Shown: piece after piece, positions 1-64,000 of the stretch
Position numbering within the stretch: position 1 is the stretch's first letter
How the letters are laid out: every line of letters begins with the position of its first letter
Source of the DNA: a virus
Lineage: Duplodnaviria; Caudoviricetes
Strand: one strand, 5' to 3'
IMG/VR virus record: IMGVR_UViG_3300029305_005387
Length of the DNA stretch: 64,000 bases
The notes under the pieces: generated by a model
Databases searched by the model: none
Seen by the model: the letters and a program-made list of their open reading frames with translations, nothing else
Told to the model about the DNA's origin: nothing
Made by a program: the position numbers and the translations under genes

Positions 1-1605
1 TCCAATTGTGGATCTAGGAGGAATATCAAGTAGATCAGTTGCATCAGTTTCTGTGTGATGAATCACCATACAATTTTCTTCATCTTGCCAGCATTCATCA
101 GAATAAATAAAGAACTGAAGTAAACCTGTACTTGGATATCCTTCCAACTTAGGAAGTTCGGAAAGGTTCAACTGTGCAAGACAGATCATTGGTTTATCCT
201 TTCCATACATAGGCCATTCTTTATCTTTAGGCCAATAAGGAATACCACCAATCTTTGTTACTTTACGCTTTTTAGGATCATCCTGATCGTGTTTAGATCC
301 AGGAGTTAATCTAATAGATTTTACTGCAGTATCATCGAACATTTTCTGCATTGCTCGTTTACACTTTTCTTCAATTTCTTTCTGACTAAATTCAGATTTC
401 TTAGAAGTAGCATTTTTGGAAACAAAGTTATGTTCGATGACTACAGATCTTCGGATATCTTCAATATCTCCTTTGGATCTATTTGCTTTATTACGGAAGT
501 GGAATTTAGATGGTTTCTTTCCTTCGGTCACATAACCAAATACGGAACTTTCCAAAACGAAATCATCATCTTCATGTTTACTACTGATCTTAGGATTTTC
601 TTTCTTAATTTCAGTAGCAGCTGCTTTTTCAGTTTCACAAAGTTCGGCACGAAGTTTTTCTGCTTTCTTTCTGTACTGCTCACAAACAGCCTGCTGTTTC
701 TTGATGATAATTTCTTTCTTCTTAGGATCCATATTTTTCATATTCTCAAGCTGCTCAATATTTCTCTGAATAAATTCTACCTGCTGTTCAAGAGAAAGAA
801 TTGTATCAGCTTTCTTCTTATAACGAAGATAAATGATAGAACGAATCAAAGGAATAATACCAAACATTGTATTTTTAATAGATTTAAAAATGTTTGCTCC
901 AGCTTTTACAATTTTACCAGTACTATTGAATAGAGCAGAGATCAGTTCAATAGTATCTCCAATGGAAGCTTCAGTAAAAGAAGTGTATTCATTTACAGAT
1001 ATCTCTTTATTATTAACAGCGTTAATTAATTCTTCCAAATAATCTCTGTGTTTACTGTCTGTAAGCTGTTTAGCAAGATCTTTCAATGTTTTAGGAATAA
1101 TTCCAAATGTCGTAGCAGATTTCTTTTGAATACGAATCTCTGTACCATTACTAACAACATCCATATTGTTTGCCATAATCATGGATAAAGAAGTTACTAA
1201 AAGATATACGGAGTTTTCATATTCCAGAACTACCAAACGCACATTCTTATCATATGCATCAGTATATAAAGACTGATACCTTTCTAAAGACTCAAAAACT
1301 TTATCACATTCTTTAACAGATTCAAGAGTTCCTAAATTCTTCTTAAGGAAAGATAAAGCACTCTTGATATTTTCATATGCAGAAAAGTTTCTAATATTAC
1401 CTCTGGATTTAGAGATTCTTTCATCTTTAACCACATCTTTAGAAGCAATCTTCTCAATATCTGTGATAAAATTCTTCAAGTATGTAAGTCCAGTTTTTGT
1501 ATCTTTATCAACATTACTAGCTGCTTCCATATAAGCTGGACTAATTCTATTGGAAGTACCAGCAATAATTTCAAGATAATTATTACAAATAGAATACTGT
1601 TCCAT
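1..1605 (-). CDS. Partial CDS running off the left edge: putative virion protein with a YwqG/DUF1963-like domain near the window edge
   Basis: Not in the ORF track. ATG at 1605 with AAGGAGG RBS; read by hand with no stop down to position 1. Distal part reads TKIGGIPYWP...WP...PMICLAQLNLSELPKLEGYPSTGLLQFFI, a YwqG/DUF1963 pattern. Confidence 0.75.
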   Translation of the reverse strand, partial: MEQYSICNNYLEIIAGTSNRISPAYMEAASNVDKDTKTGLTYLKNFITDIEKIASKDVVKDERISKSRGNIRNFSAYENIKSALSFLKKNLGTLESVKECDKVFESLERYQSLYTDAYDKNVRLVVLEYENSVYLLVTSLSMIMANNMDVVSNGTEIRIQKKSATTFGIIPKTLKDLAKQLTDSKHRDYLEELINAVNNKEISVNEYTSFTEASIGDTIELISALFNSTGKIVKAGANIFKSIKNTMFGIIPLIRSIIYLRYKKKADTILSLEQQVEFIQRNIEQLENMKNMDPKKKEIIIKKQQAVCEQYRKKAEKLRAELCETEKAAATEIKKENPKISSKHEDDDFVLESSVFGYVTEGKKPSKFHFRNKANRSKGDIEDIRRSVVIEHNFVSKNATSKKSEFSQKEIEEKCKRAMQKMFDDTAVKSIRLTPGSKHDQDDPKKRKVTKIGGIPYWPKDKEWPMYGKDKPMICLAQLNLSELPKLEGYPSTGLLQFFIYSDECWQDEENCMVIHHTETDATDLLDIPPRSTIG

Positions 1606-1627
1606 TTATGTTTCCTCCTTTCTCGAC

Positions 1628-3418
1628 TTAACGATTCACCATTTTATTCAATTCTTTCATAATCTGACTATTGTCAGTTTTAGCAAGCTCAGCATCGATT
1701 GCTGCAAGAGACTGAACATCCCAGTCGTTATCACTGTCAGGGAATAATATTCTCATAGAACCTGCAGATCCATCTACAATTACGATACCAATCAAGAATA
1801 ACGTTTTTGCAAGTTTCTTAGCATTAGAAACTACACTCAAGTCAATACCTGTCTGATTGGTTAATGTGGTAACATCAGTCTGTGCAAGTACTAAAGTACC
1901 ATTTGGAATAGGTACGTGTCCATCAGTGAGTAATTGAGTAGGTTTCTTTAATAGTGAACCATGCGTTTTGTCATATTCACCAAGACGCTTTAATGTATTG
2001 ATCCAACGCTTATTGTAGTTAATATGTTTAGCAGCATCTGCTTTGAGACCTTTGATATTAAACATGTAATCCATGAAATCAATTTCTCCAGTTTTATAAC
2101 GTACTTTCTGAAGAGATTTGATATTACCAGTTACAAGTTCACGAAGATCTTCAGCTAAATCCTGAGTACGAATTAGATGCATAACACTCTTGATACCAAT
2201 GATGAATCTAACATCTCTTTCTAGTCCACCATTATTGGATTTAATGCGGAAAGTTGCTTCAATAGTGTAAGGAAGCATGTTGTTAATCTTCTTAATATCA
2301 CCGTCTCGAAGCATTTTAGGAGCATCAACAGCTTTAATTACGTCAGGAGCTTTTTTGATGAATTCTTTAGTAGAAGTAGTAACATCCTCACTTTTTTCTA
2401 ATCTACGAATTCGTCCAGCTGGATCAACATCATAATTTTTGATTTTACCATCTTTAATGTCAGCTTTTAATTTATCCAATTCTCTCTTTAATTTTTCTTC
2501 AGCATCATGCTTCTGTCTTAAACGACGTTCAATGGCTTCACGAACTTTTCTCTGATGAACAGCATCATCCTTATCTCCAGGCATAGATGCTTCTACTTCT
2601 GATTTAATATCACGAGCACTCATATCGATTGTTTTCCACTCACGATCAGTGAATCCGGCACGTTCACGAGCCATTTCTTCCAGTTCTTTCTCACTGACAA
2701 TTACCCCTTTAACGGTAACTTTTTTGCTTCTATCAGTAGTGGTATCTACATTATCAGCTTCTTTAAGATATCTGAAACCAGTAAGAGGTTCGTTCATTAA
2801 ACGAGCATTTTCCATGATAAGATTCTTATCTGTAGTAGGAACTCTACGAAATTCTACATTACAGATAGGACTGATCTGTTCAGAATAAAAAGCAGCTTCT
2901 TTCATAATGGAATCGATTTCATCAATTGGTTGATAAAATTCATTCATTAAAACAAAATCTGCAGATTCTTTAAGATTGGTATGGAACTTTTTCAAGAATA
3001 CAAGGTTATTAGCCTCATCCTCATCCAAAATAGGATTCTGAGAAAGAACTGTCTGAACAAGAGTTGTGTAAACTCTCTCAAACAATCCTGCAATAATTTG
3101 AGCTTCGTTAACTCTCAATGTTTGTGTTACATAAATAGGGAACTGAAGAACAGAGTTTCTGGATCTAGCGATAATGGATTTATTATCAATTCGATGTTTG
3201 TTCATACTTTGATCCAAATCACTAATTCTGTTAGCAACCTTATCAACACCATGATCCTGAACGGCTTTAGCTTTATCATATATGCCTTTATCCGCATCAT
3301 TCCATACGTCTTTGATTGCATCAACGTCTACATTACTAGCAGATTTTAGTACATCCCCAACCATTCCTTCAGAAAATACTTCAGTAGGTTGAGATGCATT
3401 ACCAAATAAAATAGCCAT
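1628..3418 (-). CDS. Putative virion structural protein (jumbo-phage type)
   Basis: 596-aa ORF with AAGGAG RBS; candidate late promoter motif at 3465-3477; function inferred from context only. Confidence 0.45.
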   Translation of the reverse strand: MAILFGNASQPTEVFSEGMVGDVLKSASNVDVDAIKDVWNDADKGIYDKAKAVQDHGVDKVANRISDLDQSMNKHRIDNKSIIARSRNSVLQFPIYVTQTLRVNEAQIIAGLFERVYTTLVQTVLSQNPILDEDEANNLVFLKKFHTNLKESADFVLMNEFYQPIDEIDSIMKEAAFYSEQISPICNVEFRRVPTTDKNLIMENARLMNEPLTGFRYLKEADNVDTTTDRSKKVTVKGVIVSEKELEEMARERAGFTDREWKTIDMSARDIKSEVEASMPGDKDDAVHQRKVREAIERRLRQKHDAEEKLKRELDKLKADIKDGKIKNYDVDPAGRIRRLEKSEDVTTSTKEFIKKAPDVIKAVDAPKMLRDGDIKKINNMLPYTIEATFRIKSNNGGLERDVRFIIGIKSVMHLIRTQDLAEDLRELVTGNIKSLQKVRYKTGEIDFMDYMFNIKGLKADAAKHINYNKRWINTLKRLGEYDKTHGSLLKKPTQLLTDGHVPIPNGTLVLAQTDVTTLTNQTGIDLSVVSNAKKLAKTLFLIGIVIVDGSAGSMRILFPDSDNDWDVQSLAAIDAELAKTDNSQIMKELNKMVNR

Positions 3419-3520
3419 ATTTACATCTCCTTTACGTGAATTACTTACTTATTTTAGTACAGTATTAAGCTTCTGTTTGATCCTATATTTTATAAAAGAA
3501 AAAAAATATAAAAGAAAAAT

Positions 3521-3550
3521 AAATGGGTCCATTAAATGATGGACCCATTT
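3521..3550. terminator. Intrinsic terminator hairpin
   Basis: AAATGGGTCCAT-N6-ATGGACCCATTT flanked by A/T tracts. Confidence 0.7.
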
Positions 3551-3555
3551 TATTA

Positions 3556-4257
3556 TTAATTATGAAATACCTGATCATCTTCAGCACACCATTCTTCCAA
3601 TAGCATACTGTCTAGATCCTTCATATCCTCTTTACGAACATCAATACCATATTCTTTTAATCGTCGAATCTTTTCTTTCTTTGTCATCATTCTGATGATA
3701 GATTCTTTACCGTCTCTGGTAGTTGATTTAGTCTCCAACTCTTCTTTAGCAGCTGCTCTACGAATATCAACAGCATTATCCCAAATAATGTCTCTATCAA
3801 TATAAATTGATCCAGTTCTTCCTTTTGAAAATAACTCATTGAGATCAATCACTTCTATATCAAATTTTTTCTTCATATGTTTACATAAAACATCGATATA
3901 GAAATTTTCATTTTGATCACATATCATCATCACGTCATAATGATTAAGTAATGGATTGATTAATGCTTGATATATTAAGACGTCATAATGATTAACATGT
4001 TTCAATATTGTCCTATCTTCATCATTTAACATCTCTAAATACATCTTTTCAAAAAGAGTCTTATCTTGTGTTTCAGCATATATCATTATAGCTTCACTTT
4101 CAGGATATAGCTCACTCAATTTAACAACATTTCGTTGTTTACCTTGATTAGACACCTTAGCAGAAATAATAGCATATTGAATATTTCGCAATTCCATATC
4201 AGTAAAATGATCAATAGCATGAATTAAAAAATGTTGCCAGTCTATCCTATATATCAT
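3556..4257 (-). CDS. Hypothetical protein
   Basis: 233-aa ORF with GGAGG RBS. Confidence 0.7.
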   Translation of the reverse strand: MIYRIDWQHFLIHAIDHFTDMELRNIQYAIISAKVSNQGKQRNVVKLSELYPESEAIMIYAETQDKTLFEKMYLEMLNDEDRTILKHVNHYDVLIYQALINPLLNHYDVMMICDQNENFYIDVLCKHMKKKFDIEVIDLNELFSKGRTGSIYIDRDIIWDNAVDIRRAAAKEELETKSTTRDGKESIIRMMTKKEKIRRLKEYGIDVRKEDMKDLDSMLLEEWCAEDDQVFHN

Positions 4258-4278
4258 TTACTACCTCCAATTTTATAA

Positions 4279-4314
4279 AAATACAAGGCAACCAATATTG
4301 GTTGCCTTGTATTT
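4279..4314. terminator. Perfect 36-bp palindrome, probable terminator
   Basis: AAATACAAGGCAACCAAT/ATTGGTTGCCTTGTATTT just after the 4330 stop. Confidence 0.7.
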
Positions 4315-4329
4315 AGAAATTATTTTGTT

Positions 4330-7300
4330 TTAATTTTCTCGATTACCCTTACGACGGATAGGTGCGAAAGTTCTATGACCATCTGCTTCTGCTTCATCAA
4401 TCATACGCTGTGCTGCTGGAGAAATATTCATATTTTGATTATCTTCTTCCACCTGTACTGATTCAGCAGTTTCAACCTTATTACTATCATTGGATACATT
4501 AGGAACTACTACAGCAGGACGTCCAGGTGTTCCGAGAAGTGCCTCAATAGCAGCCTGTTCTGCAGCATTCATCTGTTCATCTGAACTGGTAACAAATTCT
4601 TCGCCCATTTCTTCTTCACCATCCTCATCATCACTTTCCATTACTTGAACGAAATCTTTGACATAATCTTCATCATGTACAAGATCAGGCATTGATAGTG
4701 TACGTCTAAGATGTGAAATTGCTCCATTGCCGATCTCATCACAAATAACAGTATTGATGCGATTAAGAGTTTCTTCATCATCAACAAGTTCATAGTCTCC
4801 ATCATTATCGATAACAAAGATTCCCATGAGATAATAAACACCAATGATTGCTTCACCAGTCTCTTCATTCATATCAAGAATAACCATATGAATCTGCTCT
4901 TCTTCAATTTCATCATCGTTAGCAGCATTCAACCAATACTCCGGATTTTTAGTTCTGAACATAATGTCTGGAGTAAAGTGAATCAACCAATCCCATTTAC
5001 CGTTACGATCGTCAGCAAGACTAGGAAGCTTCTTAGATGGATCAATCTCAGCAATGTTTACATACAGTGGAATGTTAATATCACCAGATGATTCAGATGA
5101 AATGATCTTTACAATATCCATACCGTCATCATCAGGATAAATTTCTACTGTCAAACTCTGAGCTGGCATTGTATCTTCATCATCTTCTTCAGACTCAACT
5201 TCTTCATCGAATTCATTCACTGCATTTGTGATCATCTCTGCTGAAAATGCCATCTGATCATCTTCAATGGCCTGTTTCATGACAGATTCATCAATGATCG
5301 TAGCATTGTTATTTACTTTACCAGCCTCAGCTAACATTGCATGAATAGATGCTTCATCTGCATTTTCTACAGGATTCTGTTGAATTTCTTCCTGAAGACT
5401 TTCTTCCTGAAGACTTTCTCTTAATTCTGTAGAAATGTATTCTTCCTCAGGTAAACACCATGTTTCCAATCCTCTTGCAACGATTTCTGCACCTGATTTA
5501 GAAATACTAAACTTCAGGCACAAACGATCTACAAATGTAGGAAGCCATTCTCTCTGGATACCTCTGTAATCAGGGAACATCTGATCATACTTTTCCATAA
5601 TGGATTTACAATCATCTGTCTGATTCAGATTACGATTATTCCAGAATCGTTCAATGAATACAAGTGTTGGGAAATAGTCAGCTGTGTAAATATCATCCTT
5701 CTTCAATATCCATTCTGTATGAGTGCCTGGTTTCTTAGGATTATTATTGGGAACTTCTACAGTATCACAATCCACGAAAGCTACCAAAGAACGGAAAATT
5801 GCATTCTGACATGCTCTATAGAATTTTTCCGGTAACAGCTTCTTATCTTTACAATAAGATTTCACATCATCGAACATTTCTGTTTGATGAAGATACTCAC
5901 TCATCTTGTTGGATAATTTACTTGTTGCATAATGAAATTTATCAATGAAATTATCAGGAAATACGATTTCTTCTTCCACAGGTTCTTCAGCTTCCAATTC
6001 AGCTGTTACAACAGTAGCTTCGATAAATTCTTCTTCTACTTCTACAGGTTCTTCTTCATTTTCTTCTACCTGTACTGATGGTGCAACAGTTTCTGTCGTT
6101 ACAGGATTTTCCACAAATTCATCTTCATCACCTGAATCTTCTGCTAAATCTTCAATGGACATATCAAAATGGTTTTCAGCTGGAATATGTTCTTCAGACT
6201 TACCATCATAAATCACATGTTCTTCTTCCTGTGGAACTTGAACCACTTCAGCTTCAACTACAGTTGCTTCTACAACTGTTGCCTGGATTACGTCATCACC
6301 CATTGTTCCTGCAAATGCAAGTCCATCATCAGATTCTTTAACAGCAGGCTCCTGTTGATCTGCCATCCATACCTTTACATTGATTGCTCTCTGGTTATTC
6401 ATTCTTTCCTGCACCATTCTTTGTGCGATTGTTGCTCTAACATCTTTAGCCATGTTATTATCCTCCTTATTGTTAATATATAAATTTTCATTTATACCAT
6501 TCATAGTGAAAGTATCTGGACCAATATTGATTACTTCTTCTTTCGGTTTTTCAACTACTTTCTTTTTAGTGACAAGATAATTACTCTTATTTGGATCCAA
6601 TGTTCTTAATACATTAGATTCTGTCATTTCATATCCCTCATCACTAAGGTCGCCAATTTCATGACGATGCATATCATTACCAATTCTTCCTCGTATGTCC
6701 TCAAACTTATATTTCTTCCCACATGAGGAACAATATAATTCTGTGAAATCCTTATTAGGAACTAACATCGAATTATTTTTGCAGCTGTGACATAATAGAA
6801 GATCAGAACCTACGTCATAGACATATGCGAAGTCTAGACATACAGGTTCTTCAGAACCAACTCGTTGGCCCCAGTTGGCATAGTTATTTGGTGTGATACC
6901 AACATCACCAATCAGGTATACTGAGCTTAATGACTGAAGTATTTCTCGAATTTCATCAGCATACTTATACATTTCAGTATACGAGTTAAATGGTTGAATA
7001 TACTCAGCCACTAACAATGTACCAGAAGTTGAAACTTCATATATCTTTGTTACATGTGGATATAGACGTTTCGCCATCTTGAATTCTTTAAGGTTATCAA
7101 TCTTTCCATCGTGGTCCGTTGCAACCTTAATAACATAACCATCTAACCTGAAAGCATAACGATTTGTTCCAGGTCCTAAAAGAACTACATCACTGATGTG
7201 AAACTCTCTCAGCAGGTTAATGATTTCGGATTGTTTTTCTTTATTACTGATATCCCTTCGCCTACTGAGAAGTTCGAACTTCACACGTAATTCAAAAGGT

Positions 7301-7341
7301 AATCTTTCGTGTAACAAAGATCGCAAAAATTTCTCTGCCAA
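4330..7341 (-). CDS. Protein-kinase-like domain plus Zn ribbon plus long acidic region
   Basis: TTG start with RBS. LGPGTNR (Gly loop), VIKVA (Lys), NLKEF (helix C Glu), GDVG...NYANW (catalytic-loop-like), CLDFAY (DFG-like), CxxC...CxxC, then ~750 aa rich in E/D. Confidence 0.65.
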   Translation of the reverse strand: MAEKFLRSLLHERLPFELRVKFELLSRRRDISNKEKQSEIINLLREFHISDVVLLGPGTNRYAFRLDGYVIKVATDHDGKIDNLKEFKMAKRLYPHVTKIYEVSTSGTLLVAEYIQPFNSYTEMYKYADEIREILQSLSSVYLIGDVGITPNNYANWGQRVGSEEPVCLDFAYVYDVGSDLLLCHSCKNNSMLVPNKDFTELYCSSCGKKYKFEDIRGRIGNDMHRHEIGDLSDEGYEMTESNVLRTLDPNKSNYLVTKKKVVEKPKEEVINIGPDTFTMNGINENLYINNKEDNNMAKDVRATIAQRMVQERMNNQRAINVKVWMADQQEPAVKESDDGLAFAGTMGDDVIQATVVEATVVEAEVVQVPQEEEHVIYDGKSEEHIPAENHFDMSIEDLAEDSGDEDEFVENPVTTETVAPSVQVEENEEEPVEVEEEFIEATVVTAELEAEEPVEEEIVFPDNFIDKFHYATSKLSNKMSEYLHQTEMFDDVKSYCKDKKLLPEKFYRACQNAIFRSLVAFVDCDTVEVPNNNPKKPGTHTEWILKKDDIYTADYFPTLVFIERFWNNRNLNQTDDCKSIMEKYDQMFPDYRGIQREWLPTFVDRLCLKFSISKSGAEIVARGLETWCLPEEEYISTELRESLQEESLQEEIQQNPVENADEASIHAMLAEAGKVNNNATIIDESVMKQAIEDDQMAFSAEMITNAVNEFDEEVESEEDDEDTMPAQSLTVEIYPDDDGMDIVKIISSESSGDINIPLYVNIAEIDPSKKLPSLADDRNGKWDWLIHFTPDIMFRTKNPEYWLNAANDDEIEEEQIHMVILDMNEETGEAIIGVYYLMGIFVIDNDGDYELVDDEETLNRINTVICDEIGNGAISHLRRTLSMPDLVHDEDYVKDFVQVMESDDEDGEEEMGEEFVTSSDEQMNAAEQAAIEALLGTPGRPAVVVPNVSNDSNKVETAESVQVEEDNQNMNISPAAQRMIDEAEADGHRTFAPIRRKGNREN

Positions 7342-7382
7342 ACCTATTCTCCTCCTTTCTCTATATTAATAATATATAAGGT

Positions 7383-7919
7383 TTAGTCGCCAAAATGCTC
7401 TGGAAATGATTCATATAAAATCATCAATTCATCTAACATAAATTCTTCAATCAGTTTATTTCTAGTATTATAAACAATATGTTTCATGATTATTTCAAAG
7501 AAAATATCTTTCAATGCTTTCTGATATTTATTTTTCAAATATGGAAAAGCTTCGTTAGCATATCCATAGTTAATCCTTGTCAATAAGAAATTCTTTGCTT
7601 CATCATTAATCATCATACTCTCTGTACTAGTTAATGGAGCAACTAAATATTTTGCTTCTTTACCTCTCTTATGATTTGGATTTTTCACTGTTAGATTATA
7701 TAGACTAATTTCATCATTAGTGTTCTCATCCAATATAGGAAGAATATTACGCATAACATCAGTCATTGATTTTAATTTGAAATTTCTACATTTATGGAAT
7801 TCCATATATGCTTTTACATATTCCTTATTGTCACTCCATGCTTGTACTTGTTGACGATCTCCTAAATCATGTATAACGAAATATATCGTTACTTGATCAT
7901 CTCTATCATATCTTTCCAT
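7383..7919 (-). CDS. Hypothetical protein, likely paralog of 7934-8632
   Basis: 178-aa ORF with RBS; shares W(S/T)xNKxxxKA(Y/F) and LxxxYxxAL patterns with its neighbour. Confidence 0.65.
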   Translation of the reverse strand: MERYDRDDQVTIYFVIHDLGDRQQVQAWSDNKEYVKAYMEFHKCRNFKLKSMTDVMRNILPILDENTNDEISLYNLTVKNPNHKRGKEAKYLVAPLTSTESMMINDEAKNFLLTRINYGYANEAFPYLKNKYQKALKDIFFEIIMKHIVYNTRNKLIEEFMLDELMILYESFPEHFGD

Positions 7920-7933
7920 GTCTTTCCTCCATG

Positions 7934-8632
7934 TTATAAATCTTCTCTCAAAATCATTATGAAACTTTCTAATGAATATAATATTTTCTTAGCAGGTAAT
8001 GTAAATGTTGATAAACCTGGAATTTCATCTTTTCGATGATATTCTTCTTCAGGATAATCATACATCGAGTATGCACCCTCTATTTCCATATTTATCATAT
8101 CTTCACTAGAAGTACACTCATGATATCCACATACATCATACAATGCTTCTATCTCTGGTGGTTCAAATCCTAGATATAATAAGGCATCTGCATAATATTC
8201 ATCTAAATTATTAAACATATTCAGATGTTTAATTCCGCACTTACCTCGATCCACAATAGATGATAAATTTCTAAAATATGCTTGAATTTTCTTTTCAGTT
8301 TCCATCATCTCATGTTTAGTTATAAAGAATTCAATTTCCTCACCAGTAGAAGCTATTTTTAATGTTAAGAAATCAATCATTATATCCATACTTAGGTCAG
8401 TATCAGAATAGTAATAAGCTAAGTCTTCAGTACTTACTTTCTTCACTCTATATTTGTCTTTATTTCTTTGACTGAAGAAAGCTTTTAAAATATTTTTATT
8501 ACTAGTCCAACCATAAAGAACGATTCTTTCTTCAGGAGATGAAATATCAGGTCGTTCATTTTCCATATAAGTACGGAATACTAAATATTTTGTATCACTC
8601 ACGTTTACCCTCACTTTCCTGATATTTATCAC
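7934..8632 (-). CDS. Hypothetical protein (true start probably GTG at 8602)
   Basis: ORF overlaps the upstream gene's stop; paralogous motifs with 7383-7919. Confidence 0.6.
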   Translation of the reverse strand: MINIRKVRVNVSDTKYLVFRTYMENERPDISSPEERIVLYGWTSNKNILKAFFSQRNKDKYRVKKVSTEDLAYYYSDTDLSMDIMIDFLTLKIASTGEEIEFFITKHEMMETEKKIQAYFRNLSSIVDRGKCGIKHLNMFNNLDEYYADALLYLGFEPPEIEALYDVCGYHECTSSEDMINMEIEGAYSMYDYPEEEYHRKDEIPGLSTFTLPAKKILYSLESFIMILREDL

Positions 8633-8804
8633 CGAATATTTCTTTCATGAAATCTTCATAATTATAAATGGAATCATACTGATCAAAATCTTTACATTCA
8701 TAACAAGGTGAGTGATTTGATACACATAAAACATTTATGCAAGTTTCACATTTATTTCGTTTCTCTCCGGTAATAAAACCAATTATTGTTTTTATAATTC
8801 CCAT
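8595..8804 (-). CDS. Small Cys-rich hypothetical protein
   Basis: 69 aa, CxxC...CxxC, tightly packed in the operon. Confidence 0.55.
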   Translation of the reverse strand: MGIIKTIIGFITGEKRNKCETCINVLCVSNHSPCYECKDFDQYDSIYNYEDFMKEIFGDKYQESEGKRE

Positions 8805-8806
8805 TA

Positions 8807-9520
8807 TTATACCTCTCTTCCTACGATATGAATTAAAGGTATAATGATGTTCTGAAAATTGAATAATGGATTGATTTTATTACTTGTATTATTGAATTCT
8901 AAATAATATCCTTCATCCAATTCTCCAGCTTTATATGCATCTATAAATTGGATCAAATATCTCTTGACTCTAGAATTCTTTGTTTCCATCATAGATATTA
9001 TATTCTTCAAAAATTCCATCATATATAATCTATGACGATTAACCGCACTATCACTCATACCTTTAACATCAATTCCCATATAAGAATAATATATTTCTAT
9101 ATTTTGAATATTTGGAAATCTAATATAAGAAGTATAATTGTTTTTAGGACTAAATTGTACTTGTCCAAATTTCAATCGCTTACAACTTCCTATTGTATAT
9201 ATTGCATCCTTCTTGACACTTAGAATGTTATTATCATTCAAATTATTAAACTCTATAAAGAATCCACGAACTTCTGCAAACTTTTCTCCTAGACGATTTG
9301 AGAATTCTTTATCTTTGCCTTGCAACTTACCAACTGCTATATGTCGTTCAAGTCCTTTATCAAGTCGCTCTAACTCCCGAATTTGTTCGGGAGAGAGCAA
9401 CTTAAATTGTTTTATCAAACTAAATCCAGCATCTTTCATATCATATTCAATAATTTCATCATTAAACAAATACTCTATATTTGGATTTAGATAAGTGCTT
9501 CGTTTCGGATCATATGACAT
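8807..9520 (-). CDS. Small divergent family-B DNA polymerase-like palm protein
   Basis: IIEYDMKDAG (motif A-like), LSVKKDAIY (motif C-like, DTD equivalent), IDVKGM (KG motif); only 237 aa. Confidence 0.5.
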   Translation of the reverse strand: MSYDPKRSTYLNPNIEYLFNDEIIEYDMKDAGFSLIKQFKLLSPEQIRELERLDKGLERHIAVGKLQGKDKEFSNRLGEKFAEVRGFFIEFNNLNDNNILSVKKDAIYTIGSCKRLKFGQVQFSPKNNYTSYIRFPNIQNIEIYYSYMGIDVKGMSDSAVNRHRLYMMEFLKNIISMMETKNSRVKRYLIQFIDAYKAGELDEGYYLEFNNTSNKINPLFNFQNIIIPLIHIVGREV

Positions 9521-9521
9521 A

Positions 9522-11279
9522 TTAATCCTCCTTTATATATTTACCACCTCTAATCATCTTCCAAGATCCTTCAGTCGATGTAATATATCTGTTAAGATAA
9601 TTACAAATTTCAATTAATACATTTGGATCCTTAATTCTGACTAATGTTTCAATTCTCTTATTGAGTTTATTTGATACAAGATCTAGAGATCCAATATAAA
9701 TAGTAGGATTCATTCTTCCAAATGCATATAATCTTGAATGTTCTAATTTATCCCATACAACTGATTTGATTTTCACATTATCATTGATTTCTTCTGGTAT
9801 CCATGTACATACTCCGCGAATAATCAAATCAATGTTACATCCTGCAATTGCAGCTCTGTTCAGATAACTAATTATTTCTTCATCATCTAAAGCATTGCAT
9901 TTGATACAGATATATCCGTCTTCTTCCTTATCAGTTTCTTCTTTTATTAGTTGAATTAATCTATCCCTTGCATTATATCTGGTCACCAGAAGATCATTAC
10001 TAAATTCTTCATATTCTTCTGCATTCTTCGATAAAAGGTTGAATAATTTTTCAACCTGTCTACATATATCAGGATCAGCAGTCATCAACGAAAGATCTGT
10101 ATACTGAGAAGTGGTTTTAGTGTGATAATTTCCTGTACCGATTTGTACTATCGAATTACCATTATTAAATTTTACTAAAGTTAATTTGGCATGTACTTTT
10201 AATCTACCAGCTTCAAATGTGTATACTTTCACGCCGAGATTTTTTAACTCATTCATCCATAATTTATTAATTTTTTCACCAGTTGCAAATAATTCAATAT
10301 TAACATAAACTTTGATACCTTTTTCAATTGCCTCCTTAAGAACATAGAAAATCGAAGGATCTTTTCCAATTCTATAAAGAGTGAGATAAATCTTTTTTGT
10401 TTCCTTATTATCAACAGCTGATTTCAAGAAACTTAAATAATCATCAAATGAGTCATTAGGGAATTGAATTAACTTATCTTCATTGATTATATCCAGCATA
10501 TTAATGTTCTGAATCTTTTGTGTTTCTTTCTCTTTATTTTGAATATATCTTCCAATCATTTGAGAAATATCGCCAGTATAAATAAATGGATTAGAAATCA
10601 TTAAACAACTGCGACCAAATATAGCAGCTACACGTTTCATAGTTTCCGTAGGTCCATTATATTCAACTTTCGTTACAATGGTTGGATTTTTCAAAGCAGT
10701 AGTGACTTTTACAGCTACGACATCTTCTAAATCTAAATCACTCTTAATAAAATCTCGAATACAGTCATCGGTTTTATAAACGATTAATTGCTCTCCATTT
10801 TGGTATGTGATGGGATTATTGTAAACTTCTCGTTTAGGATCGACATGAGATACTGAAATACAATTATCTTTTATACCAATATAATATAATTGACCACTTT
10901 CAAATGGATAATTAAACATTCTGATATCTGGATAATATTGAGTAATTACTTGATTTTCAAGAGTTGTATTAATTGCAAATCTTCTTTCAAAACTATCCTG
11001 ACGAGTAAAAAATAGTTCTCTCTTTACTGAAATTGCATGTTGAATAATCATACTTACATTAGAAATATATTTATTCAAACATTTTACATAGTCATCCAGG
11101 ATTTCTGTAGTTCTATGCTTTTCAAATATTTCATTAGTATTAGACATGAATACCTCATTGAAGAATAATATTTCTTTCAGACTTTTCATATCATAAACAA
11201 TACCGTTCCTAGGTGTACCTTGATATAGAACTCGTTTATCGAATTCCATAAGGCTTTTAATAAATGAAATGTGATACAT
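9522..11279 (-). CDS. ppk1: Polyphosphate kinase 1
   Basis: TLYR, KVHAK (autophosphorylated His), GTGNY..T...YTD, KCNAL, IDLIIRGVC, LEHSR, YIGSLD...RIE motifs. Confidence 0.9.
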   Translation of the reverse strand: MYHISFIKSLMEFDKRVLYQGTPRNGIVYDMKSLKEILFFNEVFMSNTNEIFEKHRTTEILDDYVKCLNKYISNVSMIIQHAISVKRELFFTRQDSFERRFAINTTLENQVITQYYPDIRMFNYPFESGQLYYIGIKDNCISVSHVDPKREVYNNPITYQNGEQLIVYKTDDCIRDFIKSDLDLEDVVAVKVTTALKNPTIVTKVEYNGPTETMKRVAAIFGRSCLMISNPFIYTGDISQMIGRYIQNKEKETQKIQNINMLDIINEDKLIQFPNDSFDDYLSFLKSAVDNKETKKIYLTLYRIGKDPSIFYVLKEAIEKGIKVYVNIELFATGEKINKLWMNELKNLGVKVYTFEAGRLKVHAKLTLVKFNNGNSIVQIGTGNYHTKTTSQYTDLSLMTADPDICRQVEKLFNLLSKNAEEYEEFSNDLLVTRYNARDRLIQLIKEETDKEEDGYICIKCNALDDEEIISYLNRAAIAGCNIDLIIRGVCTWIPEEINDNVKIKSVVWDKLEHSRLYAFGRMNPTIYIGSLDLVSNKLNKRIETLVRIKDPNVLIEICNYLNRYITSTEGSWKMIRGGKYIKED

Positions 11280-11327
11280 AATTATTACCTCCTTTTATAA
11301 ATTAATAATATATAAATAAAAAGAAAA

Positions 11328-11358
11328 TGATACAGGAGTCCAATGGACTCCTGTATCA
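11328..11358. terminator. Intrinsic terminator hairpin
   Basis: TGATACAGGAGTCCA-A-TGGACTCCTGTATCA. Confidence 0.7.
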
Positions 11359-11364
11359 ACAATA

Positions 11365-11844
11365 TTATTTATTTGCTTCTTTATTCATTGATTCAAGTTT
11401 GATATTTTTTTCGATTGTACCTAGTTTAGATTTATATACTTCAAGTACACTATTATGAGCATTTACAATACCGATACACTCATTCAATGCTTTACCATAA
11501 TGATCAAATTGTTTTGTCAATTCTTCCTTTAGTAAAGAATCATACATCAGGATTGCATTGTGAGCTGATTGTGTCATTGCAATAACCATCATTTCTGACA
11601 ATTCTTTTGCACAATCTTCTCCAAATTTATCTGCAATATGATTAAAGCCTTTAACAAATGAAGGAAGCTTCATAATTTCTATACTTGTTTCTACAATTGC
11701 ATTGTATAATACGTAAGCAGGTTCCTGTTGTTCTTCTTCTGCTGTAGATCTTCCCTCTTTAACATCATCGGTTTGCTCTGAACTCTGTTTCATTTTATCT
11801 TTAAAAGATTCTAGATCTTTTATACTATCTTCTAGATTTGGCAT
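11365..11844 (-). CDS. Hypothetical protein
   Basis: 159-aa ORF overlapping the end of the RNAP gene. Confidence 0.65.
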   Translation of the reverse strand: MPNLEDSIKDLESFKDKMKQSSEQTDDVKEGRSTAEEEQQEPAYVLYNAIVETSIEIMKLPSFVKGFNHIADKFGEDCAKELSEMMVIAMTQSAHNAILMYDSLLKEELTKQFDHYGKALNECIGIVNAHNSVLEVYKSKLGTIEKNIKLESMNKEANK

Positions 11845-13978
11845 TTTTCAGTTTTCTCCTTTCTTGTACTTTCTTAGCTAATTCTTTAAGATGTGTAGTA
11901 TCAATCTTTTCTGCATACATGTGATCAAGATAAGAAGATCCATCTTTTTCCTCATATAAAGCGTCACTCAAGATCTGTCGTTTAAGTTCTTGATACGAGA
12001 AACCAATAGTAGGAGCCTTAGTATTCAGTAATGCTTGATTTAATGTAAGAATCTTGTACTCTGGTTTCTCAAATTTCAAGAAATCTGGTCTATGATAAAT
12101 ATCATTTGCATCACGGATAAGTCGGTTAAGAATTACTTCAGCTTGTACACAACGACAACGAATACCTGCACTGATCAATGTTTCAAAGAAATCCTGTGCA
12201 AGTTTACTGTAATCATCATATTTAGATGCATCCTTATTAAGAAGATTCATAATCATATAAAGATTATCTGTAAGACCATTATTCTTGATATCTATATTCA
12301 TCAAACGACCTTCAAGTTCACTTGATAATACATCAAATGGAATTTCATAATATTTCTTTCCACCCTCAGATTTCTTCTCTGCAACGATTTTAAATAACTT
12401 AATAGAAGCAGCATCAATAAACATAGATTCATAGTTAATAATCTCAATTGCTTCATAAGTTTTCGTTCTGGAATCATAGACATAGAAAGGACTTTCAATA
12501 TGATTACCAAATGTATTGTATTCTTGCATGTCATTATCATTAATAGCAAGAACGTTTCCTTCCTCAATACGAATACTAAGATGACCAGTGTTCAACTGCT
12601 GAGTATCATCAAATTCATCTTTGTCTTTAAGATAAATATCTCCAGAGGAATATTTAAAATACTTATGGAATGATTCAGAAAATCCAATCTTATTTGCTGC
12701 AGTGAATAATAAGTGTTTGGTAGAAAGAATATTTTGTGATACTGGTTCTGAATATACTTCAGTATTGAAAATTGCCATACCTGGCATATTCATTACAAGA
12801 TGACTATCTTTACCATAACATACGTGGCATACTTCATCCCCACATGCACACGTTAACAAAGATCTGATATGAATTTGTTTACCTATCAAATGTTTACAAT
12901 CTTCATAGTGAATGAGTTTCAATGGTTCACCGAGGTGTTCACAATACCATCTATTTTCAAGTCTATGTAAGAATGAGCTATCTGTTACAGTTAATGGTAG
13001 TAAATGTTTAGTACCACAATCAAATACAGTTTTAGACAGTGTTAGAGTTCTACTTGATAAAATTAAGTTACGAGAAAGATAACCAGCTTCACCCATATGA
13101 GCTTTATTCATAATTGCAGATAGACGAGCACCTGTAGCTGCAACATAATAGGTAGTCGCATCAATATAGCCTGTGGAGAATCCATTACCCTGCATTGTAT
13201 ATGGAATAACATTACCAGATACATCAGGAATCTGTCCATAAGACAAGAATAATTCTTGAACTTGTTTAGGTTTAATATGATTACCTGCTTTGGAAATATA
13301 CCAAATAGGATTTTTCGTTTCACCCAATGCAGAAATCAATTCATTCGTTTTCTGACGTAATAAATCTTCTACTTCTGCTGTTTGCAATGATTGAGGAATT
13401 TCCAGATTATTTAATTCTCTAATCTTTTCAGAATTCTTATAGTCATTTAAGAATACTGATTCAAATGTCATTATACTTGCACTTGATGTTAGAGAAAATT
13501 CAATTGATGCTTCTTGATATCTTTCAATCATTACTTTTAACAACTCTGAACATCTCTCAAACGGAATGCCGTATTCATTTAGTACGGCTAATACTTTAGA
13601 TTCCAAACCAACACGAAGTTTATCACTCATCATAATACCAATGATGAATGATTCATCCAAGACTTCAATTTGTTTTCGATAATATTTCTGAACTTCATTC
13701 AATTCAATAAGTGGACGCCAAGCATTCAAATTAAGCATGAACTTAGGCATTGATAACTCAAAGATTTGATCATCCTCTTGATAAAATTTAAATTTGATTT
13801 TGTGACTAACACATTCAGGAATTTCAATACATGCACAAATAGCATAGTATACTTTGTAATACAAGTCATCGAATTCTTCATATGTTCTGAGTTTTGATAT
13901 TACTATCAAATCAGGAAACTCTCGTTCACAATCTGCTACTGTCCTGATAACTGGTAATTGATACATTACTGATTCCAT
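11825..13978 (-). CDS. Multisubunit RNA polymerase beta' C-terminal part (probably non-virion RNAP)
   Basis: Bridge-helix region GARLSAIMNKAHMGEAGYLSRNL, DCGT, RSLLTC...VCHVCYG Zn site, EPVSQNILSTKH trigger-loop region; preceded by an early-type motif at 14044-14052. Confidence 0.85.
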   Translation of the reverse strand: MESVMYQLPVIRTVADCEREFPDLIVISKLRTYEEFDDLYYKVYYAICACIEIPECVSHKIKFKFYQEDDQIFELSMPKFMLNLNAWRPLIELNEVQKYYRKQIEVLDESFIIGIMMSDKLRVGLESKVLAVLNEYGIPFERCSELLKVMIERYQEASIEFSLTSSASIMTFESVFLNDYKNSEKIRELNNLEIPQSLQTAEVEDLLRQKTNELISALGETKNPIWYISKAGNHIKPKQVQELFLSYGQIPDVSGNVIPYTMQGNGFSTGYIDATTYYVAATGARLSAIMNKAHMGEAGYLSRNLILSSRTLTLSKTVFDCGTKHLLPLTVTDSSFLHRLENRWYCEHLGEPLKLIHYEDCKHLIGKQIHIRSLLTCACGDEVCHVCYGKDSHLVMNMPGMAIFNTEVYSEPVSQNILSTKHLLFTAANKIGFSESFHKYFKYSSGDIYLKDKDEFDDTQQLNTGHLSIRIEEGNVLAINDNDMQEYNTFGNHIESPFYVYDSRTKTYEAIEIINYESMFIDAASIKLFKIVAEKKSEGGKKYYEIPFDVLSSELEGRLMNIDIKNNGLTDNLYMIMNLLNKDASKYDDYSKLAQDFFETLISAGIRCRCVQAEVILNRLIRDANDIYHRPDFLKFEKPEYKILTLNQALLNTKAPTIGFSYQELKRQILSDALYEEKDGSSYLDHMYAEKIDTTHLKELAKKVQERRKLKNAKSRR

Positions 13979-14067
13979 ATACCATCAACCTCCTATGTTA
14001 AATATTTCATATAAAGTATATAAATTTCGTTATACACCTAGTAAAAATATATCATTAAAATAAAACA

Positions 14068-14100
14068 ATAAAGGAGTGGGTATAATACCCACTCCTTTAT
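14068..14100. terminator. Intrinsic terminator hairpin
   Basis: ATAAAGGAGTGGGTAT-A-ATACCCACTCCTTTAT. Confidence 0.7.
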
Positions 14101-14101
14101 C

Positions 14102-14581
14102 TTATTTGCTATTCGGATTATTAATAGGCTTGAAAGATTGATTGGATTTCTGTTCAGTTTTGTTTTCTACCTGTGTTTCTTTTGTTTCTTCTTTTTTTGT
14201 AGAGTTGTCACTTTTGACTTCCTCCTTTGTTTCAACAGTTTCTACCTGTTTATTTTTATTCTGCTGAACAGGAGGTACCGGATTACTTACAGGAACATTA
14301 CGTACTTCTGGAGTTACCGGAGAAGATTTTACTGGCTGAGTAACAGTTGGTTTACTTGCAACTTTTTTCTGCACTCCATATGTATTCCACATCTTCTGAA
14401 GATTACCATTCGTCAATGGAATTAATTTTCCTGTAGCTGGATTTAACATATTTACTTTGAAAGTACCAGTAGCAAGAATTAACTTGATGAGATTTAGATC
14501 AGCATCAAATGGGGTTTTACGAGGTGCAATACCATGACCTCTTGGAATAAGTCCTTTACCTAAAACTTGAATTTTTAACAT
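14102..14581 (-). CDS. Hypothetical protein with low-complexity C-terminus
   Basis: 159-aa ORF with AAAGGAG RBS. Confidence 0.65.
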   Translation of the reverse strand: MLKIQVLGKGLIPRGHGIAPRKTPFDADLNLIKLILATGTFKVNMLNPATGKLIPLTNGNLQKMWNTYGVQKKVASKPTVTQPVKSSPVTPEVRNVPVSNPVPPVQQNKNKQVETVETKEEVKSDNSTKKEETKETQVENKTEQKSNQSFKPINNPNSK

Positions 14582-14599
14582 TGTAATTATCTCCTTTCA

Positions 14600-15325
14600 T
14601 TATTCAAATAATTCTGCAGATGTTTTTGGCAAAATATAAGTAGGTGTAACAAGATCTGAATGTAGTCCCATTGATAATAAAAAGGTATTGACAGTATTAA
14701 GGGTGATTTTATTCGTAGGAAGATTCTCTAATTCATCCAACATAACATAACCTTTATCAGCAATACTTTTATTCATTTGACGTTTCATAACAGGGTCATC
14801 TGATCTTGGTCCATGAAGTTCTTGAAGAATTTTATCTGCTCCTAAAGCAACAAGCATTGATGCTTCGATATCACTATCTCTAGCATTCTTATCTTTATTA
14901 ACAACCTGACCTGTTAATGCAGATGTCTTTTCATTAGAAGTAGATAGTCCATTCTTCTTATGCAAAAGTTGTTGTGTACGTTTAACGTTAATATATCCAA
15001 CTAAACACTTCTCTTTAGAAACAACCACTCGTTTTTTGTCCATAGTTAAATGAGGCATGTATATATATTCCATGAGTGGGAATCCAATTACTTTAGCAGC
15101 TTTTTCACAATATTCCATTTTTAGATCATGTTCAAATTCTACTATATCTAATGAGAAATTTTCATTCTCATCTTTTAAAAAGTCTTTCATAAACTTTTCA
15201 AATTGTGTGTCATTCATATCACTAAACATAGCCCGATATTTATCACTATTAGTCCCAGATGGATCTAATGCATCAAATGTATCATAAATAAGTTTTTCAA
15301 TATAAGCACGATTAGTTACAGCCAT
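14600..15325 (-). CDS. RNA polymerase beta C-terminal fragment (probably virion RNAP)
   Basis: GYINVKRTQQLLHKK, LTGQV, RDSDIEASMLVALGA..ILQELHGPRSDD parallel the RpoB C-terminal GEME.WAL.AYGA...LQE....KSDD region. Confidence 0.8.
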   Translation of the reverse strand: MAVTNRAYIEKLIYDTFDALDPSGTNSDKYRAMFSDMNDTQFEKFMKDFLKDENENFSLDIVEFEHDLKMEYCEKAAKVIGFPLMEYIYMPHLTMDKKRVVVSKEKCLVGYINVKRTQQLLHKKNGLSTSNEKTSALTGQVVNKDKNARDSDIEASMLVALGADKILQELHGPRSDDPVMKRQMNKSIADKGYVMLDELENLPTNKITLNTVNTFLLSMGLHSDLVTPTYILPKTSAELFE

Positions 15326-15351
15326 AAACTACTTCCTCCTTTCTTCATTTA

Positions 15352-15819
15352 CTATTGTGCAGTAACATTATAAATCATTTCATTCATTTCATCATATGTT
15401 ATACCAATTAAATACCTATTTGAATATGCAAGTTTATCACTCTTATATCCAACTGGGTATTGCTCTTTACCCTCAATATGAATCATTAATGATGGTTGAT
15501 GATTATAAATTGTTTTTCTAATATCAAGTGTACCAGCACTCATATAAGTTCCCAGCATAGCACATTGTTCTGTAATCTGAGATTTTAAATCATCTTCATT
15601 TATTTCATCATAAAAAGAATAAAGCTTGGTTTCAATATCTAAACCAATTTGAGGGATTGATGGATATGAACCAGGCTTTGAAAATAAAACAAATAAGAGT
15701 ACATCTTTAATTGTTTCGATCTCGCTTCTAATTCTAGGTTCATTAAATTTATTAAGTTCAAAAGTTGTATCATAACCAACAGAACCAATTGCATAGTTGG
15801 CACCCATTAAATATCCCAC
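15352..15819 (-). CDS. Baseplate wedge protein, gp25-like
   Basis: LLFVLFSKPGSYPSIPQIGLDI..KLY fits the gp25/GPW T..GER...P.FG pattern. Confidence 0.6.
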   Translation of the reverse strand: MGYLMGANYAIGSVGYDTTFELNKFNEPRIRSEIETIKDVLLFVLFSKPGSYPSIPQIGLDIETKLYSFYDEINEDDLKSQITEQCAMLGTYMSAGTLDIRKTIYNHQPSLMIHIEGKEQYPVGYKSDKLAYSNRYLIGITYDEMNEMIYNVTAQ

Positions 15820-15883
15820 CTTTCTTAATCTTTTATAAAAACTTATATCCTAGTTTCTCATGTTACTAAATCAAAAAATAAAA

Positions 15884-15919
15884 AAAATAAAGAGGTGGAA
15901 ATTTCCACCTCTTTATTTT
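15884..15919. terminator. Palindromic terminator
   Basis: AAAATAAAGAGGTGGAAA/TTTCCACCTCTTTATTTT. Confidence 0.7.
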
Positions 15920-15936
15920 ACAGATATTTTATTAAA

Positions 15937-16647
15937 TTAGTCAGCAGAGAACATACTCATGTCATCAAGATCAACAGTATCAGGAATGTCATCATTGATT
16001 TCATTTACATCATCGATATCTACATTTACATCTACATCAACATTATCGTCATCCTTCTTCTTATTGTAAATATAGATACCAGCTGCAACTCCACCTACTA
16101 CCAGAACTGTTACGCCACCAATGATAAGAGTCTTCTTAAAGTTGTAATCCTTTCTTGCATCTTCGCCCATTGCGGCAAGAGTGATACAGTCCATAGCAGT
16201 GAGAGGAATGTCAAGAATAGTTGCATTGTCTCCAGCAAAGATATTCTTCAGTTCCTTGTTTTTTGCTTTAGTAATCATAGGAACTACCCCATTTACTCTA
16301 AGACCATTTGCAGGAATACCCATATCATCATCTGTAGCAACCTGAGCTGCTTCAAGTGCTTCAAGATACACATTTTCTACATTTCTGATAAAATCATCAA
16401 CGATTGTACAAATTTCACTAACCTGCTTCTTAGAAGGAAGAGGTTTGTTGAACTTGATCTTAGTTTCATTCTTCTTATTGGTGGTAAACTCTGCACCACA
16501 AAGAGTTTCAACTAAGACCATGTTCAGTTGATAACGCTTTGCGTCATAAGCCTGATTGTTTACGCCTGCAGGATTGGAAACCATTGTTTTGATTTCGTTA
16601 ACGATGTTACTAATAGTTGTGATTCTTTCTTTTACAGTATTTTTCAT
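15937..16647 (-). CDS. Membrane-anchored hypothetical protein
   Basis: Start moved to ATG 16647 (AGGAG RBS); hydrophobic LIIGGVTVLVVGGVAAGIYIY followed by an acidic tail. Confidence 0.65.
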   Translation of the reverse strand: MKNTVKERITTISNIVNEIKTMVSNPAGVNNQAYDAKRYQLNMVLVETLCGAEFTTNKKNETKIKFNKPLPSKKQVSEICTIVDDFIRNVENVYLEALEAAQVATDDDMGIPANGLRVNGVVPMITKAKNKELKNIFAGDNATILDIPLTAMDCITLAAMGEDARKDYNFKKTLIIGGVTVLVVGGVAAGIYIYNKKKDDDNVDVDVNVDIDDVNEINDDIPDTVDLDDMSMFSAD

Positions 16648-16666
16648 AATAAATACATCTCCTTTT

Positions 16667-17032
16667 TTAAATAAATTCTTTGACAATTGTAATGATCTCA
16701 GCAATATGATCCATACTCTGAGAAATTTTCTTTTCCCTAACTTTTCCTTCTATATTCCATTTTTTCTTAATGAAATTATAACCCAGGTCAAGTTTAAATG
16801 TATCTGAACTCAGCATTTCTCTACCTCGTATCGATACACGTATGTTGCTCAGACCATCTAAGCTTGGGAAAGTATATTTATCGATAACAAGGTCAATCGG
16901 TTTCTCAACATTTTCATTGAGAACTTTCATTTTTAATCTAGCCTGCTGGTTTGGTGCTAGATTAATTCGTAGATCTGAAATCAACGGTTTCTTATCTACT
17001 TGAATAACTCCAGAGGGGAAATCAATAAGCAT
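16667..17032 (-). CDS. Hypothetical protein
   Basis: 121-aa ORF with RBS; early-type motif at 17098-17106. Confidence 0.6.
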   Translation of the reverse strand: MLIDFPSGVIQVDKKPLISDLRINLAPNQQARLKMKVLNENVEKPIDLVIDKYTFPSLDGLSNIRVSIRGREMLSSDTFKLDLGYNFIKKKWNIEGKVREKKISQSMDHIAEIITIVKEFI

Positions 17033-17129
17033 AATACATCATCTCCTTTCTCCATATTTTATTAATTTTGAGATTATTCTTATTCCCTTCTACGCTAATA
17101 ATATATCTCTGAAAAAGTGAGATATGCGT

Positions 17130-17882
17130 TTATGCATATGATTTTAAACAATCATAAATTTTCTGTACAACAGGAATATCATCTACATAACCACCAACAC
17201 ATCTAACATCTTTATTCTTCTTAATATTATTGATAAATAAAACGAAGATATTATAAATTTCAGTATATAAATCCACCATTTTATTCGTACTACGATAATG
17301 TCCAAGTGATAGTAGATGTTGTGAATTGAAATCTTTATCCTTTGAAGTGATTCCATTAGATATAGCTAATTCATTAAGAAACTGGAAATCAGGATCTTTA
17401 TCAAAACCAGCACATGTCATAATATGCATTATAGCTTCATGAATACTTAAAGATTCTCCGATGTAAAGGTTAATTACATTATTAATGTTTTCACATACGA
17501 TAGTATTATGATTATTAAATTTCTGATATGACTGTAATCTTTCAATAGCATCATTTGGATTAATAAATCTACATATCTCAGTAATAAACCCATTATCAAG
17601 AAGATTAATTACATAAAATTTATTATCTTCTATACTTAGTACATATTTTGGTTGATTACTTAATTTTTTACTAACAGGAACATCACCCAGGTAAAATTTT
17701 CCTTCTTTGTCAGTAATACAGAATAATACATTTGGATCTCGTGGAACCTCCATCCGATCATAGAAATTCTGTGGCATAAATGCAGTTCTTTTAACATAGT
17801 GACCGGCACTCATTAACGAGTTACTAATATCAATACCAGTTATTCTTAATGGATTATTAATATCATTATCAGTTGATTTCAT
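17130..17882 (-). CDS. Hypothetical protein
   Basis: 250-aa ORF; early-type motif at 17922-17930. Confidence 0.6.
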   Translation of the reverse strand: MKSTDNDINNPLRITGIDISNSLMSAGHYVKRTAFMPQNFYDRMEVPRDPNVLFCITDKEGKFYLGDVPVSKKLSNQPKYVLSIEDNKFYVINLLDNGFITEICRFINPNDAIERLQSYQKFNNHNTIVCENINNVINLYIGESLSIHEAIMHIMTCAGFDKDPDFQFLNELAISNGITSKDKDFNSQHLLSLGHYRSTNKMVDLYTEIYNIFVLFINNIKKNKDVRCVGGYVDDIPVVQKIYDCLKSYA

Positions 17883-17921
17883 ATATGTATCCTACCTTTC
17901 ATATTAATTAATTTCAATAGT

Positions 17922-17965
17922 ATAATATATCATTTTGTCAGAAATAAACATTAATTATATATTCT
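17922..17965. promoter_or_regulatory. Divergent pair of candidate early promoters (ATATATTAT on minus, ATATATTCT on plus)
   Basis: Two of 15 intergenic copies of the motif, each oriented toward a downstream gene. Confidence 0.55.
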
Positions 17966-18026
17966 TAGAATAATGAAATAACAAAAGAATGATAACAATT
18001 CTTTTTAGAAAAGGAGATGTAAAATT

Positions 18027-20378
18027 ATGCAATTTAGCGAAAAATTTATTGACAAGAATATCTCTGACTTAGTCAAGATGTATGACCTTGTCCACAGTAG
18101 TAATGTAAATCTGGCACGTACCAGTACTGATCTTATAGATGGTCTGAAACTAGTACAACGAAGGACATTGTACATCATGTATCTGAAAGATCAAGGAAAG
18201 AAATTCCGTAAAGTAGAAACTATCGGTGGTGATGTATTAGGTAGAGCACATCCTCACTCTTCTGATAGTATTAAAGATGCATTAGTCATTATTGCTCAAG
18301 AATGGAAAAATATTATTCCTCTTATTGAATCTTATGGAAATTTTGGTAGCCCTTCAGGTGACCCAGCAGGTGCAGGTCGTTATATTCAGGCTAGATTATC
18401 AGATTATGCTCAGGCATGTTTCTTTGATGATTGGAAAGATTCCATTGTTGATATGGAAATGTCTTATGATGAAGAAACAATGTTACCTAAATATTTACCT
18501 GCTAAGTATCCTAATGTCTTACTAAACGGATGTCTTGGCATTGGCCATATGGGTATTTCATTTAATATACCTGCATACAATTTCAGAGAAGTAGTTGAAG
18601 CAACTATCAATCTGATGATGAATCCAAATGCAAAGATTGTGTTAATTCCGGATAGTCCTACAGGTGCTGATATTATTGAAACTGACTTTGTTTCTTTATG
18701 TGATAGAGGTAATGGTTCATATATGCAGAGATGTACATATGACATTGATGCTGAAAATAATATTATTACCATCACAAGTCTTCCTCATCTTGTAACAGCT
18801 TTTGCAGTAAGAGAAAAGATTTCTGATATTAAAGAATCTGGAGGGTTACATGAACTTCTTGATATGAATGATTTATCTGGAAAGAGTATTGAAATCCAAT
18901 TAGTAATCAGAGATGATGTTAATCCATATAAATTCATGAAGAAGTTAATATCTATGATTCCTGGCTTAGAAAGATCTTATCCAGTAAATATTACAGTAAC
19001 AAACAATCTTCGATCTGTAGATTATTCTATCAAACAGCTTTTACTGGATTGGATTCAGTGGAGAAGAGAACAAAAGAGAACTGTCGTAAGTAATAAACGT
19101 ACGACTCTTTTATCAGAGCAGCGTGTAAACGATGTTAAAATCTTTATTATGAATCCGGAAAATAGAGACGCAACTTTGAAGATTTATTCTGGAGGTAAAA
19201 ATGGTGCAACTATTGAAAAGGAACTGATTGAAAGATATAAAAATACTGAAATCAGAATGGATTCTTTACAAGCAAGAGCATTATCTAATATGAGACTTGT
19301 AGACTTCTGTCAAGAGGCATATGAGAAATGTTTGGAAAAGAAAGAAGAACTTGATAAAGAGCTGAAAAACATTGATGCAACTTTAAATACAGAAAATGGC
19401 ATCGATAAACTTATCATTGCAGAGTTGCGTGATGGTATGAAACGTTTTGGAACACCTCGTCGTTCTAATGTAGTACCTCATAAGATTTCTGTAAAGAATG
19501 AAACTGAAGGATTCTGTATTTTACAATTATCTTCTGATGGAATGATTATTCGTAAAACGGCTACTAATGCTGAAGAAGAACCTATTCCAACTGACAGTAA
19601 TGGATTTGCATGTTTAGTAGACAATGACAGCTCATTTATTCTTGTAGACTCGAATGGATATCATACATTTATTCGTGTTAATGAATTACCAATAGATTCT
19701 GAAGTACCTGTATGGAGATATTCTAAGAGACCCCTTGAAGGAAATATTGTTGCTATGTTGCCTGCAGAAATTGAATCTGACAGATATTGTACTTTGATTT
19801 CTAAGAAAGGTATTGTAAAGAGAGTAATGATTTCTGATATTGGTCCTTCTAAGAAACCAATTATTGCAATGGATAAAGATGATAAGTTGATAAGAGGAGT
19901 TATCTTAAGATCTAAATCTAAAAAGGAATTATTAGTATATACCAAAAATGGAATGGGTCAAAGATTGGATCCTAATTCTATTAGAATCACATCTCCATCA
20001 GCAAAAGGTGTAAGTGGATTTAAACTCACAAAAGATGATGAGATCGTTGGTGTATATGCAATATCTCCAGAAGCAAATGCATATCTATTGTATGTAACCA
20101 CAAAGGGTAAAATGAGATTAAACGTAATTAATTATTTACCAACAAGAAATTCTAAACATGATTCTATGTTGCAGTTAATTTCTCTCAATGATCGTGATAA
20201 GTTGGTAGCAGTAGTAGGTTGTAATAAACTTGATAAGGTTTGTGTATTTTATGATGATCAAACATCAGAAATTGTTGATCTCTCTTTAATGGAAGAATCC
20301 ACAATGAGTAGCGAACCTAAGAAAGTTACAACCAAAAATGCTGTAAGTAATAACATCATTAAAGTAAAACTTGTATAA
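18027..20378 (+). CDS. gyrA: Type II topoisomerase / DNA gyrase subunit A
   Basis: DGLKLVQRR, HPHSSDS, GNFGS..GDPAGAGRY (catalytic Tyr), P..LLNG..GI, C-terminal pinwheel repeats. Confidence 0.92.
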   Translation: MQFSEKFIDKNISDLVKMYDLVHSSNVNLARTSTDLIDGLKLVQRRTLYIMYLKDQGKKFRKVETIGGDVLGRAHPHSSDSIKDALVIIAQEWKNIIPLIESYGNFGSPSGDPAGAGRYIQARLSDYAQACFFDDWKDSIVDMEMSYDEETMLPKYLPAKYPNVLLNGCLGIGHMGISFNIPAYNFREVVEATINLMMNPNAKIVLIPDSPTGADIIETDFVSLCDRGNGSYMQRCTYDIDAENNIITITSLPHLVTAFAVREKISDIKESGGLHELLDMNDLSGKSIEIQLVIRDDVNPYKFMKKLISMIPGLERSYPVNITVTNNLRSVDYSIKQLLLDWIQWRREQKRTVVSNKRTTLLSEQRVNDVKIFIMNPENRDATLKIYSGGKNGATIEKELIERYKNTEIRMDSLQARALSNMRLVDFCQEAYEKCLEKKEELDKELKNIDATLNTENGIDKLIIAELRDGMKRFGTPRRSNVVPHKISVKNETEGFCILQLSSDGMIIRKTATNAEEEPIPTDSNGFACLVDNDSSFILVDSNGYHTFIRVNELPIDSEVPVWRYSKRPLEGNIVAMLPAEIESDRYCTLISKKGIVKRVMISDIGPSKKPIIAMDKDDKLIRGVILRSKSKKELLVYTKNGMGQRLDPNSIRITSPSAKGVSGFKLTKDDEIVGVYAISPEANAYLLYVTTKGKMRLNVINYLPTRNSKHDSMLQLISLNDRDKLVAVVGCNKLDKVCVFYDDQTSEIVDLSLMEESTMSSEPKKVTTKNAVSNNIIKVKLV

Positions 20379-20381
20379 ACA

Positions 20382-20411
20382 AAACAGGAGGGAAATATTT
20401 CCCTCCTGTTT
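20382..20411. terminator. Palindromic terminator
   Basis: AAACAGGAGGGAAAT/ATTTCCCTCCTGTTT. Confidence 0.65.
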
Positions 20412-20444
20412 ATATATTCTAAATGAAGAAAGGAGATTAACAAA

Positions 20445-22559
20445 ATGACATTTCAGAAAATTTTAAATGATCTTTCAATGGATCTTTTATCAGTTAAAGA
20501 TGCATATAGTGAAATGAGTTCAAAAGAAAAGATGAAACGAATCAATTTTTATAGTCATATTAATGATATCCGAAAGGATCCATTAACAGATGGACAGCTT
20601 CAAGAACTGGAGTCTATTGTAAATGTTTTACAGATTCTTTACAATTCTGCAGTAGGTTCACCAGTGAGTGACTATACGTACGATATTTTACAAGAAATTT
20701 TAGTAGACATGGGTATTCCTCGACTAACAGGATCAATTGAAATTAATGATTCTAAGAAGTTGAGTCACACTTATAAAAACTTAAGAGGTACATTGGATAA
20801 AGTTTATTATCTATCAAAAGAAGAGCCTAGGACTAACAAATCACGAAAATATTTAGATGAATGGATTAATTCAATTGACTCCATTTATTATAAAGCTACT
20901 GGTAAAAAGATCGATTTCAACAACGTGAAAGTTTTATGTCAGCCAAAATTTGATGGAACTTCTGCTATTATGGAATGGGATGGTAAACATGCAGTATGGT
21001 TAAATAGAGGAGATACTGCTAAAAATAGAGCATCTGAAATTACTCATATTATGAAAATCTTCAATGATCTATTTTGTGATGAAGATCCTGTTGGAATTAA
21101 ATTCGAAGTAATGATGACAGAAGAAAACAAAGATCGAATCAATGAACTATATAGACATCGTCAATACAAAAATTCTAGACAGATAGTTACGGCTACTTTG
21201 AATTCTAATGAAGCTGATTTTAAAGCAGATTATCTGTATCCGGTACCATTAAGAATTATTAGACCAGGTGATGATATTGAACAGATTCATCCAATGTTAT
21301 TAGAAAAATTTCCGACAATTATTTGCACTATTGGAGAAAGAGAAAAGATACGTTCTTATGCAAATTCAATTAGATATGTAAATATTAATGGAATGAGATT
21401 ACGTACTGATGGTGTTGTATTAACTATTCTTGATCCAGATATCCAGAGAATACTTGGGCGAGAAAATGATATTAATAAATTCGAAGTTGCTTTTAAATTT
21501 ACTGAAGAGACTGCGTATAGTAAAGTAAAAGACATTGAATTTTATGTCTCTGAATTCGGATACATTACACCAGTACTTGTTGTAAATGATGTAATCATGA
21601 AAGGTAACACAGTAAATCATATTTCATTATCCAATAAAGAAAGATTTGACGAACTTGGATTATGCTATGGAGATACTGTGAAAGTATTATATGATATTAT
21701 TCCATATGCAACAATTGATGAATCTTGTGTACGACAGAAAACTGGAAGAAAAATTGAATTTGTAACACATTGTCCTCGATGTCATGAAGAACTTGATTTA
21801 AATGCAACTGAAGTTCAATGTAAAAATCCTATTTGTCCTTCACGTGTAGTTGGTCGCGTAATGAATTATTGTAGCTGCTTAAGAATTAAGAATATTGGCT
21901 TCCAAACTCTCGATATGTTATATTCCGCAGGTTTACTAAATAACGGAATAAGAAGCCTATATAAGCTAAAAGGAAAAGGCAATAAAATTGAAGATCTAGA
22001 AGGATTTGGTAAACTGAAAACCCGTAAAATGATTAGTGAGATTGAAGCAAAAAGAAGATTAAAAGATTATGAATTCTTCGGAGCAATTGGTATTGAAGGT
22101 TTATCAACAAAAACATTCCAAGGAATATTTGAAAAGATTAAATTAAGCGATTTCATGGATATGTTTAAATTGAAGAATTTTGATTTACTACATGCTAGAT
22201 TAGTTTCAATAAATGGTATTGGTGCTTCAAAAGCTGATCTTCTAATTAACTTCTTCAAAGATCCTAAAAATAGGAATGAAATTGAAAAACTTCTAAATGA
22301 AATAACATTATATGAAACATTTAACAAAAATTTACAGTCAAAAGGAAGAATTGTATTTACGGGATGTAGACCAAGCGACGAACTTGAAACATTTATATCT
22401 TCTAAAGGTTTTGAACCATCTGATTCTTGGACGAATAATGCAAAATGTTTAGTTGTACCTCATAACAGTTATGAATCTTCTAAAGTAGGAAAAGCTCAAT
22501 CTAAAAACATTCCGATTATTACAATTTCTGAAGTTTATAATTACATTACTAAACTATAG
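20445..22559 (+). CDS. ligA: NAD-dependent DNA ligase
   Basis: PKFDG adenylation motif, TDGVV, VAFKF, OB fold, CPRC...C....C Zn finger, HhH repeats, BRCT (IVFTG). Confidence 0.92.
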   Translation: MTFQKILNDLSMDLLSVKDAYSEMSSKEKMKRINFYSHINDIRKDPLTDGQLQELESIVNVLQILYNSAVGSPVSDYTYDILQEILVDMGIPRLTGSIEINDSKKLSHTYKNLRGTLDKVYYLSKEEPRTNKSRKYLDEWINSIDSIYYKATGKKIDFNNVKVLCQPKFDGTSAIMEWDGKHAVWLNRGDTAKNRASEITHIMKIFNDLFCDEDPVGIKFEVMMTEENKDRINELYRHRQYKNSRQIVTATLNSNEADFKADYLYPVPLRIIRPGDDIEQIHPMLLEKFPTIICTIGEREKIRSYANSIRYVNINGMRLRTDGVVLTILDPDIQRILGRENDINKFEVAFKFTEETAYSKVKDIEFYVSEFGYITPVLVVNDVIMKGNTVNHISLSNKERFDELGLCYGDTVKVLYDIIPYATIDESCVRQKTGRKIEFVTHCPRCHEELDLNATEVQCKNPICPSRVVGRVMNYCSCLRIKNIGFQTLDMLYSAGLLNNGIRSLYKLKGKGNKIEDLEGFGKLKTRKMISEIEAKRRLKDYEFFGAIGIEGLSTKTFQGIFEKIKLSDFMDMFKLKNFDLLHARLVSINGIGASKADLLINFFKDPKNRNEIEKLLNEITLYETFNKNLQSKGRIVFTGCRPSDELETFISSKGFEPSDSWTNNAKCLVVPHNSYESSKVGKAQSKNIPIITISEVYNYITKL

Positions 22560-22570
22560 GAGGTTTACAA

Positions 22571-23173
22571 ATGATACATCCTGCTACAAATGTTCATGTC
22601 CTCTCTACAGAAGGAGGAAATAATATTGAAGGAGCTATAGAAAGTGTTATTCGTATCTATAGCTCCATTATTGATTATCATGATATAAATGACGGAGTAG
22701 ATTTCAGTTTGATATTAGCTCAACCAAATATTGGATCTAAGTTAAAGATTACAGATTGGACTGGTTGGACAGATATATTCAGCATCGAACGTCATAAGTA
22801 TAATGGTAAATGGTATGAAATAACAATTGAAAATGGTAATAACAAGATTTATGTAACTGAAGATGAATTAATTCCAGTATACAAAACAGAAGATGTTAAA
22901 CGAGGATTCCATGGTGAGATAAAATACTCTTATATTTTGAAATCCCCTTCTAAGATTGAATCCAGCGATTACATGAGATTTAGAAAAGTATACAATGATG
23001 ATCCTGATTATTCTTATGATTTAACATTTGAACCAGTCATCATTAAAGAATGCAAAGGTCCTGAATATGCATATAAAATTATTACACGATCTAAATTTTA
23101 TAATGCATTTGGAATGCATTTGTGGGGATGTAATGATATCCCTGTAACCGAAGTTCAAAAATGGTATAAATAG
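22571..23173 (+). CDS. Stand-alone Hint/intein-fold protein lacking catalytic residues
   Basis: MIHPATNVHV (block A), IYVTEDELI (block B), YKIITRSKFYNAFGMHLWGC (blocks F/G); own GGAGG RBS. Confidence 0.6.
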   Translation: MIHPATNVHVLSTEGGNNIEGAIESVIRIYSSIIDYHDINDGVDFSLILAQPNIGSKLKITDWTGWTDIFSIERHKYNGKWYEITIENGNNKIYVTEDELIPVYKTEDVKRGFHGEIKYSYILKSPSKIESSDYMRFRKVYNDDPDYSYDLTFEPVIIKECKGPEYAYKIITRSKFYNAFGMHLWGCNDIPVTEVQKWYK

Positions 23174-23286
23174 AGTAATTTTAAAATGATATATTATGTA
23201 AATGACATCGCATAAATCTATACATAATATGTGATATCGTTCTCTACTTATATCTGTAAAATACAATACAAGGAGGATTATTTACA

Positions 23287-24291
23287 ATGGCTAAGAAGGA
23301 TAAGATTAAAATTCCAAAATCAGTCCTTGATCTACGTCACAGTCCTAAGAAGTTTGCTAAGAAGCATAATATTAGGATTAACGGGAAAGGATTAAGCAAA
23401 GGCGAAAAGAAGAGAAATAAGAAAAGACTTAAGGAAGAATATTCCGAACATGCAATTGAGGGTCTAAATAAGGCAGTTAAGATTCTCGCTGAACATCCTG
23501 ATCACAAGAAGACTGAAAAGGTCAAAGCAGGTGTTGATAATATCATCAATAACGATGTTGTTATGAAACGTATTGTGAAGTTGTATAAGAAGGATCCATC
23601 TAGTTATCCTAACATGATCTATCTTCCTAACATGATCATGAATACGTTAGCATATTACAATTCTGATACTATTACAGATGAAGAGAAAGCGATCGGAGCA
23701 GAGCTCGATACAGAAGGACTTATCAAATTCTGCGAAAAGATTCTTAAAAAGGAAATTAAGCGTTATGAAAATGCTGGTATCGCACCTGAAGTTAGTTTCC
23801 AGCTTGCCGTGACGATTCCTACCACAAAGTTATTCAAGAATCGTAAATGGTACAAGCATCTGATCTCAACTCTTTATGATATTGCTGAAAAGAGTGATGT
23901 TGATGTAGATGCAGTTCTGCGTGCAGTTACTAAGGTTGATAAGAAGAAAGGTATTAAGAAACAGGAATTCCTTGAAGGATTCTTCTCTGAATTCATTCTT
24001 CAGAAGAATACCAACAGAATCGCTAAGTTTAATGATTCTCAGAAGCAGTTACATGAAGATCTTATCGAAAGATCTCTTGTATATCTTGATAATCTGAAGA
24101 AATCTAAACTTCGTGATGTACTTAAGCAGTATATTAAGAGAAGAAAGAACGCAGAAGAATACAAGAATGATTCTAAACGTGTAATCAAGTTTACAGAGCA
24201 TGCTAATAGCAATTCTCCTTACGCAAATATCAAAACAGTTGTACAGGATTTGATTGCTGATAATGCATCAAATGAGCTCTACCTTTCTTAA
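23287..24291 (+). CDS. Basic hypothetical protein
   Basis: 334-aa ORF, strong RBS, early-type motif at 23189-23197. Confidence 0.7.
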   Translation: MAKKDKIKIPKSVLDLRHSPKKFAKKHNIRINGKGLSKGEKKRNKKRLKEEYSEHAIEGLNKAVKILAEHPDHKKTEKVKAGVDNIINNDVVMKRIVKLYKKDPSSYPNMIYLPNMIMNTLAYYNSDTITDEEKAIGAELDTEGLIKFCEKILKKEIKRYENAGIAPEVSFQLAVTIPTTKLFKNRKWYKHLISTLYDIAEKSDVDVDAVLRAVTKVDKKKGIKKQEFLEGFFSEFILQKNTNRIAKFNDSQKQLHEDLIERSLVYLDNLKKSKLRDVLKQYIKRRKNAEEYKNDSKRVIKFTEHANSNSPYANIKTVVQDLIADNASNELYLS

Positions 24292-24315
24292 ATTATGAAA
24301 TAGGAGGATTTTATC

Positions 24316-24849
24316 ATGGCTAAGAAGTCTAAGAAAGTTGAAAAAGAGACTAGACGTCTCATGGAAAGTATTGCCGATCTTGTAAAGAAGAAAGGTGACA
24401 AATATAAGTTTAAATCTAAGAATAAGAAAGTGATCAAGAAAGTTAAGAAGACTTGTGTTCACTGGATTTATCGCAAAGGTAAGGAAGTACCTACAGTTAT
24501 TCAGGATCCTAATCGTTCCGGATATTGGAAATGTAAGATCTGCGGTGCATCTTTCCCTATTAAGCCTCTTCCAACAGAAAAAGATTCCAAACGTAATGGT
24601 TATGAAATCGCTGCAGATGATATGCTTGGTTTAGTTAATCAGATGCAGTTCTGGTCTGTAGAACTTGGTGGCGACGCAGATGACACTAAGATGTTCATCC
24701 GTTTAAAGGAAGACCTTCCTAGATTCGCAAAGGTTTCTAAGCAGATTCTGAAGAATGTTAACAAGCGTGATGAAATGGAAAATAACAGAGCTAGAACAGA
24801 TGCAATGAGCCAGTTCGATGCATACTCTGGTTTCGGTTATAGAAATTAA
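24316..24849 (+). CDS. Hypothetical protein with putative Zn site
   Basis: 177 aa, CxH...CxxC, RBS. Confidence 0.7.
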   Translation: MAKKSKKVEKETRRLMESIADLVKKKGDKYKFKSKNKKVIKKVKKTCVHWIYRKGKEVPTVIQDPNRSGYWKCKICGASFPIKPLPTEKDSKRNGYEIAADDMLGLVNQMQFWSVELGGDADDTKMFIRLKEDLPRFAKVSKQILKNVNKRDEMENNRARTDAMSQFDAYSGFGYRN

Positions 24850-24860
24850 TCAGTGTTAAA

Positions 24861-24898
24861 AATTATGGAAGGTGATATTATCATCACCTTCCATAATT
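24861..24898. terminator. Intrinsic terminator hairpin
   Basis: AATTATGGAAGGTGAT-N6-ATCACCTTCCATAATT. Confidence 0.7.
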
Positions 24899-24982
24899 AA
24901 AATAAAAACTTATAACGTCATATACATTTAATAGTAATAGGGTGAAATAATAAAAGATGAGAGAACATCAATTAAAATTTCA

Positions 24983-25097
24983 TTGAATTAATCTATCTGA
25001 TTCAAATTCTCAACTTAGTTGGTTATTCAAGATATCTAACAGCAGTCTGATAAACTGTGAATATAAATTGATAGATAATTTATATTGGTTGAGAATT
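24983..25097 (+). ncRNA. Unknown structured RNA with complementary 7-nt loops and an anticodon-like arm
   Basis: Hairpin loop ATCTATC (24991-24997) is complementary to hairpin loop GATAGAT (25070-25076); outer stem 25005-25014/25088-25097. Confidence 0.55.
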
Positions 25098-25107
25098 CCT
25101 ATATTAT

Positions 25108-25184
25108 GGGCCTTTAGCTCAGTTGGTTAGAGCATCCGGCTCATAACCGGACGGTCCCGGGTTCGAATCCCCGAAGGCCCACCA
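25108..25184 (+). tRNA. tRNA with CAT anticodon, Ile2-type
   Basis: Full cloverleaf GGGCCTT...AAGGCCC-A-CCA, anticodon loop CTCATAA; body resembles Firmicute tRNA-Ile2. Confidence 0.9.
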
Positions 25185-25193
25185 TTAATATCA

Positions 25194-25303
25194 AAGTCAC
25201 ATACAGCAACTAATAAAACAAAATTGCTTATAGCTTCATGAGTTCGAATCTCATACTATTAAACTTTAATAGTTATCCAAGTGGCCAAAGGAACAAGTGA
25301 CTT
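25194..25303 (+). ncRNA. Circularly permuted tRNA mimic, YrlA/Y-RNA-like
   Basis: Terminal stem AAGTCAC/GTGACTT; T arm ATGAG-TTCGAAT-CTCAT, closed acceptor hairpin, TA linker, D arm TCC-AAGTGGCCAAA-GGA. Confidence 0.65.
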
Positions 25304-25321
25304 ATGGATATATTAAAATAT

Positions 25322-25406
25322 GCCGGTATGATGGAATTGGCAGACATGACTGACTCAAAATCAGTTTCCATTAGGAGTAGCGGTTCGAGTCCGCTTACCG
25401 GCACCA
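25322..25406 (+). tRNA. tRNA-Leu(CAA)
   Basis: Cloverleaf with long variable arm, anticodon loop CTCAAAA, encoded CCA. Confidence 0.92.
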
Positions 25407-25409
25407 TAT

Positions 25410-25485
25410 GCGTCTTTAGCTCAGTAGGAAGAGCAATGCACTTTTAATGCATGGGTCTGGAGTTCGAGCCTCCAAAGACGCACCA
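25410..25485 (+). tRNA. tRNA-Lys(TTT)
   Basis: Cloverleaf, anticodon loop CTTTTAA, encoded CCA. Confidence 0.92.
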
Positions 25486-25487
25486 CT

Positions 25488-25731
25488 TCTCCGTATCGTG
25501 GGAGATTAATAAAATACACGAGCATCTTATATCAGTGAATAAGATGAGCCCAGTAAAATCTGACGTAATACCAAGCGGTATGAATGTAGTAAATAATCGG
25601 GGCTAATCTCTATAGTGATATAGAGCAGTTCATAAGAGAACGGGCTAAGATTAGCGACCTTAGTCGAATATTATTAAACCTTAGCACTCCTCGTGCGAGA
25701 GGCATCCTAGCCACAGGGAGTTGGAAGGATG
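25488..25731 (+). ncRNA. Unknown multi-hairpin RNA after the tRNA cluster
   Basis: GC-enriched ORF-free stretch with at least 7 stems, including a GUGA tetraloop and a long-range CACGAG/CTCGTG pair. Confidence 0.45.
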
Positions 25732-25749
25732 AAAAAAAAGAGGGCAATT

Positions 25750-25795
25750 AATAAATTACCCAGAGGAGCTATGATGCTCCTCTGGGTAATTTATT
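25750..25795. terminator. Terminator of the tRNA/ncRNA cluster
   Basis: AATAAATTACCCAGAGGAGC-N6-GCTCCTCTGGGTAATTTATT followed by T tract. Confidence 0.75.
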
Positions 25796-25819
25796 TTTAC
25801 TAAAAGGAGGGATTAATTT

Positions 25820-26677
25820 ATGTTTGAAGGATTCAATAATCATGAAAAGAAAACAATCGCAGATGTTATTATGTGGACAATTCATCACGATGTAATTTCA
25901 TCCTCATTAATGATGAAAACTTTTCAAATTGAAAAATTCGTAGCACAAAGCACATTGGAGATGTTGTCTAAGATTGAAGTAATTGAAGAAAATGATCAAC
26001 AACCGGAACTGTATTATGTATTAATTAATGAGGTAGAAAACTTACTTCCAGAAGTTTTAGATCTTCTCATTAATTGTGATTATAGTTTATCTGATATTAA
26101 GAAAGCCGTACAAGGTGTACCTAAAGAAGAAAAATATGTTTCATCAAATATCTTATCTGATAAGAGTAGAGATTGGATACCATTCAATGAAACTAAACCA
26201 AAACTAAATACACCTATACTGATTCGTTTTACGGATGAATCTACCGTATTAATGGAATCCAAAACAGAAATCGTTTATTCTGAGGATTTAAAAATTGCTA
26301 TGTGGGATGGTATAGAATTCCATATTATGGCCCCATATCCTAAGTATGATTTTAGTCCATTATCAAATAAAGAATATTTAAATGATGGAGTATTTGTAAC
26401 ACACTGGTCCAATATTAATAGGAAAGATTTGGAAGGATGGCAGACTCGTTTCAATCCTATCAATAAATATAAACATTTGGAATTATCTGTTTCTAGAGAA
26501 CAAGAGGAGGAGGTTTATAAGGCATTAATTCTTGCAGCCGCCTGCATCATGCGAACTGTGAATGATTGTGCTGCTAATGATCCTACTAGAGATAAACTAG
26601 TAAAGGCTCATTCAGTTATGTGTGATCTTCAAAGTGCAATTGACTATGGTATAATTCAAAATTCGGAAGGAGAATAA
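25820..26677 (+). CDS. Hypothetical protein
   Basis: 285-aa ORF with AGGAGG RBS. Confidence 0.65.
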   Translation: MFEGFNNHEKKTIADVIMWTIHHDVISSSLMMKTFQIEKFVAQSTLEMLSKIEVIEENDQQPELYYVLINEVENLLPEVLDLLINCDYSLSDIKKAVQGVPKEEKYVSSNILSDKSRDWIPFNETKPKLNTPILIRFTDESTVLMESKTEIVYSEDLKIAMWDGIEFHIMAPYPKYDFSPLSNKEYLNDGVFVTHWSNINRKDLEGWQTRFNPINKYKHLELSVSREQEEEVYKALILAAACIMRTVNDCAANDPTRDKLVKAHSVMCDLQSAIDYGIIQNSEGE

Positions 26678-26681
26678 AATC

Positions 26682-27392
26682 ATGCCTTGGATCAGAAACA
26701 TAAACAATGAGAAAGTTTACAAACCATCAATTTATACTAAGGAGGAACTGCCAACATGGTCAGAAGTCTATGAAGAGTTTTATCTAAAGAAATATTATGA
26801 TAAGACTGTCATCAAAAAGAATAGGAAGTTATTTGAGGAGATTAATATTTATTGGAAGATTCCTCATTATAATTTCTTATTAGCAACAGTATGTAATCAA
26901 TTTAATAAATCTTTATTTGAAGATGAGTCTTTACCTCAGGTAATTAAAGAACTTCTTTCAACTAAACGATTTGAAGAGATTGATAATATAATTGATATTA
27001 AATTCGTCTGTCACCCAATAGATGATACTCAGAAGATGATAGAAGAAACTTATCTTGGATTATGTTGTGCTCCTCCAATCTATACCATTCCTCTTCCGAA
27101 TGGAAATGAAAATCCTTTCATTAGTGATTATACCAGAATCAATATTAAAGACATACAAGAAGAATTAGAATTCCATATTTTGATTTATTGCAGAATTGAA
27201 GATAATTTTACAGCATATGATATAGACGTTGAAAGTGATCTATTCAATGAAGTAATGGATGTAATGATATCTAAATACTGTGAATATTTCGAAGGTGATG
27301 ATATTCCTGGATGGAAAAATCAACATGGAAAAGTAGATAAAAGTACTTATACGCATGAAAGATGTTTAGCAGGTTATGATCCTGCATTGTAA
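26682..27392 (+). CDS. Hypothetical protein
   Basis: 236-aa ORF with GGAGG RBS. Confidence 0.65.
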   Translation: MPWIRNINNEKVYKPSIYTKEELPTWSEVYEEFYLKKYYDKTVIKKNRKLFEEINIYWKIPHYNFLLATVCNQFNKSLFEDESLPQVIKELLSTKRFEEIDNIIDIKFVCHPIDDTQKMIEETYLGLCCAPPIYTIPLPNGNENPFISDYTRINIKDIQEELEFHILIYCRIEDNFTAYDIDVESDLFNEVMDVMISKYCEYFEGDDIPGWKNQHGKVDKSTYTHERCLAGYDPAL

Positions 27393-27434
27393 AAAAATAT
27401 AGGGAGGTGGAATTCCACCTCCCTATATTTTTTT
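27391..27434. terminator. Bidirectional terminator between convergent genes (perfect palindrome)
   Basis: A7-TATAGGGAGGTGGAA/TTCCACCTCCCTATA-T7. Confidence 0.75.
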
Positions 27435-27732
27435 ACTTTTTACCCGTAGCCGTGATCACATCACCATTTACTGTAACAGAATCATTTGTATTAGATTCTT
27501 TTATCTTCTCCATAGTTTCTTTGTCTGTAGAAACTTTTACACTCAATGAGTTATTATCAGGCGTACTGGGAGTTGTTAATGATGTAATCGTGTCAATCTT
27601 TGCAGCTTGATTTTTACACGTATCGTACACCTGAGAAAATGCATCATATTTATTTGTAACGAAATCTGTCAGTTTAGCTTGATCATCGGCTGGTAGAACT
27701 TTGCCCATAAATTCGGGCTTATACTTCTGCAT
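27433..27732 (-). CDS. Hypothetical protein
   Basis: 99-aa ORF in the operon. Confidence 0.6.
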   Translation of the reverse strand: MQKYKPEFMGKVLPADDQAKLTDFVTNKYDAFSQVYDTCKNQAAKIDTITSLTTPSTPDNNSLSVKVSTDKETMEKIKESNTNDSVTVNGDVITATGKK

Positions 27733-27755
27733 AAATTACTACCTGCCTTTCTTTT

Positions 27756-27905
27756 TTATAATAAATCTGTGAGTTGTGGATTCTTCTCTATATTGATCTT
27801 ACGCAATTCAACAATCTTCAGAAAATGAGATTTTGGTAAGTGATTAAAAATATAATCAAAAGTTGGATCATTCCTGAAAAGTCTGCCCAATTCCTCTATG
27901 AACAT
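27756..27905 (-). CDS. Small 49-aa protein coupled to the upstream gene
   Basis: Not in the track. TAATG stop/start overlap at 27907-27903; MFIEELGRLFRNDPTFDYIFNHLPKSHFLKIVELRKINIEKNPQLTDLL. Confidence 0.55.
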   Translation of the reverse strand: MFIEELGRLFRNDPTFDYIFNHLPKSHFLKIVELRKINIEKNPQLTDLL

Positions 27906-29800
27906 TAGATTCTTTTCAATGTTACTTGAACGCTCGATAGGGATCGGGCTACAATAAAAAGCAATCTAGTCATACTGTCAATAGGAATCATTGATCTGTT
28001 TTTACACTTAGGACACACGATATCACGAAGAGAGAATCTAAACTGATAAGGTTCAAGCATCAGACGAGTGATTTCAGAAATAGTCTGCCAGTCAACTTCA
28101 TCAAGAGTATCAAGTACTTTAACTAAGTTATCAGCACCTGTGATTCTGTGGTTAATACCAGTAATTTTATCTTCAATAATGAAAGCTTTAATTGTACTGA
28201 GAGTAGCATAAGACATACCTCGAGATACAATTGAAGGATCTATATTTTTAGGATTTTCTAATTCTTTCATCTTAGAATAAATACTATCAAGATATTCATA
28301 TGCAGAAATATGACCATAAACTGCTTTGAATCCAGATGTATGTAATGTTACAAAATCATTAGATGCTACTGGAGAAGTTTTATAAACTCTCATAATTTCT
28401 TCTGTAGTAGAAGCTTCTCCTGTTTCTTTCATTTCTTCAAGAACTGTAGGAGAAATTGTATCCATAGAAAGTAATTCACTAGGACTATAGATCCAGTCAT
28501 AACTGTGACCACATTCTTTACCATTGTTACCTTTAGAATGACAATCAATAGAAACTACTTCTTTGTCCATTGCAGTCGCACAAAGGATCTTCCAAAGAAT
28601 GAATTCAAGATCCATGAAAGAAGTCTTGCGTAAGAAGTCTTCAAACTTGGTAACATGATGAACAATTGCATCAGGAACATAATCAGGAAGTTCTACTCCT
28701 ACTGGAGACTTAACAGTTTTCTTAGTCTTAGGATCTTTATAAAGTAGATATTCTTCCCAAGCACCAATAGACTGATTTTTGATGTGATTGAACGCAATAG
28801 ACCATTTCTTACGTTCACCATCCAATGTATTCATTTCATTAGAAGAAGAAAGATCAATTACTTCAGGATATGTCAAACCAGTAAATGTAGCTCTATATTT
28901 AGATGCAGGAAGAGCTGCAACTACATCATTGGACTTTCTTTCATACTGAGATAGCAGGGCATCAATATTAGATGTATCTGCCTCCTGAATAGATCCAAAT
29001 TCGAGATCAGAACCTTCAACAATATTCAATTCAATTGTTCTAGATTTCTTAATCTTATCTACTTCTTCCTGACTCCATGCAACCTGATCAAGATTTCTTT
29101 TATCAATAACGATTTTTGTATCAATTCCTTCAATACTGTCGCCTACGACCATTTTAGGTTTAATAGGTTCTGCAGAAGGAGTTCCCACTACGTTTTCTGT
29201 ATTTTCTTCTGTAATTTCAGAAGCATTATCTTCTTCAATAATTTCACTTTCAGTGGATTGAACTTCTTCATTGTATTCGATGAAGGAAGGATAAATTTCT
29301 TTAATTTCTTCAAGAATTTTATCCAGACCTTCTTGTGCACGTTTATGATCTGTATCACCTGCACAAATCAACATTCTAACCTGTTCATTTCCAGGTGGAA
29401 TATGAAGGTTTTTAATATTATGACGCTGCTTAGCCTCTTCAATATTTGCGAGTTTGCGGTTCATGTCGTCCATCGATTCTCTAGACTCCTGAACTGCCAT
29501 GTCATCAGCAATGTTATGAAGCATCTTATCTTCAGTGAGTTTAACTTCATCCTTATCATATACTGCACCAGGCTGATTAAACTCTGACATTCCTTCTGTT
29601 AATTTAGGATCAGGCATCCATGCCTTCTTCTCCTTTTTAACAGGTGCTTCTTCCTGCGGTTCTTCTTTAGTTTCTTCATCAAATTCACGTTTTACATTGC
29701 CAGAAACAGGATGTTTACGAAAGATCTCTGCAGGATCAATTTCATGTTCATCTGCATAATCATTCATCATATCCATTACACTAAACTTATTATCAGACAT
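27905..29800 (-). CDS. Putative baseplate hub / tail assembly chaperone (T4 gp26-like C-terminal domain) with acidic N-terminal extension
   Basis: D.EFILWKILCAT, IDC..ECGH and CPKCK Zn pairs in a layout typical of baseplate hub assembly proteins. Confidence 0.45.
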   Translation of the reverse strand: MSDNKFSVMDMMNDYADEHEIDPAEIFRKHPVSGNVKREFDEETKEEPQEEAPVKKEKKAWMPDPKLTEGMSEFNQPGAVYDKDEVKLTEDKMLHNIADDMAVQESRESMDDMNRKLANIEEAKQRHNIKNLHIPPGNEQVRMLICAGDTDHKRAQEGLDKILEEIKEIYPSFIEYNEEVQSTESEIIEEDNASEITEENTENVVGTPSAEPIKPKMVVGDSIEGIDTKIVIDKRNLDQVAWSQEEVDKIKKSRTIELNIVEGSDLEFGSIQEADTSNIDALLSQYERKSNDVVAALPASKYRATFTGLTYPEVIDLSSSNEMNTLDGERKKWSIAFNHIKNQSIGAWEEYLLYKDPKTKKTVKSPVGVELPDYVPDAIVHHVTKFEDFLRKTSFMDLEFILWKILCATAMDKEVVSIDCHSKGNNGKECGHSYDWIYSPSELLSMDTISPTVLEEMKETGEASTTEEIMRVYKTSPVASNDFVTLHTSGFKAVYGHISAYEYLDSIYSKMKELENPKNIDPSIVSRGMSYATLSTIKAFIIEDKITGINHRITGADNLVKVLDTLDEVDWQTISEITRLMLEPYQFRFSLRDIVCPKCKNRSMIPIDSMTRLLFIVARSLSSVQVTLKRI

Positions 29801-29851
29801 AAGACTGACCTCCTTTAATATTTCATTACGATAGTAGTTTACTGAATTTAA

Positions 29852-31144
29852 TTAATTATAGTGAGCAATCATAAAGATTGTATAATTGAATATTGCCCTT
29901 GTGTAACTAATGATAGTTGCTTCTCGCTGATATTGAGATCTGATATCAATAATATCAAACATCCAAATGTTTAGGATATCTCTGATTTCCTTTAACAATG
30001 GATCTTTAGATGTACCTATGGATCTATATAAAGATAGTCCAAAATTAATGAATTCACCAGATCCAACAGACATACTCGTTGGATTCTTAGAAAAATAAAC
30101 AGTAATAATATTTTCAATTATCTTATTAATTCTATTATTTTTTGAGCCATTAATTTGAGCAATATACCCAGCTAAATTATCTTTATCAACTTTACTGTGA
30201 TCAGCAGCAACTCTAATCATTGATTTATTAATTTCTCCAGTTGCAAACTTATTTGTAGTTTTATCTACGACCTGAGCAATATTAGTTGTAACTCCTTCCT
30301 GATCAGCTATTTCGCCATCATCGAAAGTAGAAACATTATTATGCTGAGTAGCATTCTTTTCTACATTATCATAGTAAGCATTTGCAATATTACGTATCTT
30401 AGATTTAATCTGATTATTCATTCTTTGCATCAAATCCATATACGTATTATCAGCTCCTATTTTCAATTCTTCTGTGAAGAATGATACAGCAGCATGAGCA
30501 TCATATTTCAATAATTCCTGGAGATTATTCATACTCTTAATCTTAGATTTATTATTTAGATGCTCTATTGTATAATTCATTACATCTTCTTTTACACCAG
30601 TTTTCCAGAATTCTCGATATATCGTAGGATATTCACAAAACGCCCAAATATATTCACAGCATGTAACAATATCTTCATATCCTTTCTGAACGGCTTCCAT
30701 GAGAATAGACGTAATTAAGATTTTATGCGGGGCATTGTAAACCCAACCAGTGAAAAATTTACTAATTTTTCCATAATATGCTTCTTGAACCATTACATCA
30801 TAGAACTGTTTGATTTGATCAGGTCCAATATTAAATGTTGAATAAAAGAAATTAGCTTCTTTTTCACCAAATGTAAACATATATACCGGTCCAGATGTAC
30901 TTAACTGTGTATGATGGTCATCAATGAATTTTCCAGTGAAGTCAATAATTGCATCCTGAATTTTCCTACTTGATAGTGGTTTAGAAACGAATGGTATTTG
31001 TAAATTATTTCTAAAATAGAAATTCTGTTTATAAACATCATCTCTCACTGCTTCATCAAATTCCATTTCTTCTTGAAATAGTTCTGCGAGTTCTGGGTTA
31101 TTCTCAACAAAATGATCTCTCATAAATCGTAAATAATTTCTCAT
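29852..31144 (-). CDS. Hypothetical protein
   Basis: Start moved to ATG 31144 (AAAGGAG RBS); about 430 aa. Confidence 0.65.
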   Translation of the reverse strand: MRNYLRFMRDHFVENNPELAELFQEEMEFDEAVRDDVYKQNFYFRNNLQIPFVSKPLSSRKIQDAIIDFTGKFIDDHHTQLSTSGPVYMFTFGEKEANFFYSTFNIGPDQIKQFYDVMVQEAYYGKISKFFTGWVYNAPHKILITSILMEAVQKGYEDIVTCCEYIWAFCEYPTIYREFWKTGVKEDVMNYTIEHLNNKSKIKSMNNLQELLKYDAHAAVSFFTEELKIGADNTYMDLMQRMNNQIKSKIRNIANAYYDNVEKNATQHNNVSTFDDGEIADQEGVTTNIAQVVDKTTNKFATGEINKSMIRVAADHSKVDKDNLAGYIAQINGSKNNRINKIIENIITVYFSKNPTSMSVGSGEFINFGLSLYRSIGTSKDPLLKEIRDILNIWMFDIIDIRSQYQREATIISYTRAIFNYTIFMIAHYN

Positions 31145-31244
31145 TAATATTCTCCTTTCAATAACTTCACTTATATTTATTGACACATCAGAAATGATAT
31201 ATTATTCTAATAATGAAATAAACACAAGGGAGGAATTTTCTTAT

Positions 31245-33812
31245 ATGAAAGTAACATATCTAAGATTAGAAAACGTAGCTGGATTAATAGTAGGATCTAA
31301 TAAAGATATTCTTGAAATATCATTTGAGAAATCTATAAATAAAATCATTGCAATTGTTTCTGAAAATGGTAGAGGTAAATCGGTATTGATTTCGTCCATT
31401 AATCCTTTTGCATATCCAACATCAGTTGATGAAAGATCAACTTTACCTTATATAGCTCCACATAAGAATGGATATAAAGAAATCCATTATGTTGATGGAC
31501 CTGATAAATATGTTATTAAGCATTATTATAAAGCCAATAAAGACAGTCACAGTGTGAAAAGTTACTTCATGAAAAATGATGAAGAATTAAATGAAAATGG
31601 AAATGTTCGTTCATTTGATTCTTTAGTAGAATTACACTTTGGACTAACTCAAGAAATGATGAGATTAATACGTATAGGTACTAACGTTAATTCTTTTATT
31701 TCATTAACACCTGCAAGAAGAAAAGAATACATAGGAAAGTTAATTGAGGAAATAGAATTATATTTAAATATCTATAAAAAGGTTAATGAAGATATTCGAG
31801 TAGTACGTACAATGATTCAGGCAAATAATACGAATCTTTATAACTGTCATATCACTGATCCAGTAGTAGAAGATGAAAAACTTTCTAAATTAAAAAAAGA
31901 TATTAGAAAATATGAACAAGAACGAGATCAAATCATTGCTAAAATTTCTAAAATTAATGCTCTTATGAAGGATAATGACATTGATGATTTACGAAGAAAA
32001 TTACAAGAAGCTGAAATGTCCATTAAAGAATACGAGAAATTATCTGATCGAATAAAAGCATCTGACCTAAGTGATACATCAATCGATGATATTATGAAGA
32101 AACGTAGTAAACTAATGGATCAAAAAATTGATATTCAGTCAAGAATTAATTCATTCCGTTTAGCTATTGATTCTGTTTTGAAAAATATTGAACGATTAGA
32201 ATTGAATATCAAAAAAGTTACATCAAATAATGATATTCAATCTTTAATAAATATTATTCAAAACATTCGTGATTCATTAAACAATACTCCATCATTTATT
32301 ACATCATTCACACCTCTGGGTGCTACATCAGATGAAATTCATGAGTTATTTACCAAGCTTCAATCATTTAATCAAATAAGTCAAATGATCTATAGTTTAG
32401 GAAACCGCCCAATTGATGTATATTTAAAACTAAGAAGTGAAGGAATTAGTATAGAGAAATGGTTAAAAGAACAAGCACAGAAAAATATTAGTAGAATTAA
32501 TAATACTGATCTTCAAGTACTTTATGATCAATTATTCAAGGATGAAGTAATAATTAGTCCTAATTGTGATACAGAATATGTTGATTGCCCATTCTTTAGA
32601 CTATCTGAGTTAATGAATAATATAAAATCAAAAGTTGAAGAGGAAACTTTTAATGAAGAAACTTTACGTTATATTCAAATTATCAGTCGTAATATTGATG
32701 ATATTCTAAATGAATTAGATAGGTTTCAAAAGATTAAAATTCCAGATAAAATTAAAGATTCATTTACAGAGAAGAATCTATTAGATAGACTGAGAGAACA
32801 CTTATCATTCTTTGAACTGAGTGAATTACATGAATATTTGTCTATTGTAAGAGATTATGAAATATATTCAGAAAACTCGAATAAATTAAAACAGTACGAA
32901 TATCAGTTATCTATTTATCAAAAGGCTGGAGTAGATAATCATCTGGAAGAAATCAAACATCAACGAGAATTGGCAGAAAAGTATAAATCTCAAATTTCTG
33001 AATTACAGGTTCAATTATCTATGATCCAAAATGGGTTGGTTAAAGTTGATGAAGAAATAGCTCTATTAACAAAATTCAATGATAGTAAAAAGTATTTATC
33101 TTTAATGGAATCTACTGTTAAATCAACAAAGAAAGTATTAATACCGTTAGAAACAGCTGCTAATGAAAAAGCTGAATATGATTTCCAATTACGTCATATT
33201 ACAAACGCAATTGCATCTACTCGAGATCAACATCGTATTCTAGAAACAAAAATAAATGAATATAATCGTCTAGTTGATGAAGGAAAGAAACTGAGTAAAA
33301 AGAATAAAGATCTTTCTATTATTATGGAAGCTGTGTCAACAAAGAAAGGTATTCCTGTATTCTATATGAAAAGATATCTTGGAAAGATTCAAACATTAGC
33401 AAATGAATTATTAAGCATTATTTACGATGATGAATTCAAACTTGCTAATTTCAATGTTACACCAGAAACATTCGAAGTTCCATATATTAAAAATGGCAGA
33501 AAAATTCCAGATATTAAATACTCAAGTCAATCAGAAATTGCACTAGCAACAATGGCTTTATCATTTGCACTAGCAACAAACACAAATGGATTATATAATA
33601 TCTTACTGTTAGATGAAATTGATGCTGGATTAGATTCTAAAAATCGAGCAGCATTCTTAAAGATGTTATACACACAGATGAATACCATTCATGCAGAACA
33701 GGTATTTGTTATTTCTCATAATCTTTCTCAAATGGTAAATATTCCAATGGATTGTATATGTTTATCCGAAGATGTATCTGTATCAAAGTTACAAAATATC
33801 ATTTATGAATAA
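31245..33812 (+). CDS. SbcC/Rad50-like SMC ATPase
   Basis: Walker A ENGRGKS, long coiled coil with central Cys pair, signature-like SSQSE, Walker B LLLDEID, ISH loop; start moved to ATG 31245 (GGAGG RBS). Confidence 0.85.
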   Translation: MKVTYLRLENVAGLIVGSNKDILEISFEKSINKIIAIVSENGRGKSVLISSINPFAYPTSVDERSTLPYIAPHKNGYKEIHYVDGPDKYVIKHYYKANKDSHSVKSYFMKNDEELNENGNVRSFDSLVELHFGLTQEMMRLIRIGTNVNSFISLTPARRKEYIGKLIEEIELYLNIYKKVNEDIRVVRTMIQANNTNLYNCHITDPVVEDEKLSKLKKDIRKYEQERDQIIAKISKINALMKDNDIDDLRRKLQEAEMSIKEYEKLSDRIKASDLSDTSIDDIMKKRSKLMDQKIDIQSRINSFRLAIDSVLKNIERLELNIKKVTSNNDIQSLINIIQNIRDSLNNTPSFITSFTPLGATSDEIHELFTKLQSFNQISQMIYSLGNRPIDVYLKLRSEGISIEKWLKEQAQKNISRINNTDLQVLYDQLFKDEVIISPNCDTEYVDCPFFRLSELMNNIKSKVEEETFNEETLRYIQIISRNIDDILNELDRFQKIKIPDKIKDSFTEKNLLDRLREHLSFFELSELHEYLSIVRDYEIYSENSNKLKQYEYQLSIYQKAGVDNHLEEIKHQRELAEKYKSQISELQVQLSMIQNGLVKVDEEIALLTKFNDSKKYLSLMESTVKSTKKVLIPLETAANEKAEYDFQLRHITNAIASTRDQHRILETKINEYNRLVDEGKKLSKKNKDLSIIMEAVSTKKGIPVFYMKRYLGKIQTLANELLSIIYDDEFKLANFNVTPETFEVPYIKNGRKIPDIKYSSQSEIALATMALSFALATNTNGLYNILLLDEIDAGLDSKNRAAFLKMLYTQMNTIHAEQVFVISHNLSQMVNIPMDCICLSEDVSVSKLQNIIYE

Positions 33813-33850
33813 AAAAATAAAAGGGATCTAAATGATCCCTTTTATTTTTT
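33812..33850. terminator. Bidirectional terminator
   Basis: AAAAAATAAAAGGGATC-N5-GATCCCTTTTATTTTTT between convergent genes. Confidence 0.7.
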
Positions 33851-34343
33851 ATGATGTTACAGCTTTAAATACTTCCTGAAATGATCCAAATCGTTTATAA
33901 CGATATTTTTCTTGAGCTAGTGTCAATCTGAATGTTACTTCTGTATCTTCTGCTGTTTCTGCTCGATTGATATTGATCCAGATTGGAAGTTTAATATCGA
34001 TTGTTTCACCTTCGTTATGATCTTTCAATAAACAACTAGGAATGAATCTTCCACTATTTAATCCAATCAATACAATATTTCCATCTTCGTTCACTGTACG
34101 AATATTGTGATCTGCGACATTATCTGAACAGAATTCTTTTGAGACTATCCATGTTTCTACACATAAATCTTTTTCTTCATTGAATTCAACCCCATTCATT
34201 TTACAAATGCTTTTCATAAGTTCTCTTTTCTTTTCAGGCTCAAAGAATTCATTAATTTTGGCAGCTGAGTTTGGAATGATAAAAACATCTCCATTAATTA
34301 CCAAATTTTCAATGTTGTTCATGTCGATAATAGTTCTTTCCAT
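33849..34343 (-). CDS. Hypothetical protein
   Basis: 164-aa ORF with GAGG RBS. Confidence 0.6.
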   Translation of the reverse strand: MERTIIDMNNIENLVINGDVFIIPNSAAKINEFFEPEKKRELMKSICKMNGVEFNEEKDLCVETWIVSKEFCSDNVADHNIRTVNEDGNIVLIGLNSGRFIPSCLLKDHNEGETIDIKLPIWININRAETAEDTEVTFRLTLAQEKYRYKRFGSFQEVFKAVTS

Positions 34344-34368
34344 AATTATTTACCTCGCCTTTCCTTTA

Positions 34369-34614
34369 TTAATTATTTTCACTACTGAAAATTACATTTG
34401 TGATATGAACCATATAAACAATCCCATGTCTGTCAACGATCTGAGCCATACCATTATCAAGAATATATAATTCCTTAAGTGTCACATTCTTCTTAAAATC
34501 GCCAACCTGAAATTTTGCTCTAGTAATCTTTTCAATATCAAATGAAGATTGATACTTATTAACATCATCACTATGTTTAAGAGTTAAATTAATTGCTGAA
34601 GTTATGTTGTTCAT
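34369..34614 (-). CDS. Hypothetical protein
   Basis: 81 aa, AAGGAGG RBS, early-type motif at 34675-34683. Confidence 0.6.
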   Translation of the reverse strand: MNNITSAINLTLKHSDDVNKYQSSFDIEKITRAKFQVGDFKKNVTLKELYILDNGMAQIVDRHGIVYMVHITNVIFSSENN

Positions 34615-34683
34615 ATTATGAACCTCCTTATTGTGTATTATTTTATGTATATGATTTACCTTTGTTACATATTAAGAATATAT
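34610..34683 (-). repeat. Promoter-RBS leader cassette, copy 1
   Basis: Two 20-bp blocks (34610-34629, 34664-34683) identical to 38003-38022 and 38047-38066. Confidence 0.7.
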
Positions 34684-34736
34684 CAATCATTATGAGAAAC
34701 ATACGATAAGGGTGGGAAAATCCCACCCTTATCGTA

Positions 34737-36560
34737 TTATTTTAATTTAAATAATGCTTTATTTTCACGAATGTTCACAACTTTTGAATCATCAGCAACT
34801 ATATTTTTTATAGAAGTATCAGAAATGTCATTTTTCAAAAATAGTTCTCCATCTGTGTCTGTTTCTAATAAATATGTATTGTTACCATGAGATGTAGCAC
34901 TAATCATTTTTATACCTTTTAAATTTAATTCTATTTCAGATATTTCTTCTCCGTCAATAAATCTGAAAAGAATGTTACCACAACCGGCATATTTTAAATG
35001 ATTTACTACTTCCTGTAATCTTTCTTTATCAGAAGACGCCGAAGACTTAAATAATCTAGCTGCATGAAATAATGAGCATGAAGGATTTACCCAAGGTATT
35101 ATAGAACTATCTAATTCAATAAATGCTCCACTTTCCCAAACAATTAATCCTTCATGAATAGCTCTTTCAATTCTCATTTCAGCATACCAATCAATCATAT
35201 CTCGATGATAATATTCAAAATATTTATCAATTTTAATACCATTTCCTTCTGGAATATGATATTCAATATGATTCAAATTATCCTTAAATAACTCATATAG
35301 TTTAGATTCATGAATACCAACAGGTGTAGAAAATAATATTCTATCTTCTGTATTATCGTTATTAAAAATAATAATTTTACCTTTATCTCCAAAAATAATA
35401 TTTCCAGGTTTAAATCCTATTAGCTGATCTAAACTTTCAATTATTAAAGTTCCCTTAATAAATAAAACTTCGTCATTCAACTCGTTATGAGTAGAACGGA
35501 TTGAAGATTTATTTACTAATCTAATAGTACCAGACTCTTCAATAGTTAATGTTGATCCTCTGTCTATAGTAATTAGAGAATTTTTACCATCCACAACAAT
35601 AGTACCATTTACATTACAAAATCCTTCATGATAACAATTATCAATTACTACACCTAAGTACAATTCAGGACGTAAATAACGATATCCTTGATAATTTTCA
35701 CTAATGTATAGAGTACATCCCTGATCTACTTGGAAACTTTCAACAACTTGTAACTCTTCGATTATATTTTTTTGACGACCTAAAACAGATAATTTGAAAT
35801 CACCGAGAACCATTTCTCCCCATGTAACTGCAAGTTCGATTACTTGGGATTTGGTTAATGGAGATCCATATCTCCATCGATAACTTACGCGACCAATAAA
35901 TGAATTATATTCTCCTTGAGTATAAGGATTAATAATTTCCTTTCGTAGATCCTGTTCATAATCAGTAATACTATATACTCGTTCACCCAAATTTAGATCT
36001 TCTACATTTACATGAGCAGCACTATCAATATATATACCGTCGTTATTAATAATATTATCTACTACTGATAGTGTTACGTTAATATCACCATATATTTCAA
36101 CCGTAGAACCTTTCTCAACAATGATGTTACACATTTCATCTACAACTAATGTAGAATCGCTATAGAGTATTAGTTTTCCACCATTATTAACTATAATCTG
36201 AGATGATTGAGTCATGTTCAAAATTCCATGAATATTTAAACATCCAGCGTTGATTATCAATGTATCATCGATAATTAATTCTGTATCATTAATAACGGTG
36301 AAATTATTATAAGGCTTCTCAGGATGGGATTCAATATCATTAGTAATGTGAAATATTCCAGTACCAGTACGAATGCTTCCACTCTCAGTAAATATATCAA
36401 ACCTACAGTTTTCTCCATTTACTTCGTTACAAAAAACATTGATGACACCATCTCCAATCCCATAATAAGAATTAGATTTTTCATGTGGAATATATTTATT
36501 CAATAAACGTTCGTTTTCAAATTCAATTAATGTTGGTTTATTTAAATTCATTTTAATCAA
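34737..36560 (-). CDS. Beta-strand-rich (beta-helix-like) putative virion protein
   Basis: 607 aa with repeated I/V-x-x-G-x-L patterns; candidate late motif at 36588-36600. Confidence 0.45.
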   Translation of the reverse strand: MIKMNLNKPTLIEFENERLLNKYIPHEKSNSYYGIGDGVINVFCNEVNGENCRFDIFTESGSIRTGTGIFHITNDIESHPEKPYNNFTVINDTELIIDDTLIINAGCLNIHGILNMTQSSQIIVNNGGKLILYSDSTLVVDEMCNIIVEKGSTVEIYGDINVTLSVVDNIINNDGIYIDSAAHVNVEDLNLGERVYSITDYEQDLRKEIINPYTQGEYNSFIGRVSYRWRYGSPLTKSQVIELAVTWGEMVLGDFKLSVLGRQKNIIEELQVVESFQVDQGCTLYISENYQGYRYLRPELYLGVVIDNCYHEGFCNVNGTIVVDGKNSLITIDRGSTLTIEESGTIRLVNKSSIRSTHNELNDEVLFIKGTLIIESLDQLIGFKPGNIIFGDKGKIIIFNNDNTEDRILFSTPVGIHESKLYELFKDNLNHIEYHIPEGNGIKIDKYFEYYHRDMIDWYAEMRIERAIHEGLIVWESGAFIELDSSIIPWVNPSCSLFHAARLFKSSASSDKERLQEVVNHLKYAGCGNILFRFIDGEEISEIELNLKGIKMISATSHGNNTYLLETDTDGELFLKNDISDTSIKNIVADDSKVVNIRENKALFKLK

Positions 36561-36677
36561 ACCTCCCTAGAAAAAGTATTAGATAATTTATACTCGAGTT
36601 CAATTATGAAATTCTAAATCAAAAAATAAATAGGGATGGAAATTTCCATCCCTATTTATTCAACAGATCTATCTTAT

Positions 36678-36917
36678 TTATAATTCGTCACAGCAACCTT
36701 GTGAATACAATATTGCACTATCGTGATTTTCTCCTACATCTGATTTCACCGTAACACTAATTTCTATTTCATCAATCAACTGATCATTCAATTCAGTTAC
36801 AAGCTCATCTACGACACTTTTAATGATGTTTCTGTTAATAACTGAATTACTAGCGTTCTTAGGTTTATGACCATCATATTGTTTGCGAGTGATTTTATAT
36901 ACTTTACTCATTTCCAT
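36678..36917 (-). CDS. Hypothetical protein
   Basis: 79-aa ORF overlapping the upstream stop. Confidence 0.5.
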   Translation of the reverse strand: MEMSKVYKITRKQYDGHKPKNASNSVINRNIIKSVVDELVTELNDQLIDEIEISVTVKSDVGENHDSAILYSQGCCDEL

Positions 36918-38007
36918 CCACCAAACCTTTCTGTTTAGTTCTAATACGAATAAGATTCATGTAATCATACATTCCTTCAAAACGTACATAATTCTCACTG
37001 ATCACATCATATTCCATTTCCATCCATACTGTTTCTAATAGTTCAAAGAAATCATCATCTGCCGTACAACCACCCTGATCTTCACCTATATAAATCAGAT
37101 CGATATTCATTTCCATACACACTTTGAGAATATTGTAGGCAAATGGTGATGAATATTCTGGAAAACTCATCAGAACATAGTCATATTCTTTACCGTACTT
37201 TTTAACTGCTTCCACACCATCAATCTTTTCTATGTCTATATATTTATGTTTGAAGAAATCTTCCCATGCAAAGTTATCAGTGACTTTAATATCAACTCCT
37301 CTTTTCTGTAATTCAGCAGCTAAATATGCGGATCCACATCCTACTTCTAAAATTCGTTTACCATCAAAGAATTTTACCATATCATCTATTAATTCCTGAT
37401 TTAATAATGAATATCCGTACAATTTAATATATTTTGATCTGATGCGAGATGCTGTTTGAATTCTATTGAATTTGTCACGGTGTGTAATAGGAACACTTGA
37501 TATGGAATGACGAAGTTGTGATACTGTCGGTAAGATTCCTGTATTTACTTGTCTTACGAACCATTTTTCCGGATAATCTTCTACTAACTTTCCATAGAGT
37601 AATACATTCAATGCTTTGCAAATAGATGAACAATGTTCTTGATTTATTACAGAAAATTTGATATCAATGGAATCAAGGATATCATTTATTGTATTACTCA
37701 AACAACCGTGATAATATGGGATATTTTCCTTATCATCATATAAATACTGAACCATTACCTGTACATTTTGATCTGGCAGCATTTCTTCAAATGTAAAGTC
37801 GCACATCTTCACTGCATAACTTGCGTCTTTATCTTTCTTAATAAGACTAGCTGTGAGTGGAAAATCTAAACTGTTACAAGTAATTCCAAAGCTTGTATTA
37901 CCATCTGCACTGTTTCCATATGTTGGATATGAGATATTGTTCTCGTCATACTTAAGAGATTTAATTAAATTAAGTAGATCTCCAAATCTAAAAATTTCTT
38001 GATTCAT
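36904..38007 (-). CDS. Class I SAM-dependent methyltransferase domain protein
   Basis: ILEVGCGSAY motif I, VTDN, VLMSFP, YIGE..GGCTA. Confidence 0.65.
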   Translation of the reverse strand: MNQEIFRFGDLLNLIKSLKYDENNISYPTYGNSADGNTSFGITCNSLDFPLTASLIKKDKDASYAVKMCDFTFEEMLPDQNVQVMVQYLYDDKENIPYYHGCLSNTINDILDSIDIKFSVINQEHCSSICKALNVLLYGKLVEDYPEKWFVRQVNTGILPTVSQLRHSISSVPITHRDKFNRIQTASRIRSKYIKLYGYSLLNQELIDDMVKFFDGKRILEVGCGSAYLAAELQKRGVDIKVTDNFAWEDFFKHKYIDIEKIDGVEAVKKYGKEYDYVLMSFPEYSSPFAYNILKVCMEMNIDLIYIGEDQGGCTADDDFFELLETVWMEMEYDVISENYVRFEGMYDYMNLIRIRTKQKGLVDGNE

Positions 38008-38066
38008 ATTATGAACCTCCTTTTGTTTTTATTATTTTTCATCTTGGTTACATATTAAGAATATAT
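38003..38066 (-). repeat. Promoter-RBS leader cassette, copy 2
   Basis: See 34610-34683. Confidence 0.7.
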
Positions 38067-38145
38067 TATACAAAAATCAGCTAATACGAATAAAAAAATA
38101 ATAGGAGACCGTAACGGTCTCCTATTATTGAAATTATTTTTGATT

Positions 38146-38664
38146 TTATTTATCGCTAAGGATAGCGAGAGAGATGTTTTCAATTGGACTTACGTCATAC
38201 TTAATAGCAGAAGTTGTTCTATCAATAAGCATGTTTATAGGCGAGAAACCTGCAAACATATCCCAAAACTCTTCCATTTCAAGTCCTAATGTATTTAGTA
38301 CATCTCCATCGAAGTCGGCATTGAGACCTGGGAGGATTGCACTAGGTATGGCTAAGGTGTAATCCTCTGCATCCGGTTTAATCCTTCTGACTCTCATTAA
38401 AAGTATACTTCCGAACGTTATTGTTGGATTTCTGTTAAGAATAATCTTAATATTATCATTCTCAACTATTCTGCACATTACACCATATACGTATGGATCA
38501 AAGTTAAATTTACTTTCTAAGAAATTTGTTGCTTTTGTAATAGTCCAACCTTTATCTTTGATGATATAAGCAAGGATATGTCCTTTAAACTGCTCAATAA
38601 AAGCTTTATAACTCATATCAACTTCATCAATCTTGAGGGTGGGATCTAATACTATGACTTGTCG
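38146..38664 (-). CDS. RNA polymerase beta' N-terminal/catalytic part, exon 2
   Basis: LNRNPT and catalytic NADFDGD; splices to exon 1 to give NFSG|RQVIVLDP, matching the RpoC DYSGRSVIV motif. Confidence 0.9.
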   Translation of the reverse strand, partial: RQVIVLDPTLKIDEVDMSYKAFIEQFKGHILAYIIKDKGWTITKATNFLESKFNFDPYVYGVMCRIVENDNIKIILNRNPTITFGSILLMRVRRIKPDAEDYTLAIPSAILPGLNADFDGDVLNTLGLEMEEFWDMFAGFSPINMLIDRTTSAIKYDVSPIENISLAILSDK

Positions 38665-40031
38665 CATTATCTTCATACTGTATCGCAACTACAGTACCGA
38701 GCTTTTAACTCTGCTACTGCTTTCGCAGTACGACAGTAGAATTTCACTACTGAAGAACCATTACGGTTGATGAGACTATATCTTCATCATATATTCTGTT
38801 ACCAAATATATGATGTCCCTCCATTTCCCATTACTATATTAATATTACTATTAATAACCTCCATTAGCTTTGAGGGGTAATAACCACTATATTATACAAC
38901 GTATTTCTCGTTATACATAGTTAGGTTAATAGTCGTTGAACGTTGTTCTGCATTAATACAGAACCTTCGCTGCCTATGATTATCCAATCCTAAATGATTT
39001 TACCATCCGATAGTCGTTATACTATCTGCTACACTGTACATCACTGTCAGCTGCGGTTATTTAGGCTCTAAGGAACTTCCGGCAATTAAAAGGAAGCAGG
39101 CCAAACAAGTTTATTCATCTGATTGCTGATTTAATTCATAACCAAAGATAAATTCTTCTTCAATTTCATATTCTTTTTCTTTTTCAGAAGATTTATCTAA
39201 TTTACATCGAAATTTTTTCTTGGAAGGATTTAGATAATTATTATCTCTGATACGCCATTTAATATAATTAATATTAGCTTTTGTATCAGGTAAACCTACT
39301 ATCTGTAAAATTTCTTTTTTACTTCGTAATCCTCTTTTTAGTAATTCATCTATCATATTATTTTGCTCTTTAGAACGATCTCCATATGTATTAAATTTTG
39401 GAATATTATATTCACTTCTAATTTCATTCCAATTTCCGTTATATTTTATTCCACTAACAAATGCAGTCGTAACATTTAATTTCTTAGCTATATGATAGAT
39501 GGATTTACCTTTTTCTAACATTTTACAGACTTTTCTAATAGTCTTTTCGTCATGTGATGGTTTTAAACCAGTTTTCATAGCATGTTCAATATTTTCTTTG
39601 AATGATACCCATTCAAGATTATCTACACAATTGTTAGTTTTCACTCCATCAATATGATTCACTTGAGGTTTATTTTCTGGATCAGGGTTAGGGATAAATG
39701 TTAAGGCTACTAACCTATGAACACTATAATGTTTATCCTTTCCATTAATACTTAATGCTACTCTTGGATATCCACCTCGCGTATAATCAATATGAACTCG
39801 CAATTGTTTCCCAGTAACAATATTTCGAACATTACCATATGAACTGATTTCATAGTTTGATTCAATACCATCAGTTTTAAATCTCTTCCATTCTTCTTTC
39901 TTTGATGTAAACGATTCATAATCTTTATAATCAATCATGTTTAAATTCCTCCTTCATATTTTTTACTATTATGTAAGAAGAAATTTAATTTAAAAATCAG
40001 CAATTTATACAGGGATAACCATGTCGATAAA
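38665..40031 (-). mobile_element. Group I intron (1367 nt) carrying an HNH homing endonuclease gene in the P1 loop
   Basis: Core elements AAUUGCCGGAAG, GUUCAACGACUA, AAGAUAUAGUC; ends AUAAUG; IGS GCCUG pairs with exon CAGGU (U-G); P10 ACUUGUU pairs with exon 2 GACAAGU. Confidence 0.9.
39111..39938 (-). CDS. Intron-encoded HNH homing endonuclease (NUMOD4 plus HNH)
   Basis: [22 protein letters not shown]...[17 protein letters not shown]. Confidence 0.92.
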
Positions 40032-40895
40032 ACCTGAAAAATTGTATTCTCCGCCTAAAACATTGGAACGGATCCAGCCATGTTTGCTATCGAGCAGACT
40101 AAATGTAAGTGACCAAAGTTCATTTACTCTCATTTGAGCTTGATATAGATAAAGTGGTACTTCAATTGGGTTAGCTCTTTTAAGGTTAATAGTAATATTT
40201 GTTAATGGATGAATCTGTCTATCCTGTCCACAGAAGTAGTATGATTCTGGTGTAAGTCCTTCTGGTCTTAACACTGTTGAATATACAGGAATTTTAGATG
40301 TCCAAACAATATCTTTATCTTCAATAAGAGAATCAATAAGATCAGCTTTTTGTTTTCTTTTACTTTTATAATACAACATAATCTCTTCAAAGTTTTCATA
40401 GAAAGCTTGCATGCCGATGTTATGATACATTAAAGAAGTTTTCTTAACCTCAATAGTATCATTATGTTTTCTAATAGTACCTGAAGATGTAATCAGATTC
40501 TCATTAGAAATAATATTCTCCAGATTCTTTTTAGAGATAGCCGATTGTAATCTCTGATAGAATAACGGATTTATTAGCTTATATTTTCCGAAATTAAGCC
40601 ATCCCGTATACTTGATGTTCACATCTTTATATTCGATTTTGGAACCACATTGAGGGCAGGTTTCTCCTTCAAATGCAGCACCAATATACTTCCCACATTT
40701 ACAGGACCATTTATCAAGAAATTCATTGGTCTCACCGTATGTGGAGCCAAATCGTGGACTTCTTGGACCGTCCATGTTTCTTACAGTTTTATCAATATCT
40801 GAATATGGTGTCTCACTGATTAAGAATCCTTTGTCATTGATAATATCATACATACACTCGGATTCTAAATTCATTCTTGAAAATTTAATACGCAT
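40032..40895 (-). CDS. RNA polymerase beta' N-terminal part, exon 1
   Basis: Zn-binding CKCG...CPQC, IPVYS..LRP, KHGWIR.NVLG; in-frame junction with exon 2 gives about 460 aa. Confidence 0.88.
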
Positions 40896-40912
40896 AATTT
40901 ATCATACCTCCT

Positions 40913-41290
40913 TTATTTATATCTAAATAAATTCGTACATTTTTCACATTGATAAATTGTGTCATATCCTTCTCCGTATATTTTCAATGTAGTATTCATG
41001 TTATATTGCCCTCCAACTAATTGATGACAATGTGGATACTCACCATATAGTTTCTTTCCATCGTCCATATGATGAGAAGGATATACGAATGGAATATCAT
41101 TAATAAGAATATTACCTTCAATCTTTTTAGAAATAATGGAAATATTAATATCTTTAATTTTAAGCTTCAGATTATTTATTTCATCTTCTAATGATTTTAT
41201 TTCACGAGATGTTTCCTCATATTTCTTACAATCATCTTCAGACTTAAAGTACTTTCCATCATTAGCAATGTAAAATAGTACTTCTGTCAT
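40913..41290 (-). CDS. Hypothetical protein
   Basis: 125-aa ORF with GAGG RBS. Confidence 0.55.
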   Translation of the reverse strand: MTEVLFYIANDGKYFKSEDDCKKYEETSREIKSLEDEINNLKLKIKDINISIISKKIEGNILINDIPFVYPSHHMDDGKKLYGEYPHCHQLVGGQYNMNTTLKIYGEGYDTIYQCEKCTNLFRYK

Positions 41291-41305
41291 ATTTAGATAA
41301 CCTCT

Positions 41306-41512
41306 TTAATATTCAATTCTTTTCTGTATCTTTGTGATCTTATTCTGGACTATAATAGCCATTGTTTTGTCATTATTTTTACTCATACTTTTATAACCAG
41401 AATTATCAGCTGAATCCATTTTCACATATAACCAATTTTCAGGATCAACAATTCCATTCTTCATCAAGATAGATCTCTGAGCAGCCGTTAACTTTTTACC
41501 GTTCTTTGCCAT
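41306..41512 (-). CDS. Small hypothetical protein
   Basis: 68-aa ORF with RBS. Confidence 0.55.
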   Translation of the reverse strand: MAKNGKKLTAAQRSILMKNGIVDPENWLYVKMDSADNSGYKSMSKNNDKTMAIIVQNKITKIQKRIEY

Positions 41513-41580
41513 AATTACCTTTCCTCCATAAATGTGTTAAAATATAGAGATGGGAGAATTTCTCCCATCTCTATTGATGG

Positions 41581-42198
41581 TTATATTTTCTTAAAGCATT
41601 CTCTGATCACATATGCGTCCCATAAAGAGTTATGTTTTGCATTACAAAGTAAATCTTTGAATATAGAATTATTTCTAATGGATGACAACTCTCCATTTGT
41701 TAAAAATCCTTCTCGGGAAACATCCGGATCAATTCCATTACACTGAAAAGCTGTACATAAATCTGCAGGAATATAGTAAATACATCCTTGTAGATCTTTT
41801 GCATTACCAGATTTACAGATTAGATTGTTAAATAATACCCAATCATATGCTAAACAATCGGAGTACATCTGAATTGTCTGATTTGAAATCTTTGCTTCTC
41901 TTTCAAGCCATTCGGTTAACATCTCATGGATTTCTCGAGAACTACCTGTCATCATAACATTCATATGAATTCCATCAAGATGACATTGTTCTACTTTAAC
42001 TCCTTCTTTGAATAACAGATTTTCTACAACATGTTCTTTGACAAAATCATCAACCTGTGAACGATCATAATCATTGAATTCAGCATAGAAATAGTGTCCA
42101 TTTTCAGTAATACAACCGATAGAAATCAGTGTAGTTGTCTGATGTAATCCAGTAAATTCACAATCGAAATATACTGGTAACATATCACGTTTGTCCAT
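41581..42198 (-). CDS. DEDDh 3'-5' exonuclease
   Basis: YFDCEFTG (ExoI), AYDW (ExoII), HNSLWDA (ExoIII). Confidence 0.85.
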   Translation of the reverse strand: MDKRDMLPVYFDCEFTGLHQTTTLISIGCITENGHYFYAEFNDYDRSQVDDFVKEHVVENLLFKEGVKVEQCHLDGIHMNVMMTGSSREIHEMLTEWLEREAKISNQTIQMYSDCLAYDWVLFNNLICKSGNAKDLQGCIYYIPADLCTAFQCNGIDPDVSREGFLTNGELSSIRNNSIFKDLLCNAKHNSLWDAYVIRECFKKI

Positions 42199-42219
42199 GT
42201 AAATAATCTCCTTCCTTTG

Positions 42220-43107
42220 TTAATCTTCCATACTGATACTCTCTAAAGAAATGGAAGTATTTGCTAAGATTAAGAAATTGATAAGTTGTTTCATCATTTC
42301 TCTCTTATTAATTGTAATTTCCTCATCTAAGAGTTTTGGTTCTTCATACAGAACGAATCTGTATTTACTATTTGCAAAAGTGATTAGAAACTTCTTAATG
42401 ATATCTGGATTCATATCAATGATTGTAGAGTAAAAATGTTCAATTAGATATAAATAATCTGGATCATTATCCAAGTATTTAGTATCTTTGAGATAAACTT
42501 TTTCTCCTACAGGTGTTTCTTCAATATTTGCAGTAATAATCAGTGCCAATGTAGAATCAAGCAACGTATCTTTAGTAACATTGAAACGTTTCATGATATC
42601 TTTACGCATGATCAATAACAGTTTATGCCAACCAATGTTCTTTAGAAGAGCAAATTCTTGAGCCGATAATGTATGATTAAAGAAATAAATCTCAATCATC
42701 TGTTGTTGTAATCTGTTTGGTTTCAAATTACGTCTATAATATTCAATTTCTTCAGGCGTAATTTCTTTCTCATACTTTTTGAATAATTTATCAACTAACT
42801 GATCCATATCCATAGTACAAGTGAAAACATATCCTTCATTTACTTTCATTTTTGATGCACGATAACGGTCATTCTTAGAATTACCATCTGCATCAGGAAC
42901 TATCGAGGTCTCTATGAGATTTCTTCGGAAAACTTGCATTACGAAAATACTAATATGAGTATTAACAATGCTAGCTAGGAATGAAAGTACTCTCTCATTT
43001 GGTTGTTCCTTTACTCTATTCCATGTTTGAGGTAATTGGAATTTTACCATATTATCAATACAAATGTTTCTGGTCATAATTTGATTAATAATAATAGACT
43101 TGTCCTT
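42220..43107 (-). CDS. Exon 2 of a spliced ~569-aa protein (putative non-virion RNAP promoter-specificity subunit)
   Basis: In frame with 43565-44386 after removing the intron; function inferred from size, helical character and location among RNAP/DNAP genes. Confidence 0.5.
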   Translation of the reverse strand, partial: KDKSIIINQIMTRNICIDNMVKFQLPQTWNRVKEQPNERVLSFLASIVNTHISIFVMQVFRRNLIETSIVPDADGNSKNDRYRASKMKVNEGYVFTCTMDMDQLVDKLFKKYEKEITPEEIEYYRRNLKPNRLQQQMIEIYFFNHTLSAQEFALLKNIGWHKLLLIMRKDIMKRFNVTKDTLLDSTLALIITANIEETPVGEKVYLKDTKYLDNDPDYLYLIEHFYSTIIDMNPDIIKKFLITFANSKYRFVLYEEPKLLDEEITINKREMMKQLINFLILANTSISLESISMED

Positions 43108-43564
43108 CATTTATCTTACACATTGATTCGCAACATCAATGCAGCAACTTAATGCTTCTACTACTCTCGTAGTACGACATCTGTATCTCAACAGATGAAG
43201 TGACATAAATGTCAGATGAGACTATATCTTCACCATATATTCTGTTACCAAATATATGATGTCCCTCCATTTCCCATTACTTCGTTCCTTGTCAAGGTTT
43301 ACGAACCTCATTAGCTTAGGCGGTACTCTACTGACTACATTGTGTAAGTTGTTTAAATTCTATACACGTAGTTGACCGATAGTCGTTGAACTTTCATCTC
43401 TTATTCAGAGATGATTAGCTGCGACGATTGACTCTATATCTAACTTTTTTACTATACCTTGAAACATTACTTCTTGCCACTAACTCATCACTGAATTAGT
43501 TTAGTAGTTAGATCTTAACAAGTCTTCCCCGCAATTAAAAGGGAAAGGGTTCAAACATAAGTCA
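43108..43564 (-). mobile_element. ORF-less group I intron (457 nt)
   Basis: AAUUGCGGGGAAG, GUUCAACGACUA, AAGAUAUAGUC core; block near 43217-43280 almost identical to 38771-38834; ends AUAAAUG. Confidence 0.88.
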
Positions 43565-44386
43565 GCCCTCAATCTCTTGTTGTTCAAAGATGCTTCTATT
43601 GAAAGACATTGAAGACGAAACCTTTGAACTGATGTACATGTAAATTTTGTTATAAATGTCAAAATCCCATTCAAACAAATAGAATGTATCTACATAAAAT
43701 CTGTAGAATAAATCAATATTCTTCTGAATATTGATTGATCTCATTACAGCGAAATGATTAATAATAAATGAAAGAATCTTAATACAGAAACTAATTTGAA
43801 GCATTGCTTTTACATGAACATTTAAGAATTCCAAAGATTTCTTTTTACGTTGCATGATAGAAATCATATCAGGATTAGTAAGATTCTTACTGTTTTCAGC
43901 TTCTATATCATCAACATAATTCTCTTCTACCATTCGTGTAATCTTTTCTTTCATTGAATCTGTGAAAATAGTCTTATAACACAGATCTTTGAATGCATCA
44001 AAGTTTTTCATAGTATAAGAGATATTATCCACATCAATGAGATACTTGATACGAAATAGAGCAGTGATTAATTCACCCTCTTGATCATACATAGTCTCAA
44101 AGAAATTCAATTCCTCACACATTCTTGGTAGATAAGATGAATACGATAACTTAGTGACTTTCCATTCATTCAACGCAGCAATATTTTCATTATTCAAATG
44201 AGCTAACTCTTTGTCAAATTTGATGATCATTGTTTTAGGTACTGAATGAAAACGGACATCATCTGGATGTATCTTCCATTTTATCCAATACGATTCCCTC
44301 CCATTAGGGAACTGATGTTTCTTGTATTCCCATCTAGGAATTTCTTCCGGCTTTTCGACCGGTTTTACTGATGTTAATTGTAACAT
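43565..44386 (-). CDS. Exon 1 of the spliced ~569-aa protein
   Basis: 274 codons ending EIEG; the TGA is the first three intron nucleotides; GGAGG RBS. Confidence 0.7.
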
Positions 44387-44404
44387 ATTAGATATTTACC
44401 TCCT

Positions 44405-45142
44405 TTAAGTTATATTTTCGAAAGCATCTTTCAAGAAGTTCATATCCATTGCAGTTGTAGTTCCTAATCTAATGAATGGATGTCTAGTCATCAGATCTGG
44501 TAAATCATATTTAAAAGTTTTTAAGTTATCAATGTAATTATATCGATAATCACTTGCAACTAAAACGTGAGAATATGTACCAGTTAGAATTTCTGAAGCT
44601 TCTTTTGCTAGTTCGATATCCGAGAATATATACGTAAAATTATTATCACATTTCTCAATAGCTTTACGTAAATCTCCATGTAAATACTGGCAATTGATTC
44701 CTTGAAAAATATTTTGGCAATCTTTCTTTATGAACGGCTCTTCGTGTTCACTGTAAACATACACTGGAAAGTTCATATGCTGTTGTCGATATACATAGAA
44801 CATTCTATCTACATTAAGCATCGGACTTAACGTATAGATAGATTCATCATCTTTCATTAAATCGAATAATAATTTATCCAATTCTTTAGGATCTATTTGG
44901 TGTGCCCAATCCAATTGCTTCAATGGATTAATATATCTTCGATTCTTATACCATTCTATTATTGACGTAATAGAAAAATCCTTGATGATATCTACTGGTA
45001 ATCCATAAGTTTTTTCAGTAAGAATCATTTTAATTACCGTATATAAATACGCTGGTTTTACGATATCATGATACTGAAGAAACATTCCAGCTCCGCCAAC
45101 AAAGAAAACTTTTGTATCAAATGTCAGACTATTTTGAATCAA
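44405..45142 (-). CDS. Hypothetical protein (possible degenerate HAD-like fold)
   Basis: 245 aa, TTG start with GGAGG RBS. Confidence 0.55.
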   Translation of the reverse strand: MIQNSLTFDTKVFFVGGAGMFLQYHDIVKPAYLYTVIKMILTEKTYGLPVDIIKDFSITSIIEWYKNRRYINPLKQLDWAHQIDPKELDKLLFDLMKDDESIYTLSPMLNVDRMFYVYRQQHMNFPVYVYSEHEEPFIKKDCQNIFQGINCQYLHGDLRKAIEKCDNNFTYIFSDIELAKEASEILTGTYSHVLVASDYRYNYIDNLKTFKYDLPDLMTRHPFIRLGTTTAMDMNFLKDAFENIT

Positions 45143-45219
45143 ATAATCCCACCTCCTTCTTCATTTTTGGATAAAAATAATACACGGGAGTTTTAAACTC
45201 CCGTGTATTATGTTATGTC

Positions 45220-45942
45220 TTAATTTGGAACTTGGTAAGAATCAAATGATTGAGAAGGTCCACCATATGAATTATTTTGTTTAGGTCTGTTATTATACTG
45301 CTGATTATTATTGTTATAAGAATTTGGACGTCTGTAGTTATTATTGTTATATTGCTTATTATAAGCACCCTGCTGATTTTGTCCGCCGTTCTTATTACCA
45401 CCATTCTCATTGAGTTTGGCGTAATCGTCAGTAAGTTTATCAAGATGACGATCTGCATTGATACCAGTTAAGTATCCTTCAATAGTCATCATAAATGCAC
45501 CTAAACCACTTTCAATGGTTCTAGTCATGATATTTCCATTCTCTTTCACTTGCTGCTTAATTGTCTGGAATTTAAATGGAATTGTGACATTATTCTTCGT
45601 AATACTGAATACAGTTTCCATTTCTCCATCGACACCAAGTTTACGTTCCAAAGTCAGACTTGCTCCTAAACAAGGAACAGATAAATTTGTTTCATTAATC
45701 TTTCCATCTAAGATATCTTTAGATGTCTGATACAATGCGTATGCACCTTCAAAATTAACTGTCGTCTGCTGTCCATGTTTACTATCATACTGAGAGCGTC
45801 CATTCTGATCCTTTCCATTAAAAGGATATAACTGAAAACTCAAGTTAGTATTATAGAACTTGATGTTCAAACAAGAAACTCCTTCGCTATACATGTTTCT
45901 GATTTGGGTTGATGTTGATGGTCTGTTGTTATTGTTTGCCAT
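45220..45942 (-). CDS. Hypothetical protein with N/Q-rich tail (possible ssDNA-binding protein)
   Basis: Beta-rich core and low-complexity tail, located in the replication cluster; function is a guess. Confidence 0.4.
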   Translation of the reverse strand: MANNNNRPSTSTQIRNMYSEGVSCLNIKFYNTNLSFQLYPFNGKDQNGRSQYDSKHGQQTTVNFEGAYALYQTSKDILDGKINETNLSVPCLGASLTLERKLGVDGEMETVFSITKNNVTIPFKFQTIKQQVKENGNIMTRTIESGLGAFMMTIEGYLTGINADRHLDKLTDDYAKLNENGGNKNGGQNQQGAYNKQYNNNNYRRPNSYNNNNQQYNNRPKQNNSYGGPSQSFDSYQVPN

Positions 45943-46783
45943 ATAAAAGTTCCTCCTTCACTTGTTGTACCATTGTTATATGAGTGATTATTTCTACCTC
46001 GAACTCTTCATACTGATAAAGTTTTGGACTATACTTTCTTAAGAAATTACCAGATACTTTACCATCTTCAAATAGTTCATATACTTCTTGATTGTTACAA
46101 TATTTTAGAAATTCCATCGGTCCTACTTCTGTAACAAATGGACTATATGCGGTTAACATGTTTCTTATAGTCCTATAATATTCTCTGTCATCTTCAATAA
46201 CAGTTTTCATCTTTGAATTAATATCTTTTGAGATAACTGTCAAGAAATTATGCTTTGCATTGAGAATAAAGAATTCATATAATCTTCTGAATGCATATTC
46301 GATTTGATCTCTATCAAATTCTTCAGAATCAATTGTCATAATTGTGATTGACAATCTTTGCTCTAAAAGATTCTTCATCAATGAAATAAATCTGTCATGA
46401 ATAATATCAAGAGCATCTTTAATATCTGATGGATGCTCCTCACCAATATCATCATTTACAGCTGAAATTGATGCGTGTAGCTGCTCGTAGAAAATATCTA
46501 CATAATTTGTCCTATCATCAGATCCAATATAATCATTAAACTGATCAATTATTGATTCTGCGATTGTGTCATATGGATATTCTCCTAAGAAAGCAGATTT
46601 TTCAATTAATTCAGTATGGTCAATTGGTTCATCTCCACCTGACATTGAATCCATTCCCGTTTCTTTAAAATCCATAGAAATTCCAGTTGTTTTAGATCCA
46701 TTGGATTCTTGTAAATATTGAGCATTCCATGGATCTGTCCAATCAATTTCATCACCACGAATGCTATAAGGTAATATTGCCAT
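45929..46783 (-). CDS. Hypothetical protein
   Basis: 284-aa ORF with GAGGTG RBS. Confidence 0.65.
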   Translation of the reverse strand: MAILPYSIRGDEIDWTDPWNAQYLQESNGSKTTGISMDFKETGMDSMSGGDEPIDHTELIEKSAFLGEYPYDTIAESIIDQFNDYIGSDDRTNYVDIFYEQLHASISAVNDDIGEEHPSDIKDALDIIHDRFISLMKNLLEQRLSITIMTIDSEEFDRDQIEYAFRRLYEFFILNAKHNFLTVISKDINSKMKTVIEDDREYYRTIRNMLTAYSPFVTEVGPMEFLKYCNNQEVYELFEDGKVSGNFLRKYSPKLYQYEEFEVEIITHITMVQQVKEELLYGKQ

Positions 46784-46844
46784 ATTTTATCACCTCTCTT
46801 TTATTTGAATATTACCAATAAAATGTTCTTCTCTTAATTAGTTT

Positions 46845-48899
46845 TTATAAACTAATTAAACATGATGTGATACTTGCGTTTCCATTAGGAGTCTTCTGTA
46901 CGATATCTTCAACTTTCAATGCATCTAATACTGATTTGAATGAAGATATTACATCAGAAATGATGAGATCATAATCAATTAACGGAATTGCCCATTCTGG
47001 AATTTCTTTTGCTGTATTAGGAATACATAGATATTTCAATCCAGACTTTTGTATATCTTTATCAGGACTCATAAAGATCTTTTCTTTAAGTTGCTCATAT
47101 TCTGTTGGATATTTATATCGAATCTTTTCAATATCCATAATATTACTCACTGACAACTTCAGAATATATACTCGATCTAATGAGTTAATCTTTTTATCTG
47201 AATACATCTCATTCCAAACAGCTGCTCCTCTGAATACTGGTAAACTCCAAGCTTTACTAACTTCTTTACCATTATCATCATATGATTTAGAATATCCTTC
47301 TTTTGCTTTATACTGCTGAACTTTTAAGAATCTAATACCACCATTTTTCAAGTCATCATGAATCTCTCGTTCAAATTTCTTCAATTCAGCCATCATTTCA
47401 TGAAGTTCTAGATCTTCTGAATACAAGATATGATCACATAATAACTTTTGGAACTTCTGAGATACTTCATCCGTAACACCAGCTTTAATAAAGTCAACAC
47501 CTTTGATTTCAGGTTTAAACGGATATATGATGTTTCCTTCTCTTAGTACAATAGATGCTGCGTATCTCTTCTTAACTAACATTAAGAAGAAACGTCTAAA
47601 CATAAACTCATTCTTCATGGTTAATTCAGCTCTTGAAGGTTCATCCATATTATGACATCTTCCATAGTAATCAAGAATTTTTGCGACACCTCTATCCAAA
47701 CTAGCAGCCAATACATTTACAAGTATCATTTCGTTATACATTTTCTTCCTACCAAATGTTTCATTTGGGAATATCTTATTTAATACAAATGATACAAAAA
47801 GATCTGCATTAATGATATTAGAGTCAGTATCAACAAGAAGAACTGTATTTCTCATGTGATTATTCAATTTGATTATTGAGTCAGGCGTAAGATATTCAAC
47901 AAATACAAATTGAGTCATAATATCAATGAATTTATTCATATCTTCTTTAATACATTCAGGAATATCATATGGGTCAAGAAACATCTGTTTCGACATCCAT
48001 TTATTATATTTCTCAGCATTTTCAAATTGCCCTGTAAATTCAGATGGTACCTCATTTATAGATGCTTCATAATTCGGTAATGCTGATAATACTGAACTTA
48101 AAAGATTTTGAATCTTCGGATGTTTATATATCAAATCTTTAAAATTATTTGCATAATAAAGATATGTTAACTCATCTGATGTTCTATTATTTACATATGC
48201 ATCAATTGCTGGAATGTCGTCTAAACCAAGAGTTACGAAATGTATCTTAATACGTCTACTTACTTCTGCAGCAGTTGGACGTTCAATCCATTTAGGAATT
48301 TTTTCATCCTTTTCAATTACTTTATTCATCCAATCAAAACATTCATCAATATGAAAGAATTTATGATTGTCACCAACATAACCCTCGAAGAATGCTGCCA
48401 TTGTTGTAATAATTGACTGTGCCATTAGGGTTGTTGCTGCTGGTGAATACTTTGTATAGAATGCCGCTGTAGGAGCTCCTGATCCTCCATATTCAGCATT
48501 CATAATAACTTTCTTGTTATTCTGATCCAAATCTAATGATGCATATTCATCTGAACCTGGTTTATATGAAAACATTTTCTTTTTAACTTCTTTTCGTCCT
48601 CGTTTTAATCCTCGTAACATATTAGATGTAGGGGACAACAGTTCTTCTGGTTGACAATAGAAAGTTCCATTGCCAGAAATAACTGGATTTTCTTTATCTA
48701 TCCACCCACATAATTTAGTTAATGTTATTTCAGCATTATCTCCAGTGACGTTATTATCCATAATAATAGTTGGATCTTTCAGATGGTTCTTCATTATAGA
48801 TTCAATTGCATCTTCAACGTCAGATTTCTTTAAAGAAGGATCCATTTTCATGATCGTTTTTGTTGCAATTGTTAAATATAATTTCTTAAAGTACTTCAT
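46845..48899 (-). CDS. Family-B DNA polymerase, polymerase portion (split jumbo-phage type)
   Basis: Q...KVIMNAEYG (motif B), VDTDS (motif C), KKRYA, IKGVDF; no exonuclease motifs seen. Confidence 0.85.
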   Translation of the reverse strand: MKYFKKLYLTIATKTIMKMDPSLKKSDVEDAIESIMKNHLKDPTIIMDNNVTGDNAEITLTKLCGWIDKENPVISGNGTFYCQPEELLSPTSNMLRGLKRGRKEVKKKMFSYKPGSDEYASLDLDQNNKKVIMNAEYGGSGAPTAAFYTKYSPAATTLMAQSIITTMAAFFEGYVGDNHKFFHIDECFDWMNKVIEKDEKIPKWIERPTAAEVSRRIKIHFVTLGLDDIPAIDAYVNNRTSDELTYLYYANNFKDLIYKHPKIQNLLSSVLSALPNYEASINEVPSEFTGQFENAEKYNKWMSKQMFLDPYDIPECIKEDMNKFIDIMTQFVFVEYLTPDSIIKLNNHMRNTVLLVDTDSNIINADLFVSFVLNKIFPNETFGRKKMYNEMILVNVLAASLDRGVAKILDYYGRCHNMDEPSRAELTMKNEFMFRRFFLMLVKKRYAASIVLREGNIIYPFKPEIKGVDFIKAGVTDEVSQKFQKLLCDHILYSEDLELHEMMAELKKFEREIHDDLKNGGIRFLKVQQYKAKEGYSKSYDDNGKEVSKAWSLPVFRGAAVWNEMYSDKKINSLDRVYILKLSVSNIMDIEKIRYKYPTEYEQLKEKIFMSPDKDIQKSGLKYLCIPNTAKEIPEWAIPLIDYDLIISDVISSFKSVLDALKVEDIVQKTPNGNASITSCLISL

Positions 48900-49021
48900 T
48901 TATTCATCACACCTTTTTCCTTTCATTTTTATCACTTATTACTTGGATAATATATCTTCAAAAATTAAAGAGTTTAGAACATGAGGATGGAATATTCCAT
49001 CCTCATGTTCTATCATAATGA

Positions 49022-49816
49022 TTAATTTTTTAAAACATAGAATTGCAGTTTATTTTTTGGACTTGTTTTCATTAATGTTACCTTTGTACAATTCTCAATA
49101 GGATCAAAATATTTGTACAATTCTGTCACAGTTATAAATTCAATTATATTCATCATTTTTTCATTATTAAGAATTTTAGAATCTATAAACAATGGAAATA
49201 GTTGCAGAGGATTATCAATTGAAATGAGACTACTTGATACATCAGTAAATTCAATTTCTATACCTTTCAATGTATATGATGAAGATACCTGATTAGAAAA
49301 CAATGCTAAATATTGGAGAACCGCTTGATCTACTACAAAATCAAAATATTCATCTTGTACTTTATTATCTTTAAAAAGTTCACAATTTCGATCTTCTCTA
49401 AAGTAATTGTTATTGTTATTTAACCCAAATTTTGTTTGTATTTTGTCATCAACTCTAAATCCATTCTTATTAGAAAATATTTTTAAAACAATTTGTAATA
49501 GTTGAATATTTTCATCTTTAAAAATAGCAAATTCTGGTTGGTTAATATACCTTTTAATTAGTTGATGATTTATAAATTTATCAACTAATTCATCATTGAT
49601 ACGTTTTACGAATTCACTATCTGATTTAGTAATATCTTTTATTGAGCGAATTGTAGGTATTAAAACATGTGGAACAGGTTCTTCTTTCTTTTTAAACATG
49701 TAAATATATTTAGAATAAATCATAACTCCTACTGCTTGTCCAACTGCAATTTGAAAGTTTTCGCATTCTTTTTCATTTTTATGAAACATTTCCATGAAAA
49801 CATCTTTAATTGACAT
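49022..49816 (-). CDS. Hypothetical protein
   Basis: 264-aa ORF with RBS. Confidence 0.6.
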   Translation of the reverse strand: MSIKDVFMEMFHKNEKECENFQIAVGQAVGVMIYSKYIYMFKKKEEPVPHVLIPTIRSIKDITKSDSEFVKRINDELVDKFINHQLIKRYINQPEFAIFKDENIQLLQIVLKIFSNKNGFRVDDKIQTKFGLNNNNNYFREDRNCELFKDNKVQDEYFDFVVDQAVLQYLALFSNQVSSSYTLKGIEIEFTDVSSSLISIDNPLQLFPLFIDSKILNNEKMMNIIEFITVTELYKYFDPIENCTKVTLMKTSPKNKLQFYVLKN

Positions 49817-49880
49817 ATTTTACTCCACCTTTCTTTAACCTATATTAAATTTATTAAAACATGTAAAGGAGCGATATTAA

Positions 49881-51137
49881 ATGTATGATGTAATTAAAAT
49901 GACAAATCCTCATAATTTTACAAATGCTTTATACGAAGAATCAGCTTTCAGTAATATTGCATCTGTGAATAATGAACAATTCTTTTCTGAAGCAGTTTTT
50001 ATTGATGGTAAAGAATCTCTTCAGAAGTGTGTAGAATGTATCCAGAAAATTAAAGATGAATTGGATAAACAGGTACAAATACAGATTGACAGTGAAAAGG
50101 CTGTTAAAGAAGCAAGAAAAAATAGAAGTAAAGAAAAGCTGGAACTTAAACCTTTTGATCCTAAAGCTTTTTGGAAAAATACTCTATTTAAAGATTTAGA
50201 AGATGAACTTGCTAGAGTATTTGGATTTAGATTTGTTTCCATCAATCCATATAATGAAAGGTATATCTCAAGTCAGAAAACATTCGAATCCAGAATGTTG
50301 AATGCATATGTAGGACACATCGATAGATTTCCTATTGAGGGTCTTGTAACTGATAAAGGTTTTTATGATAAAACCAAATCAATCACTATGGAAATCTATA
50401 TTACTCTTGGATTACTTTCAGCACTAACTGCAGAAGAAATTATGGGTGTTATACTACATGAATTTGGTCATTCGATTGATCCTGCAATTGTTGATATCAA
50501 ATATATTGAAACAAATATTCTTACCAAGTACTTGACAGATCGTAAGAAAGAAATCAATAAGAATGAAAAACGCCATATGGAAAAAAGTAAACGAACTGTT
50601 TACAAAATGTTTCTAAGTGCGATTTCCTGGATTAAAGGATTCTCTATTTTGGATATCTTCAGTAAGAAAGGTAAAGAGAAGAGAGATCTTGACAAGATTA
50701 AGAAAGCATTAGAAAAAGATAAGAAAGAATTTACTCGTCAGGAATATGGAGAAGCATATGCTGATAACTTTGCACGTATGTATGGATTCGGTCCTCAACT
50801 TGCAAGTGCCTTTAAGAAGATGAGTAAGAATCAGGAAAAAACGATTAATTCTCGAATCAAGAAAGAAAAGATCAGACAGAGTATAATTGTTTCAATCACT
50901 CTTGACTTGATTAATGATGTTCATAAAACTGACATCCATAGAGTCCGTGCATTAATTCGTGAATATAAAGAGGATTTAAAAGATCCTAATATACCTGAAA
51001 AAACTAAGAAACAAATTGAAGAGGATCTGAAAGAGGTTGAGAAAGTCCTTGATGAATATTTAAATAACTTCAGTGAATTCCAAAACCGTGTCAATCAGTT
51101 GATTAATGAAGAATTAGAAAAGAAAGAGGATAATTAA
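49881..51137 (+). CDS. Zn metallopeptidase (HEXXH, M48-like)
   Basis: LT.EEI.GVILHEFGH and downstream EAYADNFA...G. Confidence 0.75.
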   Translation: MYDVIKMTNPHNFTNALYEESAFSNIASVNNEQFFSEAVFIDGKESLQKCVECIQKIKDELDKQVQIQIDSEKAVKEARKNRSKEKLELKPFDPKAFWKNTLFKDLEDELARVFGFRFVSINPYNERYISSQKTFESRMLNAYVGHIDRFPIEGLVTDKGFYDKTKSITMEIYITLGLLSALTAEEIMGVILHEFGHSIDPAIVDIKYIETNILTKYLTDRKKEINKNEKRHMEKSKRTVYKMFLSAISWIKGFSILDIFSKKGKEKRDLDKIKKALEKDKKEFTRQEYGEAYADNFARMYGFGPQLASAFKKMSKNQEKTINSRIKKEKIRQSIIVSITLDLINDVHKTDIHRVRALIREYKEDLKDPNIPEKTKKQIEEDLKEVEKVLDEYLNNFSEFQNRVNQLINEELEKKEDN

Positions 51138-51275
51138 TTTTATCTTTTCACAGTACTATTTAATAATCAAAAAAGCTAGCTTGCCGCGGTAAAATATATT
51201 TTTAGTTCATTCAAGGATAATTTCAATAATGAAAAAGTAAGGAATAATTATATATGGTTGCTAACGCACTCCATA

Positions 51276-51315
51276 GTGTAAATGGTACTTGGGATATCCC
51301 AAGTACCATTTACAC
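51276..51315. terminator. Perfect palindrome, bidirectional terminator
   Basis: GTGTAAATGGTACTTGGGAT/ATCCCAAGTACCATTTACAC. Confidence 0.7.
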
Positions 51316-51324
51316 ATATATCTT

Positions 51325-51483
51325 TTAGTATCCTTTATAGCCTGGCTGCTTACGTTGTTCATCTAACATTCTATTCCTGATTTCGGCTTCAATCTCCGCT
51401 TGCCTAATTCTTTCCTTTTCAGCCTGGAGGGCTGCTTCTATTTTAGCCTGTTCCTCACTAGTGAATTTCTTATCGTTACTCAT
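51325..51483 (-). CDS. Small 52-aa coiled-coil protein
   Basis: Not in the track. AAAGGAG RBS; MSNDKKFTSEEQAKIEAALQAEKERIRQAEIEAEIRNRMLDEQRKQPGYKGY. Confidence 0.6.
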   Translation of the reverse strand: MSNDKKFTSEEQAKIEAALQAEKERIRQAEIEAEIRNRMLDEQRKQPGYKGY

Positions 51484-51520
51484 TTTATATAACTCCTTTC
51501 ATGATTTATTATATGTTAAT

Positions 51521-51778
51521 TTAATGGCTATTTATTCCATTAAAAGGACATTCATTGCAAAATAATTCTATCAAACATGTATTATTATAATTCTTACATT
51601 TACGTGTGAAATTTTCCATAATAAATACAGCTTCTACTACATCTCCTTTATTCATTTCATTATTAAATTCTTCTAAAGGAAATGTTTCTATTCGTGATTC
51701 TTTTTCTTTTATTAATCTCTTTACTATAAAATGATGTCTTATGTTTCTTAAAATTCTTATCATATTTTTACCCTCCAT
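51521..51778 (-). CDS. Small hypothetical protein (true start probably 51763)
   Basis: GGAGG lies inside the first codons; Cys cluster at the C-terminus. Confidence 0.5.
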   Translation of the reverse strand: MEGKNMIRILRNIRHHFIVKRLIKEKESRIETFPLEEFNNEMNKGDVVEAVFIMENFTRKCKNYNNTCLIELFCNECPFNGINSH

Positions 51779-51851
51779 AATATATGTCCCAATAATATTT
51801 ATAAAATTATGGGCCCTCTCTTTATTTTATTATGGGGATAATATATAATTA

Positions 51852-53573
51852 TTAAAATTCATATATTAAAAAATCCATTAGCGGTGCGAAGGCTGCAACT
51901 TCGGGTTTACAAGAGACGGAAGCCCCGGTGTTCCAGTACGAGGACGAAACCAGAAAGTTCAAGAGGCACGCGAACGCACCGCAATTAGAACCAACGTCCG
52001 AACAACCGCCGAACAGGGCAAACCTGATATCGGTGGTTCTGAACCAACCTCCGTCGCAATATTTCGTTGTTGAAGAACCATTGAGCGTGCTCATGAAGAG
52101 ACCGAAATCGTTGACTTTCATATCATTGATATATCCATAATAGTAGTCATTGTTGACTAAGTTAGAACATACAGGACTAAAGCCAAGATTGATATATCCT
52201 TCACCAGTTTCATTGTAGTCTGTAGCTGTAGATCCATCAGCAGTTCCCTTAGTCATCTTACATTTCATTACACCATTATCCAGAATCAAACCAGCAGTTC
52301 TCTTCCAGATATTACCCCAGAAATGTTCAATACCGAATACCTTAACACCGAGATTTCTCTTGGAAGATCCCCAGAATAATCCCTTATCGTTCATAGTACC
52401 AGTAGGAAGAACACCATTGCCGTCAGAACCAGTAGGCTTATCATTGTAACCGTTTTCATTACCAAGACCAAATACAGACTGTGTATCAGTGGATTTACCA
52501 ATCAATACACAAAGTAATGACAGTAACTGACGGTCAGCAAGTACGTCAATATCCCAGATATCAACGCCTTCAGGGTTGTTTGCTCTAGCTTCCTGAATCT
52601 GGACAGTACCAGTCTGAGATCTAGTAGGACTCTTACCAGAAACAGAACGAAGTTTACCGTCAGTGTCTACCCAACCATCATATGCAGCTCTGTAGAAGTA
52701 AGGCATAATATTACCATTTACATCAGTATGAGCATATGCATGATAAGAATCATCTACCTTAGTTGCTGCGAAGTAGAACTTAGGCTTACGAGGAGCAGTT
52801 ACATCTACCTTCATGTATACAGTAGGAATACCTACCATTACGTTACCTGCACAGTTTTCATCGATAGTAGCAGCTGCACCATTAACTGTCTTAGTATAAT
52901 CGAAACGATCAAGTTCAACGTTAACTGTACCATCGAAGTTAAGAATTACAGGCTTGATATTCTTCAAGAACCATACGTTTGCCCAGTCACCGGATTCAAA
53001 CTTATCAGCAGTCATATCCATGTATGCAGGCTGATATGTAGCATTCTCACCAATGTATCGTACACGATCATATGGATCAGCTTCATCAAGATCTAATTCG
53101 AAACCGAATACTGCAGAAGACTTAGCAGTCATATCCTGAGCGATATCACGAGCAACAGGATTACCACTTGCATCGAAACCAAGGAACTGATTTTCAGTAC
53201 CAATGATCTTGTTCACCTTAGCTTTGTCAGCTGCAGGCATAAGACCAGGTGCAGACTCAGTAGCTGCTCCGTATGTAGTATCCTTTGTAGGAGGTGTATA
53301 ACCCAAAGCTTCAGTTACATTTTCTTTAGTCATCTCACCAAGAATTGTTGCAGCAGATTTATTTTCTACTTTATCCAACCCAAGAGTAGATTTTGTGATG
53401 TTATGAGGGTTTGAAGCTCCAGCATGCTCAGCAATACCAGGGGCTTTCAGAGTTACTTTGGAACCATCCTGTGTCAATTCAACACCATTGGATGCTTCCA
53501 GTGTAATAGCATTTTGACCATTGATTTTGGCAGGATCACCAACGACCTTGCCAAGGTTAATCTGTTTTGCCAT
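51852..53573 (-). CDS. Tail fibre / receptor-binding protein with C-type-lectin-fold C-terminus; DGR target
   Basis: Tail-fibre repeats NPHNITKSTLGLDKVENKS, VTEALGYTP, TTYGAAT...GLM.AADK; CLec-type GIEHFWGNIW; VR at the 3' end. Confidence 0.88.
   Translation of the reverse strand: MAKQINLGKVVGDPAKINGQNAITLEASNGVELTQDGSKVTLKAPGIAEHAGASNPHNITKSTLGLDKVENKSAATILGEMTKENVTEALGYTPPTKDTTYGAATESAPGLMPAADKAKVNKIIGTENQFLGFDASGNPVARDIAQDMTAKSSAVFGFELDLDEADPYDRVRYIGENATYQPAYMDMTADKFESGDWANVWFLKNIKPVILNFDGTVNVELDRFDYTKTVNGAAATIDENCAGNVMVGIPTVYMKVDVTAPRKPKFYFAATKVDDSYHAYAHTDVNGNIMPYFYRAAYDGWVDTDGKLRSVSGKSPTRSQTGTVQIQEARANNPEGVDIWDIDVLADRQLLSLLCVLIGKSTDTQSVFGLGNENGYNDKPTGSDGNGVLPTGTMNDKGLFWGSSKRNLGVKVFGIEHFWGNIWKRTAGLILDNGVMKCKMTKGTADGSTATDYNETGEGYINLGFSPVCSNLVNNDYYYGYINDMKVNDFGLFMSTLNGSSTTKYCDGGWFRTTDIRFALFGGCSDVGSNCGAFACLLNFLVSSSYWNTGASVSCKPEVAAFAPLMDFLIYEF
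51912..52025 (-). repeat. DGR variable repeat (VR)
   Basis: 114 nt, differs from the TR at 13 positions, all TR adenines. Confidence 0.95.
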
Positions 53574-53638
53574 TATTGATTATCTCCTTTCAAATTTTAT
53601 TTTGTAATTTTAATTAATCCCAAAATACAGGAATTAAT

Positions 53639-53995
53639 TTACACTGTTGCAATGAGATAGCCATTTTCATCAATATTGAATGAATATCTCGCTACAGCAT
53701 TATCATCTGTAGTTTCATTCGAATTAAGAATTAAATAACCATCCTCATTGATAGATAGATCTACTTCTGCTTCATCAGGAACATTGATAACGAGATATCC
53801 GCTTGAAGTATCAATATCAAACGCATAATTAACCGTTACATCTAATGCATTAATTTTTGCATTTAATGTTCTCATGTCTGATTCATAGGTAGTTCTACGA
53901 ACATAGTTGTCCTCAACTATCTGGAACACTGCTTGTAGGAGCACATCTAGTCCAGCCTCGTCAAGAACATACATTTTTTCAACTCCTGTGCTCAT
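53639..53995 (-). CDS. Hypothetical protein in the tail-fibre operon
   Basis: Start moved to ATG 53995 (GGAGG RBS); repeated I(D/N)xxGYL motif. Confidence 0.6.
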   Translation of the reverse strand: MSTGVEKMYVLDEAGLDVLLQAVFQIVEDNYVRRTTYESDMRTLNAKINALDVTVNYAFDIDTSSGYLVINVPDEAEVDLSINEDGYLILNSNETTDDNAVARYSFNIDENGYLIATV

Positions 53996-54093
53996 AATTT
54001 GTTTAACCTCCATTTCTTCATAAATTTATAAGGTTGTGATCTGAATACAGGTTCTTAAGGTAAACCCAAAACAATGAAAGTAGGTGTAAAGAT

Positions 54094-57000
54094 ATGAATG
54101 AAGTTTTATTCAATAATCTCGATTACGGAGCATATCAACTCGAGTATGATGATAATTATTATCTTAGCGAGAATATTAAATTTAATATTGCTGAATTTAA
54201 TAAACTCTATACTCGAAAGATACGTCTCCCTGAGGGAAATTCAAACATCATCTATCTCTTATCAAATACGTTCAACGGAGCATTGAATATGTTGAACAAC
54301 ATTATTGTTCCTCCATCTTATAGGAAGTTATATTATCCTCAATATTCCGTTGGAACATTCATGAAGAAGAGATATAGATTAAATGTCACTGATAAAAAGA
54401 CTCGTGATGATTTAATTAAACAGAAAACAAAGTTATCACCATATCAAACAAAGGTACTACCAAATACGCAGAATAACGTTATATTTTCCTGCGACCAGTT
54501 ATACGCAGTAATGAAACCAATTGTAGACTCATTAACTATTCAGCGTTGTTATACTGAATTCTTTCCTGAATTTATTTCTATTTTAGACAAATTATCACCT
54601 TCCAAACCTGCTAATACCAAACCTGATAGTGGTAATAGAATTATCATTATCGATGCAGATACATTTGCATTCAAACAAGGTGCTGGTTTAGAAGAGAATA
54701 AAGCCAATCCATTATATCTACTATATTTATCTTTTTTACGAAATAAGAAAGTAAATAAAAGTGCAGTAGATATTGACATGATGATTTGCTCTAAAAATTT
54801 ATTTTTGAAATTTAATCCTTCAAAAATTACTATGGATCAATGGAATCTCTTCAGAAGAGCTTTATTCAGAATCATGAATGCTAATTTGGATGATTACACA
54901 GATAATCTTACTCCAGAAGAAAAGAATGAACTCAATGAAACTGGAAAAGAAAAAGTTTTATCCAATATCGTAAAAGATACTGTGGAACCATATGTACAGA
55001 ATGTTTCAGGTTCAACTAAAGAAGTTCTTCAACATGCAGTTCAAAAGAAAGTGAAAAAAGAAGCAGCTAAGAAAGCTGCAATGGATGCAGAGATTAAAAA
55101 GGCTATCGGAAATACGAACATTGAAAAACCTGACATTTTCCGTCAAACTATTGAAAATCCTAATTCTGTTTTACATTCCAATCCAGTAGTTTCTCCATTA
55201 TCAAATAAACAGAATAATTTATTCCAATCATTGGCAGGTAGTTACCAATCTCTTACTACTGATACAGGTATGGAAGTCGATGATGAAGACAATTACGATT
55301 ATGATCGTCCTGAAGATACAGAAGAGAATTTAGAAGAGTTTGAAGATGATATCACTGCAGATGCTCAAGAAATTCTGGTAGATGATGAAGAAGTTGCACA
55401 AGAAGTTCTAGATGAAATTCAAAATAATGTAGCTCCTCTTGATAATAAACGCACATCTCCAATCAATAGTGCAAGGGATAAAAAATTAAGAGAAGAGCAA
55501 AAGAAAGTAGTTGTTGGTAAAGAAACAATTGAAGAAATTCTATCAAGAGATGCTTCAAATGTTCCGATTCAGGCTACTGATAAATCTAAAGTAATGAAGA
55601 CGTCAAATAAAAATATGACTCAAATCAAATTTACAAATTTTGACAAAACTTACATCGATGAATTATACATGAAGGATATCGTTGCATGTTTCGATATGTT
55701 AAAGGATAAAGAAACTCCTTTCTATGTAACAGGTATAGATATAAAAGACACTTCTACTACTTTAGATTTTAAAGAAACATGGACAGTTCATTTGAAAGAT
55801 GAAACTGGTAAACGTCATACTGTCAAAGTAGATATTCCTAAATTTCAGAATGATCGTTTCATGCTTATCAATGGTACACGTTTCATTATTCTTAAGCAGA
55901 ACTTCTATAATCCTCTAGTTAAGGATACTCCTGATACAGTTATCCTTACTACTAATTTCAACAAGATTACTATTTGTCGTAAGGCAACTAAATCGTTGAA
56001 TTCTGTTGAACGAATTTTCTCTCTTGTAAAGAAAAGTGGAGATAATAAATTATTCATGCCTGGCGATTCCAGTAAACCGAACATGAAGTATTTATCTTCA
56101 TTAGAGTATGATGAGTTATCAAGAAGAATTTTCCGTTTCAAAACAGATACATGTGAAATTTGTTTCTCTAGAGATTATATCAAAGATAATATGAGTGACA
56201 GCATTCCGACAAATATGAAGGGTAACGAATTCTTTATTGGTATTGAAGGAAATGAACCAATTCTTATCAATGAGGATACTGGCTTAGATAGACATAATCG
56301 TACTATTATTGAAATCATCGAGCAGCACCTTCCTCCTTCTTATAAAGAAACCTATCATTCTATTAAAGGACCTACACAATCAATGTATGTTGAAGCAAAA
56401 CTTGCTGGACAGTTTATCCCTATTATTACAACACTGATTGTATGGAATGGATTGCGTAGAACTCTAGACAGAATGAATATCACTTGGAAATTCGATGATA
56501 AAGCAAAACGAGTTCCTCAATCAACAGCGACAACAAAATACATCAGATTCGCTGATGGTGTACTTGAATATGAATCTCAAACATTTGCTCAATTGATTTT
56601 AAATGGTATTTCAAAGATGCATCCAGAACAATATCGTTTTGAAGACTTTGATTCTGAAATTGGATATGATGAATATGTCTACTCACAATGGGGATCATAT
56701 AACGGAATTACTGAAATCAAACGATTCAATGAATTCCTTGTTGATCCAATTACGAAGCAAGTGTGTAAAGATTTAATGTTACCTGACGATCCTTCTGGTT
56801 TAATGATTCATGCAGTAAAATTATTATGCGACAATGCTTTCGTGTCTAAAGCATCTGATAAATCATATCGTGTAAGATCAGTTGAAATGATCCCATCTAT
56901 TTTATATAGCTGCTTAGCAGATCAATATAAAATTCATGTGAAATCAGGTCGACGAATTCCAATGACATTGAATCAACGTTGTGTTATTACTAAACTTATG

Positions 57001-58530
57001 GCTGAAAAGACTGTAGAACCATATTCAGTTTTGAATCCGGTTGTTGAAGTAAGTAAAACACATACTGTTTCTACAAAAGGTTACAAAGGATCGAACTCTG
57101 ATCACTCTTATGATGAAGAGAAACGTTCATATGATCCAAGTGCAGTTGGTAAGCTCGCAATTTCTACGAGCCCCGACGGCAATGTGGGTATAAATAAAGT
57201 ACTTGTTACAGAACCTACAATTGCTAATGCTAGGGGCTACAGAGAACCAGTAGAAGATATTAATGAATTGAAAGATGTAAATATCTTTTCTCCTGTAGAA
57301 TTACTAACTCCAGGTACTGCTAGAAATGACGATCCAATTAGAACTGCAATTGCAGGTAAACAATCAGGTCACATAGTACCAGTAGTTGATGCATCTCCTG
57401 CATTAATCTCAAATGGTTATGATGAGGCTGTTCAATTCCATCTTTCTGATGACTTTGTTATCAATGCTGAAGAAGATGGAGAAGTGATTGAAGTAAATGA
57501 AGAGATTGGATTCATTGTTGTAAAATATAAATCTGGTAAAACTAGAGCAATTAATACTAAACCAGAAGTTGTTAAAAACTCAGGTGCTGGTTTCTTCCTT
57601 TCTAATCAATTGAAACCTACCTATACAAAAGTAGGTGAAAAATTTAAGAAAGATGAACCTCTTGCGTATCATGATAAATATTTCCGTTATTCCAAGATGA
57701 ATGGTTTGCGATTCTCGATTGGACCTCTTGTAAAGATGGGATTCATGTCTTCTTATAACACATATGAAGATGCAGGTATCTGTACAGAATCACTTGCTGA
57801 AAGAATGAAAACTTCCATTGTATATCAAGAAGTCGGTAAGTTCAAAAAGAATAATAATATTTTATCAATGGTAAAAATTGGCGATCATGTAAACATCGGT
57901 GATACATTAATCAAATTTGATGTTTCCGTAGAAGATAATGAATTAGCAAAATATCTTTCTAAATTAAATGAAGAAAATGCTGAATTATTATCTGAAGAAT
58001 CTAAGTCAGAAATTAAGACTATGCATGCTGGTAAAATAATTGATATCAAAGTGTATTCATTATTGGCACCGGAACAGTTATCAGAGTCTTTGGGAGCTGT
58101 TGTTCAGCAATACTTTGACAAAGGTACTTCTAAGAAAGAATTCTTAGAGAAGTTTGATCAGAATGATAGTATAATGAAAGCTGGTTATCTATTAACTGAC
58201 TCTACTGAACCTGTCAAAAGTAGATATAATTCAATTAAGGGTATTAAGGGCATTGACGTGCTAATTGAAATATATATTGAACACGGTGACGTTATGGGTG
58301 TTGGTGATAAGGTTGCATTATACGGACCTAATAAACAGATCATCTCTGAAATTATTCCAAAGGGATGGGAACCTTATTCTGAATCTAGACCTGATGAAGA
58401 AATAAGTGTACTGACATCTCCTGGTACAATTGCAAGAAGAATGACTAGTAGCATTATCCCAATCTCTGCTGCAATGCGTTGCATGGTCGAGCTGAAACGT
58501 AAGATCAAAGAAGAAATCAAATTCAAATAA
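54094..58530 (+). CDS. RNA polymerase beta, large N-terminal/middle part (probably virion RNAP)
   Basis: STSPDGNVG, DP.RTAIAGKQ..H, YNTYEDA, GDKVA.YGPNKQIIS RpoB motifs; lacks the extreme C-terminus, which 14600-15325 supplies. Confidence 0.88.
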   Translation: MNEVLFNNLDYGAYQLEYDDNYYLSENIKFNIAEFNKLYTRKIRLPEGNSNIIYLLSNTFNGALNMLNNIIVPPSYRKLYYPQYSVGTFMKKRYRLNVTDKKTRDDLIKQKTKLSPYQTKVLPNTQNNVIFSCDQLYAVMKPIVDSLTIQRCYTEFFPEFISILDKLSPSKPANTKPDSGNRIIIIDADTFAFKQGAGLEENKANPLYLLYLSFLRNKKVNKSAVDIDMMICSKNLFLKFNPSKITMDQWNLFRRALFRIMNANLDDYTDNLTPEEKNELNETGKEKVLSNIVKDTVEPYVQNVSGSTKEVLQHAVQKKVKKEAAKKAAMDAEIKKAIGNTNIEKPDIFRQTIENPNSVLHSNPVVSPLSNKQNNLFQSLAGSYQSLTTDTGMEVDDEDNYDYDRPEDTEENLEEFEDDITADAQEILVDDEEVAQEVLDEIQNNVAPLDNKRTSPINSARDKKLREEQKKVVVGKETIEEILSRDASNVPIQATDKSKVMKTSNKNMTQIKFTNFDKTYIDELYMKDIVACFDMLKDKETPFYVTGIDIKDTSTTLDFKETWTVHLKDETGKRHTVKVDIPKFQNDRFMLINGTRFIILKQNFYNPLVKDTPDTVILTTNFNKITICRKATKSLNSVERIFSLVKKSGDNKLFMPGDSSKPNMKYLSSLEYDELSRRIFRFKTDTCEICFSRDYIKDNMSDSIPTNMKGNEFFIGIEGNEPILINEDTGLDRHNRTIIEIIEQHLPPSYKETYHSIKGPTQSMYVEAKLAGQFIPIITTLIVWNGLRRTLDRMNITWKFDDKAKRVPQSTATTKYIRFADGVLEYESQTFAQLILNGISKMHPEQYRFEDFDSEIGYDEYVYSQWGSYNGITEIKRFNEFLVDPITKQVCKDLMLPDDPSGLMIHAVKLLCDNAFVSKASDKSYRVRSVEMIPSILYSCLADQYKIHVKSGRRIPMTLNQRCVITKLMAEKTVEPYSVLNPVVEVSKTHTVSTKGYKGSNSDHSYDEEKRSYDPSAVGKLAISTSPDGNVGINKVLVTEPTIANARGYREPVEDINELKDVNIFSPVELLTPGTARNDDPIRTAIAGKQSGHIVPVVDASPALISNGYDEAVQFHLSDDFVINAEEDGEVIEVNEEIGFIVVKYKSGKTRAINTKPEVVKNSGAGFFLSNQLKPTYTKVGEKFKKDEPLAYHDKYFRYSKMNGLRFSIGPLVKMGFMSSYNTYEDAGICTESLAERMKTSIVYQEVGKFKKNNNILSMVKIGDHVNIGDTLIKFDVSVEDNELAKYLSKLNEENAELLSEESKSEIKTMHAGKIIDIKVYSLLAPEQLSESLGAVVQQYFDKGTSKKEFLEKFDQNDSIMKAGYLLTDSTEPVKSRYNSIKGIKGIDVLIEIYIEHGDVMGVGDKVALYGPNKQIISEIIPKGWEPYSESRPDEEISVLTSPGTIARRMTSSIIPISAAMRCMVELKRKIKEEIKFK

Positions 58531-58562
58531 AAAATAAATAGAGAGGACCAAAACGGTCCTCT

Positions 58563-60521
58563 CTATTTGTTAATCATAATTACATACTCTTTGTTACCAC
58601 TGAAATGTGATTTGTTTACAATTTCATCTACTATATACTCCTTATACTTTACAGTATTATCTACTATAAATACATATCGTTCACATTTAAATCTAGATAG
58701 ACATTCGTCTATCCAATCATCACATGATAGGTCTTTTAGTTCAACATCATCCCAATTCTCTTTCATGTTATACGGAGAGCAGGTAAATAAACATTCATAT
58801 TCTCCAGTGGATTCAAATATATCTTGTTGTATTATAGATGCTTCAAATTGAATATCATATTTCTTTAAGAATTCAATCATTAAGTTCGACTCATTAACAT
58901 GAATCTGACTAATGTCTTGTCCTATATATCTTTTACCTAATGATATTGCTCCTAACATACGTCCTGAGAATCCACTGAATGGATCGAATATTTCATTATA
59001 TTGTGATAAATATTTATAAATAATCATCTTTGCTCTACCTGCACTGAATACGGATACTTTCGGTGCTATTTTGGATACATTAAATCCTTGGAGTATTTTA
59101 TTTGGATTTAAATGAGATTGATAAATGATTCTGTTCTTGATACATTCTTTCAACAGCTCGTCATCCATCCATGCATCATACGGTGAAAGTTCTCCATCTC
59201 TGTGAGCTCTGTAAATAGATGGATGAAAATGTTGTATAAGTCTATCTCCAATACGTGTATTCAATGATAATGAATTATGATATTTATCATTACAATCCAT
59301 TCTATATAATTTATCATATGAACGTAATAATTCTTTATCACTAAATCTCAACTCAGGAAATGGGATAGATCTAAAATGTTTGAATAAATATTCTACGTAT
59401 TCGTCGTAATTAATCATTAATAATTCTATAAGTTCTTTAAAGCATCTACCGATGTTCCCTTCCTGAATTATAAAATGAATTATGTCAGAATCCTCTGGTA
59501 TTGACTGACTTCTCTTTTCATCATATTCTTCTTTACTATGAATTCCATCATAATCACATGAGTCTGCGTGGAAGTAAGATCCATCTAAATCAACTACAGC
59601 TACTAATTCATGACTGAGATTATATATTCCGTAATCCCATGAATGTGCAGATTTATTTGTAAATAATACAATTTCAGGTTTCAAATAAAATTCATTAATC
59701 AAATGAGAATTACTAAACATTTCTTCAAATTTTTGGTGTAATAAATTATTTTTACCTGAAGATGATAAACGTTTTTTAATTAATGTAGCCTTTTGTTCAT
59801 TTGTGAGATTATCGTATAATACTTGTTTCTCCATCGCATATAATATTTTTTGATCGTGAGTTAAATCATGATACCATTTATGAGTTCTTTTATATAATTC
59901 TTTTTTCTCTTCTTCACTCAAGTTTTGATGCCACTGAGACATGGCTTTGGATCGTTCAAGTTTCTCTTCCATAGAAAGAGTTGCATTATATTCTTTCATT
60001 CGTTGAGATAATTCTTGTCTTTTAATAGCTTTTTCTTCTTCAGATAAATTAATCCACCATTTTCTTCCAATGACAGATTTCTCCTCATCTGTTAGTGAAT
60101 CACGTTTATCTTTCAAAGCTTTAATCATTGGAGTAACTCGTTTCATTTTATCTTTATCAGAAACTTTTCTCCAATGACGTTTTAATCCTTTAGAATTCTT
60201 TTTATTAATATTATTCCATTCTTCTTTAGATCTTTTGGATAGTTGATCTTTAGTTCTTTGAGCATATTTCTCTTTATCTTGATCCGATAGATTCTGATAA
60301 TGATCTATATGCTTCTGTCTAAACTTTTCCTGATCTTCTTTAGATAAATTAGAAAACCAATTTTTCTTTGCTAATTTTGTATGTTCTTTCATACATGATT
60401 GACATAAATTAGGAATATTACGTTTAGTACGTATTCTTTGATTGTCTTTAGAAATTTGATACTGGCCTTTACATCTGTCACATATTAAATCTATCATAAC
60501 TTTTTCTACCATATTATTCAC
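58563..60521 (-). CDS. Fusion of Zn ribbon, tandem helical repeats, Vsr/DUF559-like nuclease and DNA methyltransferase-like domain
   Basis: CDRC...CQSC; about ten (W/Y)xxL(S/T)xE(E/Q)K repeats; WDYGI...VDLDGSYFH; IFDPFSGFSGRMLG...YIGQD...FTCSPY. Confidence 0.6.
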   Translation of the reverse strand: MNNMVEKVMIDLICDRCKGQYQISKDNQRIRTKRNIPNLCQSCMKEHTKLAKKNWFSNLSKEDQEKFRQKHIDHYQNLSDQDKEKYAQRTKDQLSKRSKEEWNNINKKNSKGLKRHWRKVSDKDKMKRVTPMIKALKDKRDSLTDEEKSVIGRKWWINLSEEEKAIKRQELSQRMKEYNATLSMEEKLERSKAMSQWHQNLSEEEKKELYKRTHKWYHDLTHDQKILYAMEKQVLYDNLTNEQKATLIKKRLSSSGKNNLLHQKFEEMFSNSHLINEFYLKPEIVLFTNKSAHSWDYGIYNLSHELVAVVDLDGSYFHADSCDYDGIHSKEEYDEKRSQSIPEDSDIIHFIIQEGNIGRCFKELIELLMINYDEYVEYLFKHFRSIPFPELRFSDKELLRSYDKLYRMDCNDKYHNSLSLNTRIGDRLIQHFHPSIYRAHRDGELSPYDAWMDDELLKECIKNRIIYQSHLNPNKILQGFNVSKIAPKVSVFSAGRAKMIIYKYLSQYNEIFDPFSGFSGRMLGAISLGKRYIGQDISQIHVNESNLMIEFLKKYDIQFEASIIQQDIFESTGEYECLFTCSPYNMKENWDDVELKDLSCDDWIDECLSRFKCERYVFIVDNTVKYKEYIVDEIVNKSHFSGNKEYVIMINK

Positions 60522-60780
60522 CTAATGCTTTCTTGAGTGCTTCCGTAGTATCTTTAATCTTATCTGCATTCATTAACATGTGAACTATATTCGCTACTTC
60601 AGCATCAATTTTCTTTTTACATTCTTCTGAATCACAAGCGTTTGTATAATTCTTTCCTGTCATTATATCATTTGGAATTGCAAATTTATTATTACAAAAT
60701 CTACATGATTTAATAGTAACATTCTCCGGAATTTCTTTTCCTTCTTCTAATATGTACATATGTGGAATTAACATATTCAA
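60514..60780 (-). CDS. Small Zn-ribbon protein, paralog of 63767-63985
   Basis: CRFC...C....C; ends LKKALGE. Confidence 0.6.
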   Translation of the reverse strand: MNMLIPHMYILEEGKEIPENVTIKSCRFCNNKFAIPNDIMTGKNYTNACDSEECKKKIDAEVANIVHMLMNADKIKDTTEALKKALGE

Positions 60781-60911
60781 TCACCTCTTTCTTCTATAGA
60801 ATATATCATAATTATTTATTTAAAAGAGAGACGGAAAATATTAAATAATTTTAATCGAACGCACCAACTCAATATTTATTGGGGTTTCCCAATAGGGATT
60901 TGTGGTACGAG

Positions 60912-61025
60912 AGGTTTGCCCTGTTCGGCGGTAATTCGAACAATGGTTCTAATTGCGGTGCGTTCGCGTGCAACTTGAACAATCTGGTTTCGAACTCGAA
61001 CTGGAACAACGGGGCTTCCGTCTCT
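60912..61025 (+). repeat. DGR template repeat (TR)
   Basis: Non-coding, AAC/AAT-rich (11 AAY codons in the target frame), immediately upstream of the RT; matches the VR except at adenines. Confidence 0.95.
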
Positions 61026-61210
61026 CTTTTATCCGTAAAATCGGGGATTTAAAATTTTTAATGTATCGCCTATTCCTGACCTCATGGTCGAAATTTGCCC
61101 CAGCTTCGTCAATTCGTTAGTAGCCCGTCGAAAGCGAATGAAGGGGATAAAAGAAGGGTTAAAAATAACGGGCTATATTTGTATTTAAGGAATCGAGGTT
61201 ACTTTGTAAC
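61026..61210 (+). ncRNA. DGR spacer RNA between TR and RT
   Basis: GC-enriched, with stems such as TAGCCCGT (61121-61128)/ACGGGCTA (61168-61175). Confidence 0.55.
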
Positions 61211-62311
61211 ATGAAATCATATGGTTATCTCTGGGAGAAATTCATTTCTAAAGACAATATAAGATTATGTATAAAGCGTGCTGCCATTGGTAAAAAGAAA
61301 CGAAAATCAGTTAAACGTGTCATGGAGAATATCGACAAGTTCGTCGATATAATCCATGATTACGCACTGAATTTCAAAAATTGTTCACATGAAGAAATTA
61401 AAATATTAGATGGTAATTCTGGTAAAGAAAGGCTTATAATAGTTCCTAGATTTAAGGAACACGTAATACATCATATGGTCGTTGAAGTAATGACCGAAAT
61501 ATTCACGAAGGGTATGTATAAGCACACATACTCTTCGATTCCTGGACGAGGCTTACATAAAGCCATGAAAAAGATGAAAGCATGGATCAAGAAAGATCCA
61601 AAGAATGTGAAATACTGTTTAAAATTAGACATCAAAAAATTCTTTAATTCAATTAATCATGATATACTCAAAGAAAAACTTCATAAAACTATACGAGATA
61701 AACGATTTTTAAAAGTTGTAGATGAAATTATAGATGCTTCCGATAATGGAATACCTTTAGGATTTTATACGTCACATTGGTTTGCAAATTGGTTATTACA
61801 ACCATTAGATCACTTCATTAAAGAAGTTTTAAAAGTAAAATATTATGTAAGATACATGGATGATATGGTCTTGTTTGGATCCAATAAGAAGAAACTTCAT
61901 AAAGCTAAAGAAGCAATTGAAAACTTTTTACGAGATAAACTCAAACTTAAATTGAAAGAAAATTGGCAATTATTTAGATTTGATTATATTAAGAATGGTA
62001 AACATAAGGGTAGAGCCCTTGATTTCGTTGGATTTAAATTCTATAGAGATAAAATCACTTTACGTAAAAATATAATGTTAAGATTAACACGAAAAGCTAA
62101 GAAGATAGAAAAGAAAGGTAAGTTCACAATTCATGATGCAAGACAACTAATGGCTTGGTTAGGATGGATAGATTGGACTGACACTTACAACGTATATAAG
62201 AAATACATAGCTCCTTATATAAACTTCAAGAAATGTAGGAAGCGTATTTCACAATATGATAAGAAGCACTCAGAAATGCTCAAAATTCTAGAATTAAAGG
62301 AGGCAGCATAA
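61211..62311 (+). CDS. DGR reverse transcriptase
   Basis: 366 aa; GKER.I..P.F, Y.SIPGRG.H, LKLDIKKFF.SI.H, GIPLGFYTSHWFAN, YVRYMDD, DFVG; no maturase or endonuclease domain. Confidence 0.95.
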   Translation: MKSYGYLWEKFISKDNIRLCIKRAAIGKKKRKSVKRVMENIDKFVDIIHDYALNFKNCSHEEIKILDGNSGKERLIIVPRFKEHVIHHMVVEVMTEIFTKGMYKHTYSSIPGRGLHKAMKKMKAWIKKDPKNVKYCLKLDIKKFFNSINHDILKEKLHKTIRDKRFLKVVDEIIDASDNGIPLGFYTSHWFANWLLQPLDHFIKEVLKVKYYVRYMDDMVLFGSNKKKLHKAKEAIENFLRDKLKLKLKENWQLFRFDYIKNGKHKGRALDFVGFKFYRDKITLRKNIMLRLTRKAKKIEKKGKFTIHDARQLMAWLGWIDWTDTYNVYKKYIAPYINFKKCRKRISQYDKKHSEMLKILELKEAA

Positions 62312-62313
62312 CT

Positions 62314-62637
62314 ATGGAAGTAAAATTCAAAACAAGTCGTTCTAGCATTCGACCTGAATTGCTAGACAAAACTAGTTCCAAAACTCAGGTATTCGTTCGT
62401 CAGAACATCAAAGAAGTTATGGAAAAAGATCAGGAAGGTAATGACGTTACTACATTCGAGTTTGAGGAAGCTAGACTTTCTAAACAGGAATATGCTCTTT
62501 ATGTAGTAGCTAATGCCCTTCAGGATGCCGACGTTGAAGTTCAGTTGGCATTAGCAGAACTTGCTGAGATGGTTGACGCAAGCAATACTAATATGGAACT
62601 TGCTCTTGCAGAACTTGCTGAAGCAATGATGGCTTAA
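62314..62637 (+). CDS. Hypothetical tail-associated protein (XkdW-like position, upstream of a CD1375-type gene)
   Basis: 107 aa, duplicated LALAELAE C-terminal motif, GGAGG RBS. Confidence 0.55.
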   Translation: MEVKFKTSRSSIRPELLDKTSSKTQVFVRQNIKEVMEKDQEGNDVTTFEFEEARLSKQEYALYVVANALQDADVEVQLALAELAEMVDASNTNMELALAELAEAMMA

Positions 62638-62680
62638 TCCATGTAAAATGAAAATTATTTTTTGAAAGGAGATCAATGTT

Positions 62681-62791
62681 ATGGCTAAAGTATATTACAA
62701 TCTTATCAAGAAGGGTCTTAGAACTATTGATGAAGTACCTGCAGCTTGGCGTGCAGCTGTAGAAGAGATGCTTGCTGCTGATGCAGAATAA
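62681..62791 (+). CDS. CD1375-family small protein
   Basis: Not in the track. MAKVYYNLIKKGLRTIDEVPAAWRAAVEEMLAADAE with AAAGGAG RBS. Confidence 0.75.
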   Translation: MAKVYYNLIKKGLRTIDEVPAAWRAAVEEMLAADAE

Positions 62792-62814
62792 TTAAACATT
62801 AAGGAGGGATTGTT

Positions 62815-63051
62815 ATGCAATGTCCGAGATGTTTTAAAGATAACGTCTCCGCTGTAGGTGATACACATTATATATGTAACGATCCCAACTGCGTTGATGA
62901 TTCTGGAAAAAGAACTCAGTTCAAATTTGTTGAAGATGAAAAAGTTCATTTTCCGTATAATCAAATATTTATTACACGGAAAAAAAGTGAATTCTATCGT
63001 AAACCATATTTGAAACTTAGTCGAGTAGGTGTAACATCTGTAACAAAATAA
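62815..63051 (+). CDS. Small Zn-finger protein
   Basis: CPRC...C....C, AGGAGG RBS. Confidence 0.6.
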   Translation: MQCPRCFKDNVSAVGDTHYICNDPNCVDDSGKRTQFKFVEDEKVHFPYNQIFITRKKSEFYRKPYLKLSRVGVTSVTK

Positions 63052-63086
63052 AAAATAGAGGAAGGGAGTGATCCCTTCCTCTTATA

Positions 63087-63200
63087 TCATTTCTTCTTAT
63101 ACTTATTTAAAATTTTCTTTAAAAACTTTTCAGCTTTATTTTCTTCATTCTTACGTGGTTCATGTTTATAGTTATCATCTTTTTTATTCTGTTTAATCAT
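63087..63200 (-). CDS. Small basic 37-aa protein
   Basis: Not in the track. AAGGAGGTG RBS, early-type motif at 63224-63232, terminator at 63057-63082. Confidence 0.45.
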   Translation of the reverse strand: MIKQNKKDDNYKHEPRKNEENKAEKFLKKILNKYKKK

Positions 63201-63276
63201 ATTATATTCACCTCCTTTATTTCATAATATATAATTCATGACTTTAATATAATCTTAATAGAAAGGGTGATGTTTT

Positions 63277-63708
63277 ATGTCAGTAGTAAATTTCATTATT
63301 CAGAACATTGATAACATTGTTTTAGTAGCTGCTTTAATCATTGCAATTTTATTTATGGTTAAACGTGGAGAAACTGCTAAATTGAAGGAAATTCTTTTTG
63401 GTTTGGTTACTGAAGCAGAACAGCAGTATGGTGATGGAACTGGAGTTCTTAAATACTCTGCCGTTGCAGGTTGGATTTACGAACGAATTCCTACATGTAT
63501 TCAATTCTTATTTACAGCTAAAGATATTGAGAAAATGATTGAGGCTGTATTATCAGAGGCTAAAGAGAAATGGTCTAAAAATGATAGTATTAAATATTAC
63601 ATTGAAAATCCATCTGCTATTGTAAGTTCTAAAGAAATTAAAGATGCTGTAACTAAAATTGCTGAAACTGCAATTGACAATGTTAAGAATGCAGAGATAA
63701 CTGAATAA
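63277..63708 (+). CDS. Putative holin (LL-H-like)
   Basis: N-terminal TM helix, then VTEAEQQYGDGTG.LK...V and IE..IEAV motifs. Confidence 0.6.
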   Translation: MSVVNFIIQNIDNIVLVAALIIAILFMVKRGETAKLKEILFGLVTEAEQQYGDGTGVLKYSAVAGWIYERIPTCIQFLFTAKDIEKMIEAVLSEAKEKWSKNDSIKYYIENPSAIVSSKEIKDAVTKIAETAIDNVKNAEITE

Positions 63709-63766
63709 AAAAGAAAGGGTGGGAGGAACATTCCTCCCACCCTTTACTGCTAATCACTGGCTGATA

Positions 63767-63985
63767 TTATTCACCGAGAGCTTTCTTTAATTCGTCACTC
63801 TGATTAGTCTTCATATCTACGGCTGCGGAAGCAATATCATTGTTCATATTGATACAATCAGGACATGTGAAATTTTCCACATCGGTTTCCTCAGTAACTA
63901 CATAAACCTTATTACAATTTTTACATGTAGCTTTTTTCTGCCCTTCTGCGAGTTCCATTCCTTCGTTAAATAAAATTGGTGTCAT
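63767..63985 (-). CDS. Small Zn-ribbon protein, paralog of 60514-60780
   Basis: CKNC...CPDC; ends LKKALGE. Confidence 0.6.
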   Translation of the reverse strand: MTPILFNEGMELAEGQKKATCKNCNKVYVVTEETDVENFTCPDCINMNNDIASAAVDMKTNQSDELKKALGE

Positions 63986-64000
63986 GTTAATTTTCCTCCT

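What the first reader, a model, noticed from the sequence alone, without database searches (positions are those of the whole stretch)
24983..25097. Unannotated kissing-loop RNA with an Ile(GAU) anticodon-like arm ahead of the tRNA cluster
Seen: hairpin TTGAATTA-[ATCTATC]-TGATTCAA (24983-25005) and hairpin AATATAAATT-[GATAGAT]-AATTTATATT (25060-25086) have perfectly complementary 7-nt loops. The second sits in a junction closed by AATTCTCAAC/GTTGAGAATT, which also holds GCAGT-CTGATAA-ACTGT, a 5-bp stem with a canonical tRNA-Ile anticodon loop. There is no T-loop and no CCA. Inference: a tertiary-folded RNA, possibly an anticodon-presenting decoy for anticodon nucleases or modification enzymes.
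Basis: partly seen in the sequence, partly recalled or inferred. Interest (0 to 1): 0.7.

Follow-up and report, generated by a model that had tools for sequence, protein, structure and literature searches.

The report
Handle-less phage RNA presenting Ile anticodon arm
At the head of a gut jumbo phage's tRNA cassette lies a tRNA-sized folded RNA that is not a tRNA but carries an exact isoleucine anticodon arm, and that arm recurs in a family of tRNA-mimicking RNAs encoded next to Ro60-like RNA-binding protein genes, so it is probably a bait or decoy in the phage-host fight over tRNAs.

Summary
An 8-bp hairpin (24983-25005) precedes a cloverleaf (25005-25097) with an 11-bp closing stem and three arms. 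The middle arm is a 5-bp stem with loop CUGAUAA. The loops of the first hairpin and the third arm are perfectly complementary over 7 nt. This is the only such pair in the 64 kb, and 0 of 100 shuffles produced one.

It is not a tRNA (ARAGORN and Rfam find nothing; no T-loop) and matches no Rfam family.

The anticodon arm is homologous to other RNAs. The same 20-24 nt occur in RNAs of other phages and of one bacterial operon (WYL regulators, two RNAs, a Ro60-like DUF2828 protein, RtcB). Those RNAs share a clamp helix plus ACAGCAA "handle" in a YrlA-like layout. In four lineages the anticodon stem covaries while CUGAUAA stays fixed. 26 of 87 handle RNAs display such CUNNNAA arms, against 0.2 expected.

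This element lacks the handle. It sits one tRNA upstream of an anticodon-less tRNA-body mimic (25194-25303).

Best reading (about 45%): a functional anticodon-arm presenter derived from this family. A relic is about 30%. The kissing loops are real, but their conservation could not be tested and they look sterically awkward.

The scan had already noted this stretch, the neighbouring mimic and the handle-RNA array in the same genome.

The parts
24983..25005 (+). Hairpin 0: 8-bp stem (one G-U) with the 7-nt loop ATCTATC at 24991-24997
   Evidence: Sequence. Predicted by RNAfold with pair probabilities of 0.9-0.99 for seven of the eight pairs; the outermost pair is 0.36.
25005..25015 (+). 5' strand of the closing (acceptor-like) helix. 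It pairs with 25087-25097.
   Evidence: 10 Watson-Crick pairs plus one U-G. Pair probability is 0.91-1.0 except for the outermost pair, 0.49.
25018..25040 (+). Arm 1, in the D-arm position: a 9-bp hairpin with a 1x1 internal loop. It keeps a TTGGTTA D-loop-like string but cannot form a normal D arm.
   Evidence: alignment to relatives' D arms
25042..25058 (+). Anticodon-like arm: a 5-bp stem (first pair G-U) with loop CUGAUAA (U33, GAU, A37, A38)
   Evidence: The exact 20-mer at 25040-25059 is also found in L007, L008, L012 and L010. The identity with L008 extends to 24 nt, window 25040-25063. The stem covaries in L017, L066 and L102.
25060..25086 (+). Arm 3, in the T-arm position: a 10-bp A/T stem with loop GATAGAT at 25070-25076, the exact complement of the hairpin 0 loop. 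There is no T-loop.
25087..25099 (+). 3' strand of the closing helix (25087-25097) followed by CC. tRNA-Met starts 8 nt later.
25194..25303 (+). Companion element E2: a handle (7-bp clamp plus ACAGCAA) carrying a T arm, a sealed acceptor hairpin and a D arm, but no anticodon arm. It has a YrlA-like layout.
   Evidence: Earlier scan note e1-5459846 reached the same reading.
24850..25819 (+). The ~970-nt non-coding cassette, in order: a 15-bp hairpin (24862-24897), this element, tRNA-Met, E2, tRNA-Leu, tRNA-Lys, a ~260-nt unassigned stretch, and a terminator-like hairpin. Relatives with the same flanking gene lack the cassette.

Best explanation
The element is a small RNA module, about 115 nt, made from the phage's tRNA-cassette transcript. 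It folds into a hairpin plus a tRNA-sized four-way junction, and the one strictly preserved feature is a tRNA-Ile(GAU) anticodon stem-loop.

It is a handle-less offshoot of a family of Y-RNA-like tRNA mimics. These are partner RNAs of Ro60-like DUF2828/DUF7788 proteins and are often encoded with RtcB or inside phage tRNA arrays. Many members display anticodon arms.

I propose that it presents the Ile-GAU anticodon loop as a bait, decoy or substrate for a factor that recognises or cuts that loop, such as a host anticodon nuclease or a modification or repair enzyme. I also propose that it works alongside the adjacent anticodon-less tRNA-body mimic E2 and the phage's Ro60-like protein. In related phages the anticodon arm and the tRNA body are joined in one RNA. 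In a bacterial operon and in phage L008 they are split between neighbouring RNAs, as here.

Shown: the fold, the homology of the arm, covariation of the arm in relatives, and enrichment of such arms in the family.

Inferred: transcription and processing, the partner, the decoy or bait role, and any role of the kissing loops (possibly compaction or dimerisation).
For: 1. The fold is stable and specific.

2. The 20-mer spanning the arm is identical in three other phage contigs (L007, L008, L012) and in L010. L010 is a bacterial-looking contig with two WYL-domain genes, two handle RNAs, a DUF2828/DUF7788 gene and RtcB. Identity with L008 runs to 24 nt while the flanks are barely alignable.

3. 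In L008, L007, L012, L017, L066 and L102 the arm is part of a handle RNA that holds a complete, circularly permuted tRNA-like domain. RNAalifold predicts 28 pairs, 13 of them with compensatory changes. There are four different anticodon stems, and the CUGAUAA loop is invariant.

4. 26 of 87 distinct handle RNAs carry a 5-bp hairpin with a CUNNNAA loop, against 0.2 expected (maximum 3) in 300 shuffles. The anticodons counted are UUU x9 and GAU x7 (four independent stems), plus GUA and GUU.

5. The associated protein folds like Ro60 (TROVE plus vWA). Foldseek's top hits are Ro60 structures, including a phage Ro60, with E = 3.5e-7. L008 and L007 encode it beside their tRNA arrays.

6. The layout has a parallel. 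L008 has [handle + UUU arm, 6797-6863], tRNA-Pro, [handle + T/acceptor/D body without an anticodon arm, 6951-7061]. The window has [this element], tRNA-Met, [E2].

7. Published background. YrlA Y RNAs have this inside-out tRNA layout, are bound by Ro60, and are encoded beside rtcB in the Salmonella repair operon, and M. smegmatis YrlA is cut by RNase P and receives CCA (PMC4201824). A Ro60-like protein of phage Bas63, encoded next to its tRNA genes, counters a host defence (PMC11482910).
Against: The element lacks the family's defining handle. The pattern scans pick up E2 but not this element, and the covariance model of the permuted tRNA-Ile RNAs gives only 16.8 bits (E about 0.007 in 3 kb), mostly from the arm.

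No homologue shares its overall architecture or its complementary loops. The strain-level copies are identical, so there is no evidence of selection on the whole fold.

The 64-kb window contains no Ro60-like or RtcB gene. That such a gene lies just beyond the window comes only from earlier scan notes, which I could not test.

No expression data were available.

No complementarity between this element and E2 exceeds that of shuffles.

The identity of the arm could reflect a recent patch transfer rather than selection.
Confidence: 0.45

Rival explanations
1. It is a non-functional relic: a decaying copy of a tRNA-Ile(GAU) gene, or of a permuted tRNA-Ile Y-like RNA, carried along in an inserted tRNA cassette. 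A/T-rich palindromes have grown in place of the T arm and D arm.
For: It fails every tRNA test and lacks the handle. The D-arm position keeps only a TTGGTTA string. A T-loop-like string (GATTCAAATTC, around 24999-25009) and a degenerate handle-like string (around 24954-24972) lie upstream, as expected for a decayed permuted copy, but the match is weak. The whole cassette is a lineage-specific insertion. E2 shows that the cassette holds a second, better preserved family member.
Against: Neutral decay should not leave 24 of 24 nt of the arm intact while the rest becomes unalignable. It should not produce a perfect 10-bp closing helix, a 10-bp arm and an 8-bp hairpin with exactly complementary loops. 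The fold is more stable than 199 of 200 shuffles.
Confidence: 0.3
2. It is a cis-acting leader of the tRNA operon. A stable 5' structure would protect the polycistronic precursor from 5'-end-dependent decay, or would position RNase P or other processing enzymes for the first tRNA. On this reading the anticodon-like arm is an inherited but incidental feature.
For: It is the first element after the upstream gene's 15-bp hairpin and ends 8 nt before tRNA-Met. Spacer elements closed by helices sit between most tRNAs in the related arrays.
Against: A stabilising leader has no need for an exact anticodon loop, yet that arm is the only part conserved with distant relatives. The transcription start is unknown: no convincing promoter was found, and the number of promoter-like sites equals the shuffle expectation.
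Confidence: 0.12
3. It is a DNA-level element, such as an operator pair, a recombination site or a promoter region. The two palindromes centred on GATAGAT and its complement would be protein-binding sites about 79 bp apart.
For: The two complementary loops each sit at the centre of a palindrome. Weak promoter-like hexamers overlap arm 3.
Against: Promoter-like hits are no more frequent than in shuffles. This reading does not explain the nested closing helix or the conserved anticodon arm, which elsewhere is part of covarying RNA structures.
Confidence: 0.05
4. It is a real, if bizarre, decoding tRNA-Ile(GAU).
For: It has a 7-bp acceptor-like helix (extended to 10-11 bp), a TA at positions 8-9, a canonical anticodon arm and a CC after the helix. 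ARAGORN in its permissive mitochondrial mode calls 25013-25091 as Ile(gat).
Against: It has no T-loop, no D-loop/T-loop elbow partners, and a 10-bp arm where the 5-bp T stem should be. ARAGORN in bacterial mode makes no call at default or 90% threshold; at 80% it gives only a mis-framed Ile call (25020-25112) that overlaps tRNA-Met. Rfam's tRNA model gives no hit even at E up to 10. From established knowledge, EF-Tu and the ribosome need the 12-bp acceptor/T stack; here the stack would be about 20 bp.
Confidence: 0.03

Closest known systems
YrlA / YrlB bacterial and phage Y RNAs, partners of Ro60 (Rsr), in rsr-yrlBA-rtcBA-type loci (Chen et al. 2014, PMC4201824)
   Same: These are small RNAs with tRNA-derived modules, encoded with a Ro60-type protein and RtcB or among tRNAs. 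A T-arm-bearing RNA and a second, smaller RNA often lie side by side. D. radiodurans Yrn1 can even be drawn with an anticodon-like arm. The relatives that share this element's arm have the YrlA layout: closing stem, 5' single-stranded motif, V, T, sealed acceptor and D.
   Different: This element has no closing-stem handle. It has neither YrlA's GNCGAAN0-1G motif nor the ACAGCAA motif of the DUF2828-linked family. It has no T arm and no sealed acceptor hairpin. Its arms are in normal tRNA order. Rfam finds nothing here.
The ACAGCAA-handle RNAs encoded with DUF2828/DUF7788 Ro60-like proteins. The family is apparently unpublished; this scan noted it in the same genome (e1-5459846, e1-5459879, e1-5459882).
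   Same: The anticodon arm is identical over 20-24 nt. Display of CUNNNAA arms is common in the family. The element sits in a tRNA array beside a bona fide member, E2.
   Different: The clamp helix plus ACAGCAA handle is missing. The scaffold is a cloverleaf closed by its own 10-11-bp helix, preceded by an extra hairpin.
tRNA-Ile(GAU)
   Same: A 5-bp anticodon stem with loop C32 U33 G34 A35 U36 A37 A38; an acceptor-like helix; TA at positions 8-9.
   Different: There is no T-loop and no canonical D arm, and the 'T arm' is 10 bp. tRNA finders do not call it. No tRNA-Ile gene with this anticodon stem turned up among the exact matches in GTDB representative genomes.
Circularly permuted tRNA genes (Cyanidioschyzon merolae and other algae, Thermofilum); cited from my own knowledge
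   Same: The closest relatives of the arm (L008 3832-3958 and others) have the 3' half (T arm, 3' acceptor strand) upstream of the 5' half (5' acceptor strand, D arm, anticodon arm).
   Different: Those relatives are closed by a protein-binding-type handle rather than a splicing motif. This element itself is not permuted.
Loop-loop kissing complexes (ColE1 RNA I/RNA II, HIV-1 DIS/TAR-TAR*); cited from my own knowledge
   Same: Two hairpins with fully complementary 7-nt loops.
   Different: Here both hairpins lie in one molecule and are tied together by a 10-bp helix with linkers of 0-1 nt. There is no conservation or experimental evidence.

Membership tests
tRNA (Rfam RF00005 / ARAGORN) | Scores above threshold with a tRNA covariance model or tRNA finder | tested here: not met
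   ARAGORN at default settings finds only the Met, Leu and Lys tRNAs. Rfam's tRNA model gives no hit at this element even at E up to 10. ARAGORN calls it only in mitochondrial mode, or at 80% threshold with wrong borders.
tRNA (Rfam RF00005 / ARAGORN) | T arm: a 5-bp stem with a T-Psi-C-R-A loop that pairs with G18/G19 of the D loop | tested here: not met
   Arm 3 has a 10-bp stem and the loop GATAGAT. Arm 1 is a closed 9-bp hairpin.
tRNA (Rfam RF00005 / ARAGORN) | Anticodon arm: a 5-bp stem and a 7-nt loop with U33 and a purine at position 37 | tested here: met
   25042-25058, loop CUGAUAA
YrlA (Ro60-bound tRNA-like Y RNA; Chen et al. 2014) | Closing stem with the 5' GNCGAAN0-1G motif | tested here: not met
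   By direct reading, no such motif occurs in 24950-25100. Motif definition from PMC4201824.
YrlA (Ro60-bound tRNA-like Y RNA; Chen et al. 2014) | T arm, sealed acceptor-like hairpin and D arm, in that order | tested here: not met
   This order is absent from the element but present in the neighbour E2. Rfam gives no Y-RNA family hit in 24500-26000.
ACAGCAA-handle RNAs of DUF2828/DUF7788 (Ro60-like) proteins | A 7-bp covarying clamp helix, with ACAGCAA a few nt after its 5' strand and G/A after its 3' strand | tested here: not met
   Pattern scans find E2 (25194-25303) but not this element. There is only a degenerate look-alike string upstream (around 24954-24972), and it has no 3' partner.
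ACAGCAA-handle RNAs of DUF2828/DUF7788 (Ro60-like) proteins | Cargo module homologous to that of other members | tested here: met
   The anticodon arm is identical over 20-24 nt to members in L007, L008, L012 and L010. The covariance model built from members hits the element at 16.8 bits, E about 0.007.
ACAGCAA-handle RNAs of DUF2828/DUF7788 (Ro60-like) proteins | A Ro60-like gene in the same genome or neighbourhood | not testable with these tools
   tblastn finds none in the 64-kb window. Earlier scan notes place one just beyond the window's end; I could not read that DNA.
Intramolecular kissing-loop RNA | Loop-loop complementarity conserved or covarying in homologues | tested here: inconclusive
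   The complementarity is exact and unique in the window. However, the only other copies are 100% identical strains, and the distant relatives lack both loops.

The most novel reading that the evidence does not exclude
The phage has split a tRNA mimic into two RNAs. This element supplies the Ile-GAU anticodon arm on a self-closed scaffold, with a loop-loop contact replacing the lost D/T elbow. E2 supplies the anticodon-less tRNA body on a Ro60-like handle. Together with the Ro60-like ring they would form a modular bait or sensor that intercepts a host nuclease or modifier specific for the tRNA-Ile anticodon loop. More generally, the DUF2828-linked handle RNAs would be a library of anticodon-loop baits (Lys-UUU, Ile-GAU, Tyr-GUA, Asn-GUU) used in tRNA-centred phage-host conflict.
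Probability: 0.12. Interest if true: 0.8.

Novelty: new variant of a known kind. Interest (0 to 1): 0.55.

Why it matters
tRNA cleavage by host anticodon nucleases, and the phage counter-measures to it (own tRNAs, RNA ligases), are a very active field. Ro60/Y-RNA particles are known in bacteria and phages, but the purpose of their tRNA-like parts is unknown.

This element, with its relatives, shows that a large and mostly viral set of Ro60-like partner RNAs repeatedly displays intact anticodon stem-loops of particular identities. It also shows that the display module can exist apart from the protein-binding handle.

If these are baits or decoys, that would give the tRNA mimicry of Y-like RNAs a concrete function. 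It would also point to which tRNAs are under attack in gut and rumen hosts. The element on its own is a single-lineage variant with no expression data, so its weight is moderate.

Tried and rejected
- **Rfam.** cmscan at E up to 10 on 24500-26000 hits only the three tRNAs. L010 and L012 likewise give no Y-RNA family hit.
- **Cultured-phage database.** The region matches only through its tRNAs. The L008 permuted RNA has no match at all.
- **Relatives via the flanking genes.** Eight contigs with homologues of the upstream gene (60-78% identity: L001-L005, L163-L165) have no tRNA cassette at this site; L001, L002 and L163-L165 were read directly, L003-L005 were only checked for tRNA genes. The downstream gene has no relative in IMG/VR. 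One look-up was not on record.
- **Exact-protein look-ups.** These gave 13 strain-level contigs, six of which span the whole element. All copies of the element are 100% identical, so there is no covariation signal.
- **Metagenome scan with the 20-mer.** Only L010 and L012 were new.
- **GTDB genome scan with the 18-mer arm.** There were 20 hits, all coding or chance (for example GTPase P-loop codons). None was a tRNA-Ile or a handle RNA. L136 was checked and rejected.
- **Reading the element as a decayed permuted copy** (T-loop-like string upstream, short acceptor-like hairpin). The proposed T stem and acceptor hairpin would need to use the same bases, so this stays only a possibility.
- **Pairing between this element and E2.** It is no better than with shuffled E2.
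- **Loop complements elsewhere in the cassette.** The hairpin 0 and arm 3 loops have no complement other than each other, and the anticodon loop's complement has only one 6-mer match, at 25530.
- **A promoter for the cassette.** Promoter-like sites equal the shuffle expectation.
- **DUF2828 or RtcB in the window.** tblastn finds none.

Full report
**1. Observation**

- Hairpin 0 spans 24983-25005: an 8-bp stem with one G-U and the loop ATCTATC.
- It abuts a helix pairing 25005-25015 with 25087-25097. That helix encloses three hairpins.
- Arm 1 is 25018-25040.
- The anticodon-like arm is 25042-25058, a 5-bp stem with loop CUGAUAA.
- Arm 3 is 25060-25086, a 10-bp stem with loop GATAGAT.
- CC follows at 25098-25099. 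tRNA-Met begins at 25108.

RNAfold returns this structure: -28.5 kcal/mol, z = -2.98, 1 of 200 shuffles as stable. Pair probabilities for hairpin 0, the closing helix and arm 3 are mostly 0.9 or higher, apart from their terminal pairs.

The two 7-nt loops are exact reverse complements. I scanned the whole window for neighbouring hairpins with fully complementary 7-nt loops. This is the only pair, and 0 of 100 dinucleotide-preserving shuffles of the 64 kb produced any. No ORF overlaps the element.

**2. Context**

The window is A/T-rich (about 31% G+C). It has jumbo-phage-type genes upstream: topoisomerase II and NAD-dependent ligase.

The element opens a ~970-nt non-coding cassette (24850-25819). 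In order it holds a 15-bp hairpin, this element, tRNA-Met, a second structured element E2 (25194-25303), tRNA-Leu, tRNA-Lys, about 260 nt of unassigned sequence, and a terminator-like hairpin.

Relatives carry homologues of the upstream 177-aa gene at 60-78% identity. Where their sequence or gene layout was read (L001, L002, L163-L165), the next gene follows within about 50-90 nt; L003-L005 were only shown to hold no tRNA gene. None has a tRNA cassette. The cassette is therefore a lineage-specific insertion.

Thirteen strain-level contigs from other samples overlap the cassette, and six of them span the whole element. All copies of the element are 100% identical. It is stably present, but the strains give no covariation information.

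**3. What it is not**

It is not a tRNA. ARAGORN at default settings and Rfam's tRNA model (E up to 10) ignore it. Only ARAGORN's permissive mitochondrial mode calls 25013-25091 as Ile(gat). It has no T-loop, no usable D arm, and a 10-bp arm where a 5-bp T stem belongs. No Rfam family matches.

**4. Relatives of the anticodon arm**

The 20-mer spanning the arm occurs exactly in phage contigs L007, L008 and L012 and in metagenome contig L010. The identity with L008 runs to 24 nt, although the flanks barely align.

In L008 (3832-3958) the arm is part of a larger RNA with this order:
- a 7-bp clamp helix;
- ACAGCAA a few nt after the clamp's 5' strand;
- a small hairpin;
- a canonical T arm;
- a 7-bp acceptor helix sealed by a 4-nt loop;
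- TA;
- a D arm;
- the anticodon arm;
- a small hairpin;
- the 3' strand of the clamp.

This is a complete tRNA-like domain in circularly permuted order, set on a "handle".

L010 looks bacterial. Two WYL-domain genes are followed by two adjacent handle RNAs, one with a T arm and one with this same anticodon arm. Then come a DUF2828/DUF7788 protein and RtcB.

L008 and L007 encode a homologue of that protein, 42-43% identical, beside their tRNA arrays. An AlphaFold model of it (pLDDT 68) matches Ro60/TROVE structures over its full length, including a phage Ro60, with E = 3.5e-7.

The layout is that of YrlA: closing stem, 5' single-stranded motif, V, T, sealed acceptor and D. YrlA is the Ro60-bound, tRNA-like Y RNA found in bacteria and phages (in Salmonella encoded beside rtcB), and M. 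smegmatis YrlA is cut by RNase P and receives CCA (PMC4201824). Here, however, the motif is ACAGCAA rather than GNCGAAN0-1G.

Earlier notes of this scan reached the same reading for E2. They also describe a five-RNA handle array in front of a Ro60-like gene just beyond this window. I confirmed the E2 reading and the Ro60-like fold independently. I could not read the DNA beyond the window.

**5. The arm is under selection in the family**

More permuted tRNA-Ile handle RNAs turned up in L017, L066 and L102. Six sequences were aligned. RNAalifold predicts 28 pairs across the clamp, T arm, acceptor hairpin, D arm and anticodon arm, and 13 of them show compensatory changes. The anticodon stem has four different sequences. 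The loop CUGAUAA never changes.

I then surveyed 87 distinct handle RNAs collected from the loci. Twenty-six carry a 5-bp hairpin with a CUNNNAA loop, against 0.2 expected (maximum 3) in 300 dinucleotide shuffles. UUU (9) and GAU (7, four independent stems) are the most frequent, followed by GUA and GUU. Many are short RNAs consisting of the handle plus an anticodon arm only.

Anticodon-arm display is therefore a recurrent, non-random cargo of these RNAs.

No genuine tRNA-Ile in the GTDB representative genomes has this particular stem. The arm is not a copy of a known host tRNA.

**6. How this element relates to the family**

It has the arm but not the handle. The pattern scans pick up E2 only. 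A covariance model built from the permuted tRNA-Ile RNAs scores E2 at 24.4 bits and this element at 16.8 bits (E about 0.007 in 3 kb), mostly through the arm.

Upstream of the arm, the acceptor-like 5' strand, the TA and a TTGGTTA D-loop string align loosely with the relatives. The hairpin after the arm stands where the relatives have a small A/T hairpin.

Two origins fit:
- a normal-order tRNA-Ile whose T arm was replaced;
- a remodelled copy of a permuted handle RNA. A T-loop-like string and a degenerate handle-like string lie upstream, but the pieces overlap awkwardly.

I cannot decide between them.

E2 is the exact counterpart: handle, T arm, sealed acceptor and D arm, but no anticodon arm. 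The order [anticodon-arm RNA], one tRNA, [anticodon-less body RNA] also occurs in L008: 6797-6863, tRNA-Pro, 6951-7061. In L010 the two kinds of RNA are adjacent. That pattern favours modules that work together over random decay. I found no base-pairing between this element and E2 beyond what shuffles give.

**7. The kissing loops**

They are real and statistically rare. But the relatives have a 3-nt loop at the arm-3 position and no hairpin 0, and the strain copies are identical.

A rough geometric argument follows; it is my inference, not a computation. A coaxial kissing rod of 8 + 7 + 10 bp would have to be bridged by the 10-bp closing helix through linkers of 0-1 nt. That is strained. A partial contact or head-to-tail dimerisation seems more plausible.

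Within the cassette, each loop's only complement is the other loop.

**8. Mechanism and rivals**

My best reading (about 0.45): a processed, functional RNA that presents an Ile-GAU anticodon loop as bait, decoy or substrate. It would act in the same tRNA-surveillance or anti-defence context as E2 and the phage's Ro60-like protein. A Ro60-like protein of phage Bas63, encoded next to its tRNA genes, was found to counter a host defence system (PMC11482910). Jumbo phages are known to combine tRNAs, RNA ligases and occasionally ROT/TROVE proteins (PMC7824862).

The rivals are a relic (0.30), a cis-acting leader (0.12), a DNA-level site (0.05) and a true tRNA (0.03).

**9. Novelty**

Y RNAs that mimic tRNA are known. 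I found no paper describing the ACAGCAA-handle family linked to DUF2828, and earlier notes of this scan report the same. Within that setting, this element is a new, handle-less variant seen in one phage lineage. Its main value is the lead it gives to anticodon-arm display as a general feature of the family.

Noticed in passing
window 25194-25303: E2: a handle RNA (7-bp clamp plus ACAGCAA) with a T arm, a sealed 7-bp acceptor hairpin and a type-II-like D arm, but no anticodon arm. It is YrlA-like. The scan has already followed it up (e1-5459846).
   Followed up: partly
window 25135-25136 and 25150-25151 (tRNA-Met anticodon stem), versus L157: One strain contig (L157) carries a double compensatory change in the tRNA-Met anticodon stem (TC to GA paired with GA to TC) plus one change at 25106. 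Two other strains have a 1-nt deletion at 25173/25174 in the T-arm region.
   Followed up: no
window 25108-25184: The CAU tRNA called Met resembles T5-like phage genes that records annotate variously as tRNA-Met or tRNA-Ile2. If it is a lysidine-type tRNA-Ile2, the cassette would open with two Ile-related elements.
   Followed up: no
window 25486-25745: About 260 nt of G+C-richer non-coding sequence lie between tRNA-Lys and a terminator-like hairpin (about 25747-25795). There is no Rfam hit. Another finding has also flagged it.
   Followed up: no
L008 3967-4103 and L007 about 9262 downward (minus strand): A tRNA (acceptor and T arm intact) is interrupted after the D arm by about 60 nt in L008. 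In L007 the insertion is much longer and contains an HNH-type ORF, so it is a likely intron with a homing endonuclease. L012 has the uninterrupted tRNA-Leu(UAA) at the same place.
   Followed up: no
L017 7534-7603 and 14344-14683: The 247-kb contig with a DUF2828 gene also has a CUA-anticodon tRNA (called Pyl by ARAGORN, so a possible amber suppressor) and a tmRNA-like call. This hints at stop-codon reassignment in that phage.
   Followed up: no
L010 745-4698 (minus strand): A bacterial-looking operon: two WYL-domain proteins, two handle RNAs (one with a T arm, one with the Ile-GAU arm), a Ro60-like DUF2828/DUF7788 protein and RtcB. It is an analogue of the Salmonella rsr-yrlBA-rtcBA repair operon, with WYL regulators instead of RtcR.
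   Followed up: partly
L008 3201-3277 and 3392-3470: The phage tRNA-Asp and tRNA-Ala have non-canonical T loops (for example GGGAGCAAAGCCC instead of GGTTCGAATCC).
   Followed up: no
L017 15619-15731: A handle RNA whose cargo is a normal-order D arm, anticodon arm (GUA) and T arm without an acceptor stem. ARAGORN calls its inner part tRNA-Tyr. Some 'tRNA' calls in phage arrays may in fact be handle RNAs.
   Followed up: no

Follow-up and report, generated by a model that had tools for sequence, protein, structure and literature searches.

A phage group I intron in a sigma-like RNA polymerase subunit gene with a probable natural C·A pair at its 5' splice site

Few base pairs in RNA biology are as strongly conserved as the U·G wobble at the 5' splice site of group I introns. 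The view that the ribozyme recognizes the shape of this wobble, and not its sequence, rests mainly on laboratory mutants. Fungal mitochondrial group I introns with a C as the last exon nucleotide were reportedly described by Hur and Waring in 1995, and in these introns the C is said to form a C:G pair.

[quoted passage not shown] Natural introns with a C at this position include the 72 "Leu.3Cg" tRNA-Leu introns of Proteobacteria, in which the C forms a C:G pair (Williams 2020, bioRxiv 10.1101/2020.01.27.920355). A c-A combination has been engineered into the Tetrahymena cis system, where it supported accurate two-step splicing with at least 54% circularisation; only u-G was more reactive (PMC11417360). 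A passage in PMC5769748, citing Doudna, Cormack & Szostak 1989, states that C·A+ can substitute for G·U in P1. Of the replacements for U·G made in the laboratory, C·A is known to work best (PMC11417360; PMC5769748). No published description of a natural C·A splice-site pair was found in open-access text, and a prior description is possible.

The window analysed here is a stretch of 64,000 nucleotides from a virus of the class Caudoviricetes (IMG/VR record IMGVR_UViG_3300029305_005387). On its minus strand, a conserved gene of about 568 amino acids is split by a group I intron (Table 1). An earlier note on this DNA, made from the letters alone, had placed the intron at 43108-43564, and these coordinates stand. 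The Rfam model RF00028 matches 43613..43199(-) over model positions 1-253 (E 3.2e-11), and its score of 55.0 bits exceeds the gathering score, which is 50. With a probability of roughly 0.8, a C·A pair in P1, in place of U·G, would mark the 5' splice site of this presumably functional, subgroup-IA-like phage intron.

Table 1. Coordinates of the intron, its exons, its pairing elements and the sibling intron in the window
Feature	Coordinates	Strand	Basis or remark
Group I intron, ORF-less, 457 nt	43108..43564	-	Rfam RF00028 match; ends set by homolog alignment
Exon 1 of the sigma-like (gp226/gp68-like) gene, 274 codons, ends GAG AUU GAG GGC	43565..44386	-	ORF listing
Last exon nucleotide (position -1), C, third position of the Gly codon	43565	-	Homolog alignment, junction enumeration
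P10 guide GACUU-AU-GUUU, pairs with 3'-exon nucleotides 3-11 (GGACAAGUC)	43553..43563	-	RNAduplex, -6.1 kcal/mol
Internal guide sequence ACCCUU (P1 3' strand), A 43550 opposite C 43565	43545..43550	-	Register and covariation
P3 5' strand UCCCUU, abuts the guide directly (no P2)	43539..43544	-	Pairs with 43267-43262; compensatory changes in 5 of 6 pairs
P3 3' strand GAGGGA	43262..43267	-	RNAalifold
J8/7 and P7 3' strand, GAAGAUAUAGUC, catalytic core motif	43220..43231	-	Rfam alignment
Omega G, terminal G of the intron	43108	-	Junction enumeration; same-site relatives alike
Exon 2, 295 codons, begins AAG GAC AAG UCU (KDKS)	42223..43107	-	ORF listing, homologs; stop at 42220-42222
Sibling group I intron, RNA polymerase beta'-like gene, canonical U·G	38665..40031	-	Exon CAGGU, guide GCCUG; register reference

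The splice junction was placed by comparison with homologs without an intron. When exon 2 was used to look for longer proteins, 109 homologs with 61-80% identity were found on contigs of up to about 300 kb, 108 of them full-length (556-576 aa) and one N-terminally truncated. Exon 1 is 100% identical to P0110 and aligns with residues 1-274 of the intron-less homologs. Across the junction the 108 full-length proteins read E-x-E/D-G-K/R/F-D, nearly all of them as ...FEQQEIEGKDKSIIINQ..., which gives EIEGKDKS. In the window, a UGA directly follows the GGC of exon 1, and the 3' end of the intron, ...AAGAUAAAUG, is followed by AAG GAC AAG UCU. The uninterrupted reading of EIEGKDKS in the homologs therefore indicates that exon 1 ends with GGC and that the intron ends with a G before AAG GAC. 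The spliced junction is expected to join the 3' end of exon 1, ...GAGAUUGAGGGC, to the start of exon 2, AAGGACAAGUCU.

All combinations of donor and acceptor that reproduce the homolog protein were also enumerated. GGC/...AAAUG/AAG (slashes mark splice sites) is the only protein-compatible junction in the window with a G as the final intron nucleotide; the tied alternative, GGG/C...AAAU/G, ends in U. In all same-site relatives a final intron G directly precedes AAR GAY AAR. The intron is therefore 43564..43108, with C 43565 as the last exon nucleotide and G 43108 as its terminal G. This bears out the junction GAG GGC/AAG GAC (EIEG/KDKS) of the earlier note, which had called for alignment with intron-less homologs, and the competing product that it had named, EIEGYKS, occurs in none of these homologs.

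The usual group I splice-site pair is absent from this junction, where the exon nucleotide is C and its partner A. It is absent as well from the C:G introns (Williams 2020) and from the group B IStrons (PMC4227781); membership in group I therefore rests on the core, and the locus is a variant within the family. When exon GAGGGC pairs with the guide ACCCUU (43550-43545) to form P1, A 43550 faces C 43565. This A lies 10 nt before UUUUAAUUGC, equivalent to 13 nt before the P4 motif AAUUGC. The wobble G of the ten relatives with U and G, and that of the sibling intron, lies exactly 13 nt before AAUUGC or AACUGC, and the C-bearing introns always have an A at this place. The placement of C opposite A in the register of the sibling's wobble G, as first proposed from the letters, is thus upheld by a spacing shared with 11 U·G introns.

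An alignment of P1 from 14 relatives supports the same register. Its six-pair helix has 88% of the cells paired, as against at most 67% in slid registers, and compensatory changes are found in four of the six pairs. At the splice-site pair, ten rows have U with G, four have C with A, and none has a mixed combination. The Rfam alignment draws another P1 hairpin at 43609-43588. This hairpin lies inside the conserved coding sequence of exon 1 (FNRSIFEQQ...), and the P1 supported by the homologs was preferred.

Loci of relatives were taken from IMG/VR, JGI, ENA and Logan. No cultured relative was found among 50,697 phage records by megablast of the gene or by tblastn of both exons, and an exact-pattern scan of IMG/VR with a 19-nt core motif gave no match. 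At the site EIEG/KDKS, the state with C and A is found in the window, in its strain variant (L039 and L040), in L028 and L029, in L030, and in L031 and L032, all with GAGGGC/ and ...GAACCCUU.... The state with U and G is found in L022, L035, L036, L037 and L038, all with GAGGGU/ and a G in register. C and A have thus been kept in four diverged same-site introns, whose cores are 71-86% identical, and in one strain variant. C with G, or U with A, was not seen in any same-site intron.

The guides of the C- and A-bearing members are ACCCUU and CUGAACCC, and GAACCC is invariant in all of them. L036, with exon GAGGGU and guide GCCCUU, is the exact U·G twin of GAGGGC with ACCCUU. Similarly, the U·G guide of L038, CUGAGCCC, has its C·A counterpart in the guide CUGAACCC of L030; the comparison of AUCUGAGCCC in L038 with AUCUGAACCC in L030 reveals a single different guide base. 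The cores of these two introns are 82% identical, which is within the 71-86% range among the C·A members. The glycine codon of EIEG is GGU or GGA in intron-less alleles, and GGC in L010, which has an intron nearby. All three alleles exist, so that the last exon nucleotide, at a synonymous position, is free to vary.

Judged by these comparisons, U·G and C·A have replaced each other in nature by a compensatory double substitution within one register, with the shape of the pair presumably retained. The pair in the window would then be a real variant of the group I 5' splice site, natural and conserved, whose covariation with U·G is clean. The C·A state may trace to a single evolutionary event. 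In the intron tree 8 of 10 inner branches are open, and a single C·A clade is neither supported nor refuted; the number of sequences therefore overstates their independence. A consistent compensating change in J4/5 was not found: an extra G after P4 is present in three of the four C·A members and absent from L031, and the U·G members vary.

Three of the C·A relatives retain homing endonuclease ORFs of 291-316 aa. L028 (3540-4467) and L029 (3540-4415) carry nearly the same C·A intron, with an intact ORF of 291 aa in L029 and pieces of 97 and 108 aa in L028. Together with the window intron, which has no endonuclease ORF, they represent three stages of the homing-endonuclease life cycle.

The invariant GAACCC offers C 43565 another partner. 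C 43565 could form a Watson-Crick pair with G 43552, with two As bulged, and the junction would then be a C:G splice site, of a kind known in nature (Williams 2020, bioRxiv 10.1101/2020.01.27.920355). Within the C lineage, neither A 43550 nor the G that lies two nucleotides upstream of it varies, and covariation there gives no means of telling C·A from a bulged C-G pair. The comparison across lineages speaks against the bulged pair. The same G is already present in L038, the closest U·G relative (CUGAGCCC), and is thus older than the C and did not arise along with it; the C is tracked instead by a change from G to A at the 13-nt register. In the nearest-neighbour model, the bulged pair is also less favourable by 1.5 kcal/mol than a P1 with the C left unpaired (-2.6 as against -4.1), and it would abolish the 2-nt spacer between P1 and P10 that is common to the sibling and L038. 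Only a slim chance is therefore given to the bulged C-G pair.

The remainder of the ribozyme supports the C·A assignment as that of an intact intron. RNAalifold, applied to four ORF-less relatives, predicts 102 pairs, of which 43 show compensatory changes, and the core helices P3, P4-P6, P8 and P9 are backed by covariation. The P3/P7 pseudoknot is outside the reach of this program, and the P7 strands ACGACUA and UAGUC are present in the Rfam alignment. Between P7 and P3' the Rfam alignment places an insert of about 108 nt, in which RNAalifold predicts helices; this is the place where subgroup IA introns have P7.1/P7.2. ORF-less L038 scores 63.2 and 58.6 bits with RF00028. At the gathering threshold this model matches neither the endonuclease-carrying relatives, nor the 246-nt intron of L022, nor the sibling intron, and the endonuclease-carrying relatives and L022 are therefore taken as introns from the alignment of their exons and from their homology to the ORF-less members.

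P10 had been invoked from the letters in support of the same 3' splice site, and the pairing does exist, with 9 bp, a 2-nt bulge and -6.1 kcal/mol by RNAduplex. Its register, exon nucleotide 3 with guide position -3, is shared by L030, L031 and L038, with one compensatory change (C-G as against U-A). Going by conservation, the window intron is presumably spliced.

Loss or poor efficiency of splicing would leave the gene to be expressed as two polypeptides, exon 1 up to the UGA and exon 2 from an AUG formed by the last three bases of the intron. [quoted passage not shown] The AUG belongs, however, to the conserved 3' tail of the intron family, and it is not preceded by a Shine-Dalgarno-like sequence (GUGUAAGAUAA AUG), whereas the endonuclease ORF of the sibling has AAGGAGG. 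The ribozyme core is intact and covarying, both exons are full-length, and endonuclease ORFs are kept in three C·A relatives. A dead intron would also have no reason to keep C and A, P10 and the terminal G at core identities of 71-86%. Expression as two polypeptides is accordingly considered very unlikely.

A further reading moves the cut one base upstream, after GAGGG, as in the group B IStrons, with the 3' splice site shifted as well and the same protein obtained through a GGG codon. G is the last exon nucleotide in group B IStron splicing (PMC4227781), and the introns of L028-L031 and L038 end in ...GG, so that the shifted junction is protein-compatible and still G-final in them. With this cut, however, the final intron nucleotide would be U in the window and in L039 and L040 (AAAU/G), and C in L022; only the junction whose last exon nucleotide is C or U yields a terminal G in every member of the family. 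The upstream cut is hence highly improbable.

An error of sequencing or assembly in an ordinary U·G intron can practically be dismissed: two independent ENA assemblies from other samples, ERZ28594041 and ERZ27316716, have the identical GAGGGC/UGACUUAUGUUUGAACCC, although the strain variant that they represent differs at 13 synonymous positions of exon 1, and further diverged same-site introns also have this C and A, so that the doubt raised by the earlier note itself about the C and the A falls away.

Within its P1 loop, the sibling intron of the RNA polymerase beta'-like gene carries an HNH/NUMOD4 endonuclease ORF, and its wobble G lies 13 nt before AAUUGC. Its P1 must close across about 920 nt, and Rfam misses it at every threshold used. 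The junction of its exons, NFSG/RQVIVLDP, presumably fits a conserved beta' motif. A block of 67 nt, comprising the P3' strand, P8, J8/7 and the P7' strand, is identical at 66 of 67 positions between the window intron, 43215-43281(-), and the sibling, 38770-38836(-). The same block differs by 16-32 mismatches between the window intron and its closest relatives, and outside the block the two window introns are no more than about 45-65% identical. In L038, too, an identical block is common to the two introns. This pattern looks like gene conversion between ribozyme cores resident in one genome. In addition, the octamer GACAAGUC is found near the splice site in both 3' exons, 43097-43104(-) and 38656-38663(-). 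The two genes are unrelated, and the octamer is the P10 target in both; it could be due to chance or be the trace of an intron finding a new site.

The host protein has no family in Pfam or PHROGs, no sequence-profile match in PDB, and nothing was returned for it by a feature search of the ESM Atlas. In AR9, the promoter-specificity, sigma-like subunit of the non-virion RNA polymerase is gp226, which has 464 residues (PMC9209446). The absence of a sequence signal is expected because gp226 and phiKZ gp68 share only about 11% identity (PMC9209446). A structure of an intron-less homolog was modelled with AF2 (AlphaFold) from 36 sequences, with a pLDDT of 75.7. It matched 7S01 chain A, from the AR9 non-virion RNA polymerase holoenzyme, with Z 24.5 over 426 aligned residues at 20% identity, and 7UM1_A, over the C-terminal domain only, with Z 14.9 and an rmsd of 3.4. 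Chain B of the phiKZ non-virion polymerase (gp68) followed at Z 11-12, as against Z 4.7 for the next unrelated match. Residues 3-464 of 7S01 chain A fit the domain limits of the 464-aa gp226 (PMC9209446).

The host protein is accordingly predicted to fold like AR9 gp226 and phiKZ gp68, with sigma2-, finger- and sigma4-like elements in two domains. Its function is suggested by this fold and by the neighbouring RNA polymerase genes; the ORF at 40005-40898 matches phrog_2987, RNA polymerase beta subunit, at 1.8e-25, in line with a phage that encodes a split multisubunit RNA polymerase of its own. The protein, which occurs in uncultured gut jumbo phages, seems to belong to the gp226/gp68 sigma-like family as a distant member, and the relatives of its gene lie on contigs of 200-300 kb. 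The label of putative late-transcription factor, given before any structural comparison, is a reasonable one by fold (gp226 Z 24.5; gp68 Z 11-12).

The host gene, 42223-44386(-) in the window and L003-L038 among the relatives, is a hot spot for introns. Group I introns are found at eight sites at least, with up to three per gene, after codons ~172, 250, 262, 266.7, 271.7, 274, 332.7 and 335. No fewer than two unrelated ribozyme lineages are found at the EIEG/K site, namely the family of the window intron and the type of L033, L034 and L025 (guide GCUCUC). The surrounding genes, 41581-42219(-), 44405-46786(-) and 46845-48899(-), form a replication and transcription module. It includes a DEDD-type exonuclease-like ORF (weak Rv2179c-like/RNase_T matches), three ORFs without a family and a divergent family-B DNA polymerase (phrog_2927).

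If the C·A assignment is right, P1 would consist of exon GAGGGC and guide ACCCUU, with the C·A pair in wobble geometry, probably as C·A+ with an adenine N1 that is assumed to be protonated. An external guanosine would attack after C 43565, the 3' splice site would be positioned by P10 (GACUU-AU-GUUU with GGACAAGUC of exon 2) together with the terminal G 43108, and exon ligation would restore ...EIEG-KDKS... in the sigma-like subunit of the phage non-virion RNA polymerase. As to its origin, the intron may have landed in, or drifted to, a GGC allele, which would create a C-G pair; a later change of the guide from G to A would then restore the wobble shape, and this is regarded as the simplest history. 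Co-conversion during homing would carry the splice-site C and the guide A together, because the two positions are only 15-40 nt apart.

The C·A pair might, we infer, make splicing slower or pH-sensitive, as the earlier note had suggested. A stronger proposal is that the pair is used and not merely tolerated, with protonated adenine required and the first step rate-limited or tuned by pH or ions; this is considered unlikely. If it were true, the output of this sigma-like subunit, which would serve the late RNA polymerase, would track the state of the infected cell, and the intron would be a natural timer or sensor at the level of the ribozyme in a gut or rumen phage.

The family provides a natural test of the shape model, in which close relatives at one site have either U with G or C with A, while Watson-Crick combinations are absent, the covariation that the model predicts. 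L036 and L038, set against the window intron and L030, are ready matched pairs for determining what a C·A splice site costs, how it depends on pH and which pKa its adenine has in an IA-like ribozyme. In annotation, intron finders that require a U as the last exon nucleotide will misplace C·A junctions. The design of circular and trans-splicing RNAs, in turn, gains a naturally optimised c-A context.

Among the known systems, the engineered c-A introns of Tetrahymena have the same substitution at the same position of P1, a look-alike of U·G that splices accurately in vitro. They are, however, laboratory mutants of an IC1 rRNA intron, whereas the C·A of the window is natural, lies in a protein-coding gene of a phage, is conserved and covaries with U·G. 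The Leu.3Cg and fungal C:G introns likewise have a natural C in place of U before the 5' splice site. In these introns the partner stays G and the pair is Watson-Crick, whereas in the window the partner is A and the wobble shape would be preserved; an A occupies the wobble register of all C-bearing members of the present family, in place of the guide G with which the final exon C of the Leu.3Cg introns pairs.

The group B IStrons (BcISt1 and its relatives; Tourasse et al. 2014, PMC4227781) are IA-type ribozymes of bacteria or phages that likewise have a non-canonical 5' splice site. They are cut one base upstream, with G as the last exon nucleotide and a U·G pair beside an internal loop, and carry an IS element, whereas the cut in the window lies in the normal register. 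The classical phage group I introns, of subgroup IA and with homing endonucleases, are those of T4 (td, nrdB and sunY), Twort and SPO1. They share with the window intron a compact A/U-rich ribozyme, a large insert between P7 and P3', an in-frame stop just past the 5' splice site and a position in a highly conserved segment of an essential information-processing gene. Both they and the window family have relatives with HNH/NUMOD endonuclease ORFs. Unlike these introns, which use U·G, the intron in the window uses, on the reading preferred here, a C·A pair; it is without P2 and is located in the gene of a sigma-like polymerase subunit of a jumbo phage.

Follow-up and report, generated by a model that had tools for sequence, protein, structure and literature searches.

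The locus analysed here raises the question of whether a diversity-generating retroelement (DGR) can be complete and in use in a jumbo phage that encodes a multisubunit RNA polymerase (RNAP) of its own, when target gene and reverse transcriptase (RT) lie kilobases apart and on opposite strands. We addressed it in a stretch of 64,000 nt of viral DNA, referred to as the window, whose features are collected in the table. Our reading, held with high confidence, is that the window contains a complete, recently active, accessory-free DGR of the template repeat (TR)-RT type, carried by a gut jumbo phage of about 259 kb with multisubunit RNAP homologues. Novelty is confined to the lineage of the phage and to the split and inverted layout; the DGR mechanism itself is familiar and very widespread in gut phages, where DGRs number in the tens of thousands (PMC8241571).

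Table. Features of the DGR locus and RNAP genes in the window
Feature	Position	Strand	Remarks
Second RNAP beta homologue	11825-13978		phrog_3015, 6.5e-53
RNAP beta-prime fragment	38146-38688		Rpb1_2, 33.3 bits (cut-off 25.3)
Target gene, 573-aa tail-fibre-like protein	51852..53573	-	phrog_5302; predicted C-terminal C-type-lectin (CLec) fold carrying the variable repeat
Variable repeat (VR)	51912-52025	-	38 codons at the 3' end of the target gene
orf124, small acidic ORF	53639..54013	-	no Pfam or PHROG family
RNAP beta-subunit homologue, 1478 aa	54094..58530	+	phrog_14872, 2.3e-132; phrog_3148, 6.8e-129; Rpb2_6, weak
orf652 and orf88	58563..60780	-	two genes between the RNAP beta gene and the TR
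5' leader of the presumed TR RNA	60821..60865	+	two segments complementary to the TR
Template repeat (TR)	60912-61025	+	non-coding; pairs with the VR over 114 nt
RT-18-like structured RNA, TR-RT spacer	61078..61155	+	related to Rfam RT-18 (RF03021)
DGR reverse transcriptase, 366 aa	61211..62311	+	RVT_1, E 3.5e-21; phrog_1423, E 1.4e-108
orf107, small acidic protein	62314..62637	+	pI 4.4; starts 2 nt past the RT stop

An ungapped comparison of TR and VR yielded 13 mismatches in 114 nt, every one at a TR adenine. With 23 adenines among the 114 bases of the TR, the chance of all 13 mismatches falling on an A is 2.6e-11 (hypergeometric). The homology breaks off sharply at either end of the repeats, and the flanks are unrelated. 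The VR is in frame with the target ORF and ends 20 codons before its stop. Read in this frame, the TR contains 11 AAY codons, which hold 22 of its 23 adenines, and one AGG; eight of the 11 AAY codons are altered in the VR, to TGT, GAC, GTT, CTC, TTT, TCC, TAC and ACC. TR adenines are thereby placed at codon positions 1 and 2, as is characteristic of DGRs and gives the greatest scope for recoding, and the resulting NNY codons can specify 15 residues and no stop, allowing 15^11, or about 8.7e12, variants. A first-pass annotation of the window had claimed this alignment, and it was reproduced exactly; the altered codons, the 11 AAY codons and the roughly 9e12 variants that it listed were likewise correct on recomputation. 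No further copies of the TR besides the VR were found in the 64-kb window, even with the A positions left free. The last 16 nt common to VR and TR (CGGGGCTTCCGTCTCT) are GC-rich and give way to divergent flanks, and this shared 3' end may represent a putative IMH/IMH* pair. No GC-rich hairpin follows the VR: a DNA fold of 76 nt spanning the VR end gave -5.4 kcal/mol (z 0.54 against shuffles).

The intact YMDD RT that had been noted after the TR was confirmed. It starts 185 nt downstream of the TR end, its YMDD occupies residues 215-218, and neither YMDD nor Arg74 varies among 30 relatives. Among solved sequences, the nearest is the 328-aa RT of 8ub7 (E 1e-28), presumably the DGR RT of the Bordetella phage; group II intron RTs rank behind it. 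The signature motif reads LGFYTSH, i.e. the hydrophobic first residue and GxxxS are present and the last residue is H instead of Q; among relatives, this residue is Q in most and H in 14 of 85. The signature of DGR RTs is [I/V/L]GxxxSQ in place of QGxxxSP, and changing the motif Q to P in bRT left misincorporation unaltered (PMC7826257). Taken together, the A-only differences between TR and VR, the proximity of the RT to 8ub7 and a target whose modelled fold is that of DGR variable proteins (see below) uphold the original identification of the element as a DGR.

Around the TR, we found two kinds of candidate RNA element. In the leader, 60821-60836 is exactly complementary over 16 nt to 61016-61031, comprising the TR 3' end and TR-specific flank, and 60856-60865 is exactly complementary over 10 nt to 60957-60966. 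The minimum-free-energy fold contains both leader-TR helices (z -2.9), and in the related contigs L001 and L082 the 10-nt helix has a single compensatory change (CGAACGCGCC with GGCGCGTTCG). The spacer between TR and RT matches RF03021 over the full model length with 33.1 bits (E 2.5e-4), short of the gathering score of 41.3; at the equivalent position in L005, L006, L011, L012 and L049, RT-18 scores 45-51 bits, above gathering. The first hairpin covaries across relatives (GACC/GGUC, CACC/GGUG, UACC/GGUA). We call the window element RT-18-like, a probable divergent member of the family with a shortened inner stem.

No match to PF05635, the family of the basic helical accessory variability determinant Avd, was found among 26 small ORFs of the window or in five related phage records (six frames). 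For this reason we place the element, judging from its gene content, under the accessory-free TR-RT type, Architecture A, rather than the BPP-1 type. The orf107 family was collected with jackhmmer: about 60 of 78 loci have a member directly 3' of the RT, and the mean pI is 4.5 +/- 0.3; a C-terminal Phage_tail_APC domain is present in 10 of 32 members, and in L025 the protein is fused in frame to the RT. orf107 is probably a tail-assembly-chaperone-type neighbour and possibly a DGR accessory. By description it recalls the CH1 accessory, which is acidic (pI 4.7) and occurs only in avd-less DGRs, although CH1 has 160-169 aa compared with the 107 aa of orf107 (PMC5758913).

The contig that carries the target and RT proteins of the window is 259,424 bp long, exceeding the 200 kb above which a phage genome counts as jumbo, and related contigs reach 282,511 bp (L082) and 283,941 bp. 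This length and the beta and beta-prime homologues agree with the earlier description of a jumbo phage with its own multisubunit RNAPs. The beta homologue next to the DGR is about 32% identical to beta subunits from PBS1-like jumbo phages of Staphylococcus and Bacillus, with about 65% of the protein covered. It is not a part of the DGR: in the window it lies between VR and TR, and in all jumbo relatives it is next to the cassette.

Indeed, the cassette lies beside this RNAP beta gene in at least five related contigs, some of an estimated 270-285 kb or so. The RTs of these RNAP-adjacent cassettes form a single group in the RT tree (support 99/73, 98% of bootstrap trees), so the DGR has been kept by a whole phage lineage and is no one-off. 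The relatives share the synteny of RNAP beta, orf124, target, TR, RT and orf107, with orf124 always between the target and the RNAP beta gene (L001, L003, L008, L082), and RNAP beta identities rank them in the same order as the RT tree. Across the 86 fetched loci with related RTs, 45 have an A-biased TR/VR pair of their own.

Within the window, VR and TR are 8.9 kb apart on opposite strands. The order target (-), orf124 (-), RNAP beta (+), TR, RT (+) recurs in L001/L002 from IMG/VR and in L082, the 282.5-kb contig from ENA, and the stretch orf88-TR-RT is 100% identical, TR included, in short contigs of other samples (L084). A synteny comparison showed that L001 and L082 are without orf652 and orf88 between RNAP beta and TR; the orf652 homologue of L014 is on the opposite side of the polymerase gene, and a weak match to phrog_12517 was the only family match for these two genes. 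In deeper-branching relatives the target lies immediately before the TR, and in the subclade of the window a block comprising target and polymerase gene is inverted, which accounts for the inverted spacing of VR and TR. The present layout is a lineage-specific rearrangement of a once-adjacent target-TR-RT cassette.

One could argue that the linkage of VR and TR is instead an assembly artefact, with a TR-RT and a target from different phages joined at the shared repeat. Assemblers do break at this repeat, and several public contigs stop at the TR or just before the VR. However, such a joint must fall inside the repeat, yet the unique RNAP beta, orf652 and orf88 genes lie between VR and TR, and contigs from other runs span the gene junctions of the interval. 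Since independent assemblies (L001/L002 and L082) have a matching gene order, the risk of a chimera is low, and the like ranking of relatives by RT tree and RNAP beta identities also argues against it; we regard this explanation as extremely improbable. A decayed or dormant DGR, whose pattern reflects ancestral activity and whose homing stopped once the target had moved 8.9 kb and become inverted, would suit the remote VR on the opposite strand, the lack of a detectable Avd and the missing hairpin after the VR. Against it stands a second VR allele in L081, an ENA contig from another sample with 97.5% identity to the window over 3.3 kb. The two VRs differ at 16 of 114 positions, all 16 at TR-A sites, next to 45 differences in the 1608 nt of the target gene outside the VR. 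Relative to the window TR, the L081 VR has 17 A-site and no non-A differences, on the assumption that the TR of L081 itself, which lies off its short contig, is identical. Because the two alleles differ at TR adenines without exception, the DGR has been active; because both occur in closely related phages that already have the inverted layout, diversification went on after the rearrangement. The A-specific polymorphism proposed as a check on activity by the first-pass annotation is therefore seen, as a comparison between samples. Two non-jumbo relatives, L011 and L013, have identical TRs, and their VRs differ at 22 sites, all of them TR adenines. Moreover, RT, TR and RT-18-like element are intact, L082 and L001 retain their own A-biased TR/VR pairs in the same inverted layout, and use of non-adjacent targets by DGRs is known (PMC5758913). 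Dormancy is thus very unlikely, and a remote, inverted target evidently does not block homing.

A further alternative accepts the DGR and concerns the role of its target. The tail-fibre label given at first sight stands as a statement of homology: the protein is assigned to phrog_5302, a 'tail protein' family (E 3.3e-82), and in L049, a complete 76-kb relative, its homologue is the last gene of a siphovirus module of tape-measure, Dit, tail-protein and tail-fibre genes. The label rests on homology because in the window phage the gene is surrounded not by a recognisable tail module but by genes for replication and transcription (DNA polymerase B, RNAP beta). The AlphaFold2 model has a mean pLDDT of 82, above 90 across residues 160-555 and of low confidence in the first 150 residues. 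A fold search returned TaqVP (5vf4, E 6e-12) and Mtd (1yu1) as the top PDB matches, then FGE and TvpA; with DGR variable proteins leading the matches, the C-terminus is predicted to adopt a CLec fold bearing the VR. The location outside a tail module and the poorly modelled N-terminus would be compatible with another exposed virion protein or a secreted adhesin, directed at mucus, other cells or a defence factor and involving no tropism switch, and gut-phage DGR targets with other roles, e.g. tentaclins, have been described (PMC10743442). We nevertheless consider this unlikely in view of the phrog_5302 membership, the terminal position of the L049 homologue in its tail module and the fold match to Mtd, the receptor-binding protein of BPP-1. 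By analogy, diversification most likely changes the host receptor bound by the phage; a role of the protein in receptor binding and an effect on host range are both presumed.

By homology with BPP-1, an active element of this kind would produce a transcript of a short leader, the 114-nt TR and the structured RT-18-like spacer. The RT would copy the TR into cDNA, placing random bases opposite the 23 template adenines, and the cDNA would then take the place of the VR in the 3'-terminal part of the target gene, the start of homing being marked by the shared CGGGGCTTCCGTCTCT. The ligand-binding face of the CLec-fold, tail-fibre-like protein could in this way take as many as about 9e12 forms.

The prototype BPP-1 DGR (mtd-avd-TR-brt) shares with the window element the A-specific transfer from TR to VR with adenines in AAY codons, a TR just 5' of the RT and separated from it by a spacer of structured RNA, a similar RT (that of 8ub7) and a VR at the 3' end of a tail protein of receptor-binding type with a CLec fold. 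BPP-1 requires Avd, for which no gene was found in the window, so the biochemical details must differ from the BPP-1 model. The window element also differs in having no GC-rich hairpin after the VR, an RT motif ending in SH rather than SQ, a spacer RNA of RT-18 rather than RT-10 type (PMC5737381), a target 8.9 kb away on the opposite strand and, as carrier, a 259-kb phage with RNAP genes rather than a 42-kb temperate phage. Avd-less TR-RT cassettes and non-adjacent targets within a phage genome have already been described, and a close likeness in organisation is seen in Architecture A1 / avd-less Lineage 3 (Wu et al. 2018, PMC5758913), with a phage-borne TR-RT core without avd, HRDC or MSL and a single, non-adjacent CLec-type target. 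The DGRs of small gut siphophages (Butyrivibrio Arawn and Idris, Lactobacillus LBR48, Faecalibacterium FP_Epona, and IMG/VR contigs such as L049 and L011) have RTs 37-54% identical to that of the window, targets of the same phrog_5302 family and the order target, TR, RT-18 RNA, RT, small acidic ORF. In these 30-76-kb genomes, however, the cassette closes a normal tail module, whereas that of the window, in a genome of about 260 kb, adjoins RNA and DNA polymerase genes and is split by an inversion. The closest annotated RNAP beta homologues are those of Bacillus AR9/PBS1 and Staphylococcus MarsHill, Madawaska, S6 and DC4, with genomes of 250-270 kb; cultured multisubunit-RNAP jumbo phages resemble the window phage in having RNAP genes that are split or interrupted by homing endonucleases. 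In the Staphylococcus jumbo phages, a retron-like RT but no TR, VR, IMH or Avd was found (bioRxiv 10.1101/2020.12.14.422802; PMC10638138), in contrast to the true DGR of the window phage. We found no published description of a jumbo phage that combines a DGR with a multisubunit RNA polymerase of its own. The carrier lineage, earlier singled out as unusual, is in this respect a modest novelty, but within the related jumbo phages the DGR is conserved.

A broader reading would be that mutagenic retrohoming is stable and vertically inherited in a clade of large, probably strictly lytic phages with their own RNAP, that the job of Avd has been replaced, and that the adjacency to RNAP beta is functional. 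The job of Avd would then be done by the leader-TR clamps and the RT-18 element, by the RT-coupled acidic protein, or by both, and the adjacency would serve, e.g., the timing of TR transcription. We consider this combination quite unlikely.

Among the known ways in which phages alter their own receptor-binding proteins, DGRs are the principal one. In gut phages, they have also been linked to a broad host range and to high prevalence (bioRxiv 10.1101/2025.11.01.686033). The locus described here leaves the picture of DGR function unchanged and is not a new kind of element, but adds a well-founded annotation and a set of data useful for comparison. It gives RT-18, an orphan motif in Rfam, a defined role as the spacer between TR and RT in an Avd-less DGR clade, and offers a natural case of homing to a remote, inverted target within one phage genome. 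Furthermore, it widens the range of DGR carriers to a lineage of about 260-285 kb with its own transcription, whose cultured relatives are reported to be without DGRs, and this clade has kept an active DGR that was still in use after its target had moved 9 kb and become inverted.

The repeat pair on which the first-pass annotation had based a diversity-generating retroelement (DGR) was recovered as described: an ungapped alignment of the two copies covers 114 nt and has 13 mismatches, and all 13 lie at adenines of the plus-strand copy, the template repeat (TR), which has 23 A in its 114 nt (hypergeometric p 2.6e-11). The similarity ends sharply at either side. The minus-strand copy, the variable repeat (VR), forms an in-frame part of the 3' end of the ORF for a tail-fibre-like protein (hereafter the target) and ends 20 codons before the stop codon; the TR is non-coding and consists of 11 AAY codons plus AGG. 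Eight of these AAY codons are changed in the VR, into the codons previously named (AAT to TGT, GTT or TTT; AAC to GAC, CTC, TCC, TAC or ACC), and a reverse transcriptase (RT) gene does follow the TR. With the A positions left free, no further TR copy was found in the 64-kb window.

Positions of the DGR components, neighbouring genes and related features
Feature	Sequence	Position	Remarks
Polyphosphate kinase homologue	window	9522-11279	PP_kinase_C_1 E 5e-38, PP_kinase_C E 3e-33
RNAP beta-prime fragment and adjoining NUMOD4/HNH homing endonuclease gene	window	36904-39938	beta-prime fragment: 180-aa ORF, Rpb1 domain 2
Target ORF	window	51852-53573	573 aa, phrog_5302
VR	window	52025-51912 (-)	
RNAP beta homologue	window	between VR and TR	1478 aa; phrog_14872, 2.3e-132
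Second beta-like protein	window		
Family B DNA polymerase (divergent), gyrase A, NAD-dependent ligase	window		
orf652	window	58563-60521	
Leader/TR complement 1	window	60821-60836 / 61016-61031	exact 16 nt; TR 3' end and TR-specific flank
Leader/TR complement 2	window	60856-60865 / 60957-60966	exact 10 nt; TR middle
TR	window	60912-61025 (+)	
RT ORF	window	61211-62311	RVT_1 with YMDD; 185 nt downstream of TR
orf107	window	62314-62637	pI 4.4; start 2 nt past RT stop
Assembly breaks	window	around 60935-61100 and 52090-52200	public short-read assemblies
RNAP beta in two pieces	L003	1468-7153	
RNAP beta in two pieces	L008	1403-7186	
RNAP beta in two pieces	L014	2133-8154	
RNAP beta in two pieces	L015	2-5909	

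Among solved sequences the RT comes closest to a reverse transcriptase of 328 aa, that of entries 8ub7-8ube (E 1e-28), presumed to be the DGR RT of the Bordetella phage; group II intron RTs follow at 5e-20. In the Bordetella phage enzyme, adenine mutagenesis was shown to be promoted by Arg74 and Ile181 (PMC7826257), and the window RT has Arg74 and Leu184 at the equivalent positions. The signature motif [I/V/L]GxxxSQ reads LGFYTSH, and since this motif also ends in SH in 14 of 85 related RTs, with SQ in most, the SH ending is a subclade variant. The target was modelled with AlphaFold2 from 33 homologues, with a mean pLDDT of 82 (>90 over residues 160-555). The best PDB fold matches of this predicted structure are solved DGR variable proteins, its top matches being TaqVP 5vf4 (E 6e-12), Mtd 1yu1, formylglycine-generating enzymes and TvpA 2y3c, which places the VR in a C-type-lectin fold, the usual substrate of DGR diversification. 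The original observation is thus confirmed, and adenine-only mismatches, a DGR-type RT, the target fold and the RNA polymerase (RNAP) homologues support its reading.

The element fits both the accessory-free 'Architecture A' (TR-RT core), to which 29% of DGRs belong, and the avd-less lineage that Wu et al. reported (PMC5758913). No homologue of the accessory variability determinant Avd (PF05635) was found among the 26 small ORFs of the window, nor by six-frame search in five related phage records, where a control genome was positive; an Avd hidden in a small ORF was rejected on these grounds. In most relatives VR and TR are ~130-280 nt apart, leaving no space for a gene. A hairpin 3' of the VR was looked for and none was found. 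The TR-RT spacer does contain a conserved element matching Rfam RT-18. In the window it reaches 33.1 bits, short of the gathering score; at the equivalent position in five relatives it reaches 45-51 bits. Weinberg et al. found a different motif, RT-10, at this position in the prototype phage BPP-1, and their speculation was that further DGRs are served by other RT motifs (PMC5737381); our data assign RT-18 to that role in this DGR clade. Two stretches of the 5' leader are also exactly complementary to the TR region, and the shorter of the two helices has one compensatory change in the related jumbo-phage contigs L001 and L082; most other relatives lack the pairing. Duplex energies for leader and TR 3' end were z -4.5 in the window, z -3.1 in L001 and a weaker z -1.9 in L082, with little or nothing in ~28 other relatives. 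As energies were outstanding only in the window and L001, such a clamp was rejected as a clade-wide trait and would be at most a subclade feature.

The gene after the RT, orf107, belongs to a family of small acidic proteins (pI 4.5 +/- 0.3). By profile search, ~60 of 78 related loci have a member directly downstream of the RT, and the two genes often overlap. Of 32 family members, 10 end in a Phage_tail_APC (tail-assembly-chaperone) domain at the C terminus, and L025, a related DGR locus, has this domain as an in-frame fusion to its RT (RT ORF residues 367-441). In an Atlas look-up an RT cluster of 451 aa also came up as a structural neighbour, a weak one (TM 0.45) and a lead only. Most likely, on a modest balance of probability, orf107 is a tail-fibre-chaperone-type neighbour travelling with the cassette; that it serves the DGR as an accessory, in the manner of the acidic 'CH1' that Wu et al. 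described, is possible but rather doubtful.

A 259,424-bp contig on record carries the window's target and RT. The annotated beta subunits nearest to the window's RNAP beta (~32% identity) come from PBS1-type jumbo phages of Staphylococcus and Bacillus; an RT has been reported in those Staphylococcus phages and is explicitly not of the DGR kind (bioRxiv 10.1101/2020.12.14.422802; PMC10638138). The beta-prime fragment beside a homing endonuclease gene is consistent with polymerase genes split by mobile elements. In four related jumbo-phage contigs beta matches in two pieces ~1.3-1.4 kb apart, a gap that suggests an intron, intein or homing-endonuclease insertion of the kind annotated in PBS1, where an HNH endonuclease lies between two beta pieces. 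The window's beta is uninterrupted. The N-terminal half of orf652 is repetitive and Lys/Glu-rich, and its C-terminal half has DNA-methyltransferase-like motifs by eye only (FDPFSGFSG and a TCSPY motif) and no Pfam family match.

Identity to the window falls from 72% for the RT and 69% for the adjoining RNAP beta in L001/L002 and L082, to 59% and 55% in L003/L008 and 53% for both in L014/L015. RNAP-beta-linked relatives share homologues of orf124 (a small acidic ORF between target and RNAP beta), the target, orf107, orf418 and DNA polymerase B. CheckV completeness of 44-45% for the 118.7-kb and 120.8-kb records and 14% for a 39-kb record implies genomes of ~270-280 kb, and L082 is a 282.5-kb contig. 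The RT tree unites the five distinct RNAP-beta-linked sequences in a single group (99/73; 98% of bootstrap trees), which lies within a larger, well-supported clade that includes RTs of ordinary-sized phages. One of these, L049 (76 kb, rated complete), has a target homologue at the end of its tail module, after tape measure, Dit, tail protein and tail fibre, and followed by TR, RT, an orf107-like gene and a lysis-type gene. The simplest reading, from a tree that is unrooted, is that a four-part module would have been acquired once by the ancestor of the jumbo clade, passed on vertically and rearranged later. The deeper-branching L015, L003 and L008 have the canonical adjacent layout, in the order RNAP beta(-), orf124(+), target(+) with VR, TR, RT(+). 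L001, L082 and the window carry an inversion of the block made up of RNAP beta, orf124 and target with respect to TR-RT, so that the VR lies 6.7-8.9 kb from the TR on the opposite strand; the window has two extra genes, orf652 and orf88, between polymerase gene and TR. The split layout is thus unusual but explicable. L014 and L015 have an identical RT sequence, but in L014 no target gene lies between RNAP beta and the RT, nor was any TR/VR pair detected; L014 may have arisen by deletion, or its target may be remote. Four ~900-aa paralogues (P0002-P0005) on one 21,166-bp ENA contig, each 44-51% identical to the target over ~75% of its length, may form a multi-target array.

Evidence of activity came from a second VR allele on L081, a contig of 3.3 kb that comes from another ENA sample and is 97.5% identical to the window. 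Compared with the window TR, this VR has no differences at the 91 non-adenine positions and 17 at adenine positions. The two VRs differ at 16 of 114 positions, 16 of 16 at TR adenines, with 45 differing positions in the remaining 1608 nt of the target gene. Alleles differing at TR adenines only indicate that diversification therefore went on in phages already with the present gene order. The non-jumbo relatives L011 and L013 have identical TRs and VRs differing at 22 sites, all 22 at TR adenines; the pair L003 and L008 was set aside as a source of alleles, since an indel shifts its register and both have the same VR core. When JGI metagenome contigs and IMG/VR were scanned for exact matches to the TR with N at every adenine, no further VR allele was found, the target's 90% protein cluster has two members only, and no GenBank phage gave a megablast match to the locus. 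We found 24 public runs with this phage, from animal faeces and gut, goat gut included. Pre-assembled contigs of four public runs covered the window patchily, with breaks near TR and VR, and public short-read assemblies (L083, L085, L086, Logan contigs) repeatedly break at the TR or just before the VR.

DGRs are extremely common in gut phages, with tens of thousands reported and a presence in 85.7% of RT-bearing high-quality genomes, mostly of lysogenic myoviruses (PMC8241571), and they have been associated with broad host range (bioRxiv 10.1101/2025.11.01.686033). Avd-less cassettes and non-adjacent targets within phage genomes have already been described (PMC5758913). Our search of the full-text literature on DGRs and jumbo, huge or mega phages found no DGR described in a jumbo phage that encodes an RNA polymerase of its own. 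Remote targets are missed by design in large surveys (PMC8144416), and surveys built on short-read contigs will miss a split DGR such as this one. The DGR system itself is already known and what is new here is the phage lineage, in which this locus is a clean, active example of that system.

Follow-up and report, generated by a model that had tools for sequence, protein, structure and literature searches.

Lineage-specific leader segments complementary to the template repeat in a phage DGR of the RT-18 type

The DGR considered here, from a gut or rumen jumbo phage, carries upstream of its template repeat (TR) a leader with two segments complementary to that same repeat, and the question that it raises is what an RNA of this kind could gain from pairing with its own template. 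We know of one solved DGR ribonucleoprotein, which depends on Avd, and to our knowledge the self-limitation of DGRs and the timing of mutagenesis are largely unknown. No description of leader:TR pairing was found, the literature consulted covering only upstream:spacer and TR:spacer duplexes in Avd-containing DGRs. The initial annotation of the 64,000-nucleotide stretch of DNA analysed here, which we call the window, proposed that the leader is an RNA clamp on the end at which cDNA synthesis begins, acting as a substitute for Avd or as a switch on mutagenesis. Comparison with related loci, designated by L numbers, suggests that the leader is probably an optional, built-in lock or stabiliser.

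The DGR locus and the core RNA of its clade

The window contains a real and complete DGR (Table 1). When the TR and the variable repeat (VR) are aligned over 114 nt, the mismatches are confined to TR adenines, the reverse transcriptase (RT) gene adjoins the TR, and the VR sits at the 3' end of its target gene. Together the two copies form an inverted repeat of 114 bp, 89% identical and separated by 8.9 kb, and recombination between them could invert the intervening genes. The layout in L001 is the same, with a remote and inverted VR. In L244, the contig of L008 and from a phage of the L003 type, two VR-like copies are seen, one sharing the strand of the TR and lying ∼450 nt 5' of it, the other remote, on the opposite strand. 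A 107-aa ORF (62314-62637) that abuts the RT stop codon belongs to phrog_18126, of unknown function, and its homologues lie directly 3' of the RT in L001, L003, L005, L015, L018 and L049.

Table 1. Coordinates in the window of the DGR components, the core RNA elements and the leader arms.
Feature	Position	Strand	Remarks
VR target gene	51852..53573		phrog_5302, tail protein
Variable repeat (VR)	51912..52025	-	Near 3' end of tail-protein gene 51852..53573
Outer leader arm	60821..60836	+	5' strand of 16-bp helix; 16/16 identical in L389
Inner leader arm	60856..60865	+	5' strand of 10-bp helix; 9/10 identical in L001
Hairpin	60877..60894	+	Just 5' of conserved AGGGA; 7-bp stem, 4-nt loop
Conserved AGGGA	60894..60898	+	Pairs with TTCCT 61073-61077, extending a-a'
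Strand a	60903..60909	+	Upstream of TR; upstream:spacer duplex
Template repeat (TR)	60912..61025	+	114 nt, 89% identical to VR
Inner helix, 3' strand	60957..60966	+	Within TR
Outer helix, 3' strand	61016..61031	+	Last 10 nt of TR and first 6 nt of spacer
Strand b	61025..61034	+	5' strand of spacer-closing helix; overlaps outer helix by 7 nt
Strand a'	61062..61068	+	Spacer partner of a
RT-18-like structured spacer part	61078..61155	+	Rfam RF03021
Strand b'	61145..61154	+	3' strand of spacer-closing helix
DGR reverse transcriptase (RT) gene	61211..62311	+	RVT_1, phrog_1423; 3' of TR

Searches with the RT identified relatives in viral contigs, in metagenomes and in genomes of Bacillota and other gut and rumen bacteria, and the TR and spacer could be aligned across them. 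A core RNA is common to ∼150 of these related loci, and because the window retains all three of its elements, its core RNA is ordinary for the clade. Strand a, directly 5' of the TR and following the AGGGA, pairs with strand a' in the spacer, ∼35 nt 3' of the TR. This duplex shows clear covariation, 6 of its 7 pairs being changed on both sides, and 82% of cells are paired compared with 24-45% (for both tested helices together) when the partners are slid. The AGGGA-TTCCT pair that extends it is nearly invariant across 54 relatives, and the RNA must therefore begin upstream of 60894. The spacer-closing helix b-b', which joins the 3' flank of the TR to the last spacer nucleotides, also covaries. 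The two duplexes cross in RT-18-type DGR RNAs (60903-61154 in the window), which amounts to a pseudoknot-like topology.

The spacer of this DGR clade corresponds to the Rfam family RT-18 (RF03021; Weinberg et al. 2017, PMC5737381). The model extends over 61078-61155 only, so that the leader, a-a' and b-b' fall outside it, and its 3' tail is modelled as unpaired, yet this tail covaries with the TR 3' flank. The window scores 33.1 bits against it, below the gathering score of 41.3, which 9 of 12 relatives pass. In most relatives (e.g. L017, L010 and L023) strand b' overlaps a purine-rich stretch a few nucleotides 5' of the RT start codon, where b-b' could also mask the ribosome-binding site of the RT; in the window, L001 and L003 it lies ∼34-62 nt upstream of that codon.

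The Bordetella phage DGR offers the closest comparison for this core. Its 'cPRT Stop' (avd:Sp) duplex has its 5' strand next to the TR and its 3' strand in the spacer, positions that are occupied, with covariation, by a-a'. The outer leader helix lies elsewhere: its 5' strand stops 75 nt short of the TR, and its 3' strand is mostly TR (10 nt, with 6 nt of spacer). We conclude that in this clade the Stop duplex is represented by a-a' and not by the leader helix. As in the Bordetella phage, sequence 5' of the TR pairs at or after the TR 3' end, looping the template, and two duplexes can lie side by side on one continuous strand, which here would be leader:TR-end and b:b', an arrangement predicted in L391. 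In contrast to the Stop duplex, the leader helix begins at a greater distance 5' of the TR, has the TR itself as its partner, shares nucleotides with b, crosses a-a' and occurs in few lineages. The Bordetella-phage duplex study surveyed DGRs with Avd only, covering 40 nt on the 5' side of the TR and 100 nt on its 3' side.

Complementarity between the leader and the template repeat

The complementarity described in the initial annotation is present in the window. Over all 16 nt the outer arm matches the reverse complement of its partner exactly, and the match cannot be extended at either end, the inner arm is exact over 10 nt, the two helices are nested, and the hairpin stands where it was placed. 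The outer target is also specific to the TR flank, because TR/VR homology stops at 61025 and beyond this point, over the final 6 nt of the 3' arm, the VR flank has another sequence. Two further claims fared less well. The absence of adenines from the targeted TR segments holds in the window, apart from 61031, which lies in the spacer, but it breaks down as a general rule, since the arms of L003 and L389 pair with segments that contain 3-6 adenines. The 'early-like motif' ATATATCAT upstream of the leader is not enriched in the window, with 108 one-mismatch matches against 93 ± 10 expected.

The leader:TR helices are more than chance. Both are included in the MFE fold of 60815-61040 (z = -5.9), and the duplex energy of the leader with TR plus spacer was reached by none of 500 dinucleotide shuffles of the leader. 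When leaders were paired with the TRs of other loci, a stem of at least 10 nt appeared in 3 of 501 cases. The global leader-TR duplex energy was dropped as a measure across loci, being uninformative because GC-rich loci dominate it, and exact stems were used instead. The first seven nucleotides of the outer arm, TAAAAGA, are the same heptamer as is found in b' at 61148-61154. Derivation of the leader as a duplicate of the 3' tail of the spacer was considered and rejected, local alignment being no better than for shuffled sequences (324/500).

That the arms are transcribed is suggested by covariation and by the participation of AGGGA in a helix, from which it follows that the RNA begins 5' of 60894; the RNA may nevertheless start downstream of the outer arm. 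Possible promoters are seen at two loci, CATAAT in the window (60807-60812), 8 nt upstream of the outer arm, and a perfect TATAAT in L389 (within 104-135), ∼13 nt upstream of it, and these candidates would place the arm at the RNA 5' end. L001 and L391 come from relatives of the window's phage; in L001 the leader is preceded by a large gene that shares 77% identity with the C-terminal portion of the gene at 54094..58530. In both relatives, a terminator stands directly 5' of the leader, ∼10-15 nt upstream of the arm region. At this terminator-leader junction the window instead has two minus-strand ORFs of 652 and 88 aa, missing in L001 and L391. They occupy the interval 58563-60780 between the terminator of 54094..58530 and the DGR leader, which has the appearance of a 2.2-kb insertion.

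Distribution and turnover of the arms

Exact leader:TR stems were compared in 85 distinct loci. Stems of at least 10 nt were found only in the window, in L001/L002 and in L003/4/8, with a single 10-mer in L116. Neither a TR-pattern scan (27 contigs) nor 41 bacterial genome loci yielded a new arm-bearing lineage, the only further 10-nt stem in these two sets being a palindrome in L245. Among ∼150 more distant loci stems were at chance level only, the longest being two of 10 nt, one of them palindromic, and no complementary stem of at least 8 nt was present in L393, L399, L392, L396 or L394, whose RTs are 62-69% identical to that of the window. For the L003 RT, no close relative was found in viral contigs. 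A metagenome scan gave nothing closer than 52% identity among the matches listed, and a 15-mer leader pattern proved non-specific when scanned against viral contigs. L390, L397, L398 and L478 yielded no leader, these contigs ending inside the TR or spacer. Together with L385, L387 and L388 they start 110-270 nt upstream of the RT, probably at assembly breaks resulting from the TR/VR repeat.

The arm-bearing lineages number five, of which four are closely related and make up the phage group of the window (RT 70-100% identical), the fifth being L003 (59%), and arms recur in every member of the phage group. The complementarity between leader and TR, which the initial annotation had proposed to compare across related DGRs, is seen within the phage group and in L003, but not in the ∼150 other loci. 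Closest to the window is L386, an independent contig with an identical RT and leader. In L389 (RT 82%) a 17-bp arm (142-158 x 345-361) spans the TR end and all of b, and is accompanied by arms of 12 bp (176-187 x 277-288) and 10 bp, the inner arm being a shifted, 12-bp version of that in the window. All 16 nucleotides of the window's outer arm are conserved in L389, within a leader that is otherwise 29-47% identical.

More divergent members of the group show how the arms change. In L001 (RT 72%) the inner helix is kept, a synonymous T to C change in the TR being matched by A to G in the leader, and 12 of the 16 outer pairs are kept in register, although by energy the L001 outer helix alone is not significant (70/500 shuffles). 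L391 (RT 70%) has a single 10-bp arm (876-885 x 1025-1034) that stops exactly where b starts and is predicted to stack on b-b'. In L003, a different phage with its VR upstream, arms of 15 and 13 bp match the TR, adenines included, and not the VR; they pair only inside the TR, without contact to strand b. Hairpins of unrelated sequence occupy the place of the window's hairpin in L001, L389 and L003. The arms thus vary in sequence and in TR target between lineages, with compensatory changes.

At the level of sequence, the conservation of the outer arm while its flanks diverged indicates that the capacity to pair with the TR is under selection, and that the TR segment which is targeted turns over. 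The same variability could instead mark the arms as non-functional by-products of DNA metabolism, left by template-switch errors or small inverted duplications of the TR and persisting as inverted repeats that have not yet decayed. Template switching can yield clusters of seemingly compensatory changes in one step, and the arms are perfect, differ in TR target from lineage to lineage and are dispensable in most relatives. We nevertheless consider this origin decidedly unlikely, given the intact outer arm between diverged flanks, the inner arm retained across 72% RT identity with its compensated synonymous change, and the presence of arms in every member of the phage group. The exact match to TR adenines also speaks against it and, taken with the match to the TR-only flank, rules out that the arms derive from the VR or from mutagenised cDNA.

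The outer repeats might also be read at the DNA level as the ends of an inverton that flips the TR and so switches the DGR off. They flank ∼180 bp in inverted orientation, which fits the usual size range of invertons. Yet several nested pairs of different sequence are present, a single orientation is seen in both the window and L386, and no recombinase is linked to the locus, making this reading very improbable.

The census also bears on the proposal that the leader is an RNA substitute for the Avd protein. PF05635 (Avd) has no match among the 18 ORFs of 85-190 aa in the window, and Pfam Avd was not found beside the RT in L001 or L003, as such a replacement would have it. However, it was not found beside the RT in 14 relatives without arms either, and arms are missing from ∼150 loci of the same Avd-less clade. 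Since armless relatives also have no nearby Avd, the arms do not track its loss, and we give almost no credence to this part of the initial proposal. Being missing from most of the family, the arms are not needed for DGR function.

Possible roles of the leader

Our preferred reading, to which we assign a probability of roughly 45%, is that the arms are a selected, lineage-specific cis-antisense addition to a standard RT-18-type DGR RNA, where they would gate its use, stabilise it, or both. In the window, the outer arm would pair with the last 10 nt of the TR and the first 6 nt of the spacer, and the inner arm with the middle of the TR. Because the arms would be the first part to be transcribed, and because the b' heptamer is present in the outer arm, they could engage strand b and the first nucleotides of the template before b' exists, so that the template would be locked into a conformation incompatible with the conserved closing helix b-b'. 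In all likelihood this would gate or throttle the start of cDNA synthesis, a direction that we infer, and the 5'-end helix may in addition shield this untranslated RNA from degradation.

Fold predictions are consistent with such competition. When the RNA begins at 60821 or further upstream, the locked fold outcompetes every fold that includes b-b' by a margin of ∼12 kcal/mol, whereas for starts at 60854 or 60897 b-b' is separated from the optimum by no more than ∼1 kcal/mol. In addition, each of the leader helices crosses a-a'. The clamp of the initial annotation survives to the extent that the arm covers the template 3' end, competes with a conserved helix and appears to be kept by selection; what falls away is its role in place of Avd. 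The L003 arms do not touch b, however, and competition with b-b' is therefore not the property that the arm-bearing lineages share.

A stronger form of this idea would make the leader a self-contained RNA switch, capturing the initiation end during transcription and releasing it by strand exchange with b', perhaps assisted by bound RT or by a cut in the 16-17 bp duplex. We regard this as a possibility, but a rather doubtful one. It recalls attenuators and riboswitches in that two copies of TAAAAGA, in the leader and in b', compete for one partner, and differs from them in that no ligand or signal is known and the output would be reverse transcription rather than transcription or translation.

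A variant of the switch in which the leader primes synthesis, as in retrons, is less likely. The msr-msd RNA of retrons likewise serves an RT and has a 5' segment that pairs, through the a1/a2 inverted repeats, with the template region at its 3' end, and repeats that flank the template are present at this locus too. The retron stem, however, is universal and positions a priming G, whereas the leader helix is optional, the RT is of the DGR type, and the arm is not followed by a conserved nucleotide for priming. Taken simply as a primer:template duplex, with the primer coming from the 5' side and 61015 copied first, the outer helix has a suitable geometry, since 61016 is the position opposite which its leader strand terminates. 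Copying would then omit the final 10 nt of TR/VR homology, much as the final 17 nt of the TR stay uncopied in the Bordetella phage. Most relatives, close ones included, lack such a helix yet keep a-a' and b-b', and across lineages no conserved nucleotide is found 3' of the arms, so that a priming role appears highly improbable.

It is also conceivable, though unlikely, that the arms only stabilise or compact the RNA, with no influence on cDNA synthesis. A 5' helix and pairing of the TR would shield the RNA from 5'-dependent and single-strand-specific RNases, and the arms would also draw the two RNA ends close to each other. Since the outer arm lies just 3' of -10-like hexamers in the window (60807-60812) and L389, the RNA could begin directly with this arm, and a possible 5'-end helix is what likens it to the 5' stabiliser stem-loops of Bacillota mRNAs, Bacillota being the main source of RT relatives. 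Protection would further accommodate the L003 arms, which pair only within the TR, and the L391 arm, which coexists side by side with b-b'. It would not require the arms of the window and L389 to reach 7-10 nt into b and copy b', nor would it require an arm that is predicted to displace the conserved helix b-b'.

These observations suggest that one Avd-less, RT-18-type clade of DGRs has a definable RNA core, consisting of an upstream:spacer duplex and a closing helix that cross, and that one phage group has added to it an antisense leader over the template start site. If the leader does act as a switch, DGR activity would be set by RNA folding. The locus provides a compact system in which RNA-level control of reverse transcription could be tested, and the leader could suggest a design handle for engineered DGRs or retron-like diversifiers.
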